A stretch of 64,000 nucleotides of DNA from Basidiobolus meristosporus CBS 931.73 (GCA_002104905.1 MCFE01000370.1:21186-85185); one strand, 5' to 3'; shown: positions 1-64,000, counted from the stretch's first letter. Made by a program: numbers and translations. The notes: a model not told the origin generated them from the sequence alone.

Positions 1-31
1 AGGAGGTCTAGGCCAGAAATTCAGTTTAACT

Positions 32-1052
32 TTAACCTAGGAATATGTGCTCGATTCCACAATTGGCATACCTGTGAACACCAGCCTCACTCAAATGAAT
101 TCGATACTTCCATGAAGACCCTACAGGGATCCCAGGAATAGGGCCCACATGATTCGGCTTCACAATGGAGCACTTTTTCTCAACACCAGCACATGCCATG
201 CCACCACCCCATTTCCTTTTCTGGGTAGCGGATGGCATTTTGGCTTTCCGGGTTTGTGACAAATCGATGTATTGTCCAGGCTGAATAATATTGGCAGGAT
301 CGTTGAAGCAGTTTTCGCAATACCTAACAATGGGAGAACATTTCAATATACAGGTATGAAAGGGCCAAGCTCTTCGCATTTTTACCAATCATCCTCGGGG
401 ATTTTTTTTAGGGGAGGATTCAGGCATTTCATATGGAAATACATCTGACACTCCTCACAAATCAACGTAGAATCTTCATCTTCCTTACCACCGCAGACAC
501 TGCAGCCACATTCTTTACACTTCTTCTTATCGTTGTTATCACAACTAGCGCACACATAATCATCTTTCGATAATGATACTCCAGTAGTAGCTTCGTCCGT
601 GGGGGTATCTATTTGTGAGGTTACTTCGCTTGTTGCAGATTTGGTGGGAATGGGTTCTGGAATCATCGAGATAGGGGTAGACACTGAGCTATCAGTGGGA
701 GTGATAATATGATCTATACTCTCCGATTGAGTCTCCTCTTCCTCAATCGGGATATCTGCCTTTAGAAAAACTAGGATAGTGTCGTTGTTTCGAACATTGT
801 AGTCGAACACTTTGTGTTTATTTTCCAGCTGTGTGCAAGTAAAGTGTGAGTATTGTGCAAGGAATGTGGTTGCTTGTCTTGAATTTGGGAGAATACCTGT
901 TTACCAGAGTAGATCAAACGTAACCTATGGAGTGGATATTTATCTTTTCCCAAGATAGTCGATATTTTTTGTCTCACGGAGGCAATGGTATCTAACTTCT
1001 CGGCGGAAATAGAAGTACGATTGCCATCGCTAGTTCGAATGTTAATGAGCAT
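32..1052 (-). CDS. UHRF1: UHRF1-like protein (UBL - pre-PHD/PHD - SRA), multi-exon; 3' part lies beyond the left window edge
   Basis: ATG 1052. The UBL exon (…LRLIYSGKQ) is spliced over intron 896..829 to LENKHKVFDYNVRNND. PHD with pre-PHD knuckle: CASCDNNDKKKCKECGCSVCGGKEDEDSTLICEECQMYFHMKCLNPPL…WYCENCFND. SRA entry: WGGGMACAG…NHVGPIPGIPVGSSWKYRIHLSEAGVHR. All match animal UHRF1 motifs. Confidence 0.9.
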
Positions 1053-1820
1053 GGGGAGTGTCGAGAAACAGAAAACGTGCTCTAAATTAGATAGAAGTCA
1101 ACCAGCCTCGCAAGTTGTGGATTTTTGGATTTGTTTACTTTTACTTGTGATTGTTATTATCAAAACATCGCAACGTTGTGGTAAATACCTATATATATAT
1201 TGGAAGTCTGGCAACCAGGGAGTGCATGGTGTTTGAATGCTCAAGATTTGGCTAATATGCTGAGTAAACTAAGCATTATTTAATCATGAACCAGTAGTAT
1301 CACCGCAGTCATATGGGCTGGATCGACCACTAAATTAAGACAAAGAGGTGCAAAGAATTGGTGTCAGATAGATCCCCAGATAATTAATTTTGGACTACCA
1401 ATCCAGAACCCCAAAGTCACACTAGCCATTTCGTAAAGAAAACTCCATGGTAAATTGGGAGATAACCAATATCTAGAACTACATGGACGAAGTGCCGAGC
1501 ACCAAGGAGGCTAAGCCACAGGAATAGAATATTATTAAGTTTTGCACATATGTAATACCGATGACTGAGATAATTGCTAATTCCTTAAGACCGATGATGA
1601 CTAAACGTACATACACTGGGGTGTTTACGGCCGATCCAGATAGCTCTTTGGTGCCTAGCCAATGGCCAATGTAGATAACGAACATGGATAGTTTCTTGGA
1701 AATCCGTTTTTTTTACTTACGAAATTCTCCGAGCCAATTACCCACTCACCATCCATGAGTATTCTGATACGGTATATAAACCGTCCATACTCAACCACAA
1801 CTGCACCCATTGAAGCTACA

Positions 1821-2066
1821 ATGACTCCTTTCAGTACAGATTCTCAAACCATTCAACACTCTCGCTCGTACTCTTTTTCATCCAGGCCATATATGTCTGA
1901 GGAATCTTTATCGGATGTTGCTCTTGAGGGCCTTCGAAGCTCTTTCTCATCCCCCGACTTCTCGCAGTACGAACAGTCTGAAGCTGAACTCGACGAGCCA
2001 GAGCAGAAGAGCTCTAATCTGGATATTTTCTTACTTCTGACGTTGGGTGCTTCCATCTTGCTTTAA
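1821..2066 (+). CDS. Putative 81-aa Ser/Glu-rich microprotein with a C-terminal hydrophobic tail
   Basis: TATATAAA at 1773-1780, ATG at 1821 in a good context (gctacaATG), ORF ends IFLLLTLGASILL*. No homology recognised. Confidence 0.4.
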   Translation: MTPFSTDSQTIQHSRSYSFSSRPYMSEESLSDVALEGLRSSFSSPDFSQYEQSEAELDEPEQKSSNLDIFLLLTLGASILL

Positions 2067-2266
2067 ACTTGCGTGTCTCTTAATTAGCTTGTATATAACC
2101 CCATCATAATGACCATTTCGGATAGGTTATAGAATTCACCTCTTCACTTCAATACAAATTATCATATCAATTAACCAGCTACGTCTCTAAAGTCGCAGTA
2201 AAGTAACAACGAGAACATATTTATTGAATAAATCTGTTCAGATCAACTGGAGTTTGCCACTCTCTG

Positions 2267-3132
2267 TTATAATCCCTTACCATAGTCACCAGTCTTGTAG
2301 AACTCGTTCATCTGTGCAACCAACTTTTCCAAGGCAGTTAGCCATTGATTCATTTCGGCTTGAACAGTAGAAAGATCTGAGCCAAGTTTAGCATAGAAGT
2401 CCTTGCGATATGGGCAGGCTTTCATAGCTAGCTGTTGAATCGAAAGATGTTACGCACGTTGAAACGACTTCAGGTCATTGTAGCGACTTACACTAAATAT
2501 AGGTCGTACAACAAAGCTGTGATACTGTTTCAAGGTCAGGCCGTAGGCTTCCGTAAAGGATTTGCTTAACTCTTCCTCAGGATTCTCCAGATTTCGTCTC
2601 AAAGCTTTGGAGGTGAAATCAAGCCCTCTGAAGGCCCCACATTAATATATCTGCAGTCATTTTGTTCAATTGTGTTGTCTCTACCTTAATAGCCATAGCA
2701 GCCCTTGAGTTGCAGTTCTTTCCTTCCCCTCTCTGGCTTCAGTAGCCACCAATTTTTGTAAGGTACTGTAGCTATTGGGGTCAGTGTTGTACTTGGTGCG
2801 AATTTTCTTTGTCAACGATAATTAGGGTTGGGCCGATATTATGAAGGTCTACTACGCTCACTATACATACAGTCACGTTTCCGCTCAAGTCGGCTTTCAC
2901 AGGAGCAAAGGCGGTTGAATTCAAAAGGTCTAAGCCACATAATTTTCAGCCAAGACATGGAGTTACTACCAGCACATATGGTTGTACGTGCTATAAAAAG
3001 AGCCAGATACTAACCAAACAATCTAACCACCTCTTCTGATGCCTCACAGAAGCCTACAGCATCAATTCCTTCCTCAGTTACAGATACATCCTTGTAGTTT
3101 TTCTTCAGCTGGGAAAACCAATCGTTAGACAT
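2267..3132 (-). CDS. GLTP: Glycolipid transfer protein (GLTP / HET-C2 family), multi-exon
   Basis: N-terminus MSNDWFSQLKKNYKDVSVTEEGIDAVGFCEASEEVVRLF. The last exon, read by hand, gives LAMKACPYRKDFYAKLGSDLSTVQAEMNQWLTALEKLVAQMNEFYKTGDYGKGL*, which is diagnostic of HET-C2/GLTP. Confidence 0.9.
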
Positions 3133-3535
3133 GTTAAAGAGTAGGGTGTTCAACTTCTGTGGTGGTGTCGAAGTCTGAGTCTTGGAAAGACTTGTCATAT
3201 ATTACGCCTTTTAATAGTGTCTCCTGTTGAGATTGATTAATCCCAACGCCCTTACGTTTACAAGTATTCTTAGAATGAACTATTTCTGCTTCAACAATGC
3301 CAGTATACTTTGTGCCAATAGCATCACCAATACTGTTGGCTATGTCTGAAACTTTGCGAGATGCCAAACATTCAATTTGAGAGCAAAAAATCAGGGATAC
3401 ACAGCATCAATTTCATGAAAATAGGGTGCTAAAAAATGGTATGAGAACCCTGAAATCAAGATCCTACGGAATCAACTATATCAAGGAGAAATCATCAGAA
3501 CTTTTCTTTCTCTTTCGCATCCTAGTGGATTAAAG

Positions 3536-4862
3536 ATGGTACGTTTATTGATATTGATATTTCATTGAATCATCAATCGTTGTTGTTGGCGCTACCCATC
3601 CATTCCCATCACGCATATCAAGTATACACACACCATGTGACACTTGACAATGCATTAGATTTCCCTCTCATATAACAGAGTGAGATGAGATGGAATAGAC
3701 CCGGCAATAGTGGTTGTATTTTACCGACAGATTCTAACCATCGCCATCTTCAATATAGTCTGTGGCTGCTAGACCCGTCATTAACGTCTATTCCGAAGCC
3801 GGTAACGGCTCCGTTGCTACCGTGACCCTTCCCGCCGTCTTCAAAGCTCCCATCCGTCCTGATGTCGTGAAGTTCGTCCACACCAACATGGCCAAGAACA
3901 AGCGTCAAGCTTACGCCGTCTCCGTCAAGGCTGGTCACCAAACCTCTGCTGAATCCTGGGGTACTGGTCGTGCTGTTGCCCGTATTCCTCGTGTTGGTGG
4001 TGGTGGTACCCACCGTTCCGGACAAGCTGCCTTCGGTAACATGTGCCGTGGTGGTCGTATGTTCGCTCCTACCAAGATCTGGAGAAAGTGGCACGTTAAG
4101 ACCAACTTGAACCAGAAGCGTTTCGCCACTGCCTCCGCTTTGGCTGCTTCTGCCATTCCTTCTTTGGTTTTGGCCCGCGGTCACCGTGTTGAGCAAATTG
4201 AGGAAATCCCTCTCGTTGTTGCCAACGCTGTTGAGTCTTTCACCAAGACCAAGGCCGCTGTTGCCCTCCTCAAGGCCCTCAACGCCTACAACGATGTTGT
4301 CAAGGTTGCCAACTCCCGCAAGATCCGCGCCGGTAAGGGCAAGCTCAGAAACCGTCGCCACAGACAACGCCGTGGTCCTCTCGTTGTCTACAACGAGGAT
4401 AACGGTATTGTCCGTGCCTTCCGTAACCTTCCCGGTGTTGAATTGGTTAACGTTCGTCGCCTTAACCTCCTTCAATTGGCTCCTGGTGCCCATCTTGGTC
4501 GTTTCATCATCTGGACCCAAGGTGCTTTCGAGCTCTTGGACTCCCTCTTCGGTACCTACAAGAAGTCTTCCACTTTGAAGAAGGACTACAACCTTCCTAC
4601 CCACATCATCTCTAACCCTGATGTTACCCGTATCATCAACTCTGACGAGATCCAATCCGTTTGCCGTGCTGCTGGTACTAAGCACCAAAAGCGCTCTGTT
4701 GCCCAAAAGAAGAACCCTCTTCGCAACAACGGTGTCATGATCCGTTTGAACCCCTACTCTAAGGTCGTCAAGCGTGCTGAGATCCTCGGTAAGAAGAAGG
4801 CCGCCAAGAAGGTTCACACTGCCACCAGCAAGAAGTTCTTGGAAACCCTCAAGGCCGAATAA
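3536..4862 (+). CDS. RPL4: 60S ribosomal protein L4 (uL4); first exon is the ATG only, intron 3539-3758
   Basis: ATG|gtacgt…aatatag|TCT GTG GCT GCT AGA CCC. Motifs [16 protein letters not shown] and [12 protein letters not shown]. Strong codon bias. Confidence 0.97.
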
Positions 4863-5602
4863 ATTATTTCTGCTTCAGGATTTAATCTTCAAAGAATAAA
4901 ATTGTAGTAGCAAAACAACATTTGCCTAGTCATGAAGTAGTATGCCCCGCAGTTTCATGTTGGTCGAGGAACATTATATTCCGTCAGCCTCGAATACGGT
5001 TTTTCGTACCGGAATGGCATCACTATATCAAGGATGTGATTGGATAAGGTGATTAGAATTCGAGTAATATTCTACAATATATCGATACACTTGATTGGAA
5101 ACCGAATATTATCAATTGTCTTGGAAACGCTTAATAGGGTCATTATTTGCTAGCTATCGTTGAATAAATCAGTAGAAATACTGGGTTCCCGCTAATGCCA
5201 AGACAATGATACCAAAGTTTGAAGATATTTACATATTGACTCAATTCGGTTATACAATTGTATTGTTCACATCATATTAACATGTTTGGAAGCTACGGTG
5301 GCGGTCGTGTACCTAAAAATAGCCAATAATAATACTACTCCTCGCCCGTCATGAATATAGGCTTGACAGGTATTGGCTTCGGTGGTTCTTGGCTTAATTA
5401 AACAACTAGCGCGACTGAAGACATCTACTGTTTACCATATCACAGAGACTATTGACTACTGGAAGTGCACTCACAGTCCTTTAACCTTTGATTCTCCCCC
5501 GAGCAATAGAGCATATCAGACAAAGGTCGCTCTTTACTTGTCGATTTAGATTTTATAGAGGCCAATTTCCTCTGCAGCAAGACTGTTTGCGTTTGTACTT
5601 GT

Positions 5603-8600
5603 ATGACCACCCTTGATACTGCCAAGAATTACTCGTCAACCCTTGTTGGTATAGGGACTCAACTAGCACTTACAGCCACTGTGTCTGTGTTGAGTTTTGG
5701 CGCTTTCGAGATTCATCGAAGATGGAAATTGACAAAGCATCTTTACATTCAACGTTGTAATTTAGAAAAGTAAGTGTTATGTCCAGCCAGGGTATAGAAA
5801 TTCTTCTTATACAGACCCTCTGCTATTTAGGAACCCGTCACCACTACCGTCGACTGCTCCATTTGGTTGGATATGGACGACTTTAACCATGAATGAGGAG
5901 TTTTATCTCACTCACGTTGGCCTGGATGCGGCCATGTATATACGATATCTCAAAATGGCATTCCAGCTTATGCTATTTAGCTCCGTTATTATCGGTGCAA
6001 TAGTATTACCGCTAAACTTCTTTGCTGCTCAAACGGATCTTGGCGAAATCGAAAAGGTTTCTATAAGAAACGTCCCCGATGGATCCAAAATGCTCTGGGT
6101 GCATTGTTTAATGACGCATTTCTTCTCCTTCTATACGCTATATCTTTTGTACAAAAATAGCAGAGATCAAGCGTATCTTCGCATAATCTACCTTCAGGCA
6201 CAGGCCAGAAAAGGATGTATACATACTCGTACGGTGATGGTAACCCATGTTCCTGAGACTTTAAGACATGAACAGCGCCTTAGGGAGTATATCAACAGCC
6301 TGGGTGCTGGTAGTGTGGATTCTGTTGTATTTGTCCGCCAGGTCAGCAAGCTCAGCCGTAAGATCAAGCGAAGAAATAGCACGCTGGATAAACTTGAGCG
6401 CTGTCACTTGCAACTAGCGTGCGGCTTGATCAAGGATTTGAGAAAAGAGAAGCGGAAAGTATTTGGCGACGCAGACATTGACCCGGAAAAAGTACGTAAA
6501 TATAATGAAATTTCCGCGAAAATACTGTCCATGGTCGACAAAGCCAAATCCCAAGAACGCTTCCCCTTGCCAATAGCAAGCACAGCCACAACACCCGATA
6601 TATGGGAGCTAATGTGTCAATTCGACCGCAGCCTGCTTGACAAATATCAGCCCAAACATGGAGCGGGGCTATTTCGTACCGGTCAGCCTAGAATAAGTAT
6701 TGACTACCTCCTGAAGAAATTCAATCGACTGGAGCAGCGTATTGCCGAGTTGCGTTCGTTAACAGAAAGTGCCGGTTATTATAAGCCCACCGGGACTGCT
6801 TTTGTAACATTCGAAACACAAGTATCAGCTCAATTATGTGCCCAAAGCATCATCTCTATGACTCCGGAGTCTTGTAAAACGCGCATGGCCCCGGAACCTC
6901 GTGACCTGATATGGACCAACCTTACTTTCAATTCACAGCACAAGCTACTACGAAAGTTTTTGGTTAACTGCAGTGTGTGGTAAGTCTTGAGCAATTACCC
7001 TGATTGGAAGAATCGAATAGATTGACCATTTCTCTTGTATCTTAGGGCTCTTACAATCCTATGGTTATTCCCTTCAACATTCTTCGTCAGTTTGGCATCG
7101 TACAATCAAATCACTGCGAAGTGGCCGTGGTTTGAAGTAGTTGCCAAAGAAAACCCTTGGATACGAAATCTGATCGAAACCATGCTACCATCGATACTTA
7201 TCTCTCTCTTTATGATTGCGATGCCAAACATAATGCTAGGTATTTTCAAACAGTATTCCGCCAATTTCAAATCACTGTGCTTAAAGGTTGTCATTTCATA
7301 GCTCTATCCTCCTTCGATAGCTTTTCGTCACACTCGCAGTTGGAATTTGCGTCGATCAATCGTTATTACCGCTTTGCAATCTTCAACGTCTTGTTTGTAT
7401 TTCTTCTAGGCAATACCTTCATCAAGGTCATCCTTGCCATCATTCAGGCTCCTACAAGCATCTTTCAGGTCCTTGCTGAACACATCCCTAAGGTAGGAGT
7501 CGTATCGCTAACTTGCTAGCATCATCAGCTAACCTGTCACTTGAAGGGTGCAGCATTTTTCATCAACTATGTGATACTTCAAACCTGTTCACATGGCCTT
7601 GAAATTCTTCAAGTGGGCGCTCCTCTATTTCACTGCTATGCTTTCGCTAATTCTTGGGTCTCCAAAACGCCGCGTGACTTACAGACACATAGAAAGCCTT
7701 GGCCATTTCCATTCTATTATTATCTTCCCACCCATATTCTCGTTTTGGTTATATGCATCACCTACTCCATAATCAATCCTTTGATTCTTTTCTTTGGGAC
7801 TATATATTTTGGAATCGCCATTCTTGTTTATAAGTATCAGTTTGCCTATGCTTACGTGAAGAGCTATGAAGCAAATGGCAAGATTTGGAAATACATTTTC
7901 CGATATGTAGGTCACGGCCTTATCATATTCCAGATTACAATGCTGGGCCTGATTTCTCTCAAGAACTCGTTTGTCTCTGCTATGACGTTGATTCCATTGA
8001 TTGGATGCACCATCTACTTCATGTACATTTGCCGAAGCACATACCGGGGCCACACAAAATACGTACCACTTGATGCACTCTATGAGCGCGAAGAAGCCAT
8101 GGAGAACATGTGCTCGAACACTTTCAAAGCAGCACCGAACACCAGCACCACTTCAGGCGACGCTGGTAAATGCGATGTATCTTCTCCTCGAAGCTCAAGG
8201 TCAACTTTCTCAAGTGACCCCACTGCACCCTTGGTGACAGATATCTCGAACAACACCTCAGACAAGGTCACTGATACTAAGAGTAAGAGTGATGAGGCCA
8301 TGGCATGCGAGCCCAGTATTGAAGGAATAACGGTTCCGAAACGGCGTGTTGCCTGTCCTGGAAATGAACCAATTGCAGTTGGCACATATCCATTACCATC
8401 GGCCAGCTCTTCCTATCACAAACCTTTGGAATTGGATATGAAATCCCCCGTCAAACAGAAGTTAGCCAAAATCCAGCAACAAATACTGTCTTCTCCGTTG
8501 CTTTCGCTTCTGTGGCAACTGCCCACGGGCCATGGCCATGCCGTCCATCCCCACATTGATCCCACAAAGATCCCCACCATTCCTGTCCTTGCCAACAGAG

Positions 8601-9199
8601 AGATCCACCAGGACGATACAAACCCATATGAAACATATCTTCATCCTGATCTTATCAGACCGTTGCCTAGGTATCTCTGGCTTCCCCAAAACCCGTTCCG
8701 GCATTTGTACAACTTGGACAGGGAGATATTTGATTTGGAGTCCGCGATTACCTCCTCTGTGTTTGTACCCTCCTCGTTGGGCGGGGATTCTACTCTCGGC
8801 TTCCGAGGCCACATCGTCCCGTCCACGCGGCGAGCGCGCACTGTGCGGGACACGTCCCATGCAACTACCAAGCTGCCGTTCCTGCTTAATACTGTGCGGT
8901 CCATGACACGAAAGCAAAGTGCCGCCGATGAGACTGGAAAGTTTCAGACGGATCCTGCCGACATTTCTGAGACTGTAACCATGTCCCGCAGCAGGCCAGT
9001 TTCTGGTCTGATGAATTTAATTCGGTCATACTCGTGGAGACCCATAGCCGAGGGTGAAATGTCCAGCATGCCACGCTCCATAAGTATGACAGAGTTTCCA
9101 GAGCACCTTGACGACGAAGCGCATAGTGAACATGCCATGAATATTGAAGACGGCGAATATTCACCACGAAGCTCAATCTCTAGTGGCAGAAGCGTCTAA
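5603..9199 (+). CDS. CSC1/OSCA/TMEM63 (RSN1/PHM7 family) Ca2+-permeable stress-gated channel, multi-exon
   Basis: VGLDAAMYIRYLKMA, TGTAFVTFETQ, APEPRDLIWTNL, FFINYVILQ, YYLPTHILVLVICITYSIINPLILFFG and YKYQFAYAY motifs. ATG 5603 joins exon 2 via a gtaagt…tttag intron. Confidence 0.9.
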
Positions 9200-9550
9200 G
9201 GCATGAAGTCTAGGAAATACGATCCATGTAAATTATCAATTAATAACAATCATAATAATACATTGATGCTGATTTCTCCAGCAATTACATCATGTTAGAT
9301 TACAATATAAATAAACTTGATCAATTCATTGCCTAATACACAAACTTCGTGCAAGTTGGATGAAGAGTCGTCATTCTACTAAATAAGGCGGATTGTACAG
9401 CTTATAGGCAATCATTTTTACTCCGCTTTTAGTTTACGACAGTGAACCTCGATTCGTAACAAGTGTTACAGTCATTCTCTTGAACTTTTCGTTTCGTTCA
9501 ACACAAGAAACCCTAGACTTGCTTCCATCAATTCAGTAGTATACAGCACA

Positions 9551-12500
9551 ATGGATTCCGACCTATATAATGGACTTGGCCATCGAAAATCACAGTCAAC
9601 CTCAGAACGCTCTAACGTTACTGCCGACTCTAGAATTACGAGAACCTTTTCAGCCTCTAGTACCACTTCACTTGGTCAATACGGAGATATGGTCTACTCA
9701 AACAATATAAACGACTACGAGATTTTGTCCCCTATCGGTAAGATGCACATATGGATTCCGCGACCAATCTCCCTGGAATGGCCACTCATCATTCGTCTTT
9801 AGGGTTTGGCTCGTCAGCTGTTGTACATATGGCGATATATAAGCCCTTGCAGAAGAAAGTTGCCATCAAGATGATTGATCTGGATTTCTTCGAGCGGAAT
9901 CAGATTGATGAACTCAGAGTTAGTACCAGACATTCAACTTGATCTCCCAATTATGCCATATACTTGTTTCTAAGTGCTTGTGTTACTACTTGTTCTAGAG
10001 AGAAACACAGGTCATGTCGCTCTGCAAACACCCTAATGTTCTACGTGTTCATGGGTCTTTTGTCCACGGGTCCAAATTATATTTAGTTACCCCGTACTTG
10101 TCTGGAGGTACGTTTCAAGGATACCTCTATTTCCTAGGCGGCATATCGGCATATGTTAACTTTTGAGCATAGGTTCATGCCTCGATATAATGAAAACAGC
10201 ACACCCTGATGGATTCGATGAAGCTTCCATTGCTACCATCCTCAAGCAGACCTTACAAGGGTTAGAATACCTTCACAAAAATGGGCATATTCATCGGTCA
10301 GTGAGTCCGGTTAGTTTCGTACGGGTGGAATGTTGACTAATAGGAAATGTAAAGTGATGTAAAAGCTGGAAATCTACTAGTCGATGAAACTGGCTCTGTT
10401 CTTCTAGCAGACTTCGGCGTCAGCTCGTCGCTTTCAGAAAGCGGTGAGCGCAAAGGAATGCGGAAAACGTTCGTAGGCACTCCGTGTTGGATGGCGCCGG
10501 AAGTTATGGAGCAGGTTACATGCCCAATGAACAGCTATACCCTGATTTAGTGTACTAATTCACCATATAACACAGGCCGGGTATGATTATAAGGCTGATA
10601 TATGGTCTTTTGGCATTACGGCCATTGAGCTTGCCACAGGCCACGCCCCACTAGCCAAATTCCCCCCTATCAAGGTAATTCGTTTTGTCAAGTAGCTATG
10701 CAAGTGCCTTTCTTTATTGACACGTCATCTCTCTAGGTGTTGATGATGACCCTCTCCAATGATCCACCTACCCTCGATAGAGATAGTACGAAGCATAGAT
10801 ATTCTAAAGGGTTCAAGGAGATGATTGACCTTTGTCTGCAAAAAGATCCAAAGAGAAGGTAGCTAATACCAAGCTTAGATATCCTGTCTAAACTCTTTTG
10901 GAACTAAATGAACTCAAAACAGACCAACCGCCGAGAAGCTCCTTCAACACTCGTTCTTTAAGCAGGCTAAGAAGAAGAATTATCTTTTGGCTACTATCCT
11001 TAGTAATTTGCCACCATTGGAGAATCGCCAACGCAAAAGTAACTTACACCTTTAGTGATTCTTTGCTGACCCCAACTCTAACGGATCTCTCGACGCCTTC
11101 TAGAGCTCAGCACTAAACAAGTAATTCCTCCTCAAGTTGTCTCCTGGGATTTTTCGGAGAGGGATCCTACAACATTTGACGACAATATCGGTGAACCTGC
11201 CAACGAACCTGCTAGCGAGCCTGTTGATGAACCTGCAGTTGAAAGAAGACCTAGAGTGACGATCATTGCACCTGGAGAAGAAATCAAAGATGCTGCTCAA
11301 CCCCAATCCCAGCAGCCTCAACTCCAACCTCAATCCCAAAATCAGCCCAACCCATCACCTTCTGTCGTCGAAGATAACCCACAAGCATCACAACCAGCTT
11401 CACAGACATCCAATAATCCTGCCCCACCTGCTAGCATCAACCCGACAGCCAACCCACCTGCACCAGTCACCACCGCAGCTGCACCAAAGAAAAGCAGGTT
11501 TGTAATTGATACTGGAAGCGAGCCTATCCCTCAAGAGACTCTTCCACCACCATTACCTACCCCTTCATCCGAAGTTCCCCCCAAGCTTGAGCAAGGCAAT
11601 GTCAAGGTCGGTCTGGGTGTAACAACTGATTCTCTTAATCCCCCGGAATCAAAAAAAGGTAGTCATCATACGTTTCATTCTACCTGATGTCACGGTAGTG
11701 TTGCTAAGACTCTCCACCCAAGCCCCAGAACAGAAAAGAAGTAGGTTTGAGGTGAATTCATCCCCAAGCACTGTGCCACAACCTATGGCCCGTGCGGACT
11801 CGCATGATAGCGCCCTACCTGCACTTTCCCGAGAATCATCTGTAACACGGGCGAGTAGATTTACGGTTGACTCTCCACTCGCCACAGCCCCACCCTCGGA
11901 GCCATTCTCCTCCACTTCTAGTAGAAGAGGCAGGTTCGAACTCTCCTCTGGAAGTAGAAGCACATCACAATCGGGAATCAATAGCGAACTACCCTCGCCT
12001 GTTGGTAAGGGAGCACCATGCTAGTCACTTGGATATATTGAATTACTGACATTTTTGTTTGCAGTTGCCCAAGAGGGAGGTTATCATGCACCAAACATAG
12101 CTAGCGCCTCATCCAATATCTCTTCACCAAATACCTCGATCAATCGTGATCAAGGCCTTCGGATGGACCAAATGCTAGTAGAGAATTTGCATCATCAAAT
12201 AGAAACCATGTACCGTCAGAATGAAGCGCAACGCATGATGATGGGAGAACTCTGGACCAACATTGGCTTAATAGGAAAAGGAAACTATGTTCCTCCCAAT
12301 CTCTCACAAAGGTAGCTTCCCCCTCACAACAGTCCCACATTTGTGTATGTGTACTAAGAGAATATGTTTAGGCCTACCACCGATTTAGTAAGTACACTAT
12401 CCAACCTCGATCTACACGTGCATTCAGTGGTCCGGGAAAACGAGCTTCTAAGGAAAGAAAACGAAACGTTAAGACGCGAATTGGAGCATATGAGGATGCT

Positions 12501-12558
12501 TCTCAACAGCCCTAATTCGCTTAAAAGTGGTGAGATCAGCGGGAACGAGTTAAAGTAA
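9551..12558 (+). CDS. STE20-family (GCK-VI, OSR1/SPAK/Fray-like) Ser/Thr kinase with a long disordered tail and C-terminal coiled coil, about 12 exons
   Basis: The spliced kinase domain reads GFGSSAVV…VAIKMIDL…[13 protein letters not shown]…GGSCLDIMK…[10 protein letters not shown]…DFGVS…[16 protein letters not shown]…[23 protein letters not shown]…[12 protein letters not shown]. Confidence 0.88.
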
Positions 12559-12922
12559 CGACCGTAGGCGATGTATTGAATACCCACTCTTCCGCTGCTT
12601 GACTTGAATTTATTAAGAAATCTACCCAACAACTATAAATAAATGAATGAATTGAGATTTATTAAACTGGGCCGTAACCAACCCACCGAAACCGAAAATT
12701 CTCGCCACAACTGTCGGGTTGCTCAACAGGTTGAATTTTTTGCATTCACCAAGGCCGCTAATTATTTTTTTTTTACCAGTCACCTTTGATTGGATTATGA
12801 ATCATTTTCTTGAATGGTTCATATTTTTTTTTCTTCGTCCTGTCTTATTTCCAAGTGAAGTAGGATTCTCCAACGTTGGATACTACCATCGGTATCATCG
12901 CTTACCACCTTTGATTTGAGCA

Positions 12923-14970
12923 ATGGCCAAGATTAAGCAGAAGGGAAAGTCCGGGGCCGCCGTGAACTACATCACCAGAAACCAAGCTATCAAGAAGCTT
13001 CAAGTAACTCTTGCTGACTTCAGGCACTGAACCAGTCCCTTTGTCCCATTGCTGCCCAACTCGAACTAACCAGGTTTTTTCAACCCTTACAGACGCTTGT
13101 GTATTCTTAAGGGAATCTATCCCAGAGAGCCCAAGAACAAGAAGAAGGCCAACAAGGGTTCCACCGCGCCCGCCACCTTTTACTATACCAAGGATATCCA
13201 ATACCTTTTACATGAGCCCTTGATTCAGAAGTTCAGAGATCACAAGATTTTCGTTCGTAAGCTCGGCAAAGCTCTCGGCAAAGGGCAAACCAGCGTTGTG
13301 AATAACTTGCAGAACAACAAGCCAGTGTACACTTTGGATCACATCGTCAAAGAAAGGTACATATCAAGGATGTCCACTGAATGGCTTGGTGCCCGTTATT
13401 AACTCGAGAACTTTCCCTCAGATATCCCTCTTTCACCGATGCCCTTAGAGATTTGGATGACGCTTTGTGCATGGTGTTCCTGTTCGCCAATTCCCCAGCC
13501 ACCGACAAAGTTCAACAAAAGAGTGTACAGGAGTGCCGTAGACTTAGTGCTGAGTTCCAGCACTACGTTATGCAGACCCGTAGTTTGAGAAAGGTCTTCT
13601 TGTCCATCAAGGGTATCTATTACCAATGTGAGATCAAGGGGCAGACCATCTCCTGGTTGGTTCCCTATCAATTCAGTCAGGATGTTCCCACCGATGTAGA
13701 CTTCAGAGTGATGAACAGTTTCTTGGAATTTTACCAAACATTGATCGGATTCGTCAACTACAAACTATACACCGACGAGAACCTCGTGTATCCTCCCAAA
13801 CTCGACCAGTCCAAAGAGGATGGAGCTGCGGGTTTGGACGCCTATGTTTTGGAATCCACCAAGGCCGTGGACATGGACGTTTCTTCCGAACCACAGGAAG
13901 TCAGCGAGAAGTCTACACAAGAGGTAAGCCATGGAAGCATTGTGCACTCGGAATGGAATGGAATAGAATTAACCCTGAACCTTTCGACGTTATAGTCTGT
14001 GAAGAAGTCTGAGAAGCGTCTTGGCTCTCTTGCTGCTAAAATCGCAAACATCAAGGACACCTCGGTCTCCGAGACCCGCGTCGAGGAAGGAAAGGAGGAG
14101 GATGCCATGGACGAATTCCCAGAGGAGTTGAACCAAGAAGGAAAGGTGTTCAGCTTAAGCGATGTCAAGGCTGCCTCCAATGCCCTGAACACTCTGCAGT
14201 CCTTGTTCAGCAACCAAGTGATCTACCTTTCCCGCGAAGTCCCTAAGTTCTCTTTGGAGTTCGTTATCAAAGCTTTCGGTGGTAAGGTCGGGTGGGATGC
14301 ATCCGTCTCTGCTGGATCGCCCTACAACGAGAACGACCAGCGTATCACCGTCCAAATCTGCGATCGTCCCACTCAAGGACATATGTTCTTGTCCAGAAAG
14401 TACGTTCAACCCCAATGGATTTATGATTGCGTGAATGCCATGAAGCTCCTCTCTGTTGACCAGTATGCCCCTGGTGCCTCCCTCCCTCCTCATTTGTCTC
14501 CATTCGTCGAGTACAAGGAAGGAGATTATGTTCCTGAAGCTGCCGGCTTCAGTGGGGAGACTGAGGATATCAACAAGGAGGATGTTGAAAACGAGGAGGA
14601 GAGCGATGACAGTGAGGATGAAGGGGAGGAGGATGCCGAAAACGTTGAGGAGCAGGCTCCTGTTACTATGACTGCTGAAGAATCTGAGCACCAGAAGGAA
14701 CTCGAGGCCGAGGCAGCTGGCGTTGCTTTCTCTGAATACCAACAAAAGCAAGGCAAGAAGAGCACCAAGAAGGCGCCCAAGATCAGCAAGGAGAAGCAGG
14801 AAGAGGCTGAAGCCAAGGAACTTGCCAAGATCATGATGCCCAAGAAGAAGCGTCAACTCTACAACAAGATCCAACACAGTAAGGGCAAGATTGCTGACGA
14901 GACCAACAAACTCAAGAGAAGAAAGCAGGAGTTGGATGCTAAAGCCAAGAAGCAAAAGAAAGCTCAATAA
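12923..14970 (+). CDS. NOP7: Pescadillo / Nop7 ribosome biogenesis factor (BRCT domain)
   Basis: [48 protein letters not shown] and [13 protein letters not shown] motifs; BRCT with [12 protein letters not shown] and LPPHLSPFV. Confidence 0.96.
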
Positions 14971-15316
14971 TACTCACTCTACTAGATTAGCTACCTTACC
15001 CCTTCATCCGTTATGTATTGTTAATTCAGCGACTCGTTCGGTTGTTTCTCTTATTATATAGTTTTCGGTTACTTTCCACGCCAAGTATCTCAGCTCTACT
15101 TTATATATTTGGAAAAGTCTTTTACGATCTTTGATCCTCATTCTATCACTAAACATGTCCATCCCACTAAACAATAAATACGTATAGACCAACGGACTTG
15201 GGATCTTTTCTGGTTGAGCGGATTCAATTTCCGGGTGATTTTTTAAGCTTGTCACGAAATATCTCCATATCGTCAGCTGCGCATTGATCCGAAACCCCCT
15301 TACCCTTGGCTTAGCA

Positions 15317-16789
15317 ATGACTTCAGAGATATCCGTATTCACTTTGAACTGCTGGTAAGTGCGAGGTTTGCGGTCCGTCTACCAGCGCACCAACATTAAA
15401 TCCACGTTAAACTCAGGGGCCTGAAGTTTGTATCAGAGAAGCGACGTCAACGCTTGAATGCCATCGCCCAATATTTGGCCGAATCCAAGTACGACATTGT
15501 TGGGCTTCAAGAGTTGTGGGTGTTTGAGGACTTTGAGAGCGTCCGCCGGATCGTCTCCGAAGCCTTACCCTTTTCACGGTTCTTTCATACCGGCGTGTTT
15601 GGTGCTGGTTTGGCCATCTTCTCCAAGTTTCCCCTTGTGAACGGGTTTGCTAGACCGTACTCGCTTAATGGAAATCCTTTGAAGGTGTTTCAAGGAGATT
15701 GGTACGTTGCTAAAGCGGTTGCCTGTTGCCATCTGTTACATCCCACCGCTGGCATCATTGAGGTCTATAACACCCATGTAAGTCGCTTTCTCTTGACCCG
15801 TCCTTTTCTTTGGCAAAGCTGAATCGTGAGCTTACGTTCAGTTGATCGCTCAATACAGCAGCAAAGATGAAAACTCTTACCATCGAGCTGCTCAGGGCTG
15901 GGAGCTTACACGTCTGATAGCAGAGGCTGTGAAAAATGGAAACCACATTATCGCGGTTCGTTCAAGAAAATATTACGGATAAAGTAGTGTCCACACATCT
16001 CACATATGTGATTGTTCCATATAGCTTGGTGACTACAACAGTAAGCCAGACAACCTGGTGATTAACATGTTGAAATCCTACGGGGGCCTAACCGACTCTT
16101 GGGATCAGATACATCGCTCCAGAATGAGGGATGTCACATACAATCCCAATATGAACGTCGATGATATTGTCCGTATGAACGGATTAACCTGCGATGTCCC
16201 CTCAAATACATTCACCAAGCGAAAGCTGAAGCAGCAGATGGACAACCAGCTGCCTGGGGAGCGCTTAGATTACATCTTCTACTCCCAGAATCCCTACATG
16301 AGATGTAAGGATTCCCAGGTGTGCCTTACCGAACTTATCCCGGGACTTGGATGCTCCTTCTCGGATCACTTCGCCGTCACATCCACCTTCGACATCGCGA
16401 ATAAAGACACCGGCAACCCGGTGGAGGACTTCAACGTCGGATCGATGGACACCCCCGGGGAATCACTCAAGGACGAGAAGCTGATTGAGGTGCTGCTGCA
16501 TCTTCTGTGGGCGGGCTTGAAGAATACCCAGCATCGACGCAACGGCTACTACTGGAGATTCTGGATCTCCCTGTTCATCACATTCATCCTCCTATTCCTG
16601 GTTCCCACTGCCCAACTGCCAGTCTGGCTGTCGGTCGTCTCCAATATCGCCATGCTGGCGGTGGGGATATACGCCTTCACCTTCTTCTTGGTCTCCATAC
16701 TGTACGTGAGAAACGAAGATGGCGCCTTCCGAAGAATCTTCGAGGACGTCGACACGCTTAAAAATGCAAAGATGTTCAACTCCAATTGA
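15317..16789 (+). CDS. ISC1: Inositol phosphosphingolipid phospholipase C / neutral sphingomyelinase, multi-exon
   Basis: FTLNCW|GLKFVS…DIVGLQELW, GAGLAIFSKFP, GDWYVAKAV, YNTH, LGDYNS, ERLDYIF and FSDHFAV motifs; two C-terminal TM helices. Confidence 0.92.
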
Positions 16790-17111
16790 TTGGATGTGTG
16801 TGTGGCCATTGGCTGGTTGGAATAAACTTCTGAGGTTTATTTTGGGGACTATGTGCACCAGGGTAAAGATGGGAATTAAAAGTTGAGTTTACATAACGAG
16901 GAAGAGGTGAAGGTTGGATGCGAATGGCGGGAAAAAGTTAGTATGGACTTTGTATAAAACAACTTGAAAAAATTGGTTGGATAGGAGAAGACCTGGCAAA
17001 TAGAAAGCGAGTGAATGGCATCGGTTAAAAAATACAGGGATTTTGAGTGGTTTGATGGAACGTATTAGATCTAGCTGGTGGAGGGTGGTAATCGGCTGCA
17101 TCCTTGAGAAT

Positions 17112-18719
17112 CTACTGTTGGAAACTGAATCCGCCTTGTGGCATCGACACATCGGATTGGAAGGTGAAGGCACCAGTGTCAGCATCCACTTGGGGAGCAA
17201 GGCCGGTATCTTCATCCTCTTCCTCACCGAAGTACTTATCGATGATGTTGTAGGCCTTCTGGTAGATCTGGATGTTGTCGTGGATTTGGAGGTTGTGGAT
17301 CTTCTCCATACCACCGGCCTCCTCTACGAAGAGGGCAAATTGGTTCTCGCCATTGATTTCCTTGTCCATCTCACCGACCTTGAGGATATTCTCAATGCCG
17401 TCCAAAGCAACCTGGATGATCTTGTTGTCCATGCAGGTGAGGAGGTCGCACAAAGGCTTAATACAACCGGCCGAAACAAGATATTTAACCTGTTCGGGTC
17501 TGGCCAAGCCACCGGAGGTGGCATTGGAGATGGCCCAACAAGCCTCCTTCTTGGTCTTGAAGTCGGCGACCTCAAGAACATGGACAAGAGGGGGGATAAG
17601 GTTGGCATCAATGACGAATTGGATTTGATCAGGAGTACCGGCGGTGATGTTGGAGATGGTCCAGCAAGCCTCCTTTCTGATACCATCCTTGGGGCTGGAA
17701 AGAAGGCTGAGAAGAGCAGCCAAGCAGCCAGAGTTGATCATGATTTGGGTTTGTTGGTCATCACCAGTGACGATGTTACCAACAGTACGCAAAGCTGGAG
17801 TTTGAACGGTGGTAGAAGGATGCATCAACAACTCGACCAGACGGCGGCAAACACCGGACTCGATAACGGCCTGGATCTTCTCGTTGGATCCGTCAGACAT
17901 GTAGGAAAGAGCCCAGCAAGCATCTCCAAGAACCTCATCATCGTGAGAGTACAAAAGCTTGTTAAGGGTGGGAAGAGCAGGGGCAATAAGTGACCAATCA
18001 GGCTGAGGGTTCTTGCCACGGCAGAAGTTGGAGAGGGTCCAGGTGGCGTTACGGACCATGGAGATCTTGTTGTTCTCGTTCAAGAGAGTAAGCAAGTTAG
18101 GAAGAGCTCCGGCTTGCAAAACATAATCACGGCAACGGGCAGAATCACCGGCAATGTTACCAAGAGCCCAGACGGCTTGTTCCTTAACGTCGGCAACGTG
18201 GCTGTTGAGTAACTCAACGAAAATAGGAACGGCACCACTTTCAATCACAACCTGGGTTTGGTGGGAGGATCCAGAAGCAATGTTGGTAAGAGCCCAGGCG
18301 GACTCGAACTGGAGGAGAGAGTGAGGGGAGCGCAAAAATTCGACGAATCTGCTCACAACACCACAGGCAATGACCTCTTCAATAGGGGGGTTGGTTTCCT
18401 TGGAAAGGAGCTTACGGAATTTGGTGCAAGATTGAAGGGCGACCTCGACGTTATCGGAGTAGAGATCTTGAACCATACCGGGAAGTTGCTCTTGCAATTG
18501 AGCGGCGGCGGCTGAGGCCATCTGGTCATCTTCCTCGTCGCTGTCCGACATCTCGCCATCAGGGATGAACATGTTTCTCTTCTTAGCAAGAGACTCTTCG
18601 CGCTTTTGCTTACGAATTTCAACTTGAGCCTCTTCACGTCTGCGTCTGAGTTCGTCGGCCTTGAACATGGCCTTGGACTTGTAAGCATTACGTCTATGTT
18701 CGGGGACTCTGGATTCCAT
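17112..18719 (-). CDS. SRP1: Importin alpha (karyopherin alpha), intronless
   Basis: IBB domain ([26 protein letters not shown]) and ARM repeats ([35 protein letters not shown]). Confidence 0.97.
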
Positions 18720-19310
18720 GATATGATTTGTTTAGGGGGGGCAGTACGAATACGAGGAAAAGTAAATAGAGACGGTGCAAAGTAAGTTCCCTACGGCGAA
18801 GGGGTTTTTAAAAAAGAAAAAAATCCGCTAGCTCCCTGATGATGTATACTCTGTGATGATAATGTTCTCTGGAAAAAGGGACCCATCCTCTGTCCCTTTG
18901 AGGGACCTCGTCCTGGCAGTGAGCATCGAGGGTTCGAGAAACCAATGGCATTTGAAGGGAGAAGTCTAGGGATGTTTCCAAATTTGGGAAATGGGGACCA
19001 CTGGTTGAACTGGAGGGGTACCATTTGTTTTGGCCAGCTTGAAAACAATAAACAAACGAAAATTTTCCTGATACTTCGTTTGGGGATGCTGGAGAACCGG
19101 TTTCCTTTTGAGGAAATGTAAATAATAGGTGGTTGATGTGAAGATTGGAGGGGTCCTTGGTGTGAGTATTGGAGGGGTCGTTGGTGAGCACCTTAAAATT
19201 CGGCATTAATCCGGCCAGCTTCACTCTGTATTCAGATCAAAACAACACAAGTTCTAAATAAACATTGTTATCAAGATTTCGGACCTACCTGGTGGGTGTA
19301 CAAGTTGGGA

Positions 19311-22213
19311 ATGGAGCAGAAGCCCCCAAGGAAAAATTTGGCTGAGCTGAGAGTATATGCTTTTGTTTAACCCGCTGTTGGTACCAAGTGATTGATTTTG
19401 CCCTTGTTGTATAGAGGCTCCAAAAGCTACGTCGGGAGCAACAAAATAAACCTGTGAATGGCCAGAGTTCTTCCCATCTAAAGCGAAGTCACACAGCCGG
19501 TTTGCGGAATGTAGAGCAAGTGCACTCTCAGAGTTTAGCTCCGGAGCCCAGCCGGGTCTCTCCTCACGAGACGCCCAGTGTGGCAGCTGCGTTTGAAAGG
19601 GCCAAGGGCAAACAAGCGGAAATAAATCCATTCGCTTCTACAGAGCAGCAGCTTGATTCATCCAAGCTGAACCCGTTCACTATGTTTGGGAAACTTCTTA
19701 CGGACAAAAATGGACAGGAATCCACCCCACAGATAGTAGACATTCCTATAGAGGGAGAGAGAGTAAGCGTTATGCCTAATTACTGGTATAAACCAAGGTC
19801 TCCTTTCTTACCCGCTCTTGTCCCTGAACGTAGAGACCCACCCATTCTCTTCCTACACGCCTCGCCCCGATACAGGTTCAGCGCCATGTGGCAACCAAGA
19901 ATTTTGCTACTTTGCAGGAAGATATACACGAATCCAGCCATTTCAAAAGCAGTGACGAGTCAGACGGGCAAGAGTCACTATCCGACAACTCAGATGAGCT
20001 TAGTGATGTTGAAGGAGGGGTCACATACATGAAGAGGAATCAAGATTACATGCAGAGCAATCACAAATATGAAATTAATGACGGTAACCACTTCGATGGC
20101 ATTCAAGTAGTTTAGTTCTAACGCCTCGTACGTCGACTAGACTCGAAGATCTTGAAAATCCCTTCGAATTATAAGGTACTCCTCTCGAAAACTGATTTGA
20201 TTTACCACGTTTACTCAGCACACGTTGGGTTTAGAGCTTGACCTCTGCAGTAGAGCCCGACTCTTCTCAGCCTGGTATGAATGAGTCTACTGACACTGAC
20301 ATCAGGGCTGACTGATATTGACATTTACCTATGCTTAGTGGGGCCAGAAAACAACCGCAGCGTTCTCTTTAATTTGTTGGAGCGACAAGATGTATGTGTC
20401 TCTTATAGCTCGTTACATCCAAGGTGACTCACATGTTTGTAGTCGCAGCTGCAGCAAGGGAATCTGAGCCAAGATGTAGATGTAGATGTAGATATGAAAG
20501 GTGGCAGCTCAATATCTTACCATCGATGTAGTCATTATTCTCACCCAGAACTCTAGATTCGTTCGATACAGCCGAAAACCCACAATCAGATGATACCAAT
20601 GTAATGTGTCAGATAGTCTGTTGTTAACTTTACCTCGCATATTAAGCATGGTTTTCGCAACGCAGGTCATGGAGAGCATAGGTAAGTTCAACGAGTACGT
20701 ATTAGAGCTGGCCAGCCATTGATGCTCTTTTTGCAACAAGGCTCCGCCGTCATATCACAGGTATCTATAATTGTTGGCTTTCCTGTCGAAACACGTGACT
20801 TACACTAGCATAGCCCAAGCAGGGAAGCCAAACGCCACCTTTCGATTGGACACTGAAGGCCCGTTTAGTTTTCACCTCAACGAAGTCATTTCAGTGGTGC
20901 GATAGCCTAGTCTCGGCTCACCAAACTGAAGCATTGGACTCGTTTGTTAAATCCCAAGAGCCGGAGCATGTTAATGTTGGTGCTTATTGATATGATAGCT
21001 TGTGGGATGTAACTAACCTTACACTGTTTAGAGTCAATTGAAGAAGCATATGCATAGCTGGGTGTATCCAACTTTCGAGAATCCCAAGGCCTACTCTGAC
21101 CATCTGATCAAGATTATGTCCAAAACCAGTTCCCTGCTAGCTGAAGAGAAAGAGAGTGTCGCCGAGTTTAAGAGCTCCATTGAAGAATGGTAATGGCCAG
21201 TGTGTTGCGCGCTATGACTGGTACAAGAACTAACAATGTTTTCCCGTTCAATAGGAAGGATGCGTTTCGTTCTCTCTATTATTCTCTGAGGAATGGTGTT
21301 TGCACTTATTTTTATTACATCAACGATCAATTTTCTGTCCTGTTCAAATCCAAGAATGCATCCGACACCGGGGAATTCGAAGCCATTATGAGCAAATCTA
21401 CACATGGGTTGCGCAAGGTACTCCAGGAGGAAGGGATCGAGTTCGAAGTCCCATTGGATCGACTCTCCTCGGATGTTTTATATCGAGGAGATGATGACCC
21501 TATCCCAGATGAAGAAAGACAAGAGATCTTAAGGGAACTCGAGGCATTGGAAAAGCAAAACCCGGGCTCTACGTAAGCGGACGTTCTCCTGCTAGTTGTG
21601 TTGAAGCTGTGATTGACATCTCGCATAGATTTCAGAAGAACACCCAGTTCAATTGGGACAATTCGTATCGATCAGCGCTGTATTTCTCTGGACATCTCAA
21701 TGTTCATGGATTGTTTGATTTCTTACTGAATTGGAAAGATAGCCGACTCGAATATCACGTAAAACGTCGGCCTCAACTGATCAGCCCAGACCCGTTCCTG
21801 AACGCTGCAGTCAGGAGCGCCAAAGTGAGTTGTCTGCCAACCTTGTTGAGATCCACACTTCCCGACTGAGCAATTCCATATAGATTGTTAAAAATGGGAA
21901 AGTCCATCGAATTGCAAACGATCTCCCTCAAGGCCAGGAATCGCTACAAACCTCCTACAAGATAGAGCTGATCGGCCTTTTCCTCCCCTCCTCGGTCCAT
22001 CTTCTACTGGAGCTCTTCAAACAAACGCAGGATTATTCTTTCGAAGTGAGCTTAGCTACCGATAACAGAACGCTAGGTCTGAACATTCCTGTTCAATGGT
22101 CGGAAAGACCCTCAACCTCTGATCGTTGGTCACGTGTGCTACGGGAATCCAGAATCAAGGTTGGATCACTGAAAACGATAGCATGTACACCCGAATCCCA
22201 CTTCTTGTATTAG
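19311..22213 (+). CDS. DONSON: DONSON / Humpty-dumpty replication initiation factor homologue, multi-exon
   Basis: Exon 1 ATG 19311 MEQKPPRKNLAELR|RLQKLRRE. Conserved blocks: PPFDWTLKARLVFTSTKSFQW (~20846), FRSLYYSLRNGVCTYFYY…FSVLFK…MSKSTHGLRKVLQEEGIEFEVP, PQLISPDPFLNA, SYKIELIGLFLPSSV. These parallel DONSON PVDWSIKTRLLFTS…PTTRGLREAMRNEGIEF. Confidence 0.82.
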
Positions 22214-22543
22214 AATTGTGAACAAGTTGACTAAAACTTGGGTTCAATAAATCCAGAATCGCCGTGACTATATACGCATGATGGTGCGAAGTTGGTTGCA
22301 CATGCTTTGTTTTTGTAGGTCAAAACAATCGATAGATTCTATGGGACAGTGATTTGGAATATCCGTGGCAAAATTCATTTCCCATCTTCCTTACGTTACG
22401 TCTTGCTTCTGTTTTATCCTTGGCTCAATCCGGTCCACTAGTAGCCCGACACATATCTTTGCTTTCTTCAGCGAGCGTCCTTATCACCTGTAGTTTATAT
22501 CGTTTCTGTGAATTCTGCCCATCTTTGTCCTCCCTGTAAACCA

Positions 22544-23723
22544 ATGTCGGAGAATTATACCAAAATCGAGAAGGTCGGCGAAGGAGCCTACGGAGTTGTT
22601 TATAAAGCTAAGGATAACCGTACTGGGCGTATTGTCGCCATGAAAAAGGTGCGACTAGAATCTGAGGATGAAGGTGTACCAACCACTGCCATTCGTGAGA
22701 TCTCCGTGCTCAAGGAATTGAACCACGAAAACGTTGTTGGGTAAGTTGGACTGGCTTCTTGCCCGAGGAGCACTTCGAATCCTAATCCCCCCTTAGACTT
22801 TTGGACATTATCCACAGCGATGGCAAGCTGTATCTCGTTTTCGAATATCTGGATTTGGACCTCAAACGGTACATGGACAAAGCAGGTACACTTAGCCCAA
22901 TGCAAGTCAAGGTACGTTTCGTCGCTCCGTCCGGCTCAGGGTTCGGTGGGAAATTAACCGAATACGCTCCTTAGAGTTACATATATCAACTGTGCCGAGG
23001 AATGGCATACTGTCATGCACGTCGCATTTTACACCGTGATCTAAAGCCACATAACCTTTTGGTGGACCGAGAAGGCACTTTAAAATTGGCCGACTTTGGT
23101 CTAGCGCGTGCATTTGGTGTCCCAATGCGCAATTATACCCATGAGGTTGGTTATCATTGACCGAGTCCAGATGTGATGGTTTAATCCTAACCGTCTTGAC
23201 AGGTTGTTACATTGTGGTACCGTGCACCGGAGATTCTTTTGGGCTCCCGCCAGTACTCTACGGGTGTTGATATGTGGAGTGTGGGCTGTATCTTCGCAGA
23301 GATGGCCATTGGCAAGCCATTGTTCCCAGGTGACTCCGAGATCGATGAGCTGTTCCACATCTTCAGGTTTGCTTCACAGTACTTTTGCCTCGGAGACTCC
23401 TTGCAGCTCACCACCTCCAACGTATGTTTAGACTGCTGGGAACTCCCAAAAACTCGATATGGCCGGGGGTCGAGAATCTACCCGATTACAAAGCATCTTT
23501 TCCTAACTGGAACCCTCAAGATCTGGCCCAAGCAATCCCTGGATTGGATGCAGATGGCATTGACCTACTGAAGGTTCCTATTATGACCCGTACCGTTTTT
23601 GGAACGTTCCTAACGCCCTCCTCTATCTAGAAAATGCTTGTGTTCGACCCAACCTACCGTATTTCTGCCAAGAAGGCGCTACAGCATCCTTATTTCCTAG
23701 ACATGGATCATCCGCGAATCTAA
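22544..23723 (+). CDS. CDK1: Cdk1/Cdc2-family cyclin-dependent kinase with variant PTTAIRE helix, 6 exons
   Basis: [11 protein letters not shown]…[17 protein letters not shown]…[10 protein letters not shown]…[32 protein letters not shown]…[12 protein letters not shown]. Confidence 0.9.
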
Positions 23724-23971
23724 GTCCCCTCTCTCCACACCCCTACTCTTCACGACCCTTCTGATTCCAAGCCCATTTACCCTCCGAATATTCAGCATGA
23801 AACTATTCACCCTGCACACTTTCTTTGTTCATATTGATTACGACTCAAGTCTACTGTGCCATTACCACAATATATATTTATAGAATATATCGTCAATCAT
23901 CGGTTGCAGTGAACGTTCCATGAATGTCTATCCTGTGTATGCTTCGAACGAACCTGTTGAGTGCTGGGGCA

Positions 23972-24831
23972 TTATGCCTTGATGTGATGCCAAACCACGC
24001 TGCAATCCTCCGGCTTTAGAACCAACATCTTGCATCTGGTAATGAATTGGTACCCATGCTCCAGCAGCCTGGTCAGAGTTTCTTGATTGCTGGTTTCTAC
24101 TACAACCAGGGATTTGCTGTTGCACTGACGTGGGCCAATCTCAGCCAGCTGCGGGTTGCTGGGCGCACGAAGGATGTACTCTCTACATATGTAGTCCTCA
24201 CGTTCGCGGCAATTGTAGTAATTGGAGAATAGATTGATACCCGCTGTCGACACGCACAGTCCTGGTCAAAGCGGAGGCAAGTTAAGCAAAAGGGCAACTG
24301 TAAAACACTAGCTTATCCATATCACAACATACCCGACAATCCGATGACTTTGAGATTCCGGTTGGTGACTCTCAGTTGGTCCAAGATCTCCTGGATACTC
24401 TTTAGAACCAAGGTCCCAAGCTTCTCCTTGTTTCCGGTTTGGGCGCTGAAGGAGGACCAGGTTGGATATCGCTCCATGTGGTATATATGTAACCCAATTT
24501 CGCAGTTTCCCGAAGGCTGAGCATTGTTGAACAACATATCTTCTTCCAGCTGACTCTCAATAACCTCTCCACAGCTAAGCTTCAACCAGCCCTTGGCGGT
24601 GAGCGGGACTACACTACAAGCCCCTATGACAATTGGCTCAGAACTGTTCTCACCACTACCACTGTCTACATCAAATCCATCATGGTAATATACCATCCCA
24701 AACTCAGGGTGATGTGTGTACCATTTCTGAAGCGTTTCTAGGGTCAAAGGTGACTCTGTTGGATATACATCAATATCAGAAGCAAGGATTGCTTCGAAAT
24801 CGCTCGGTTCAATGGCGCGCCTTTTCAGCAT
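23972..24831 (-). CDS. Uncharacterised protein, possibly GNAT-like fold, 2 exons
   Basis: ORFs 24322-24831 and 23972-24253 join in frame via gtatgt…gaccag to give KVIGLSGLCVSTAGINLF. The N-terminal RRAIEPSDFEAILASDIDVY resembles GNAT beta1/alpha1. The fold call is inference. Confidence 0.6.
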
Positions 24832-25140
24832 GATCGATGTGATATATATATCTCTCCTGGTAAAAAGCCGTTGGTAGATCGAAGTCTAGGGTGAAATGTA
24901 GATCGACGCCAAAAACATTCACGCTTCCACTAATTGCACCCTAATGAAACATGTCCAGGGTGCTTACGTAGTGAGCCCTATGAAACATTCTAACTCAGCG
25001 AATGTATCTGGTTGCTCAGGTGAACAATCATGCTGCATCAAGCGAATCATCGAAGCCCCCTACTGGGAATTTGCGCTGACTGATAAAGTCCAACAAATAA
25101 TCTCAATAGGGTAATTTTGAATGCGGGTTTTCCCAATCGA

Positions 25141-25205
25141 CCATATTTGATATGGTAATTTCGCACCCTGATTGCTCACTTCGCCATATTTGATATGGTA
25201 ATTTC
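25141..25205. promoter_or_regulatory. Two perfect 22-bp direct repeats, each containing the palindrome CCATAT-ttg-ATATGG
   Basis: ccatatttgatatggtaatttc at 25141-25162 and 25184-25205, in the divergent intergenic region between the GNAT-like gene and ureG. Confidence 0.6.
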
Positions 25206-25511
25206 CGTCTTGGAAATAGTTCCAAACGAGGAAAGAGCAGAATTACTGGTTAGAGGGATGGAAGCCAGGCAAAGTAGGAAATTCACAAAACCGGAGAAAA
25301 CTCCTCTTTTGCACTCTACTAAATAAGTAAATACTTTGGTCGAGAATTCCAAAGATGGTGATAATCACTGGTAAGCAACCTGGGTGCATTTTTCTGAATA
25401 ATGACCGTCGCTTCGCGTCCTGATTGGCGGGGACCGAGTTTACATCATCACCGTTTGGTATAAATAGGTGTAGCACACCAGGTAAAAATGCAACCTCCTT
25501 TGATTACTAAA

Positions 25512-26318
25512 ATGTCCAACAACATCTGCCGCTTCGAAGACCAAACTCACACCATTGCTGAAGGTGGTGACCATCATGGACACAGCCACGACCACGCCGC
25601 TGCCCATGATCACGGACACACCCATGAGCAATTGGACCATCCTGGTAAATTCAACCAGCGTGATCCCCCTCAATATCACCGTAGAGATTGGAGCGAACGT
25701 GCATTCACCGTTGGTATTGGTGGTCCCGTCGGTTCCGGCAAGACCGCCTTGATGCTCTCCCTCTGCAGAGCTCTTCGTGAGTCCTACAACATTGCCTGTG
25801 TCACCAACGATATCTTCACTAAGGAGGATACCGAATTCTTGGTCCGTAACGAGGCTCTTCCTAGAGAGCGTATCCGTGCCATCGAAACTGGTGGTTGCCC
25901 CCACGCTGCCATCCGTGAGGATGTTTCCGCCAACATGAACGCCTTGGAGGAATTGCACGCCCAGTTCAACTGCGAGCTCTTGTTGATTGAATCTGGTGGT
26001 GATAACCTTGCCGCCAACTACTCCCGTGAATTGGCCGATTACATCATCTACGTTATTGATGTTGCCGGTGGTGACAAGGTCCCTAGAAAGGGTGGACCAG
26101 GTATCACCCAATCCGACCTCCTCGTCATCAACAAGACCGATCTTGCCCCTATTGTTGGTGCTGATTTGGATGTCATGGCCAGAGATGCCAAGAAGATGCG
26201 TGATGATGGACCCACCGTTTTCGCTCAGGTCAAGAACGGACCTGGTTTGCAGGAAATCATTCAACACATCTTGGCTGCCTGGGAGACTAGCGGTGCTAAG
26301 GCTGCCAGCAAGCAATAA
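25512..26318 (+). CDS. ureG: Urease accessory GTPase UreG, eukaryotic type with His-rich N-terminus
   Basis: [46 protein letters not shown] and INKTD motifs; N-terminal [19 protein letters not shown]. Confidence 0.96.
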
Positions 26319-26583
26319 GTTCTGTAATGATGTTCATTGTACATTAAATAATTCGTAATAAAGCCATTCGAACGTCAATATTTCCTTGGATGGTAAACCA
26401 CATTGTTACGTGTTGGCCATGACTTGCGGACGGTTTAGGCTGCCCGTAGCCACTATTCTGGTCGACCTCCAGAAAACATCATGAAGTGCAGAGTGGAGTG
26501 ATGGTTACTTCTTAAGATTCAATGCTTTTATTTATCAGGGTTTAAATTTACACGGGATCTAGAAAACGCCAACCATTTACGGG

Positions 26584-27492
26584 TTACCTAGTCTCTTTGT
26601 CAGCGTGTCTTTGGGCTTCCTTGGCGGCTTGGTTCGCCTTTTCTTGAGGCGATTCATATTTAGCTTTTGGCTTGGGTGGCTCGGCTGGTGTTTTGATTTG
26701 ATTCACTGCGCTCTGTGCGCTGCTCTTCACCCCTCCTGCAACCTCCTCAGCATACTCCTTCACCTGCTCCCCTCTGCTCTTGATCCCTTCACTCACCGAT
26801 CTGGCTGCATCCCCGGCCTCTTTTTGTGCCTTACCAACCACCTTGCCTGCGTACTCTCCGGCCTGACGAAGTGCTGGCTCGGCGTCTCCCATCACCTCAT
26901 TCGCCTTTGCTTGGGCGGATGCTGCTGCATCGGTCGCCTCTCTCTTCACTCCTTCCGCCCCGGCTCTGGCTCCATTCGCTGCTTGATTGGCCCTCAGTTC
27001 TGCCTCGCTGAGTGCCTTGTTCACCCCATGCTTGATCTTCGATTGCTGGCTCTCGACGAACTGCTGGCCAGTCTCCTTTCCTTGCTCCACCCTGGCCTTC
27101 ACCTCGTTCGTCACGTTCTTCGCCTTGATCTGTGTCTGCTCAGCAACCTGGTTGACCGTCTCCGTGGCCTTCTTGGCGACATTCTCGGACTGGTCGATCG
27201 CGTTGGCCAGCTTCTCGCCCGTTGCTTGGTTCAGCTTGTTCGCTGCCTCTTGCACTTTGCTGGCGGTGTTCGACAGAGTCTCTTGGATCTTGGAGACCAC
27301 GGTTTGCTTTTCCTGTGGCAATGATTGGGGTGGGATGGGTTAGCACATGGAAAGGAGGAAGCAAGCGAAGCAAGGACCACTAACCAAGACCTGGGCGTTG
27401 GTGTGGAACAGGCGAGGGGTATTTGCGGAGACTCGCACGGAGGTCAACATCCCGTACTGGGAGAGAGATTGGAGGAAAGTTCTGGATGTCAT
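26584..27492 (-). CDS. LEA-like amphipathic helical protein with predicted mitochondrial presequence, copy 1 (2 exons)
   Basis: ATG 27492 MTSRTFLQSLSQYGMLTSVRVSANTPRLFHTNAQVL, then a phase-0 intron (gttagt…gctaac…ccacag), then EKQTVVSKIQE…; body rich in A/E/K/Q. Confidence 0.8.
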
Positions 27493-28974
27493 ATTTACGA
27501 AAGAAACACTTTACACTCGAGAAGGAAAAATTAACAATGCAGTTGGAGTGGGCATGTTGGTAGTTATATAGGCTCACTCGGTGGGTTCAAGAACTACAAC
27601 GTCACTGCCAGCGTCTGACCGCCACCAACCAAGCCAGTCGTGAATCATCACTCTGTTTGGGTGAAGTCGATTTCTCGAGCCGTGTCGAGTGAATGGTTAC
27701 TCCAGCATGACTGCACCGCCTTTCCCGATTAGGACCTACGTGCGTCAAGATGAACGAAGGGATGATGGTGATTTCGAGGGGACAGATTGGCCAGAGTTTC
27801 GGGACCGGCTCCTACTTTCATGGGTGGTACTCACGTTGTAGGAGGCAACCTTAGCTTCACCTCCAAATTGGTCGACCACTGTGATTTGAATTACCGCCCT
27901 GCCAACTACGCATATACCCTCTGTAAGAGGAGGCTCTCATCATATACGATAGGGTCGGGATTTAGAGTGGTCGATTGCGTGATGCTGATGTATTTCCTAG
28001 TGACGTCAATGGGGATGATGACAGTTAGGTGCTACATTAAAGTGTAGACCCAACGAACCTGACGGAAATGGGATGGAATCATGATGCACGGGTGAGGAGG
28101 TGTCAGGCGCATAAATAATCGGAGGTTGATGGGCAGCATACAGCAATACATCGAATTCATTCCTACAATCACAGCAATATGGCATCCAGAACTTTCCTCC
28201 AATCTCTCTCCCAGTACGGGATGTTGACCTCCGTGCGAGTCTCCGCAAATACCCCTCGCCTGTTCCACACCAACGCCCAGGTCTTGGTTAGTGGCCCTTG
28301 CTTCGCTTGCTTCCTCCTTTCCATGTGCTAACCCACCCCACCCCAATCATTGCCACAGGAAAAGCAAACCGTGGTCTCCAAGATCCAAGAGACTCTGTCG
28401 AACACCGCCAGCAAAGTGCAAGAGGCAGCGAACAAGCTGAACCAAGCAACGGGTGAGAAGCTGGCCAACGCGATCGACCAGTCCGAGAATGTCGCCAAGA
28501 AGGCCACGGAGACGGTCAACCAGGTTGCTGAGGAGACACAGATCAAGGCGAAGAACGTGACGAACGAGGTGAAGGCCAGGGTGGAGCAAGGAAAGGAAAC
28601 TGGCCAGCAGTTCGTCGAGAGCCAGCAATCGAAGATCAAGCATGGGGTGAACAAGGCGCTCAGCGAGGCAGAACTGAGGGCCAATCAAGCAGCGAATGGA
28701 GCCAGAGCCGGGGCGGAAGGAGTGAAGAGAGAGGCGACCGATGCAGCAGCATCCGCCCAAGCAAAGGCGAATGAGGTGATGGGAGACGCCGAGCCAGCAC
28801 TTCGTCAGGCCGGAGAGTACGCAGGCAAGGTGGTTGGTAAGGCACAAAAAGAGGCCGGGGATGCAGCCAGATCGGTGAGTGAAGGGATCAAGAGCAGAGG
28901 GGAGCAGGTGAAGGAGTATGCTGAGGAGGTTGCAGGAGGGGTGAAGAGCAGCGCACAGAGCGCAGTGAATCAAA
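26697..28974. repeat. Large inverted repeat: arms ~26697-27495 and ~28176-28974 (~800 bp, ~99% identical) around a ~680 bp unique spacer
   Basis: The reverse complement of the left arm matches the right arm, including the intron. I found about 7 substitutions by eye. Confidence 0.95.
28001..28008. promoter_or_regulatory. ATF/CREB (CRE) palindrome in the shared divergent promoter of the LEA-like pair
   Basis: Perfect TGACGTCA. A TATA-like TATATAA on the minus strand near 27563-27569 faces the left gene. Function is inferred. Confidence 0.4.
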
Positions 28975-29147
28975 CCAAACCACAAGTAGAGCAGGTCAGA
29001 TCCGCGGTCAATCAAGGTAAAAAGGAAGCAACCAATACGGCGGCCCAAGTTACCGATCAAGCCCGGCAGGCGACCGAAAACGTTCAGCGAAAGGCCAAAG
29101 AGGCAGCCAAGGATGCCAAACACAAGGTAGATGAGTTCGCGCAATGA
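28179..29147 (+). CDS. LEA-like protein with predicted mitochondrial presequence, copy 2 (different C-terminus)
   Basis: ATG 28179 MASRTFLQSLSQ… with the same intron as copy 1; ends …KEAAKDAKHKVDEFAQ*. Confidence 0.8.
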
Positions 29148-29437
29148 GCACACCACCAATGTAATTACACACCGTCATACCATGTAGCAATAAACACAAT
29201 ACAAGGAATACTGTGATATGGAGTATATTAGTTTGGGTAGTTTATATGAATTACCAGACAGTTCGAATTAGAGGATATGTTGAGGTAAGTATTGTTAAAT
29301 GGTAAATGAAGGGACTATCGCATGCAAGTCACGACGTTATTTCAAGATCAACAAGAGAAGTAAAGAAACCAATGGATGATGATGGGACGGAAAGGGTGAA
29401 GGTGAGGGTGTGGGTGATGGTGATGGAAGGGGTGCTG

Positions 29438-32245
29438 TTACAGAAAGCGCACTTCATCCACGCCCATGCTTCTTCTAACCTGGATGATGGAGACTATTTC
29501 TTTGATGGCTTCCTCCAGGATTATGACGTTGTCGACGAGTATACAGATTTCCTCCACTTTTACAGGAGGCGGTGGGATGCCTGCGAAGTCCGGCCCGCCA
29601 TCAGAATCTTGTCCATCAAAGGAATTCATGTTCTGCAAAAAGGAGCCATTGATAGGCACAGCATCGGCACTGGACGGTGCGAACAGGTCATCGTCTTCGT
29701 CGGAGTCCTCATTGATCTTGACCATGGCGGACTTGATCTTGGCCGAGAAGGTTTCTCCGGTATTTCGACTCTCGAACAACGAAGCTCGACGCTCGCTCAA
29801 CAACTGGTCGAAGTTGGGCACTTTGGATCGATAGTAAAGGACGTGCTGCGTGAGAATCCTCAACATCAGAAATATGGTGGGGTTCTTTGCCGGAATCGAT
29901 GAATAGCTGGTTGCGGCGGTGGTAACACTGGCATTGCTGTAGGATTTAATGGATCTACTATCAGGCTCACAACCGTCCTCGCTGCGATCATCTTCCATAT
30001 TCTCTTGATCTTGGAATGAGGTATCCCCCAAGAAGTCTTCCGCTACCGGGGCTTGGGGCCGGATCTCAGTCATCTCCGGGAGAGTCAACCACCCTTCAAG
30101 TGAGCGGCAAGGGCACGACGCCAGCGCAGATATGACTCCCGTCAGAGCCAGATTCAAATCGCAAGAATGGGCGAAGAACCTCGAAAGCAGATTCAGTAAT
30201 ATTTGAATCAGGGCATCGGTTGGTTTAAGACTGTGCTTACAAACGGTGGCTTTCTCGTCTTTTTTGGCGTTTTCTTCTGACAGGGCGCTTGTCATCGTGG
30301 TGTCGTGGGGCTCTTCCTGATTGTTAAGGTACTTGACGTTCGATAGGTTTGGATGCTTCCTATATTTCCTGCCGATTCCCTTCTTTGCCACAAGGTTTCT
30401 ATGTAGACGCTCATGTTCTTCGATCGTAAGCTCCACATCCAACAGGTAATTATCGTATCCCTTGGCCATAGCCATCTGATCGTGGTCCACATCAATGACA
30501 GAAAGCAGCGAAAGATAAAGATCCAAGATGTGAAGATGCGTATCAATGGACGAGAAGCGTTGATGTGGATGGCCTACGGAAAGTTGCTCGTCGCTCGAGC
30601 CCACCATCTCTTCATCCACTTGGACCTCAAGCAAGTCAAGGGATTGCCGACAGTGGTGATTGAGCATCGTATGAAGAAGTTTCAGCGAAGCGGTCACAAC
30701 GTGCTGCGAATTGGATTTACAATTGGTGAAGATGAGATCCTTCATGTTGTAGGGAAGAATGGAAGATGACTCAAATCCAACAGAAACATCAACTGATCCA
30801 ACGCTCGAGTGTAGACTCTCAGCATCGGACTCCTTAACCGCAGTGAGCGAGGGAATTTGCGGGGGAAGCTTGTTGGGCTTTTCGAGCTTCTCCGCCTTTT
30901 CTTCTTCCGGCTCATTTGTACCAGTATTCATCAGGTAGGTGACGATCATGTTATTCAGGTCTTGTTGCGTGATCGACCGAATCAAGACATCTATGTAAGT
31001 GATCACCGCAACGGCAGAGCCGTCGGTATCCGAGCATTCAAGCAAGGAGGGGTACAGGATGTTTTCAAGGAACAGTGTTTTGACATTCGAGAGCAGAGTG
31101 TTGCATATTCCCGAGCTTGGGCAACGGTCAAGGATTTCTTGGGTGAAGTTCAGATATTTCAGGAACAACTCCAGTTGAAATTTAAACTCTGGAGAGGATG
31201 TGGGCTCTGCATCCTCCAGATCCTCCTCGACAGCTGCCACACCATTCTGTCCAAGGCCGTTGTCTCTTGGCTTTCCATCTATGGTGGACGTTACTCGAAG
31301 CTTCCGAGGGAGCTGTGAATAAAAGGCGCCCAAACCAGCGGCAACAATGGTGCAAAAGTCACTGTTCTTGAGGATGAAGTCTCGCAAGGCTCCAGTGGCT
31401 AGCTCGATGATATACAGTACAGAGTGACGCGTATAGTCTCCAGTTTTCCCCTCCTTGTGAATGAACATTAGTAGATACGAAAAGAGAACAAATTCGTATT
31501 CTGCTTTTGGCTCCGAGAGTTTGGAGGGCGAATCTGGTCGGTGTTCAATTTTTGAGAGACTGTAGAGCTTATTGGTAGTCTTCTGGGAAGTTGGTGTGGT
31601 CTTTTGCGGGGTTTTCAGCCATTCTTTATCGTGAAAAAAAATATGAAGCAGCTCGGGATACCCATGAATCTTGTAGCACAGGTTCCGCATGAGCTCCACA
31701 ATCTCTTCAGAGTAAAGCTCATACTGGGTCCTCTCACTCATGCAGCTGTGAAGTAGCTTTAAGGTTGGGGCGTGAACAGCATGGTGAATCAGGAACTTGT
31801 CATCTAGCAAATTTATCATGTTTGAAACAGCTCTAATGGTTTCCCCTCGAATTCCAGGTGGCACATCAGCCTCAGAAAGTTGTACCAGTGAATCGATAAT
31901 GTTGTTCTTCAGGGCATACTCCATGCATGCACCAGTAGTCCCCTCATCAGTTCGAATTTCCTCTTGCACCAAGGTATCTATCATTAACTTTACCAATTCG
32001 GTTAAACTATTATCTTTAATTATCGCCTCTTTCTTTCTGTTTTCCAAGAGCTGGGCCTATCCACCAATGTTGAGAAGGAGGAAAAGTCAACTGTTAGTTG
32101 TGCAGACGAGCAACAATTTGGCCTAAAGAAGAATGCTCACTTGACAGGAAGTCCAGTATTTCTGGAACTTCGCCAGCTGTACAGCGCCTGTGGGTTGCGG
32201 CTTAACACCTATCACTTTTTGTTTGAGCCTTGTAAAATAGTCCAT
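29438..32245 (-). CDS. FHIP: FHIP/FAM160 (RAI16-like; FTS-Hook-interacting) family protein
   Basis: Exon 1 MDYFTRLKQK…FQKYWTSCQ. Motifs LIDTLVQEE…TGACMEYALKNNII, FVLFSYLLMFIHKEGKTGD, FFAHSCDLNLALTGVISALA and DNVIILEEAIKEIVSII. Confidence 0.85.
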
Positions 32246-32518
32246 AACACAACAGGGCCAAGTGGTAGAGGTTGGCTAGATAACGTTCGAATATTCACCA
32301 TCACCAAATAGGTGATTCCAATGTCAACACGATTGATTTTCAATTTGACGGTAATTATCAGGAATTCATGGAGTGAATCAGCACAAATTTGGAGAATATG
32401 TTCGCTTGATTATATGCTGAATCAACCCTATTCAGACAATACGCTTGATTTCGCTCATTTATTTCCACAAAACTAGACAGCGGGTTGATTTTATTCTTCT
32501 AATCATGTTCAAGACAAT

Positions 32519-34050
32519 CTATATTACAGACAAGTCATTTAGCGCCACACAGACAGCTGCTTTGTTGTGGCCGGTGTACTGCCGAATAGTTTCTCCTTTG
32601 GATAGCTCCCATAGGCGCGAAACATGATCCGATGATGCTACAAACCATGAACAACGGTTATCACGAGCACAAAGAGACCTCCAAATATCGTATCAAACCT
32701 GTTACTAAATAGGCAGAGTCGGCCGAGAATGCACAATCCCAAACCCATCGCTGGTGTCCCTGCAATGTTCTTACAGGTTCGAACTTATAATCTGCGGTAT
32801 TCCAGATCTTGACTGTTGTATCGGCTGAGCATGTTGCCAACAATCTGAACAACATAAAGTTAGATATGGGAATGTGGCCATGGCTGCAATAAACAAAATC
32901 TACTTAGTATCAGGGCTGAGTAAAGCTCGAAGTAGATAGGTAGAGTGAGCCGAAAACGTCGCAGTTGGACGCAAGTCCGAAAAGTCGGGATTTGATGTTC
33001 TCCAAACATAGCAATTGCCCTGTGAGAAGTCCCCGAATATAAATCAGTATCAGGTCTTCTCAGTTCGCTGCCTATGGACTTACTTTGTTGTTTCCAGCAA
33101 CCAGCATAGACCCATCACCAGCGACCGTGACTGAGCGAACGGGAACATCCTCCTCAGGTACCTAATGAAACAAGCGTATCAACACGAGGTTGTCAAGTTC
33201 CAAGAAGAGTTGATCTTACAAGCTCGTATGAGCAGCAATTTTCTCCAAGATCCCATATCTTGATGCTTCCATTTTGATCACACGAAACGATCTCTCCTTG
33301 GTTGGGATGAATGGCAACATCGTTCACAGGTCCTTTATGATCATAATTACGTTGGATAGCCGGTGCTCTGCAGTGGGCAAAGTTCAGGAAAACGCTTCAC
33401 TCGAAAGCATGACTTATTCATTACCTGACATCCCAAATTTTTACAGTGCCGTCTTCACTACCAGTGGCCATCCATTTTCCCTCAATATGAAACGCTACTG
33501 AGGTGATGTTACCAGTATGTCCGTCGAAAGAAACCACCTGGCTAGAGTGAGTATTTTCCCATGACTCTATTACAAGTAGAGAGCAACTTACAGGATTGGG
33601 GTTTGTGCTATTGATATCGTAGAGGCGAACATGTTGGTTCCCTAGAACAGAAAGAAATTACGAATCAATTGACTTGAATGATGCAAAAAGAATCAGGAAA
33701 TAACAACCAGCTGCGGCAAGGTATCTTTTGTCTGGTGAGATGCACAATCTGTTTACTTGCTTGAAAAGAAAGAAGCATTAATTAAGGGATTCTAGGAATG
33801 TAACGAAACGCTTCAACACTAACAGAGTCTGGATGTTGAATAGTTCTAGAGCAAACACCGCTGAGAGCCTCCCAAAAACGAATGGTATGATCATAACCAG
33901 CTGTCACCAAGATCACCGAATGCGCCTCTTGCGTGGGTGGTTGCTGCTGCTGCTGTGGATAGTGATGAGCGGTGTTTTTTCTAGACAACAGCGTTAATCA
34001 AAGAACGCGCCTGAGGGGACTGTCTTCGCTCACCTAGAGTAAACGGGCAT
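32519..34050 (-). CDS. LST8: TOR complex subunit LST8 (WD40), many exons
   Basis: [40 protein letters not shown] and C-terminal [15 protein letters not shown]. The ATG at 34050 is inferred via a short first exon. Confidence 0.93.
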
Positions 34051-34354
34051 TGGAAGAAGTTGAAATGATAGTACAAGTACGAAATCAACTTGGTCTTGAT
34101 ACTACGTATTAGTACTTGGTTATTAATGGCTTTAAGAATGGTTGCTCAATAAACCTAATCAAAACCCGGATCAAGTCGAACAATCATTTAAAATCAGCTT
34201 GTATGCACAAGTTAAGTCAACAGATCAGATTAAAAAATGTAGATTTTATTAAACCACTCGTGTGGCCAAGTTACAAATACATGATGATATGTATTAGAGT
34301 GAAGCCCCTCTATATTGTATTGTATACCGCCCATGAATTGCACGAGATGCTGGC

Positions 34355-36413
34355 TTAAATACCAAATCCGCTAAAGTTACTTGCGTACTGCATAGGGCGT
34401 ACATTTGGATGAGGCTAGAGAAACTGTTAGCGCTGTTGAGATTAAAGAAATGTGTCTTCACATACCACAGCCTCGAATGTCTTGTAGGTTAGTTTCAGGT
34501 CAGGAGTGACATTTATGTAAGCCCCCTTGTTGCCCACCGAGTCGCTGTTAAGGAATGGTGAGATGGGTGTTGGACCGACGCGTACTCCAGGTGAAAGAAG
34601 CTTACCAATAGTTGGGTGCTGAGAAAACGGTAACACACTTTCCGTTATGCTCAATAACATAACCATTGTCCTTGACCTCGTGACTACGAATGACAAGATC
34701 TAGAGCAACCAAGTTAGCGTTTAGCCATACAAAGGATGGAGTTTGAAGGGGACCACTCACCCAAATCGTTAGTCTTCAGGAAATTCTCGGTAACATCAGG
34801 GCCGAATTGAAGGCCGACTCCACGCTTGCTAGGGCCACGGCCCATCTGGGGTTGGGGGTCTGACCAGAGCATCTCGCACATAAGACCTTCATGGCCTGGC
34901 TGGGAGAATCTATCGATCTTGCGGATCTCGTCAAGAGTAACGTTGTCTCTGCTAAAGAGTCCTCCGTGGACAACAAAGATTTTGTTTTGGACAACGTGGG
35001 CAAGTGGAAGAACGTTGAAGGTCTCCGTGAACAGCTTGAACATAGTCTCAGAGAACTTGCTCTTGACCTCACCCTCGAAACCATACACCTTGTTCATGTC
35101 AATTGTCTCGTGGTTTCCTCTGGTCATGAACAAAGCACCAGGATACAACCAACGATAGGCAAGCAATGTAAATATAACCTCAAGGGAGAAGCTACCACGG
35201 TCAACAAAGTCACCATTGAAGAGGTAAATGTTGGTGGGCGAGGGTTTCCCGTTGAGCTCGAAGATATTGAGCAGGTCGTAGAATTGGCCTGTGCAGAAAC
35301 CTTGGTGAGACATGATGAACCAGCGAGCTGTATGGTGTGGGATGGTATTTACCGTGAACATCACCGCAGACCGTCAAGGTGGCGTCTTCAGGGATGGAAA
35401 CGTCGACAAGACTGGGCATTTCCTTGAATATCTTCTTGGCTGCCAAAAGGATCTAGCGGTAAAGAAGGTCGATCAGAAGTCCAATGGGTCGTTCGCAATG
35501 CCGAGCAATACCTGATACGAGTACTTCTTGTGGATCTTCTTTTGATTTCTGAAGCGCTCGATCATATCCTCAACGAATTCCAAATCGATCTGGTTATCTT
35601 TGATGTGTGCACCGTCGTATGAAGACTCCACAACTACGCAAAAGTGGTTTCAGTCAGTCTCGGATGATGGGTAAGTTCCAAGTATTGAACAGTCAACCTA
35701 TCGAGTCAACGTCAAGCGAATCCGCCACGCTACGACTCAGCTCATCTACCTCAATGGCTTTTTCGAACTCGATTCTACGAACAATCTTTTCGCATTCGGC
35801 GAGTTTTTTCACGGCATCTGCATCACGAGGTGCTTTTTTCACGACCTAGTATCGTGTCATGTTGGTCAACGCTACAAGGGTTCAGTGGCGATAGCGGACT
35901 TACGATTCTAAAATCTCTCAAACTCTCCTTGAACTTGCACAATGCCATGTTGGCAATACCCCTTCTGTAGTAGCCCTGGATAAAAAAGTCAGCTTACTGC
36001 ACTTACCCCCTACGCTGGGCGCTACCTACCTTCACATAGTTGGGATCTGTCTCGATGGCCTTTTCAGCATCTCTGAGGTAGGGAGAATGTTAGGACGCGC
36101 GACTGAGCTTAGAGGAAGTAAAAGGATGGAACCTGATGGCGTAACCGTAAGCCTCAGTTTTTGTGTGAGCAAGGGCACGGTTAGCGTAATAAGAGGCCAC
36201 AAAAGGATTGGCTTCGATGGCTTCGTTGTATTTTTCGATGGCTTCTTTGTACTTTTTGGCTTGTCGAAGTAGTGTTTAGATCCCTGGGAAACAAAGTGAT
36301 AGGCAACCATAAGACCTACCAGCAAAGAGTTTGTTAGCTTCTCCTTTGACCGCTTCAGCCCTTTCTTTTTCTACGTCTGACACAGCCATTTGGGTGTTCT
36401 GCTCGTTGGACAT
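34355..36413 (-). CDS. PPT1: Ser/Thr protein phosphatase 5 (TPR + PPP domain)
   Basis: N-terminal TPRs ([12 protein letters not shown]…); [26 protein letters not shown] and LWSDPQ motifs; C-terminal [11 protein letters not shown]. Confidence 0.95.
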
Positions 36414-36522
36414 GCTTCCTTTGCCGTAACGTAGGTTCAGGAGCGATTTTTTAGCTCTAGTTTAAAAATACCCAGGCTTACACCATGTCTGCTGAGCGAT
36501 CGGGAAAAAAAAAGCTTCTCAA

Positions 36523-36555
36523 CCACCAATCTGCCACCAATCTGCCACCAATTTG
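36523..36555. repeat. 11-bp tandem repeat x3 (ccaccaatctg), each unit containing CCAAT
   Basis: ccaccaatctg ccaccaatctg ccaccaatttg, about 110 bp upstream of the PPT1 ATG. Confidence 0.8.
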
Positions 36556-36664
36556 CGATTGTAAACTTGACTAAACCTGGCTAAACTGATCTGTGACAGT
36601 GTTTCTCCATTTGGGCAGTATAATACTTACGAAATGTCTATAATTTATTTATTATATATTCATT

Positions 36665-37739
36665 TCAGTCATCAATATCGTAGAGCCCAGTTGTCACAGG
36701 GGCGTTGTGTCTGTAGCTCTCGAACTCACTTTCTGACTGGTCATCCGAGTCCTCGTCAATATAGTTCTCATCGCCATCGTCCTCTACAATCTCCTCGGCA
36801 GAATATGAGGAGGATGGCTCGCTGCTCGATTCATGGAACAGTCTTCTGGCGTTGGCTTCCACTGTGTTCATGACTTCCTCATCGTCTATGCACTCTATCA
36901 GGTCCTCCAACGTCATGTCCAGATCGGCTAACGATGGCTCTAGTAGTCGGAATATTTTGATCGCGTCTTCTTCAGTCAACTCTTCGCCATCCTCCTCCTC
37001 CTCCTCGTCGCTATCACTTTGTTTGTCGGCCTTTTTCATTACCATTGGCTGTTTTCCTTTCTTATTGGCAGAAATATTCCAGTCCCAGAGAGGCACAAAT
37101 GACTCGAAGAATCCGACATCTTCAAATAAGTTAGGGAATATCCAGATGCCAGGCTTACAGATGATGTAGGTAGATACATAGAACGCCAGCCGGATGATGG
37201 AGATGGCCATAAGTAGCCCCAGCAAGCTGATGGCTGTGACAGATAAATACCAAGCACCGTCCCGCATGAAAGCCGGCCAAAGTGGGAACATCACGAAGAA
37301 TAACACCAGAGCCACCAAGCCAATGGCCCCCAAAATGGTTCGAAGTTGGGAGCCTTCATAGAGCCAGACAAAGCAACCGTTCTCGGTAAACTTGCGAACA
37401 GGCATCATAGTCAGGGAGTCCCCGCTCTTGTGACAGCTTGCAATCAGGCCGTGATCCAAAAGCGTTTGAAGCACGCTCTCTGCCTCCTCTCTTGAGGCAA
37501 CCTTGGGCCGAGCCTTATTGGGATAGCCAGCACCTAGTAGGGAGGCGCATGCGCTAGAGCCTGACCACAAACCAGTTTAGTTAGGAGCATAGGCCAGGGA
37601 CGAACGCCCACTTACCTTTGAAGTATTTTACTCTCCTCTCGTTCATGATTCCTTCTTTGACTTTTAGCCCGGATTGCTCCGTTTTCAATAAATAATCCGC
37701 CACCTTTAAGCATTGTTGGAGAACATCTTGGGAAGCCAT
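36665..37739 (-). CDS. SEC62: Translocation protein Sec62 with an acidic C-terminal extension, 2 exons
   Basis: GIMNERRVKYFK|G…, FVWLYEG, two TMs around FPLWP, and GIWIFPNLFEDVGFFESFVPLWDW. Confidence 0.92.
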
Positions 37740-37998
37740 GGGAACGATTTAGGCGCAAGCACAATAAAGTCGATGGAAATGTGACGGCCAATTTATAGGC
37801 ACCCTTCTGTTATTTGACACTTATCGGAGGAATTTGGATTTCATACATCAACATGAAATGGATAGTTTCGTGCTATGCGAAAGGTTTCGACGTTTGATGT
37901 TGGGTTTCCAAACATAGGACGTGTATGCTCAGTGATTTATTCATGGTATACGGAGGGGGGGGGGTAAATATGAAGGCATCTGAAGTTTGCCTGTGTTA

Positions 37999-38676
37999 TC
38001 AAAAATGGTCCAAAGTCATTTGCTTCGCTATATCAGTAGTCTCAACGAACTTACGAAACTCCTCAAAACTTATCTTGCCATCGCCATCCTGATCGGCTTC
38101 CGCGATAGTCTTGTCCACAATTTGCTGTAACCGAATGTCTTTGATATTGTTACCCACCATCATCTTCAACACCAAAAACAGCTCCCCATTGGAGATGTAT
38201 CCATCGCGATCCATGTCATAAACCTTGAAAGCATCTGTGGAGAGGAGGCTTGTGTTAGCATGGTCTTCCTGCAAGCAAGAAACGCCTGTGTTCGGGGGAG
38301 GTGAAGATGCTTACATAGGAGTTTTTCGGATTTATTTCCCTTTGCGCTGAAACTACTCAAGCCGCGAATGAATTCCTCAAAGTCAACATCTCCCCCACCG
38401 TCCTCATCAAGAACAGCGATCATACGTTGAGCCAGAGGGTTCGTGGCAATCTGCGGAAGGGCCAAGAACTCATCTTTGTCAATTGAGCCACTCCCATCCC
38501 TATCTAACTTTTGAAAACGTTTGTAAAGACGCTGAATCTCCTCCGCTGTGACTGAATTTGGAAAGTACAACAAAGGGCAACCATTAGGTGCGTGCCTTAC
38601 GAAGTGTGAGCTACATCCACTTACAGTTGGAGGAGTTCACCATGCTGTCAAGCTGCGCGGACTGATTATTACCCAT
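37999..38676 (-). CDS. CNB1: Calcineurin regulatory subunit B, 3 exons
   Basis: MGNNQS… myristoylation-type start; EF hands [34 protein letters not shown] and [14 protein letters not shown]. Confidence 0.96.
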
Positions 38677-38968
38677 CCCGAACTATCTGGGGGTTGTGAA
38701 TTTCCTAATAGTGTTCTTCTTGATAAAGTGAGGGATTCCAAAACGGAAACGCCAGTCGCTTTGGGTATAGAAGCAATTAAGGTTGGCTGGTTGTATGCGC
38801 AGTCGAAACATATACTCGATAAGCGTTGAATCATATGCTCGATATTTTAATTACTGAATTAATGGACATTGAGAGCAGATCGAAAATGATAGGATTCGAA
38901 CTACACTGAGGGTGGTTTAATACTTGATAAAAATTTCGACGCTTCTGCGATACTTTCTCTACGAAAAT

Positions 38969-39874
38969 ATGGCAACAAACTTGTGGAGTGATTCAAAGGC
39001 AAGAAACAAAGTCCTAACAAATGCCGCTTTGACAGGTACGGCAACACCAATCTAATGACCGCAGCCGGCGTGGACAGTTCATGCTGCAATGACAGCGACA
39101 TACTCACGAAACGTTTTCATTTACCTTGCTTGTAGCCGTGGGTGGATCTTTGTTAGGAGCAACAGCTGCTATTATAACTAGAAAGCCAGTGAAGTCCTGG
39201 GCTTTCAATACTGGTGCGAATTTTGGAATCTTTGGATTGACGTTCTTTTGTGAGTTCGTTTGCTTTGCCTATGCTCGAAACGCTTCAACCACTTAACTGA
39301 GCCTCGAAATAGCCCTGCGCCATTCTCTAATGACCATTCAACGAGAGAAAAATGTCCCATTAGATCTGAAAGATGGTGTGACTCGTGACGTCGATGAATT
39401 ATATAGTAGTATATTGGCTGGTGCAGCAGCTGGTGGAGTGTTTGCCGCCATGACACGTAAGTGAAGTAGGGACCTCCACCTATACATCCGCATCCTAACT
39501 GGGTTCTTACAGGTGGACAAAGCGCCATGCTCTCGGGGGCAACCACGTTTGGTCTGCTCTGTGGGGTTGGGCAATTTGCATATACAAAAGTCTATCGTTA
39601 CCGTCAACAACTCATCCTCGAGGCACGCAACACAGCGCCTATAGACGTAGAAGCTGAACAAACCGTCGTTGAAAACAAGCCTATTATGGAGCGGGTCATT
39701 GATTATCTCACTGAGGTCGAATGGTCCCCTCTCAAGAAACTCTCAAACGATGAATATCGTGAGATCTTGAAGGAAAAGCTTGTCGTTCTTGACACAGAGC
39801 TTGCCGACTTGGATCGAATGATTGCCGAGTCTGAAGCCAAGTCCCGAGAAATCTTGGGCCAGAATGCTGCTTAA
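38969..39874 (+). CDS. Small conserved fungal membrane protein, probably Tim17/22/23-like superfamily, multi-exon
   Basis: ATG 38969 MATNLWSD…; Gly-rich TMs (VGGSLLGATAAI; LSGATTFGLLCGVGQFAY); C-terminal WSPLKKLSNDEYREIL plus a coiled coil. Confidence 0.6.
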
Positions 39875-40119
39875 TCTTGTCCCCTCTTGTCACCTCCATC
39901 ACTGTCTCAATCATGTATCACTTCATTCCATTTGAAACAATAAAACATAGCCTCACAGGGCCTCGAAATGTTGCAATTCCCCCGGATAACATTGGCTACA
40001 GTGTGGCCCTTCGCAGGAAAATTTAGTATGGCTGAGATGAGCCTTTTGGGATGGACGGGATTGTGTGCAAATTTCTCTTCGAGGTAAATTAAGCACAATC
40101 GATTTCCCCTGCCACTCTC

Positions 40120-41421
40120 ATGTTTCATTTGGCCTGTAGAAATGTGGTGAAAGCGAACTGGAGGGGCGCCCAAACCCTACAATTAGCGCGGAACTTCTCG
40201 GGAGCCTCCATAAACCTTGGGAAGCGGAGTCTTCCAAGAGAGGTGAAAACGAAAGGCATAACCGTGCCCAAGGATGCCTACCTCATGTCCGATAAAATCA
40301 AGAAACTCGCTAGCAATGATAAACTCGCAGACGCCATTGCTTTGGTGATGAATTCGCCCTTGAGAGCGCAGTCCACTGTCGTGTGGAACCACCTTATTGA
40401 TGAGTGTGGTAAGAAGCAAATGGTTGGGAAGGCATTCAAACTTTTCCAAGAGGTATGTACTTTGGATATTGCTTACGCCCAACGCAACCCATTCACCAAG
40501 CCATACCTGGTTCCCTAGATGAAACGCCGTGGCCACGCGCCCAATGAGAAAACCTTCACCATTTTGATTAATGCTTGCGCAAACTCCGTTTCTGCCTCTC
40601 CTACAGCACTCCAAAAAGCACTGGAGCTGTATAATAAGATGGTCCAATCCGACTCTCCCCCCTCCTTGGTTCATACCAACACGCTGATCAAGGCCTGCTC
40701 CCGAGCCGGCGACATGAAAACTCTTGCTGATTCATATAACAGCCTGGATACTCGAGGACCCGGCGCCCCCGACGTTGTAACGTACAATCTAGTTATCAGT
40801 GCATTTGCACACAAAGGAGGTGATGATGGGTTCAAGTTTGCTTTCCAGGTATGGGAAGACTTCCGCAGAGACCTAAGGCAGTATGAAAAATCACAAGTCA
40901 AGCGGCAAGACGATTATGACCCATACGCTGATCTATATCAAAGCCAACGGAGACGCACCATTCCAGAGCGTAACATGCGACTTGATGTTGAGATAGTGAA
41001 CTCGATCCTCCTTGCCTGTAAGAATGCCGACTCGAAGGAGAATATCGAGCAGGCATTTACCATTCTCAGCGACGTGTACGGATTGGGCAGGGTGCGTGAG
41101 AAGTTGTCCCACTATGGACTGGGCAATGAGGCAGATGAGCTGAGCAATATAGAAAACGCCGCATACTTGAGGCCCAAGCGCAGTACAGTTGACCTCATTA
41201 TCGGGATATGCCTGAAGGCCAAGGAATTCCAACGTGGCGTTGATTATTATTCCGAGATTGTCCAGAAGTACCCGACCCTTCAGCTAGACATCCAAAATTT
41301 CTCCACCGTTTCGTTTCTCTTCCTTCGCCGCATTGCGGAAATACACGGCCACCGGGGGTCCCTTTACGACTCGCAGAGCTTCAAAGTTCGTAGAAATATA
41401 GAGAATGCGGACGGAAAATAG
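40120..41421 (+). CDS. Mitochondrial pentatricopeptide-repeat (PPR) protein, intron 40453-40518
   Basis: Presequence-like N-terminus; PPR motifs TVVWNHLIDECGK…AFKLFQE|MKRRGHAPNEKTFTILINACA and PDVVTYNLVISAF. Confidence 0.88.
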
Positions 41422-41472
41422 TGTACCATTCGAAGTATAATAAATATGTGTATTTGCTGATCTGTTTATTCT

Positions 41473-43114
41473 CTACAACAGCCTTGATTTGCGCATCAAG
41501 TACCTGCGCTTCAGTTGGTTTGTTATGCGGTCAGGCTCGACGAAGGGATCCTTCAGCAGCTTCTGATACACCGCTGAGGCCTTTGCTACGTCGGAGCAAT
41601 TGACGTATCCCTGAATCAAACTGTTGTACGTTGTTGTGTTTGGCATCAGGTTGGAAGCCTCCATTTTCTGGACAGTTTCTTCTGCCTTCTCCATTTGCCC
41701 TGCTTTGGAATAGCCATTGACCATGATGTTGTAGGAAACAACATCGGGATGGACTGCATCCTGGGCCATAAGTGCCCAGGCCTTCTCGAAGTGTTGGTTC
41801 CGCACAAGCCCTTTGAGCAAGGTGTTATATGTTATGATATTGGGGGATAGATTCCGCGCAATCATTTCTTTGTACTTGGAATCTAGCCATTCTGGGGATT
41901 CGTATTCAGCCCCGAAATTCAAAAGGGTGTTGTACGTGACCACATCTGGCTTCACCCCTTTGGCATCCATCTCCGAAATGCACTGGTGAAACTGGGCTGG
42001 GCTACCTTGTGTCCTGTGGTAATTCAGTAGTGCATTGTAGATAATCGTGCTTCCGACGTATTCCGAATCGCGCAGGGCTTTGCTCAGCTTGTCGACTAGG
42101 TCGGCCCTTTTACTTCTCAAGCAACCAGCCAGCACAGTTTCGTATGTGACCTGTGTCGGTTTTAAGCCTCGCTTGGCCATATCTTCGTAGTACGCCACTG
42201 CTTGGCTGATATCGTTTCGACTTGTGCAAAGCTGTATCAATACATTGTACGTCTTTGTGGTAGGGAGAATGCCTTTCCGTAGCATCTCGTCGAAATATCG
42301 ACGCGCTTTGCCAACCTGCCCGTTCTTACCATAGCCATCAATTAAGATTGTGTAGGTGATGGCGTTGGGCTCGATATTGATCTTTTGCATTTCATTATAC
42401 ACTTGCAGAACCTTTTCCATTCGGTGGAGCTTTGCGTAGGTATCCATCAAATTATTGTAGAGCATTAAATTGGCCGGGATTCCTCGAATCACTAACTCCT
42501 GTTGATGCAGCTGAACCTCACCAAAGGTGCCAACTTGTTTGAGAACGGAAAAGAGAATGCAGTAGGTCACTCCGTTCAGCTGGACCCCCGAGGATTTCAT
42601 ATCCTTAAAAAGTGCCAGGGCTTTGGCAGGCTGTGTTTTGCCGAGTATATGGAAAACGCTATTGTAAACCGCTGTGGTAGGAGGCACGTTCAACTTTTTC
42701 ATCTTGTCGAATAACTGAAGGACGGAGGAAAGGTCGCCCAATTTTCCGAATAGGATGATCGCTTGGTTGAAGGTTCGTTGCTTTTGAAAGCCTGCTTCTT
42801 TGAGGTAAGCGAGGATGCTGTCAAGCTTGCTAGGGTCTACCTGGTCGAGGTTTCGATGCAGCTGGTTGATGAAAAGTCTCGTGGTTCGCTCAGGGATGTT
42901 GTTAGGTTCATTGGGGGAAACCTGGAGAAAAGTGTCTATCGCTTTGTTGAGTTCTTCGCGCCCATTCGGCCACATTGCTAAGGTCGAAAGGAAGTAAAAC
43001 TGGCTTAGGAGTTGGTAGGCTGGTTGTCAGAAGACGTGGTGCGTACTGGAAACATTTGAAACGCAACGAAGACACTCGCAATAGACCAGGTCGATAGAAG
43101 GTTGGGGCGAGCAT
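41473..43114 (-). CDS. PPR protein with about 12 tandem P-class repeats; N-terminal exon structure uncertain
   Basis: Repeated motifs such as PNAITYTILIDGYGKNG and PDVVTYNTLL in ORF 41473-42975. The upstream presequence-like ORF (ATG 43114) is in a different frame and needs an intron with a weak donor to join. Confidence 0.85.
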
Positions 43115-43287
43115 GGATGCAGTGACTAAAATAACTAATCAAGCACAATGACAAAGGTTTCACTGATTTATCCGTCAAATTATTCCTTAGGAAAGCTGAG
43201 AAAAATGGCGAAATAAACGGTCACCGAGTCTAAGGTATATATTTATTATAAATTAAGGTACGAATTTTAGTGTCAAGGCATGGGTTG

Positions 43288-45099
43288 CTAACGTCTTTTG
43301 CCTTTCTTGCTTTTCTTGATATCCTCCCACCGTACTCCAGGTGCTAGCGCATGTCCGGTGACTTTGATGTGAGTGAATAGCTGATTGCGCGATGGATAGA
43401 CGGATTCGCAAACGTTGCAAATGAACTAAGAAACAGCCATGAGTGACCAGTAAAGGGTGCCTTGATAGAATACAACTTACATGTTCGTCAGCATCAATAT
43501 CGGCATCCTCGACTGACTTGGCGGCTTTCTTGATCTTCTCTTCCTTAGCCTGCTTTCGCTTCTCCTTCTTCAATTTTGCCCTTCCTTTGGGCTTGTCGGT
43601 GGTATCATCTATATCGTCGTTATCGTTGACAGGCGCCGGCTGCTCTGTAGGCTCTTCTTCATAGATTTCCTCACCATACATAGGTGTAGACTTGTTACGC
43701 TTGCCTTTCTTTTTCTTGCTCTTTCCTAATGTTGTGGCTTGCAGCAATTCCGACAGATCATCTTCATCGTTTTCTTCGGAAAGAACGGGTGGGACGTTAT
43801 CCTGAAGGGGAATAGGGCTTTCTGAACTGCTCACCTCTTCGTCAGAGATTATTGGAAATTGTTCAGGGTCGGTGGTTTCTCCGTCGAAGGGCACTTCCGA
43901 GTCGATGACCGAAGCAGTTCCAGATAGCAACTCTTCATCGGCGAGAAGCTCTTCTCGTAGTAACTCTACTTGTTTGATGTGCTTCTTTGACTTTTCGTGA
44001 TTGATCCACTGCTTCTCTGATTTGAAAGCTTTATTGCAAGCAGCACAGTACAGCTCATCTGGATAGATCTCTTCTGATTCGTACTCCTCGCTGTCCCTTA
44101 AATATTCACCGAAGGCTTCATCAATAGCTTCGTCGTTTACCTTGGCCCAGGCTTGCTCTTGATAGCTCTGTGCTTGCGCCATTTTTTCCGCCTTTTCTTT
44201 GGCCACTCTTTGCTTTTGCTCAAGAGCCTTGGCTTCACGCTGGGCTTGGAAAGCATCCATATACGCCTTCACTCTAGGGTCTCTCTTCTTTATGAAGGCT
44301 ACCAAATTTCGGACGGTCTCGTTGTATTCTTTTTTGGCCGCATCTCTTAGCTTTTGGTTCTCCTTCTCCATTGCTCTCTTGTATCTTCTGTTGGGAGCTT
44401 CGGAAAGACGGTGTTGATCACACCAAGCAAAGCTCTTGAAGGTGGAAAAGTTCAACCAGTAATTGTAGAATTCTCGGAGAGAACTTTCTTCTTCGTTCTC
44501 CTCATCGTAACCAGTCTTGCTATTTCCGAAAGCCATGAGGGACGCCCAATGTGGCTCCATACCACCGTCGTCTGTAAATGCCTCCTGCTCCTCCGTGGTT
44601 AACCGAGTGAAGAGATCGCGGTAGGTTGAGTAAAAACCGCCTGGCTTATCGTTGTAGCCGCTGAAGGCAGATACGCTGAAGTACGACATGAGATCTGACA
44701 AGGTAGTTCCGGCAGAAGAATCCTCAGTATTTCCGGTATGGGATTCGCCACGCAGAATAGCATCTCGATGAGAATCGTACCTATATTATGTGTACAGAGT
44801 CAACATAAAGTACCGAGAAATCATGCTGATTAAGGTATGGTACCATGCTCGCTCCTGCGGATCAGACAGTACTTCGTAAGCCGATTGAATCTCAGCAAAT
44901 ACTTTGGTGGCCTCCTCAACTCGATGGTGGTTCTTATCTGGAGAGGCAAGGCGGCTGAGTTGAGAGTTCCCCAAATGTTACTTCATAGACTCTAGTTACC
45001 TGGATGCCACTCCAACGCCTTACGACGATAGGCTTTCTTGAGATCGCTATCGTCGGCTGTTTTCTCCACCCCTAATAACTCATAATAGCAAGTACGCAT
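43288..45099 (-). CDS. JJJ1: DnaJ protein Jjj1/DNAJC21 (J domain plus two C2H2 zinc fingers)
   Basis: [11 protein letters not shown]…KALEWHP|[53 protein letters not shown]; last exon [23 protein letters not shown]. Confidence 0.93.
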
Positions 45100-45399
45100 C
45101 ACGAAACTCTCTTCAGTATATACTCTATTGAATTACGACAGACGAAGAGGAATTTCGGTGAAATACTACAGATATCAATGGCAGTATTTCTAAGTGTCGG
45201 GGGTGTTGCCAGGCAGTTAATGTAGCAGAGACCCGCAGCAAAAATCAGCATTTTTTTTGACGGTCAAAATCAAGCGATTGAACTAGATTTATTGGCCGTA
45301 CTCCGCAGAACTTCAATGAGTCGCTGCTTATAAACGCCACCACAAACCGTAGTTTCCAAGATACGAATGAAGCTTTATTGAGTGAATGATGTATGTCTG

Positions 45400-47901
45400 T
45401 TACACCTTCGCCAGAGGGTGGAATTTGGCATTCTCCAACAGAAGCGAGTCTCCCTCATTTACCGCGATGGTGCCATACTTCAGATAGTTGTGATTGTTGG
45501 ATTCTACTTGGGACAGAACATAATTGTAATTGACCATCATCCCCAGGGACTGTAGGATGCCTTTGTCTAAATGGTTGTGGGAATTGATTGTCAACCATTG
45601 AAGAGCACGAATCAAGGATTTGGCGAGTTACCTGAAGTGTCAGCCAGCCAATTGATACGATGTACGCAAGCACCATTTCGGATGTGGAAGTTGGCTACGG
45701 AGAAATGTTAGAAAAGCGTGCGTATTGTGGGTTTATTCAGGCAGACACTCACCGACTGGATCGTACGCGAGGTATCCCCTCTTTTGGCAGAGTAGGTATC
45801 TAGAAATCGATTAGCACGGATTCCATGATCGTTTATGGTAGTTAGGCTACCTTGCGCATAGACGCATGAGTGGCTCCTTGACCACTTGGACGACTTCAGG
45901 GTCCTTGAACCACGTGCTGGAGTGAATGATGTCCTAGGGTGATTTAGTACCGACAAATGAGCGCATGCTAAAACTAGGCATTAACCTTGAATATCTCGAT
46001 GGGTTCTTTGTCACCCAAGGCTGCCAACCGAGAGGCGTCCTCCGGCAAGAGGATAGACGGATCTTGGCGGGCGATTTGGTTCTCCAGCCATTTCTTGAAC
46101 TTCGGTATCGGTGACAGGGTGCAGAAGGTGTGGATCTGCGGGAACTCTTCTTTGAGAACTCCTACTACTCGTTTGATCAAGAAATTCCCCAACTCCACCC
46201 CAGACAAACCACGCTGAGAGGTGATTGAATAGAAAATCGCCGACCGAATGGTTTCCGAGGGGTTTGCATGCCCTGGGGAGGGGTCATTCAGGATTTTCTG
46301 AATGGCCAGGTGAGTATCGAGCTGGATGACCATCATGCCAAGGAGCGAGGTACTTACTTGCACGTTATCCGAGACGTCGGTAACCAATGCGACCTGAACA
46401 AACACCAACGGGTCGTTAGGCATGCTTCTATGGAAAAATCCAAAGCATCTTCTCCCACGCCCAACGCGTCTATTCATCACAAACATTTGAGCGAGCCCAT
46501 CCGCCTCAAACTAGACATAGCCACGCTACCTTTTCAAATCCGCCCAATTGCTAAACGCGTGAACTGCCTCGTATTGAGCAAGCTAGTTGAAGCGTCAATG
46601 CATAGTTTCATATGAACTCGAGAGAGGGGATTTCTGACCTTTTCCAACGTGGCTGCAGGGGAATTCCAGGTGATTCTCTCAAGTTCGAGAAAGCCCAGTA
46701 GCCAATTCTGAAGCTTTTCCTTCAGGGCATCACTCAGCGATGCGATGTTGAGATCGGACTTGTCTCGGCTCAGGATGTCCTAAGCACAGCGTTAGGAGGG
46801 GTCAAGAAGGAAAAGCTCATTGAAGCTCACCAGCATGTCACTTCTCATATCCACTAGGAACCGCATGCCGCCTGGGAGTTTGTTGACATGATCAAAGAAT
46901 CGATTGTACGGCGGGACTAATGTTTGATTCAGTATCTGCTGTGCCCTCAAAAGCGCAGTTTCTGCTCCATCCTAGCTACAAGGTTAGTGGGATGTGGACG
47001 CGAGGACATCTAGATAGAATACTTACCGCTTTGTTATTGGTCGCATTGATGTAGTGTCTGGCTGCTTTGGAAATGGCCTCCCTTGGCGGACCTAAGAAAT
47101 ATCGACATCAGAACTCACCCATATGCCATCTAGATAGTGAGTAAATACCAAATTCTTGACTCATTAGTCTTAAAAATGTCTTTTTCCCGGCCTACAAAAT
47201 AGCTTCCGTTTAGCCTGCGGTTCACACAAACACATGCGAGTTTCGAACAAAACCTTGTCTAGAGATTCGTATAATTCACAACAATTCTTGGTAACCACGG
47301 GGGGGATCAAGTCACCGTGCGCCTGGTTGAGATTGATAACCGAACGCAAATGGTCAAGAATGGACTGGTCACTATGGACCACCCGGTGCGTTTCCGATTC
47401 CCCTAGAAGGAATAACCCTATAGGATGTTAATTGGCACCATTGAAAAAAGCATGCAAGAGAAAGGATGGTAGACGAACCTGGTTCGTGGGTGTAATTTGA
47501 GATATCCTTCCAATATGTTTTGACCACGTTAGAGCGTACGGGCTCCAACAAAATCCTCTCGTGCTGAGGGATTTCGGGATTGCCGTCAGCTTTGGTGCTC
47601 TTGTCTCCGGTGGGAGGGGAATCTTCGCCTTTGCTTTGATAGGCACGTCGGACCATGTTAGCGAAATTAGGCCTTAGGTCAGTTGCGAATATGGACTGAA
47701 TGGGTCAGAAAGTATGGGTTACTGGGGTTCAAAAAAAATTGGTTTGCTTTCCATTGGCTTTGAAAGATACTTTGGCGTTGGCTTGACGAAGCGAACGGAG
47801 TACTCCTGGTCGTCTACAGGGGGAATATGTGATCAGCCAACCTTGAAGGATAGGTATGGAACATGTTTACGTAGCCAAGGTAGCGATATGTACTTTAACA
47901 T
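45400..47901 (-). CDS. MLYCD: Malonyl-CoA decarboxylase, many exons; 5' end approximate
   Basis: VQVALVTDVSDNVQ, AIFYSITSQRGLSGVELGNFLIKRVV, TLSPIPKF and NFHIRNGA…INWLAD…GMMVNYNY motifs. Confidence 0.88.
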
Positions 47902-48495
47902 GAGCTGCGTAAGGCAGAGTGTATCAAGCGAGATATGAAGACACAAAAGTGTGATATCGGCGGCGTATATATGATGAATGAAATATCTACTAGTGGAGGA
48001 CTGTGGGAATTTGTAGCAGTTGTGCTATCCAAAGAGGGTGGGAATTTCTTAATAGGTTTGCATGGAGCTTGCCGGCTGCTAAGCCAGATATTTGTAGTAT
48101 AGAGTTTTGAACTAGAATCAAAGATACTCGGTCAATGACAGGCCCAGAGCCTAAGCCTTGTGGACAGTACTGTCCCCTCTTCCTTAAATAATTTATCCAG
48201 ATTGAACGTCATCCTATAATCTAACGTACACGAATTGCATCGATCTTCCGGTGGTGATCGACTGGCAGCCCGACGAATCACGTGTTTCGGATAAATAATG
48301 AACGGCCAAGTTGGGCTATCTGTTTGAGAGTAAAGTTTTCGATTTAATTTAAACATCAAGCCACACAAAACATACTATCCCAACGTGCTTGTACAAAGAG
48401 GTCACATACTATCGAGGATGGACTTGAACAGAAATGGAAGTATCATTGTGTATAAAGATGGTGAATGTGACACTACCAGTAACATAGACCGATGT

Positions 48496-48990
48496 TTATT
48501 TCAACTCGGGCATTCGAAGGATAACTTTCTGCTCATTCTTTGAGTGCTCCACCAAAGTTTTGAAGATTGAGAGCTTGCTGATATGTTCAGGGGCCTCCTT
48601 CTTACTAGTGCACCAGTAGTAGATGTCCCAGTCTGGCTGATCCATGAAATGGTCGAATTCGCAGAGTTCCTCTTCGGTCATATTGGGAAGATACTTCTTT
48701 GAAAAGGTCGAGAGTAAAAGGTCGGTTTCCAAAATTCCTCTCTTGCGGCATTGGTAAAGAAGACGGGCCCGCTTCTGCTCCACACCCTCGTTAGTTCTCT
48801 GAATAGGGGGAAGCGTTGGATATGGTTTTTCAAACTCGTCCACAGTTCCGACTGGCCCGTTGCCTGGATTGGGGTATAGTTCCGAGCGTGCCAAAATAGA
48901 GGAAGAGAGGTTTCTGGTTGAGACGCGGCTTCTCAGCTGGGAAAGAACAGTGTATCGTGGGAGGCTGCTGAATGCTCTGAGGGAATGCAT
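48496..48990 (-). CDS. SDH5: Succinate dehydrogenase assembly factor 2 (flavinylation factor)
   Basis: KRARLLYQCRKRGILETDLLLSTF…DWDIYYWCT, with a mitochondrial presequence from ATG 48990. Confidence 0.95.
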   Translation of the reverse strand: MHSLRAFSSLPRYTVLSQLRSRVSTRNLSSSILARSELYPNPGNGPVGTVDEFEKPYPTLPPIQRTNEGVEQKRARLLYQCRKRGILETDLLLSTFSKKYLPNMTEEELCEFDHFMDQPDWDIYYWCTSKKEAPEHISKLSIFKTLVEHSKNEQKVILRMPELK

Positions 48991-49401
48991 GGCGGCGGTG
49001 GTAGTAGGGTAGACTGTTTCGTGGAGGAGGAAAATGATAAAACCCTTCAATACGCATACGAATTTATACCTCATCCATACTGATGACACCTTTTGACATA
49101 AATCAACTACTATAGGTTTAATTTAAATATTCTTCCCCACAAATCGACGAATAAAGCATGCTTTTCACCTAGCTCCTGAATCTCGTATTGAATGGCCAAG
49201 ATCGGAGACAGATATTGCGGCAACCGCGCGCATCAATGTGACCGCCCTTTTTTTTGTTCCTATATCGTCTAGTGAGTGTTCAAATAGCATATATTTCGTG
49301 ATATCTTAATCTCGTAACTTTTCCTCAGGCGACCTCAGTATCTACTCGGGAGGCCCTATATACCACAGCAGAATTCCTTTGAACAACCCTACATTCCCTT
49401 T

Positions 49402-52400
49402 ATGTCGGAGTCTACAATAGACGATACCAACCCAAATAATGAGCCGAACCTATCCAAAGTGTTGGGGATCGAGGTCCTGGATCAGGACGTCTTGGAGCGC
49501 AATGTCATCGCTGAGGTATGTTCCCAGTATAAGCATCCATTTTTTAGAATGAATACCCACCTTCGCGGTTTGTTTTGTCAAGGCCGACAAAGAAATGACA
49601 AAGAAAGAGGTTGAGAATGAGCAAAAGCGTCTAAAGAAGACCCAAGACAGGATCCTGAAGTTAAGAGAGCAAATGTCAGCTTTAGAAGACAAATTAGACA
49701 GCCAGGAGCTCACTCAACGCGTTGTTGAGTCTACGCAAAAGAAGCTGGTCAAGTTGGAAAGTCAATTGGAAACTCTGCTTCAGGACGAAAAGGATATCAT
49801 GAGTAGACTAGTCTCGAGTGAGAAGAAAATAAGCATCATGGAAAACGCCAGTTCTGCGAGCGCGCATGTTGGTGAATCGGAACGGGAGCGCCTCATACGA
49901 ACCGGCAAGATCACTCCGTTCTCAAACTTGGGCGGGCTAGAGAAGACCATAAAGAGCGTAAAACTCGAGTCAAAATCTATGCGAGACCTCAAACGGCCTG
50001 CGTTATCATTAGACGACGTAACCCTTCCAAAGAGCAAGAGAACTCATTCGCCTGGTGGACAAAGTGATGGGAACGACTCCGACTTCATCAAATCTGACTC
50101 TGAAGAGGATTACAACGACGAATCCATGCTCGACCTTTTCCCCGACGACATTGACGATGAAGGCGATCTAGAGGAGACTGACAAGCAATCCTCCAAAGGG
50201 AAAACGAAGCAAGGTCGCAATAAAGAGCAATACAGATTCAGTTTTACTGATGATGGAAACGAATCTTATTATCAAGTATTTATTTCAAAGCAGCCTTAGG
50301 AGAACAATCGAGGCTTTGATTTATTGACATCGCATTATCTAGAAACGTGTATACAATTGGGCGAAAAAACGTCGGCTATTAAGAATGGTTTACAACAAAG
50401 TGGGTAACTTTATTTGTGGGTCAGCATGCGAAACGCGACTTATACTACTGTAACTAGGAAATCGATGCCGGGGTCCACGCCGACGAATTCGATGAAGTAT
50501 TAGGCCCCAACTTTGACCCGATGAGTGAGGCTCAGATGCCACACCCTAGCATCCCAGATGCCACTTTTGATGGAGGATTTCGAGTCCCCGGTGATATCTA
50601 CTCGAATCTGTTTGATTACCAGAAAACATGTATGTTGTCTTTGAGTCTTTAGAAACATATCGATCGCATATTTTCTAAGCTCGCTTACTTAGGCAATCAA
50701 TGGCTCTGGGAATTACATTGCCAAGAAGTGGGCGGGATCATCGGTGACGAGATGGTGAGAAGGAATACTGGAACGTTGTTGATCCGGATACTGATGTAAT
50801 ATTTCTCAAGGGGCTTGGAAAAACTGTCCAAGTTATCTCATACCTGGGTGCTCTCATGTACTCTGGAATGATGGACAAGCCTGTGCTTATAGTGTGTCCC
50901 GCGACATTATTGAAACAGTGGGTCAAAGAGTTCCATCGTTGGTGGCCTCCGATGCGTGTTGCCATATTGCACTCCAGTGGTAGCGGGTTGTCCCTTCTAA
51001 GAGACAATATCCAGGGCAGCAGCGGGGTTCTTCCTCTTGATGACGAAGATGATTCGGATGATTACGCAAAACCAAAGAAAAAGGGGAAGAGTAAAGGGAA
51101 GAAGAAAAACTTCGAAGCAAAGGATCGTCCCGAAGTCGAGCACCTTGTGGAGCGCATATACTCACAGGGGCATGTCTTGGTTACCACATATGCCTGTGTG
51201 TCCAATTACCGAAGGCATCTCCTGACTCGCAAATGGGGATATGTCATACTGGACGAAGGGCATAAGATTCGGAATCCGGATGCGGAAGTAACTCTCGCGT
51301 GCAAACGACTCAAAACCCCCCATCGCATCATTCTCTCCGGGACTCCGATCCAGAACAACTTGACAGAGCTTTGGTCATTATTTGATTTTGTGTTTCCAGG
51401 CCGTCTAGGGACCCTTCCCGTGTTCCAGAGCCAATTCGCCATCCCCATCAATATAGGAGGGTTTGCGAACGCCAACAATTTCCAGGTCCAAACGGCGTAC
51501 AAATGTGCGTGCATTTTGCGTGATCTCATCAACCCTTACCTGCTGCGACGGATGAAGGTTGATGTTGCCACCGACCTGCCTAAGAAGAGTGAGCAGGTGC
51601 TTTTCTGTCGACTCACCCCGCAGCAGCGCGAGGCGTATGAGACCTTTCTTCGGTCGAATGAAATGGAGAGCATACTTTCTGGAAGAAGGCATGCACTATT
51701 TGGGATCGACATAGTTCGAAAAATATGCAATCATCCTGACCTGATAACTCTTGATTTGTTGCGGGAAAAGAATTCGAGTTACGGCCAACCGGAGAAATCA
51801 GGAAAGATGCAGGTGGTCAAAGCGCTTCTCGAGCTATGGAAGCCGCAGAATCATCGAGTCCTTCTGTTTTCGCAGACTAGACAGATGCAAGACATCCTCG
51901 AGCAGTTCATCCAATCTCTAGGCTACGAGTATCGTAGAATGGATGGGACCACTCCCATACAGTATCGTATCCCACTGGTGGAGGAGTTCAATACGCACGA
52001 GGAGATTTACGTGTTTCTGCTAACAACCAAGGTGGGTGGTCTAGGTCTCAACTTGACCAGTGCTGATCGAGTGATCATCTATGACCCCGATTGGAATCCT
52101 TCCACAGATATGCAGGCGAGAGAGCGTGCCTGGCGTCTAGGACAAAAGAAAGAGGTGACAATCTTTCGCCTGATGACATCCGGAACTATCGAGGAGAAGA
52201 TTTACCACCGCCAGATCTTCAAGCAGTTTCTCACCAACAAAATCCTGAAGGACCCGAAGCAGAAGCGCTTCTTTCAAGCCCATGACCTGCACGATTTATT
52301 CAAGTTGGGTACTGACGAGGAGGAAACCGAGACAGGAGTCATCTTCGCTGGAACAGAGATCCTGAAAAAGAATCGTCCCAAAAGTCAGGCCAAGTCAGAG

Positions 52401-53338
52401 GCCAAAGCCAAGCCAAACGACCTACAGGCCCTGCCCGATGTCGCTGGTGTGGAAGACTAGTATCCTTTTTTGATGTGCATAGCAAATTTCTCTCGCAGTA
52501 GCGTACCGGTATCCTTGACCATGACTAATTCTGCAGCAAATTCCCCGATGCCCAATCTAGTGCCACCACAGATCCCAGTGAAAACAATGACGAAGATCGG
52601 ATTCTTTCCAGTTTGTTTGAACTTACAGGTATTCACAGCGCCCTGAAGCATGACACCCTACTGGATGCAGCTCGACAAGAGGACATCCTGGTGGAGCAAG
52701 AGGCCAATCGAATTGCCGAACGGGCGGTTGCCGCGCTTCGTGCGTCAAGAAAGAAGCGCAATAGGTCGGATATCGGGGTTCCAACCTGGACCGGAAGATC
52801 TGGCACGGCAGGTGCAATGGCCACCGCGAAACCTCGGTTCGGCCAGAAGCAGAACCCCAATCTACCCACGTTCGGAGCACAGCCATCGAAAAGCGACCCG
52901 GACACCCAGAGCTCCCCCAGATTTGGCAGTGGTAGCATGTCAGGATTTCGTGGGAATAGTGGGGATGTCTCGTCCAGTTCGATCTTGAAAAACCTACGGG
53001 ATCGTGGTGTCTCCGAAGGGACCGATGCTCCGTCAAGTAATGAACCATTGAATTCGCCCCGTCCCGTTTCTTCCCGCCCACTGAACCATTTTCCCTTGAT
53101 TGTAGGCCCGTCCATGTTGGACCCCGACTCCCAAGAAGGGTTGATCCTAAAGATCCGGGATTACCTCTACGCGTATGGTGGACGTGCTAGCACCTCGGAT
53201 ATCGTGACCAACTTCAAGTTGAAGATTCGTGGCGAGGAGGTCGCGGTGTTCCGAAAAATGCTCAAGTCCATCGCCACCTTTGAGAAAGACCCCAGCAGTG
53301 GTAAGGGGTGGTGGTGTCTCAAAGCGGAATTTGTGTGA
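49402..53338 (+). CDS. RAD26: Rad26/Rhp26/CSB (ERCC6) SNF2-family ATPase, multi-exon
   Basis: [46 protein letters not shown] and [11 protein letters not shown] motifs; GVPTWTG motif; C-terminal winged-helix domain. Confidence 0.96.
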
Positions 53339-53577
53339 TGGTCGAGCTTGTGCTCCCGTGTAACATAAGGGATTTTGTTGATAATATGTGACATGTGATA
53401 TACTCGGGGGAACCACCCGATCCTTGTGAGTAAATGTGTAATATAGTCTGTTTGTTTGGTGATTTCGCGCCAACCATAAAGTCGATCTGTCTGCACCCAT
53501 GTATGCATTCACCCCGTTGCAGATGATGATCCGTCTAGCCCTACCTGTTTCCATTGTGTGGTGTGGCAAGCTTTCCG

Positions 53578-55544
53578 AGAACTTGAGAGATTCCAATTGA
53601 GTTTGTAGCAGTTGAATCTGTACACTGGGCCACCTGTTTAGACCACCAAGAGCAATTTACAGCTTGTTCATTGGCCCAGTTCTATTATTGGAGGTATCAA
53701 CAATCACAAGACATTTGGTTGGGTGGAATTGGCAGCTCTGTTCTGATGGAATACCTATGGTTGCAGGCCTTGCTTTAGGGGCTAGGTGGAGCCATGAATA
53801 TGCAAGTACTTGGACATGATTTGCAGTAGGTGTGGCTCTCCATAGGTTGCTTATGGAGTTGCAAATTAAGCTTGTGAGATATTGACAAGCTCTATAAATG
53901 GATTCTTGTTAAAGACCAGCAGGAGTTTAAGTCTCTTCAAATTTATTACTAACAGTAGCAGAAGTTCTAGCCTGCCCTATGAAAAATGAGCTTGATGATC
54001 CCATTAAATGGCCATCACATAACCCTATGAAAAATATCTTGGTCCCACAGGTGGGTCCAATCCAGATCAGCTGTCAAGATCCTGCAATGAGTCTGTCATA
54101 ATGCCAGCAGCTTGGAATTATTGACCCTCCACACAATCTTATGATGGGATTGTGATGGCATTTTGCTGATTTTACTGCCAAATAAAGTTAAAAACTTGAT
54201 GGTGTTTGAGCAGTCTTTTGACAAGAATTGCATGGCATTCTGATGGTCTTAATGTGCTCTACATTTATTTGAGTGGACCTAACTGGCCAATACATCCAGT
54301 TGCCTTACATGGCAAGAGACTTGACAGTGTTCTGAGAGCCTCATTGCAAACCTCTGCTGGCATTGCAATGGCAGCATACAGCTAGCTCTGTATGATGCTA
54401 CCATACCAATTTACCAAATGGTATTTTCTTTTTCTACCTCTCCTTGTGCCATTCATATTACCACTGTAGAATCACCCCTCTTTATTTGCTTACCCACTAC
54501 TACCTTGGGTATTCCACATATATACCTCTACATACATGCACACCTGCTGCAATTGACACACTTCCATCAACTCACCTTTACAGCTTTTTAGTGTGATACT
54601 CACAAAATTGCCATATACCTTGCATTGCTGGAAACATATACATCTTACAAACATATGCTTGCTTGCCACCACCCTTGCCATGAATACCTCCTGAATATTC
54701 ACAAAGAACCTCTTGGTATTTAGCCAATATATTTCTTCTCCCTGCAGGATTCTAGTCCCCATTATAGGTGTGCTCTGGCTCTTGTCTGTGTGAATTCTGT
54801 ATTGAGTGGTGTAGAAGCTGGCTTGTGACCAAGAGAAAGCCAGCATACTTTGGTAAAGTTGTCCTAACAAAAATTAGTTGCTTGTTGCACCCAACCCAAC
54901 TTTGCACTACTTGACTGATTACCCATGTATTGGGGCTGCTTAGTTTCTGAATGCAAAAGACATAAGTGTCTCCATGTACACATCTGTTCTCAGTACTTTC
55001 CAACTCTTCCTGGCTGTCCTCCATATGCCAACTCATCACATCCATGACAGACTTGAAGGTAATATTCTTGATGAGATTAGGATATGGTGGTACCTGCAAC
55101 TTGACTTGTCTTCCCATCTCCCCACATGTCCACTTGAACAGAAACTCCCAAAAGGTGAAGCTAGGCCCCATATTTTCCACACACCAAGCAAGATGGAGTA
55201 GAGATTGGATACAGTATTGGCAGAGATCTACACATTCAACTTTATGCTTGTAGCATAGCTGCTCAAATCCCTTGTGAAAAATAATTTGGTCCTAGCAGCA
55301 GAGATCTATGCATTCAGCTTTATGTTTGTAGTAAAGCCACTCAAATTTCATCACAAACTCTTTGCACAAAAGCTGTAGATGCATCAAGTTGGCATTGGTG
55401 ATCTGCTTCTGGATAAATATTCCTACAATGTCCATATATGACTCCCAATGATTCTAATGTACTACTGGTAGAAATGGCTTCAGATGGCCACCTGAATAAG
55501 TACATATCCAGCTCATTCAGTCTTTGCATTGGTATTGTTGCATA
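53578..55544. mobile_element. Decayed CpG-free repeat remnant, possibly a non-LTR retrotransposon fragment on the minus strand
   Basis: No CpG seen. Broken minus-strand ORFs include …RQVKLQVPP…ENRCVHGDTYVFCIQ…NTW, loosely like the LINE zf-RVT region. Family assignment is weak. Confidence 0.35.
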
Positions 55545-55893
55545 TGTTGTAAAAATTTGTATTTCCACCTAAATATTCACCTAACTTAGTCACTTAGATC
55601 ATTACCTTCATATTATAGAGAATACTAACCAAATTCCTTGTTGGGATTTACTTAGAATATTATCACCAAAATACCAGGTACCCAGAACATGAAAATTCTC
55701 AAAGTTGTCCAAGCAGCTCCAAACTTTGCACACATATTCTTGGGACCTTCCTTAACCTATTCTATGTGTTTGCTATGCCAAGACCATGTAAAAGTATAAA
55801 TACTACTTCTGCATTCAATATATCATTAAGTGAAAACCACATAATCTACTTGTTCTCCCAATCACTTCCAATATCTCCAAGACTCTTACAACA
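55545..55893 (+). repeat. LTR 1 (349 bp) of the copia family
   Basis: TGTTG…CAACA termini, followed by PBS-like ggctatgagccc at 55894. Confidence 0.92.
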
Positions 55894-58401
55894 GGCTATG
55901 AGCCCCAAGCTGTCACTCTCTGGAATGACTAATACTGCTATTACTGGAATTTTCCCCTCTGCTGAAAAGTTGGATGGATCCAACTACCAAGTGTGGAAGG
56001 TGAAGATGAAGATGCTGCTACAAGAAAGAGGCCTTTGGGATATTGTCATGGGAGAAGAATGCACTCCTAAAAGTGTGGGAGAGGAAGCCTTGAAGTACCA
56101 GAAGAAAGAACAAAGTGCCTTTAACTGCTTTTGCATTAATGTTAAAGACAAATTGCTAATTCAATGCTCAAGAGCAAAAACGGCAAAGAATGCCTGGAAG
56201 GCATTAGAACACACCTACCAGTCATGTTCAGCTGCCAAGAAAATGTATCTGAGAAGAAAATTCTTTACTACAAAGATGCTGCCAGGAGAAGAAATGAAAA
56301 ATCTAATTAACAGAATTACCCTGCTGGTAGATGAGATGGAATCTGTGGGCGTACCAACTACTGATGAGGATGTGATAGTTACCATCCTGAATAGCCTGAT
56401 AGACAAGTTTCAGGGCCTTGTATCAGCCCTAGAGTCCAGAACTGAAGATTTGACCTTAAATTACATATATAGACGGCTCCTGGATGAAGAATTAAGAAAA
56501 TCAAGCGCCAATAAGAAGGAAGAAGAAAATGCTTTACTAAGCAATGATAACCAACAAAGGAGGTACCCAAAGTCCTAGAAAGGCAACAGCAACCTGTTTT
56601 GTAACTACTGCAAAAGGAAAGGACACATATCAGATTGGTGTCTCAAAAAGAAAGATAATCAGCAAGAGAAGCCTGAATATGAAAATGCTGCAACAACTGA
56701 AGATAGACTATTCATATCTGCACTAGATATGACCACAAACAAGGATTCTCAGATGTGGTATATTGACTCTGGAGCATCTCAACACTTAACACACCAAAAA
56801 GAACTTTTTACCCAATATCAAGAAATTCCAATTTAGAAGGTTTTCATGGGTGACAATAGAACACTTGATGCAGTGGGAGAAGGAATTATCCAAGTAAGCC
56901 TAAGAAGCAGAGAGGCAAGCCATACACTGACCTTTAAAGAAGCACTCTATGTACCAGACATAGCCAAGAACCTACTATTGGTAAGCAAGGCCACTGCAGA
57001 AGGACTCAGTTTCAGCTTTGTCAATTCTGGATGCACAATTACTGATCAAAATGGTGCCCATATTGCTTTGGGTATCAGAGATCAGAATCTACACAAGTTG
57101 CCTTATATTCCATCATATTTGGAAGCCAATATAAGTAACTTAATTGAAGAAACACCAATGCTTTGGCACAGGAGATTTGGGCACATCAATTTTGACTATT
57201 TGCACAAAATAATCAAAGATCAGCTAATTTCTGGAGTAAAAATTGATCCCCCAGCTAATTTGGAGCACTGTGAGGCCTGCATATATGGGGAACAAGCCAG
57301 ACAACTGTTCAAGAGCTCTGTGCTGATCAAAACTAAGAAAAAATTAGATCTAATCCACTCAGATCTGTATGGACCTATGCAAAATTTATCATTAGGCAGG
57401 ATGAAGTATTTAATCACTTTTATTGATGATTATACAAGATACACATGGGTCTACTTCATGGAGAGAAAGGAAGAAGCTCTGTCTAAGTTCAGGGAATTTA
57501 AAGCCATGGTGTAGAGAGAAACTGGTGGAAAAATCAAGAAAATACGCTCTGACAATGGCGGAGAATATACCTCAAAGCTCTTCATCCACTTCTGCAAAAT
57601 TCATGGGATAAAGCAAGAGACTACTGTACCATACTCCCCACAGCAAAATGGAGTAGCAGAATGTGCTAATAGATCAATAATTGATATGGCAAGATCTATG
57701 ATTCATGATCAAAAATTATTCTATGATTTTTGGGCAGATTCAGTTGCCACTGCTGTATATCTTAAAAATAGGAGTTATAACAGAATACTTTGTGATTCTA
57801 CTCCATTTGAGGCATGGTATGGATGCAGATCAAGTGCAGAACATCTAAGAATATTTGGGTGTACAGCATATGCCAAGAAACTGCCTGGAAATCAGTCAAA
57901 ATTTGAGCCAAAAAGTGTAAAATTCATATTTTTGGGCTACTTCAATGAGAGTAAAGCATACAGACTCTACAATACCAAAGCAAAGAAGCTAATCAAGTCC
58001 AGGGATGTGTTTTTTGATGAAAATTCAAACTTTCACAAAAAATGACATCAGATGATGACAAAAACTTGATCTCAAGTCCACCAATAGTCAGGATTGAATC
58101 AGAGCAAAACAATGAAAATTTTTTCACTGCAGAGGACTCTTCAATCATTGTTCAGCTAGAATCAGTGCCTAGGAGTCTCCCAGAAATGATCATTCCAGTA
58201 TCAAATGCCCAGAGATCAAATCGGACAAGAAATAGCCCAAATTACTATACCAATGGGGGTACAAACTTAGCCTATGCCTAATCAGTCCATATTGATGAGC
58301 CCCAGACTGTAAAAGAGGCCCTAAATAGCCCTCTGACAAAGTTTTGGAGATCTGCAATGACTGAGGAATATCAGGCCCTGATGGAAAATCAAACTTGGGA
58401 C
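55545..58401 (+). mobile_element. Ty1/copia element A (gag, zinc knuckle, protease, integrase, start of RT), decayed and interrupted in RT by an insertion
   Basis: KLDGSNYQVWK, CNYCKRKGHISDWC, WYIDSGASQH, LWHRRFGH…CEAC, HSDLYGP, FIDDYTR and SDNGGEY motifs, with stops and frameshifts. It ends at ENQTWD where a new LTR starts. Confidence 0.93.
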
Positions 58402-58694
58402 TGTTGTAAAAATTTGTAATTCCACCTAAATATTCACCTAACTTAGTCACTTAGATCATTACCCTCATATCCTAGAGAATACTGACCAAAATCCTTGTTG
58501 GGATTTACTTAGAATATTTTCACCAAAATACTAGGTACCCAGAACATGAAAATTCTCAAAGTTGTCCAAACAGCCCTAAACTTTGCACACGTGTTCTTGG
58601 GACCTTCCTTAACCTATTCTATGTGTTTGAAATGTCAAGACCAGGTAAAAGTATAAATACTACTTTTACATTCAATAAATCATTAAGTGAAAAC
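58402..58694 (+). repeat. LTR 2, 3'-truncated by insertion of LTR 3
   Basis: Same LTR sequence from tgttgtaaaa; breaks at gtgaaaac, where intact copies continue cacataatc. Confidence 0.9.
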
Positions 58695-61600
58695 TGTTGT
58701 AAAAGTTTGTATTTCCACCTAAATATTCACCTAACTTAGTCACTTAGATCATCACCTTCAAATCATAGAGAATACTGACCAAATTCCTTGTTGGGATTTA
58801 CTAAGAATATTTTCACCAAAATGCCAGGTACCCAGAACATGAAAATTCTCAAAGTTGTCCAAACAGCCCCAAACTTTGCACACATATTCTTGGGACATTC
58901 CTTAACCTATTCTACATGTTTGTAATGCCAAGACCAGGTAAAAGTATAAATACTACTTTTACATTCAATAAATCATTAAGTGAAAACCACATAATCTACT
59001 TGTTCTCCCAATCACTTCCAATATCTCCAAGACTCTTACAACAGGCTATGAGCCCCAAGCTGTCACTCTCTGCAATGTCTACTACTGTTATTACTGGAAC
59101 TTTTCCCTCTGCTGAAAAGTTGGATGGCTCTAACTACCAAGTGTGGAGGGTGAAGATGAAGATGCTGCTACAAGAAAGAGGCCTTTGGGATATTGTCATG
59201 GGAGAAGAATGCCCTCCTAAAAACATGGGAGAGGAAGCCTTAAAGTACCAGAAGAAAGAACAAAGTGCCTTTAACTGCATTTGCCTTAATGTCAAGGACA
59301 AATTGCTAATTCAATGCTCAAGAGCAAAAAACGGCAAAGAATGCTTGGAAAGCATTGGAAGACACCTACCAGTCATGTTCAGCTGCTAAGAAGATGTATC
59401 AAATATAGAAGTACTCTATGTACCAGACATAGCCAAGAACCTACTCTCTGTAAGCAAGGCCACAGCAGAAGGACTCAGTTTCAGTTTTGACAATTCTGGA
59501 TGCAGGATCACTGATCAAAATGGTGCCCATATTGCTTTGGGAATCAGAGATCAGAATCTATACAGGTTGACTTATATTCCATCACACTTGGAAGCCAATA
59601 TAAGTAACTTAAATGAAGAAACACCAATGCTTTGGCACAGGAGATTTGGACATATCAATTTTGATTATTTGCGCAAAATGATCAAAGATCAGCTAATTTC
59701 TGGAGTAAAAATTGATCCCCCAGCTAATTTGGAGCACTGTGAAGCCTGCATATATGGGAAACAAGCCAGACAACCGTTCAAGGGCTCTGGGTTAATCAAA
59801 ACTAAGAAAAAATTAGATCTAATTCACTCAGATCTGTGTGGACCTATGCAACATTTACCCTCAGGCAGGATGAAGTATTTAATCACTTTTATTGATGATT
59901 ATACAAGATACACATGGGTCTACTTCATGGAGAGAAAGGAAGAAGCTCTGTCTAAGTTCAGGGAGTTTAAAGTCATGGTGGAGAGAGAAACTGGTGAAAA
60001 AATCAAGAAAATTTGCTCTGACAATGGTGGAGAATATACCTCAAAACTCTTCATCCACTTCTGCAAAATTCATGGGATAAAGCAAGAGACTACTGTACCA
60101 TACTCCCCACAGCAAAATGGAGTAGCAGAACAAGCTAACAGATCAATAATTGATATGGCAAGATCTATGATCCATGATCAAAAATTATCTTATGATTTTT
60201 GGGCGGAATCAGTTGCCACCGCTGTATACCTTAAAAATAGGAGCTATAACAGAATACTTTGTGATTCTACTCCATTTGAAGCATGGTATGGATACAGACC
60301 AAGTGCAGAACATCTAAGAGTATTTGGGTGTACAGCATATGCCAAAAAACTGGCCGGAAATCAGTCAAAATTTGAGCCAAAAAGTGTAAAATGCATATTT
60401 TTGAGCTACTGCAATGAGAGTAAGGCATACAGACTCTACAATACCAAAGCAAAGAAGCTAATCAAGTCCAGGGATGTGTTGTTTGATGAAAATTCAAAAT
60501 TTTCACAAAAAATGATATCAGATGATGACCAAAATTTTGATCTCAAGTCCACCAATTGTCAGGATTGAATCAGAGCAAACTAATGAAAATTTTTTCACTC
60601 CAGAGGACTCTACAACCATGGTTCAGCCAGAATCAGTGCCCAGGAATATCCCAGAAGTGATCATTCCAGTATCAAATGCCCAAAGATCCAATTGGACAAG
60701 AAATAGCCCAAATTACTATATTAATGAGGGTACAAACTTAGCCTATGCCTATTCAGTCCATGTTGATGAGCCCCAGACTGTAAAAGAGGCCCTAGATAGC
60801 CCTCAGACAAAGTTTTGGAGATCTGCAATGACTGAGGAATATCAGGCACTGATGGAAAATCAAACTTGGGACTTAGTCAAATTACCAATCAACCAAAAAT
60901 CAATTGGATACAGATGGGTCTTCAAGACAAAATACAAGGCTGATGGTACAATTGAAAGATACAAAGCAATACTTGTAGCCAAAGGATACTCTCAAACAAA
61001 AGGACTTGACTATACTGAGACCTTTGCACCAGTAGCCAAGTTTAATTCCATCAGATTAATATTGGCTGTTGCAGCCAAATATAAGTTTTTTATTCATCAA
61101 ATGGATGTAAAAACTGCATTTTTGAATGGAGAACTTAATGAGGACGTGTGTATGGACCAGCCTGATGGGTTTGCTGACCAAAATAACCTCCATTTGGTCT
61201 GCAAGCTTAAAAAGTCACTATATGGTCTCAAACAATCACCAAGAGCCTGGAATTGCAAGATAGATTCTTATTTGGAATCTTTGAGTTTCAAAAGAAGTAA
61301 TGCTGACTATAGTATATACTATAAGCCAGATAGAGCAAATCCAGTTCTATTAGCTCTATATGTGGATGATCTTATTATAGCCACCAATAACCTAGAAACA
61401 TTGGAAGAGACTAAATCCAGCCTATCTAAGGAGTTCAAGATGTCCGATCTAGGAGAACTTAGTTACTACTTAGGGATTAAGTTCTCCATAGACAGAAGTA
61501 CCCAGACTATTACCCTAAGCCAATCTAAGTATATTCAAGATATACTAAAGAAGTACAAAATGGAAGACTGTAAACCAGCAGCCACCCCAATGGAGACAAC

Positions 61601-62698
61601 CCTTAACTTGGTCAAAACTCTACCAAATCAAGAGAGCTTGGTGCCATCTGAAAGCCCTGACTTTCCTTATCAATCTATGGTTGGCAGTCTGATGTATATC
61701 ATGCTTGGAACACGTCCAGATATCTCATATTCAGTGGGAGTTGGCAGCCAACATAATCAGAATTATGGATCTGATCATATTGCAGCAGTTAAGCGGATTT
61801 TCAGATACCTAAAAGGAACTGCTGATATCTGCTTAAGATACACTTATAAGGATTCAGAACAGGATCTTGTGGGCTACTCTGATGCTGATTGGGGATGAAA
61901 TTTGGAAGACAGAAGATCCACCACAGGATACACCTTTCTTTACTGTAAAGGAGCAATTTCATGGAATTCAAGAAAGCAACCAACTGTAGCACTTTCTACT
62001 ACAGAGGCAGAGTATATGGCAGCCTGTGAAGCTACAAAAGAAGCAATGTGGTTAAGAAAGCTCCTTACAGATTTAGGCCTATGTCAAAAAACGCCTTTTA
62101 CTTTATTTCAAGATAATCAAGCATGTATACAATTAGGTAGAAATCCAACTTTTCATGCTAGAACCAAGCACATAGATATTAGACATCATTTCATACGTGA
62201 AGCTATAGAGAATAACTTAGTTAGCTTAGTTTACTGTCCTACAGATGAAATGATTGCAGACATATTTACCAAACCATTAGCTAGAGACAAGTTTGAATAT
62301 CTTAGGTCAAAATTAGGACTAGTCAGTATGAACATTTGGCTGAGTGGGAGTGTTGTAAAAATTCGTATTTCCACCTAAATATTCACCTAACTTAGTCACT
62401 TAGATCATCACCTTCAAATCTTAGAGAATACTGACCAATTTCCTTGTCGGGATTTACTTAGAATATTTTCACCAAAATACCAGGTACCCAGAACATGAAA
62501 GTTCTCAAAGTTGTCCAAACAGCCCCAAACTTTGCACACATGTTCTTGGGACCTTCCTTAACCTATTCTACATGTTTGTAATGCCAAGACTAGGTAAAAG
62601 TATAAGTACTACTTTACATTCAATAAATCATTAAGTGAAAACCACATAATCTACTTGTTCTCCAAATCACTTCCAATATCTCCAAGACTCTTACAACA
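58695..62698 (+). mobile_element. Ty1/copia element C1: LTR3 (58695-59043), gag-protease deletion, IN, RT, RNase H, PPT, LTR4 (62351-62698)
   Basis: PBS at 59044. gag KKMY is fused to the protease end (YVPDIAKNL) near 59400. RT motifs QMDVKTAFLNG, LYGLKQS and YVDDL; RNase H DRRSTTGY; PPT gagtgggag immediately before LTR4. Confidence 0.95.
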
Positions 62699-64000
62699 GG
62701 TTATGAGCCCCAAGCTGTCACTCTCTGCAACGTCTACTACTGCTATTACTGGAATTTTTCCCTCTGCTGAAAAGTTGGATGGCTCTAACTACCAAGTGTG
62801 GAAGGTGAAGATAAAGATGCTGCTACAAGAAAGAGGCCTTTGGGATATTGTCATGGGAGAAGAATGCCCTCCTAAAAACATGGGAGAGGAAGCCTTAAAG
62901 TACCAGAAGAAAGAACAAAGTGCCTTTAACTGCATTTGCCTTAATGTCACGGACAAATTGCTAATTCAATACTCAAGAGCAAAAACGGCAAAGAATGCCT
63001 AGAAGGCCTTAGAACACAGCTACCAGTCATGTTCAGCTGCCAAGAAAATGTGTCTGAGAAGAAAATTCTTTACTACAAAGATGCTGCCAGGAGAAGAAAT
63101 GAAAAATCTAATTAACAGAATTACCCTGCTGGTAGATGAGATGGAATCTGTGGGCGTACCAACTACTGATGAGGATGTGCTAGTTACCATCCTGAATAGC
63201 CTGACAGACAAGTTTCAAGGCCTTGTATCAGCCCTAGAGTCCAGAACTGAAGACTTGACCTTACATTATGTATATGGAAGGCTCCTGGATGAAGAATTAA
63301 GAAAATCAAGCGCCAATAAGAAGGAAGAAGAAAATGCTTTAATAAGCAATGATAGCCAACAAAGGAGGTACCCAAGACCCTACAAAGGCAACAGCAACTT
63401 ATTTTGCAACTACTGCAAAAGGAAAGGACACACATCAGACCGGTGTCTCAAAAAGAGAGATTATCAGCAAAAGAAGCCTGAATATGGAAATGCTGCAACA
63501 ACTGAAGATAGACTATTCATATCTGCACTAAATATGACCACAAACAAGGATTCTCAGATGTGGTATATTGACTCTGGAACTTCTCAACACTTTACACACC
63601 AAAAAGAACTTTTTACCCAATATCAAGAAATTCCAATTAAGAAGGTTTTCAGGGATGACCATAGAACACTTGATGCAGTGGGAGAAGGAACTATCCAAGT
63701 AAACCTTAGAAGCAGTGAAGGAAGCCATACACTGACCTTTAAAGAAGCACTCTATGTACCAGACATAGCCAAGAACCTACTCTCTGTAAGCAAGGCTACA
63801 GCAGAAGGACTCAGTTTCAGTTTTGACAATTCTGGATGCAGGATCACTGATCAAAGTGATGCCCATATTGATTTAGGCATCAGAGATCAAAATCTTTACA
63901 AGTTGACTTATGTTCCATCATATCTGGAAGCCAATATAAGTAACTTAAGTGAAGAAACACCAATGCTTTGGCACAGGAGATTTGGACACATCAATTTTGA
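62351..64000 (+). mobile_element. Ty1/copia element C2 sharing LTR4 as its 5' LTR; runs off the window
   Basis: LTR4 is followed directly by PBS ggttatgagccc (62699), gag with a premature stop, zinc knuckle, WYIDSGTSQH protease and LWHRRFGH. Confidence 0.92.

Follow-up and report, generated by a model that had tools for sequence, protein, structure and literature searches.

In vertebrates and plants, transposons are kept methylated by DNMT1-UHRF1 or MET1-VIM maintenance and lose their CpGs through deamination of 5-methylcytosine. Vertebrate CpG depletion averages roughly five-fold (cited in PMC13297926). Neurospora-type RIP, which depends on RID and converts CpA to TpA, is an irreversible C-to-T mutation limited to repeated or mobile DNA. 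A TpCpG-biased hypermutation of transposons is described in Pucciniomycotina (Microbotryum, Puccinia, Melampsora, Rhodotorula; Hood 2005; Horns 2012, PMC3318451; Amselem 2015, PMC4352252). These fungi have no RID-type gene and carry only DNMT1/Masc2-type methyltransferases. For Microbotryum, the described target is TpCpG in the strict sense (PMC3318451).

We analysed a window of 64,000 nucleotides from the early-diverging fungus Basidiobolus meristosporus. Its last 10.4 kb (53578-64000, hereafter the block) contain 28 CG, where base composition predicts 389.9 (o/e 0.072; 2.7 per kb). The host part (1-53577) contains 2315 CG (o/e 0.801; 43.2 per kb). No CG occurs between the one at 53576, just before the block, and the one at 56181. 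At host CG density, ln P for this 2605-bp CG-free run is -115, and the longest CG-free gap elsewhere in the window, outside 53578-64000, is 204 bp. A preliminary description of the locus had reported no CG from 53578 to 56180, about 30 in the remaining ~7.8 kb, CG-rich genes upstream and a start of the poor region ~240 bp past RAD26; our counts agree with all of this. The sliding analysis of CpG o/e that it had proposed gives disjoint ranges in 500-bp steps, with a host minimum of 0.37 and a block maximum of 0.27. TG (o/e 1.41) and CA (1.22) are both raised in the block, TA is not (0.76 versus 0.71 in the host part), and all dinucleotides other than CG, TG and CA stay within 0.76-1.23. G+C falls from 0.465 in the host part to 0.387 in the block.

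The host gene nearest to the block is RAD26/ERCC6 (50856-53338, plus strand), made of two long ORFs (50856-52460 and 52613-53338). It contains SNF2-rel_dom (Pfam, 4.3e-67) and Helicase_C (2.5e-24) domains, and its best matches among solved structures are 8he5_O (E 1.8e-211) and yeast RAD26 (5.6e-198). Its CpG o/e is normal (0.81-0.94). The 239-bp spacer on its 3' side (53339-53577) has 10 CG and an o/e of 0.78. Because this spacer is host-like up to 53576, the composition step is confined to ~50 bp. Host DNA, coding and non-coding, is normal in CpG up to that position, and the stripped block is transposon DNA throughout. The sharp step at 53577 is the host/transposon insertion junction, since the active copia lineage was, as argued below, already CpG-poor when it inserted. 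The proposal that the step marks a euchromatin-heterochromatin edge finds no support in the sequence.

The block is an old tnp2/CACTA-like DNA transposon fragment invaded by a Ty1/copia array that runs up to the contig end. CpG depletion affects two transposon classes that are not related to each other. The decayed tnp2/CACTA-type fragment (53578-55544, minus strand; Transposase_21 with DUF4218-like region family) has 0 CG against 83 expected. Seven open pieces of 53578-55545 gave no credible match in Pfam, and an atlas search of the same interval gave leads only, to DUF4218 and DUF6830. Identification came from a 179-aa open piece (54755-55291, minus strand) that matches the C-terminal conserved region of tnp2-type transposases. 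A protein search with this piece retrieved 44 proteins (best 6.9e-19), several of them with Transposase_21 and/or DUF4218, and the alignment with the nearest relative, P0121, shows 38% identity (BLASTP 2e-26). In the alignment consensus a PMER motif is near-invariant; the piece has LFKW instead, with Trp replacing Arg. Three more arginines of the nearest relative are replaced by Gln, Gln and Lys in the fragment. Only the C-terminal DUF4218-like region is retained: the copia array truncates the fragment on its upstream, N-terminal side, and the catalytic part would fall where the array sits. A CACTG at 53623 is a candidate for a possible terminus of the fragment.

The array consists of three copia copies (C1 to C3) and four 293-bp LTRs (A to D), in the order LTR-internal-LTR, LTR-internal-LTR-internal, all on the plus strand. 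The LTRs are 92-96% identical and all start with TGTTG. LTR A (55545-55837) is the 5' LTR of C1. The C1 internal region (55838-58401) encodes gag, gag_pre-integrase, Pol_BBD and integrase, with a gag ORF at 55766-56578 and an integrase at 56846-57511 and 57515-58042, split by an in-frame stop at 57512. C1 has lost the RT/RNase H part, and its RT start is fused directly to the next LTR. This is LTR B (58400-58694), likely the 3' LTR of C1, with which LTR A has 4 derived sites in common against C and D. LTR B directly abuts LTR C (58695-58987), the 5' LTR of C2. The C2 internal region (58988-62350) has a gag start (58916-59389), a 685-bp gag/protease deletion (59400/59404), an integrase (59537-60568), a frameshift, an RT (60522-61898), one stop and a pol C-terminal ORF (61902-62378) that has no Pfam match. 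LTR D (62351-62643), directly preceded by a purine run, serves both as 3' LTR of C2 and as 5' LTR of C3. C3 (62644-64000) extends from gag to the start of the integrase, where it is cut by the window end, which is also the contig end; 62351-64000 matches 55545-57195 at 93.3%. LTRs C and D differ by 4.1% and the remaining pairs by 6.1-7.9%. Pfam identifies Retrotran_gag_2 (1.5e-39), gag_pre-integrs, rve and SH3_retrovirus in C1, and rve (2.6e-16) and RVT_2 (4.6e-83) in C2. The order of these domains and the direct LTRs are those of Ty1/copia elements.

The residual CpGs have a marked sequence context. Of their 56 flanks in the block, 4 (7%) are TCG/CGA, as compared to 32.5% in host DNA (Fisher P=1e-5). 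As a fraction of the host level, 0.016 of TCG is retained and 0.095-0.114 of ACG, CCG and GCG, which corresponds to a ~60-fold depletion of TCG/CGA and a ~10-fold depletion of the other contexts. This is not the signature of Neurospora-type RIP, as already stated in the preliminary description. The indices of the block are negative, with TpA/ApT at 0.79 (criterion >0.89) and (CpA+TpG)/(ApC+GpT) at 1.57 (criterion <1.03). The C-to-T restriction to mobile DNA is common to both, but at this locus TpA is not raised, no RID is reported for the species and a 98.5% identical 817-bp duplicate, described below, is spared. Among C>T singletons, 16 of 27 lie in CpA context, a weak excess over the ~40% expected; we did not accept it as evidence of Neurospora-like RIP.

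Codon usage indicates that much of the depletion is inherited. In the transposon ORFs, arginine is encoded by 80 AGR and 6 CGN codons (7% CGN), as compared to 69% CGN in host ORFs. Arginine content itself is near-normal (4.65% versus 5.24% in the host). CpG is ~10-fold low in all three codon phases, and the transposon ORFs favour A/T-ending codons, unlike those of the host. AGR is found in 11 of the 19 informative conserved-Arg columns; in copy C2, the 25 conserved-Arg columns read 11 AGR, 2 CGN, 6 Cys/Trp/Gln and 6 other. C1 and C2 integrases diverge with a dN/dS of 0.32, and the two copies show 31 synonymous differences where simulated neutral placement gives 20.4 +/- 3.6 (P=0.003). The use of AGR for CGN, the AGR columns and the excess of synonymous changes argue that the active element was CpG-poor before insertion. 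On this sequence evidence, the greater part of the CpG depletion was not erased at 53578-64000. The proposed erasure confined to repeats is correct in being CpG-specific, limited to transposons and partly in place, and has to be amended in that most of the depletion predates insertion. We had initially considered that nearly all of it did. The LTR tree, the neutral simulation and the conserved-Arg columns led us to soften this reading: about three quarters of the between-copy differences postdate insertion according to the tree and the simulation, and up to ~40% of the conserved arginines were still CGN in the source element.

Further loss appears to have occurred in place, at a few sites where the direction of change is known. 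At conserved arginines of copia integrases and RTs, a CGC codon of C1 is TGC in C2 (KIRSD at 57545, KICSD at 60014) and a CGG of C1 is TGG in C2. At another conserved-Arg site, the AER motif reads AEC in C1 (TGT at 57662) and AEQ in C2 (CAA at 60131). These integrase differences had been noticed before, as had those between LTR copies (TTCGTA versus TTTGTA; GTCGGG versus GTTGGG), and all are present as described. Homologues fix the direction of four losses at three conserved-Arg CpG sites. TG versus CA is also the commonest adjacent double difference between copies (8 pair counts, 4 sites/columns). The Trp and Gln found in place of conserved arginines in the transposase fragment point to the same kind of decay. 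Over the span of LTR terminal branches of 1.4-3.4%, roughly half of the ancestral CGN arginine codons or more disappeared, which gives a rough estimate of in-place CpG loss at ~10-40 times the average substitution rate, a figure that rests on about six sites in three partial copia copies at one locus. Between-copy differences are otherwise mostly ordinary transitions and transversions. For most copy-specific CGs the direction is ambiguous and new CGs arising from ordinary T>C changes fit equally well. CG-creating changes affect 5 of 147 TG sites and 26 of 446 other sites, a count compatible with both models. Majority-rule polarisation of these CGs was dropped as evidence because hypermutable sites mislead parsimony.

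Methylation of transposon CpGs followed by deamination is the best reading of the CpG loss, and probably the right one. Cytosine methylation would be directed at transposon CpGs and kept by a DNMT1-UHRF1 type maintenance system, and 5-methylcytosine would deaminate, turning CG into TG or CA, fastest where T precedes C. The low CpG content of the copia ORFs is directly visible; as its cause, we infer a long exposure of the active lineage to this process before insertion. Most CGN arginine codons would have been replaced by AGA or AGG and silent CpGs purged, with a CpG o/e of ~0.3 or less on arrival. After insertion, the remaining CpGs would decay further in the absence of selection, including those of arginine codons conserved in the family. 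This second phase would account for the o/e of 0.07-0.11 in the copia copies and for the absence of CpG in the older DNA transposon fragment, leaving the CpG-poor footprint. As in methylated DNA of vertebrates and plants, the loss is CpG-specific with a gain of TG and CA, its rate would, on the rough estimate, be at least an order of magnitude above that of other substitutions, the elements are CpG-poor, the presumably unmethylated genes are CpG-rich, and a UHRF1-like reader gene is present, here within the window. Several features differ from these systems. The block is more deeply depleted (o/e 0.07; 0.00 over 2 kb) than the five-fold vertebrate average (PMC13297926), it has a strong T-flank bias and the flanking host DNA is untouched.

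The machinery reported for the species would suit maintenance methylation. A published inventory lists DNMT1, two Dim2-like genes, UHRF1, two HELLS and one CDCA7F in B. meristosporus, and DNMT3, DNMT4/RID and DNMT5 were not detected (PMC10538959 source data). For 5mC, the same source has no entry on B. meristosporus (PMC10538959), and our literature search on Basidiobolus found no paper reporting 5mC, CpG depletion or methylome data. The UHRF1 gene placed in this window by the preliminary description is real, as an N-terminal part (35-1097, minus strand) with UBL, PHD and the first 35 positions of SRA that runs off the left window edge (Pfam: ubiquitin 5.3e-08, PHD 1e-09, SAD_SRA 1.3e-06). The SAD_SRA match (28.6 bits) is below the curated cut-off (30.7) because the domain is truncated by the window edge. 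The gene lies 52 kb from the block and is therefore relevant as inventory, not as linkage.

Dense CpG methylation with deamination and a CpG-directed RIP-like process had been offered as alternatives. The CpG-specific loss, the TG/CA excess and the restriction to transposons agree with either. A RIP-like process would be an active hypermutation, in which a life-stage-specific enzyme turns C into T at (T)CpG sites of repeats or transposons, as has been proposed for the TpCpG hypermutation of Pucciniomycotina, rather than a slow decay of maintained methyl marks. We consider it unlikely, although some features are in its favour: TCG/CGA is ~6 times more depleted than the other contexts, none of 83 expected CG is left along 2 kb and the effect ends within ~50 bp of the transposon edge. 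Moreover, a preference for TCG over VCG is, according to Horns et al. (PMC3318451), not known from any regulatory methylation, so that passive decay alone leaves the T-flank bias without explanation. On the other side, VCG is also ~10-fold depleted, at variance with the strict target of Microbotryum; DNMT4/RID is missing from the published inventory (PMC10538959); copy differences are chiefly ordinary transitions and transversions; and a 10-40 fold rate requires no burst. The host part also provides an internal control, an inverted gene duplication (26679-28992) whose two 817-bp arms (26679-27495 and 28176-28992) are 98.5% identical. The arms keep their CpGs (45 and 44 CG, o/e 0.68), including 29 and 27 TCG+CGA, and CpG is touched in 2 of their 12 differences. 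This CpG-intact duplicate speaks against duplication-triggered mutation. Mutation of the arms could be hidden by selection and gene conversion acting on a functional pair of genes. Together, the unaffected duplicate and the moderate rate estimate favour methylation over a RIP-like process.

A close fungal parallel is that of the Pucciniomycotina, where C>T loss in transposon copies affects TCG most and where transposon lineages have lost target sites at which the change alters the protein (PMC3318451), matching the AGR-for-CGN shift seen here. The present case differs in that all NCG are depleted, in that the host is far from Basidiomycota and in that the B. meristosporus inventory adds UHRF1, HELLS and a CDCA7-like protein (PMC10538959). 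A dedicated transposon-targeted, TCG-preferring C-to-T hypermutation in a RID-less early-diverging fungus, driven by DNMT1, a Dim2-like enzyme or an unknown deaminase, is a speculative and rather improbable extension of this parallel. If true, a RIP-like TpCpG defence would be ancestral to fungi or have evolved twice, and the purge of CGN codons in copia would be an evolved escape from it.

The composition could also be intrinsic and owe nothing to present-day methylation, the lineages avoiding CpG-directed silencing or stemming from a CpG-poor donor genome, with the step simply marking foreign DNA. The AGR usage and excess synonymous divergence, which indicate a functional lineage already poor in CpG, the preference for A/T-ending codons and the nearest RT relative (P0001), only 75% identical and of metagenome origin, would suit this explanation. 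Still, it is quite doubtful: depletion is common to two unrelated transposon classes, and dead copies still lose conserved CGN arginine codons to TGN or CAN, independently and on either strand. Finally, editing of retrotransposon cDNA by an APOBEC-like deaminase during reverse transcription, suggested by the resemblance of the T-flank preference to that of TC-preferring deaminases, was rejected as hardly credible, since CpG loss is most complete in the DNA transposon fragment, an element without a cDNA stage, TCG (3 left) and CGA (1 left) are both depleted on the copia sense strand without asymmetry, and TCA and TCT show no depletion of C.

According to the usual description, early-diverging fungi are 6mA-rich and 5mC-poor (PMC8298701). 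The deep, transposon-only CpG footprint beside CpG-normal genes suggests a different picture for B. meristosporus. The implication is that an efficient defence against transposons by cytosine methylation operates in this lineage, or did so until recently. With the T-flank bias, a signature so far described for rusts and smuts is seen in a distant phylum and, as the organism can be cultured, its enzymatic basis is testable. The active elements themselves evolve under CpG pressure, shifting arginine codons from CGN to AGR, so that CpG content alone over-estimates mutation at a given locus.

The CpG depletion begins at a sharp edge beside a host gene. The last CG upstream lies at position 53576 and the next one at 56181, leaving a CG-free run of 2605 bp; outside the depleted block (53578-64000), the longest CG-free gap is 204 bp. 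The block contains 28 CG versus 390 predicted by its base composition (observed/expected, o/e, 0.072), whereas the host part (1-53577) contains 2315 CG with an o/e of 0.801. TG and CA are elevated in the block, TA is not. The sliding o/e proposed in the preliminary description separates the two parts in 500-bp windows, with a minimum of 0.37 in the host and a maximum of 0.27 in the block. The gene adjoining the block, correctly named as RAD26, is RAD26/ERCC6. The 239-bp spacer 3' of its stop codon carries 10 CG, with an o/e of 0.78, and the CpG step is therefore sharp to ~50 bp. Per-kb and exact counts thus agree with the CG erasure originally described (no CG from 53578 to 56180), and the four copy differences quoted there are all found in the sequence.

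Two other host genes, both on the minus strand, have normal CpG content. They encode a zuotin-like protein with a C2H2 jaz zinc finger (43253-44701) and the Sdh5 flavinator (48496-49089). A further minus-strand gene (41473-42975) encodes a single-exon 500-aa protein with ten PPR_2 repeats. Its best matches in a word search, besides itself, are plant PPR proteins with 22-29% identity; no fungal relative was found among the 120 matches listed.

The entire CpG-depleted block is mobile DNA of two unrelated classes. From 55545 on, it is composed of Ty1/copia sequences, in which Pfam recognizes gag, gag-pre-integrase, integrase core, an SH3-like domain and RVT_2, in the copia order. Self-comparison of the block revealed four 293-bp LTRs (A to D, starting at 55545, 58400, 58695 and 62351) and three internal regions. 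Copy C1 (55545-58694) has lost its RT/RNase H. Copy C2 (58695-62643) bears a 685-bp gag/protease deletion, one frameshift and one stop. Copy C3 has LTR D in common with C2 and extends to the window end, which is also the contig end: adding the 64000 window positions to the offset of 21185 gives 85185, the length of the contig. The array reads LTR-internal-LTR followed by LTR-internal-LTR-internal: two LTRs abut at 58694/58695 and one LTR is common to two internal regions (62643/62644). This layout points to unequal recombination among the elements and away from a simple nesting of insertions. Region 53578-55544 gave no match in a Pfam search. Against the full library, however, a 179-aa open piece on its minus strand had 44 matching proteins (best 6.9e-19). 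Because several of these carry Transposase_21 (tnp2) and/or DUF4218, we assign the region to a DNA transposon of the CACTA/tnp2 type, of which it represents the C-terminal part; the place expected for the catalytic domain is occupied by the copia array. A CACTG at 53623, 47 bp past the last host CG, could be a candidate terminus of this element, whose other end is outside the contig.

The preliminary description took the CpGs to have been erased at the locus. This holds for a minor part only, since the larger part of the depletion arrived with the copia element. Arg accounts for 4.65% of codons in the copia ORFs (5.24% in the host), and is encoded by 80 AGA/AGG and 6 CGN codons, whereas CGN represents 69% of Arg codons in host ORFs. 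CpG is ~10-fold low at each of the three codon phases. Because CGN decays to TGN or CAN but never to AGR, this codon change must have arisen under selection in a functional lineage. Selection is also visible between the integrases of C1 and C2 (dS 0.146, dN 0.046, omega 0.32), with 31 synonymous changes versus 20.4 +/- 3.6 if all changes seen are scattered randomly over this sequence (P=0.003). Alignments A1 and A2 gave the columns in which Arg is present in 70% or more of the copia homologues; there, C2 shows 11 AGR, 2 CGN, 6 Cys/Trp/Gln and 6 other residues. The source element thus had CGN at ~40% of conserved Arg at most. Three of these columns read Ile (ATA) in copia pol, one of them in both C1 and C2 (57926 and 60395, plus two columns in the RT of C2). 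An AGA codon becomes ATA through a G>T transversion; these residues may reflect lineage-specific substitution or alignment noise.

The four LTRs group as ((A,B),(C,D)) on 4 shared sites, their terminal branches carrying 10, 7, 4 and 6 changes. About one quarter of the between-copy difference dates from the active phase of the elements, and each copy has drifted by roughly 1.4-3.4% since then. Copia CG density is now 2.5-4.4 per kb. From this density and the loss of at least half of the traceable CpGs in three partial copies, we estimate roughly 5-12 CG per kb at insertion, or an o/e of ~0.15-0.3 versus 0.8 in the host.

Judging from the aligned copies, CpG decay after insertion is also real at a few sites. 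With direction set by homologues, C1 has CGC for the Arg of the integrase LRSDNGGEY motif, where C2 has TGC, and CGG for an Arg preceding the RT domain, where C2 has TGG. The Arg of NGVAER is TGT in C1 and CAA in C2, and thus was lost independently on opposite strands. No other adjacent double difference is as frequent among the copies as TG versus CA, with 8 pair counts at 4 sites (3 for the next type). The transposase fragment reads LFKW at a near-invariant PMER motif, and three further Arg of its nearest relative are replaced by Gln, Gln and Lys. Loss at 4 of 6 lineage-sites over 1.4-3.4% neutral drift suggests that CpG transitions occur at ~10-40 times the mean rate of substitution, a rough figure because sites are few and all rates come from three partial copies. 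T>C singletons creating a CG number 5 per 147 TG sites, versus 26 per 446 elsewhere. Thus, among the 28 CGs still present, many may be newly formed and not relics, the direction of change being ambiguous for most CGs found in one copy only. Single-copy C>T changes polarised by majority show a weak excess of CpA context, with 16 of 27 versus ~40% expected (regions 55545-56249, 58695-59400 and 62351-63054, and 56935-57195 together with its copies).

The remaining CGs have a flank bias. TCG/CGA represents 4 of the 56 flanks (7%) of block CGs versus 32.5% in the host (Fisher P=1e-5, pooling the two mutually dependent flanks of each CG). Scaled per NC dinucleotide to the host level, retention is lowest for TCG (0.016), against 0.104 for ACG, 0.114 for CCG and 0.095 for GCG. 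The three CGs common to copies are all in V-CG-B context, without T before the C. As TTG is the most frequent NTG, TCG would be the leading context of random new CGs; the rarity of TCG despite this abundance points to its faster removal.

Maintained CpG methylation on transposons is the best-supported reading of these sequence patterns and is somewhat probable, though it leaves the T-flank preference unexplained. Methylation would be kept up on transposons, and deamination of methylated CpG would then remove CG. As announced in the preliminary description, Pfam finds the N-terminal part of a UHRF1-like gene in the window (35-1097, minus strand, running off the left edge), with a ubiquitin-like domain, a PHD finger and the start of an SRA domain. 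No tandem Tudor domain was found by Pfam between the first two in the pieces scanned. For the suggested inventory of DNMT1, DNMT5 and RID, a published source table (PMC10538959) lists DNMT1 (ORX99839), two Dim2-like proteins, UHRF1, two HELLS and a CDCA7-like protein in B. meristosporus; DNMT3, DNMT4/RID and DNMT5 were not detected there, and the table has a blank 5mC entry for this species. The CpG signature has been tied to Masc2/DNMT1-type enzymes in genomes without RID (Amselem et al., PMC4352252).

A process triggered purely by duplication is unlikely. The window contains an 817-bp inverted gene duplication (26679-27495 and 28176-28992; 98.5% identical, G+C 0.57, arms 680 bp apart) that retains its CpGs, with 45 and 44 CG in its arms, including 29 and 27 TCG/CGA, and only 2 of 12 differences touching CpG. 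Damage in this gene duplicate could nevertheless be masked by selection or gene conversion. Five of the 12 differences are clustered in the initial 18 bp of the arm, a pattern expected where a gene-conversion tract ends. Editing of cDNA was rejected: no part is more stripped than the DNA transposon, and TCG and CGA are both low on the copia sense strand. Neurospora-type RIP, already discounted in the preliminary description, is ruled out by its own indices (0.79 and 1.57).

Our literature search yielded no report of 5mC or CpG depletion in Basidiobolus. The footprint resembles the TpCpG hypermutation of rust and smut fungi, but VCG (no T before the C) is also ~10-fold depleted here. The same T-flank problem was met in Pucciniomycotina, with two possibilities left open, a process akin to RIP or some unknown feature of methylation (Horns et al., PMC3318451). 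The footprint also resembles methyl-CpG decay in animals, but differs in its depth, its flank bias and the unaffected flanking DNA.

The sharp boundary first described stands as a step; its interpretation changes. Since most of the depletion was brought by the element, the edge is an insertion junction. Besides this reading and an estimate of the decay rate, the analysis adds codon and selection evidence that these elements were already purged of CpG while active.
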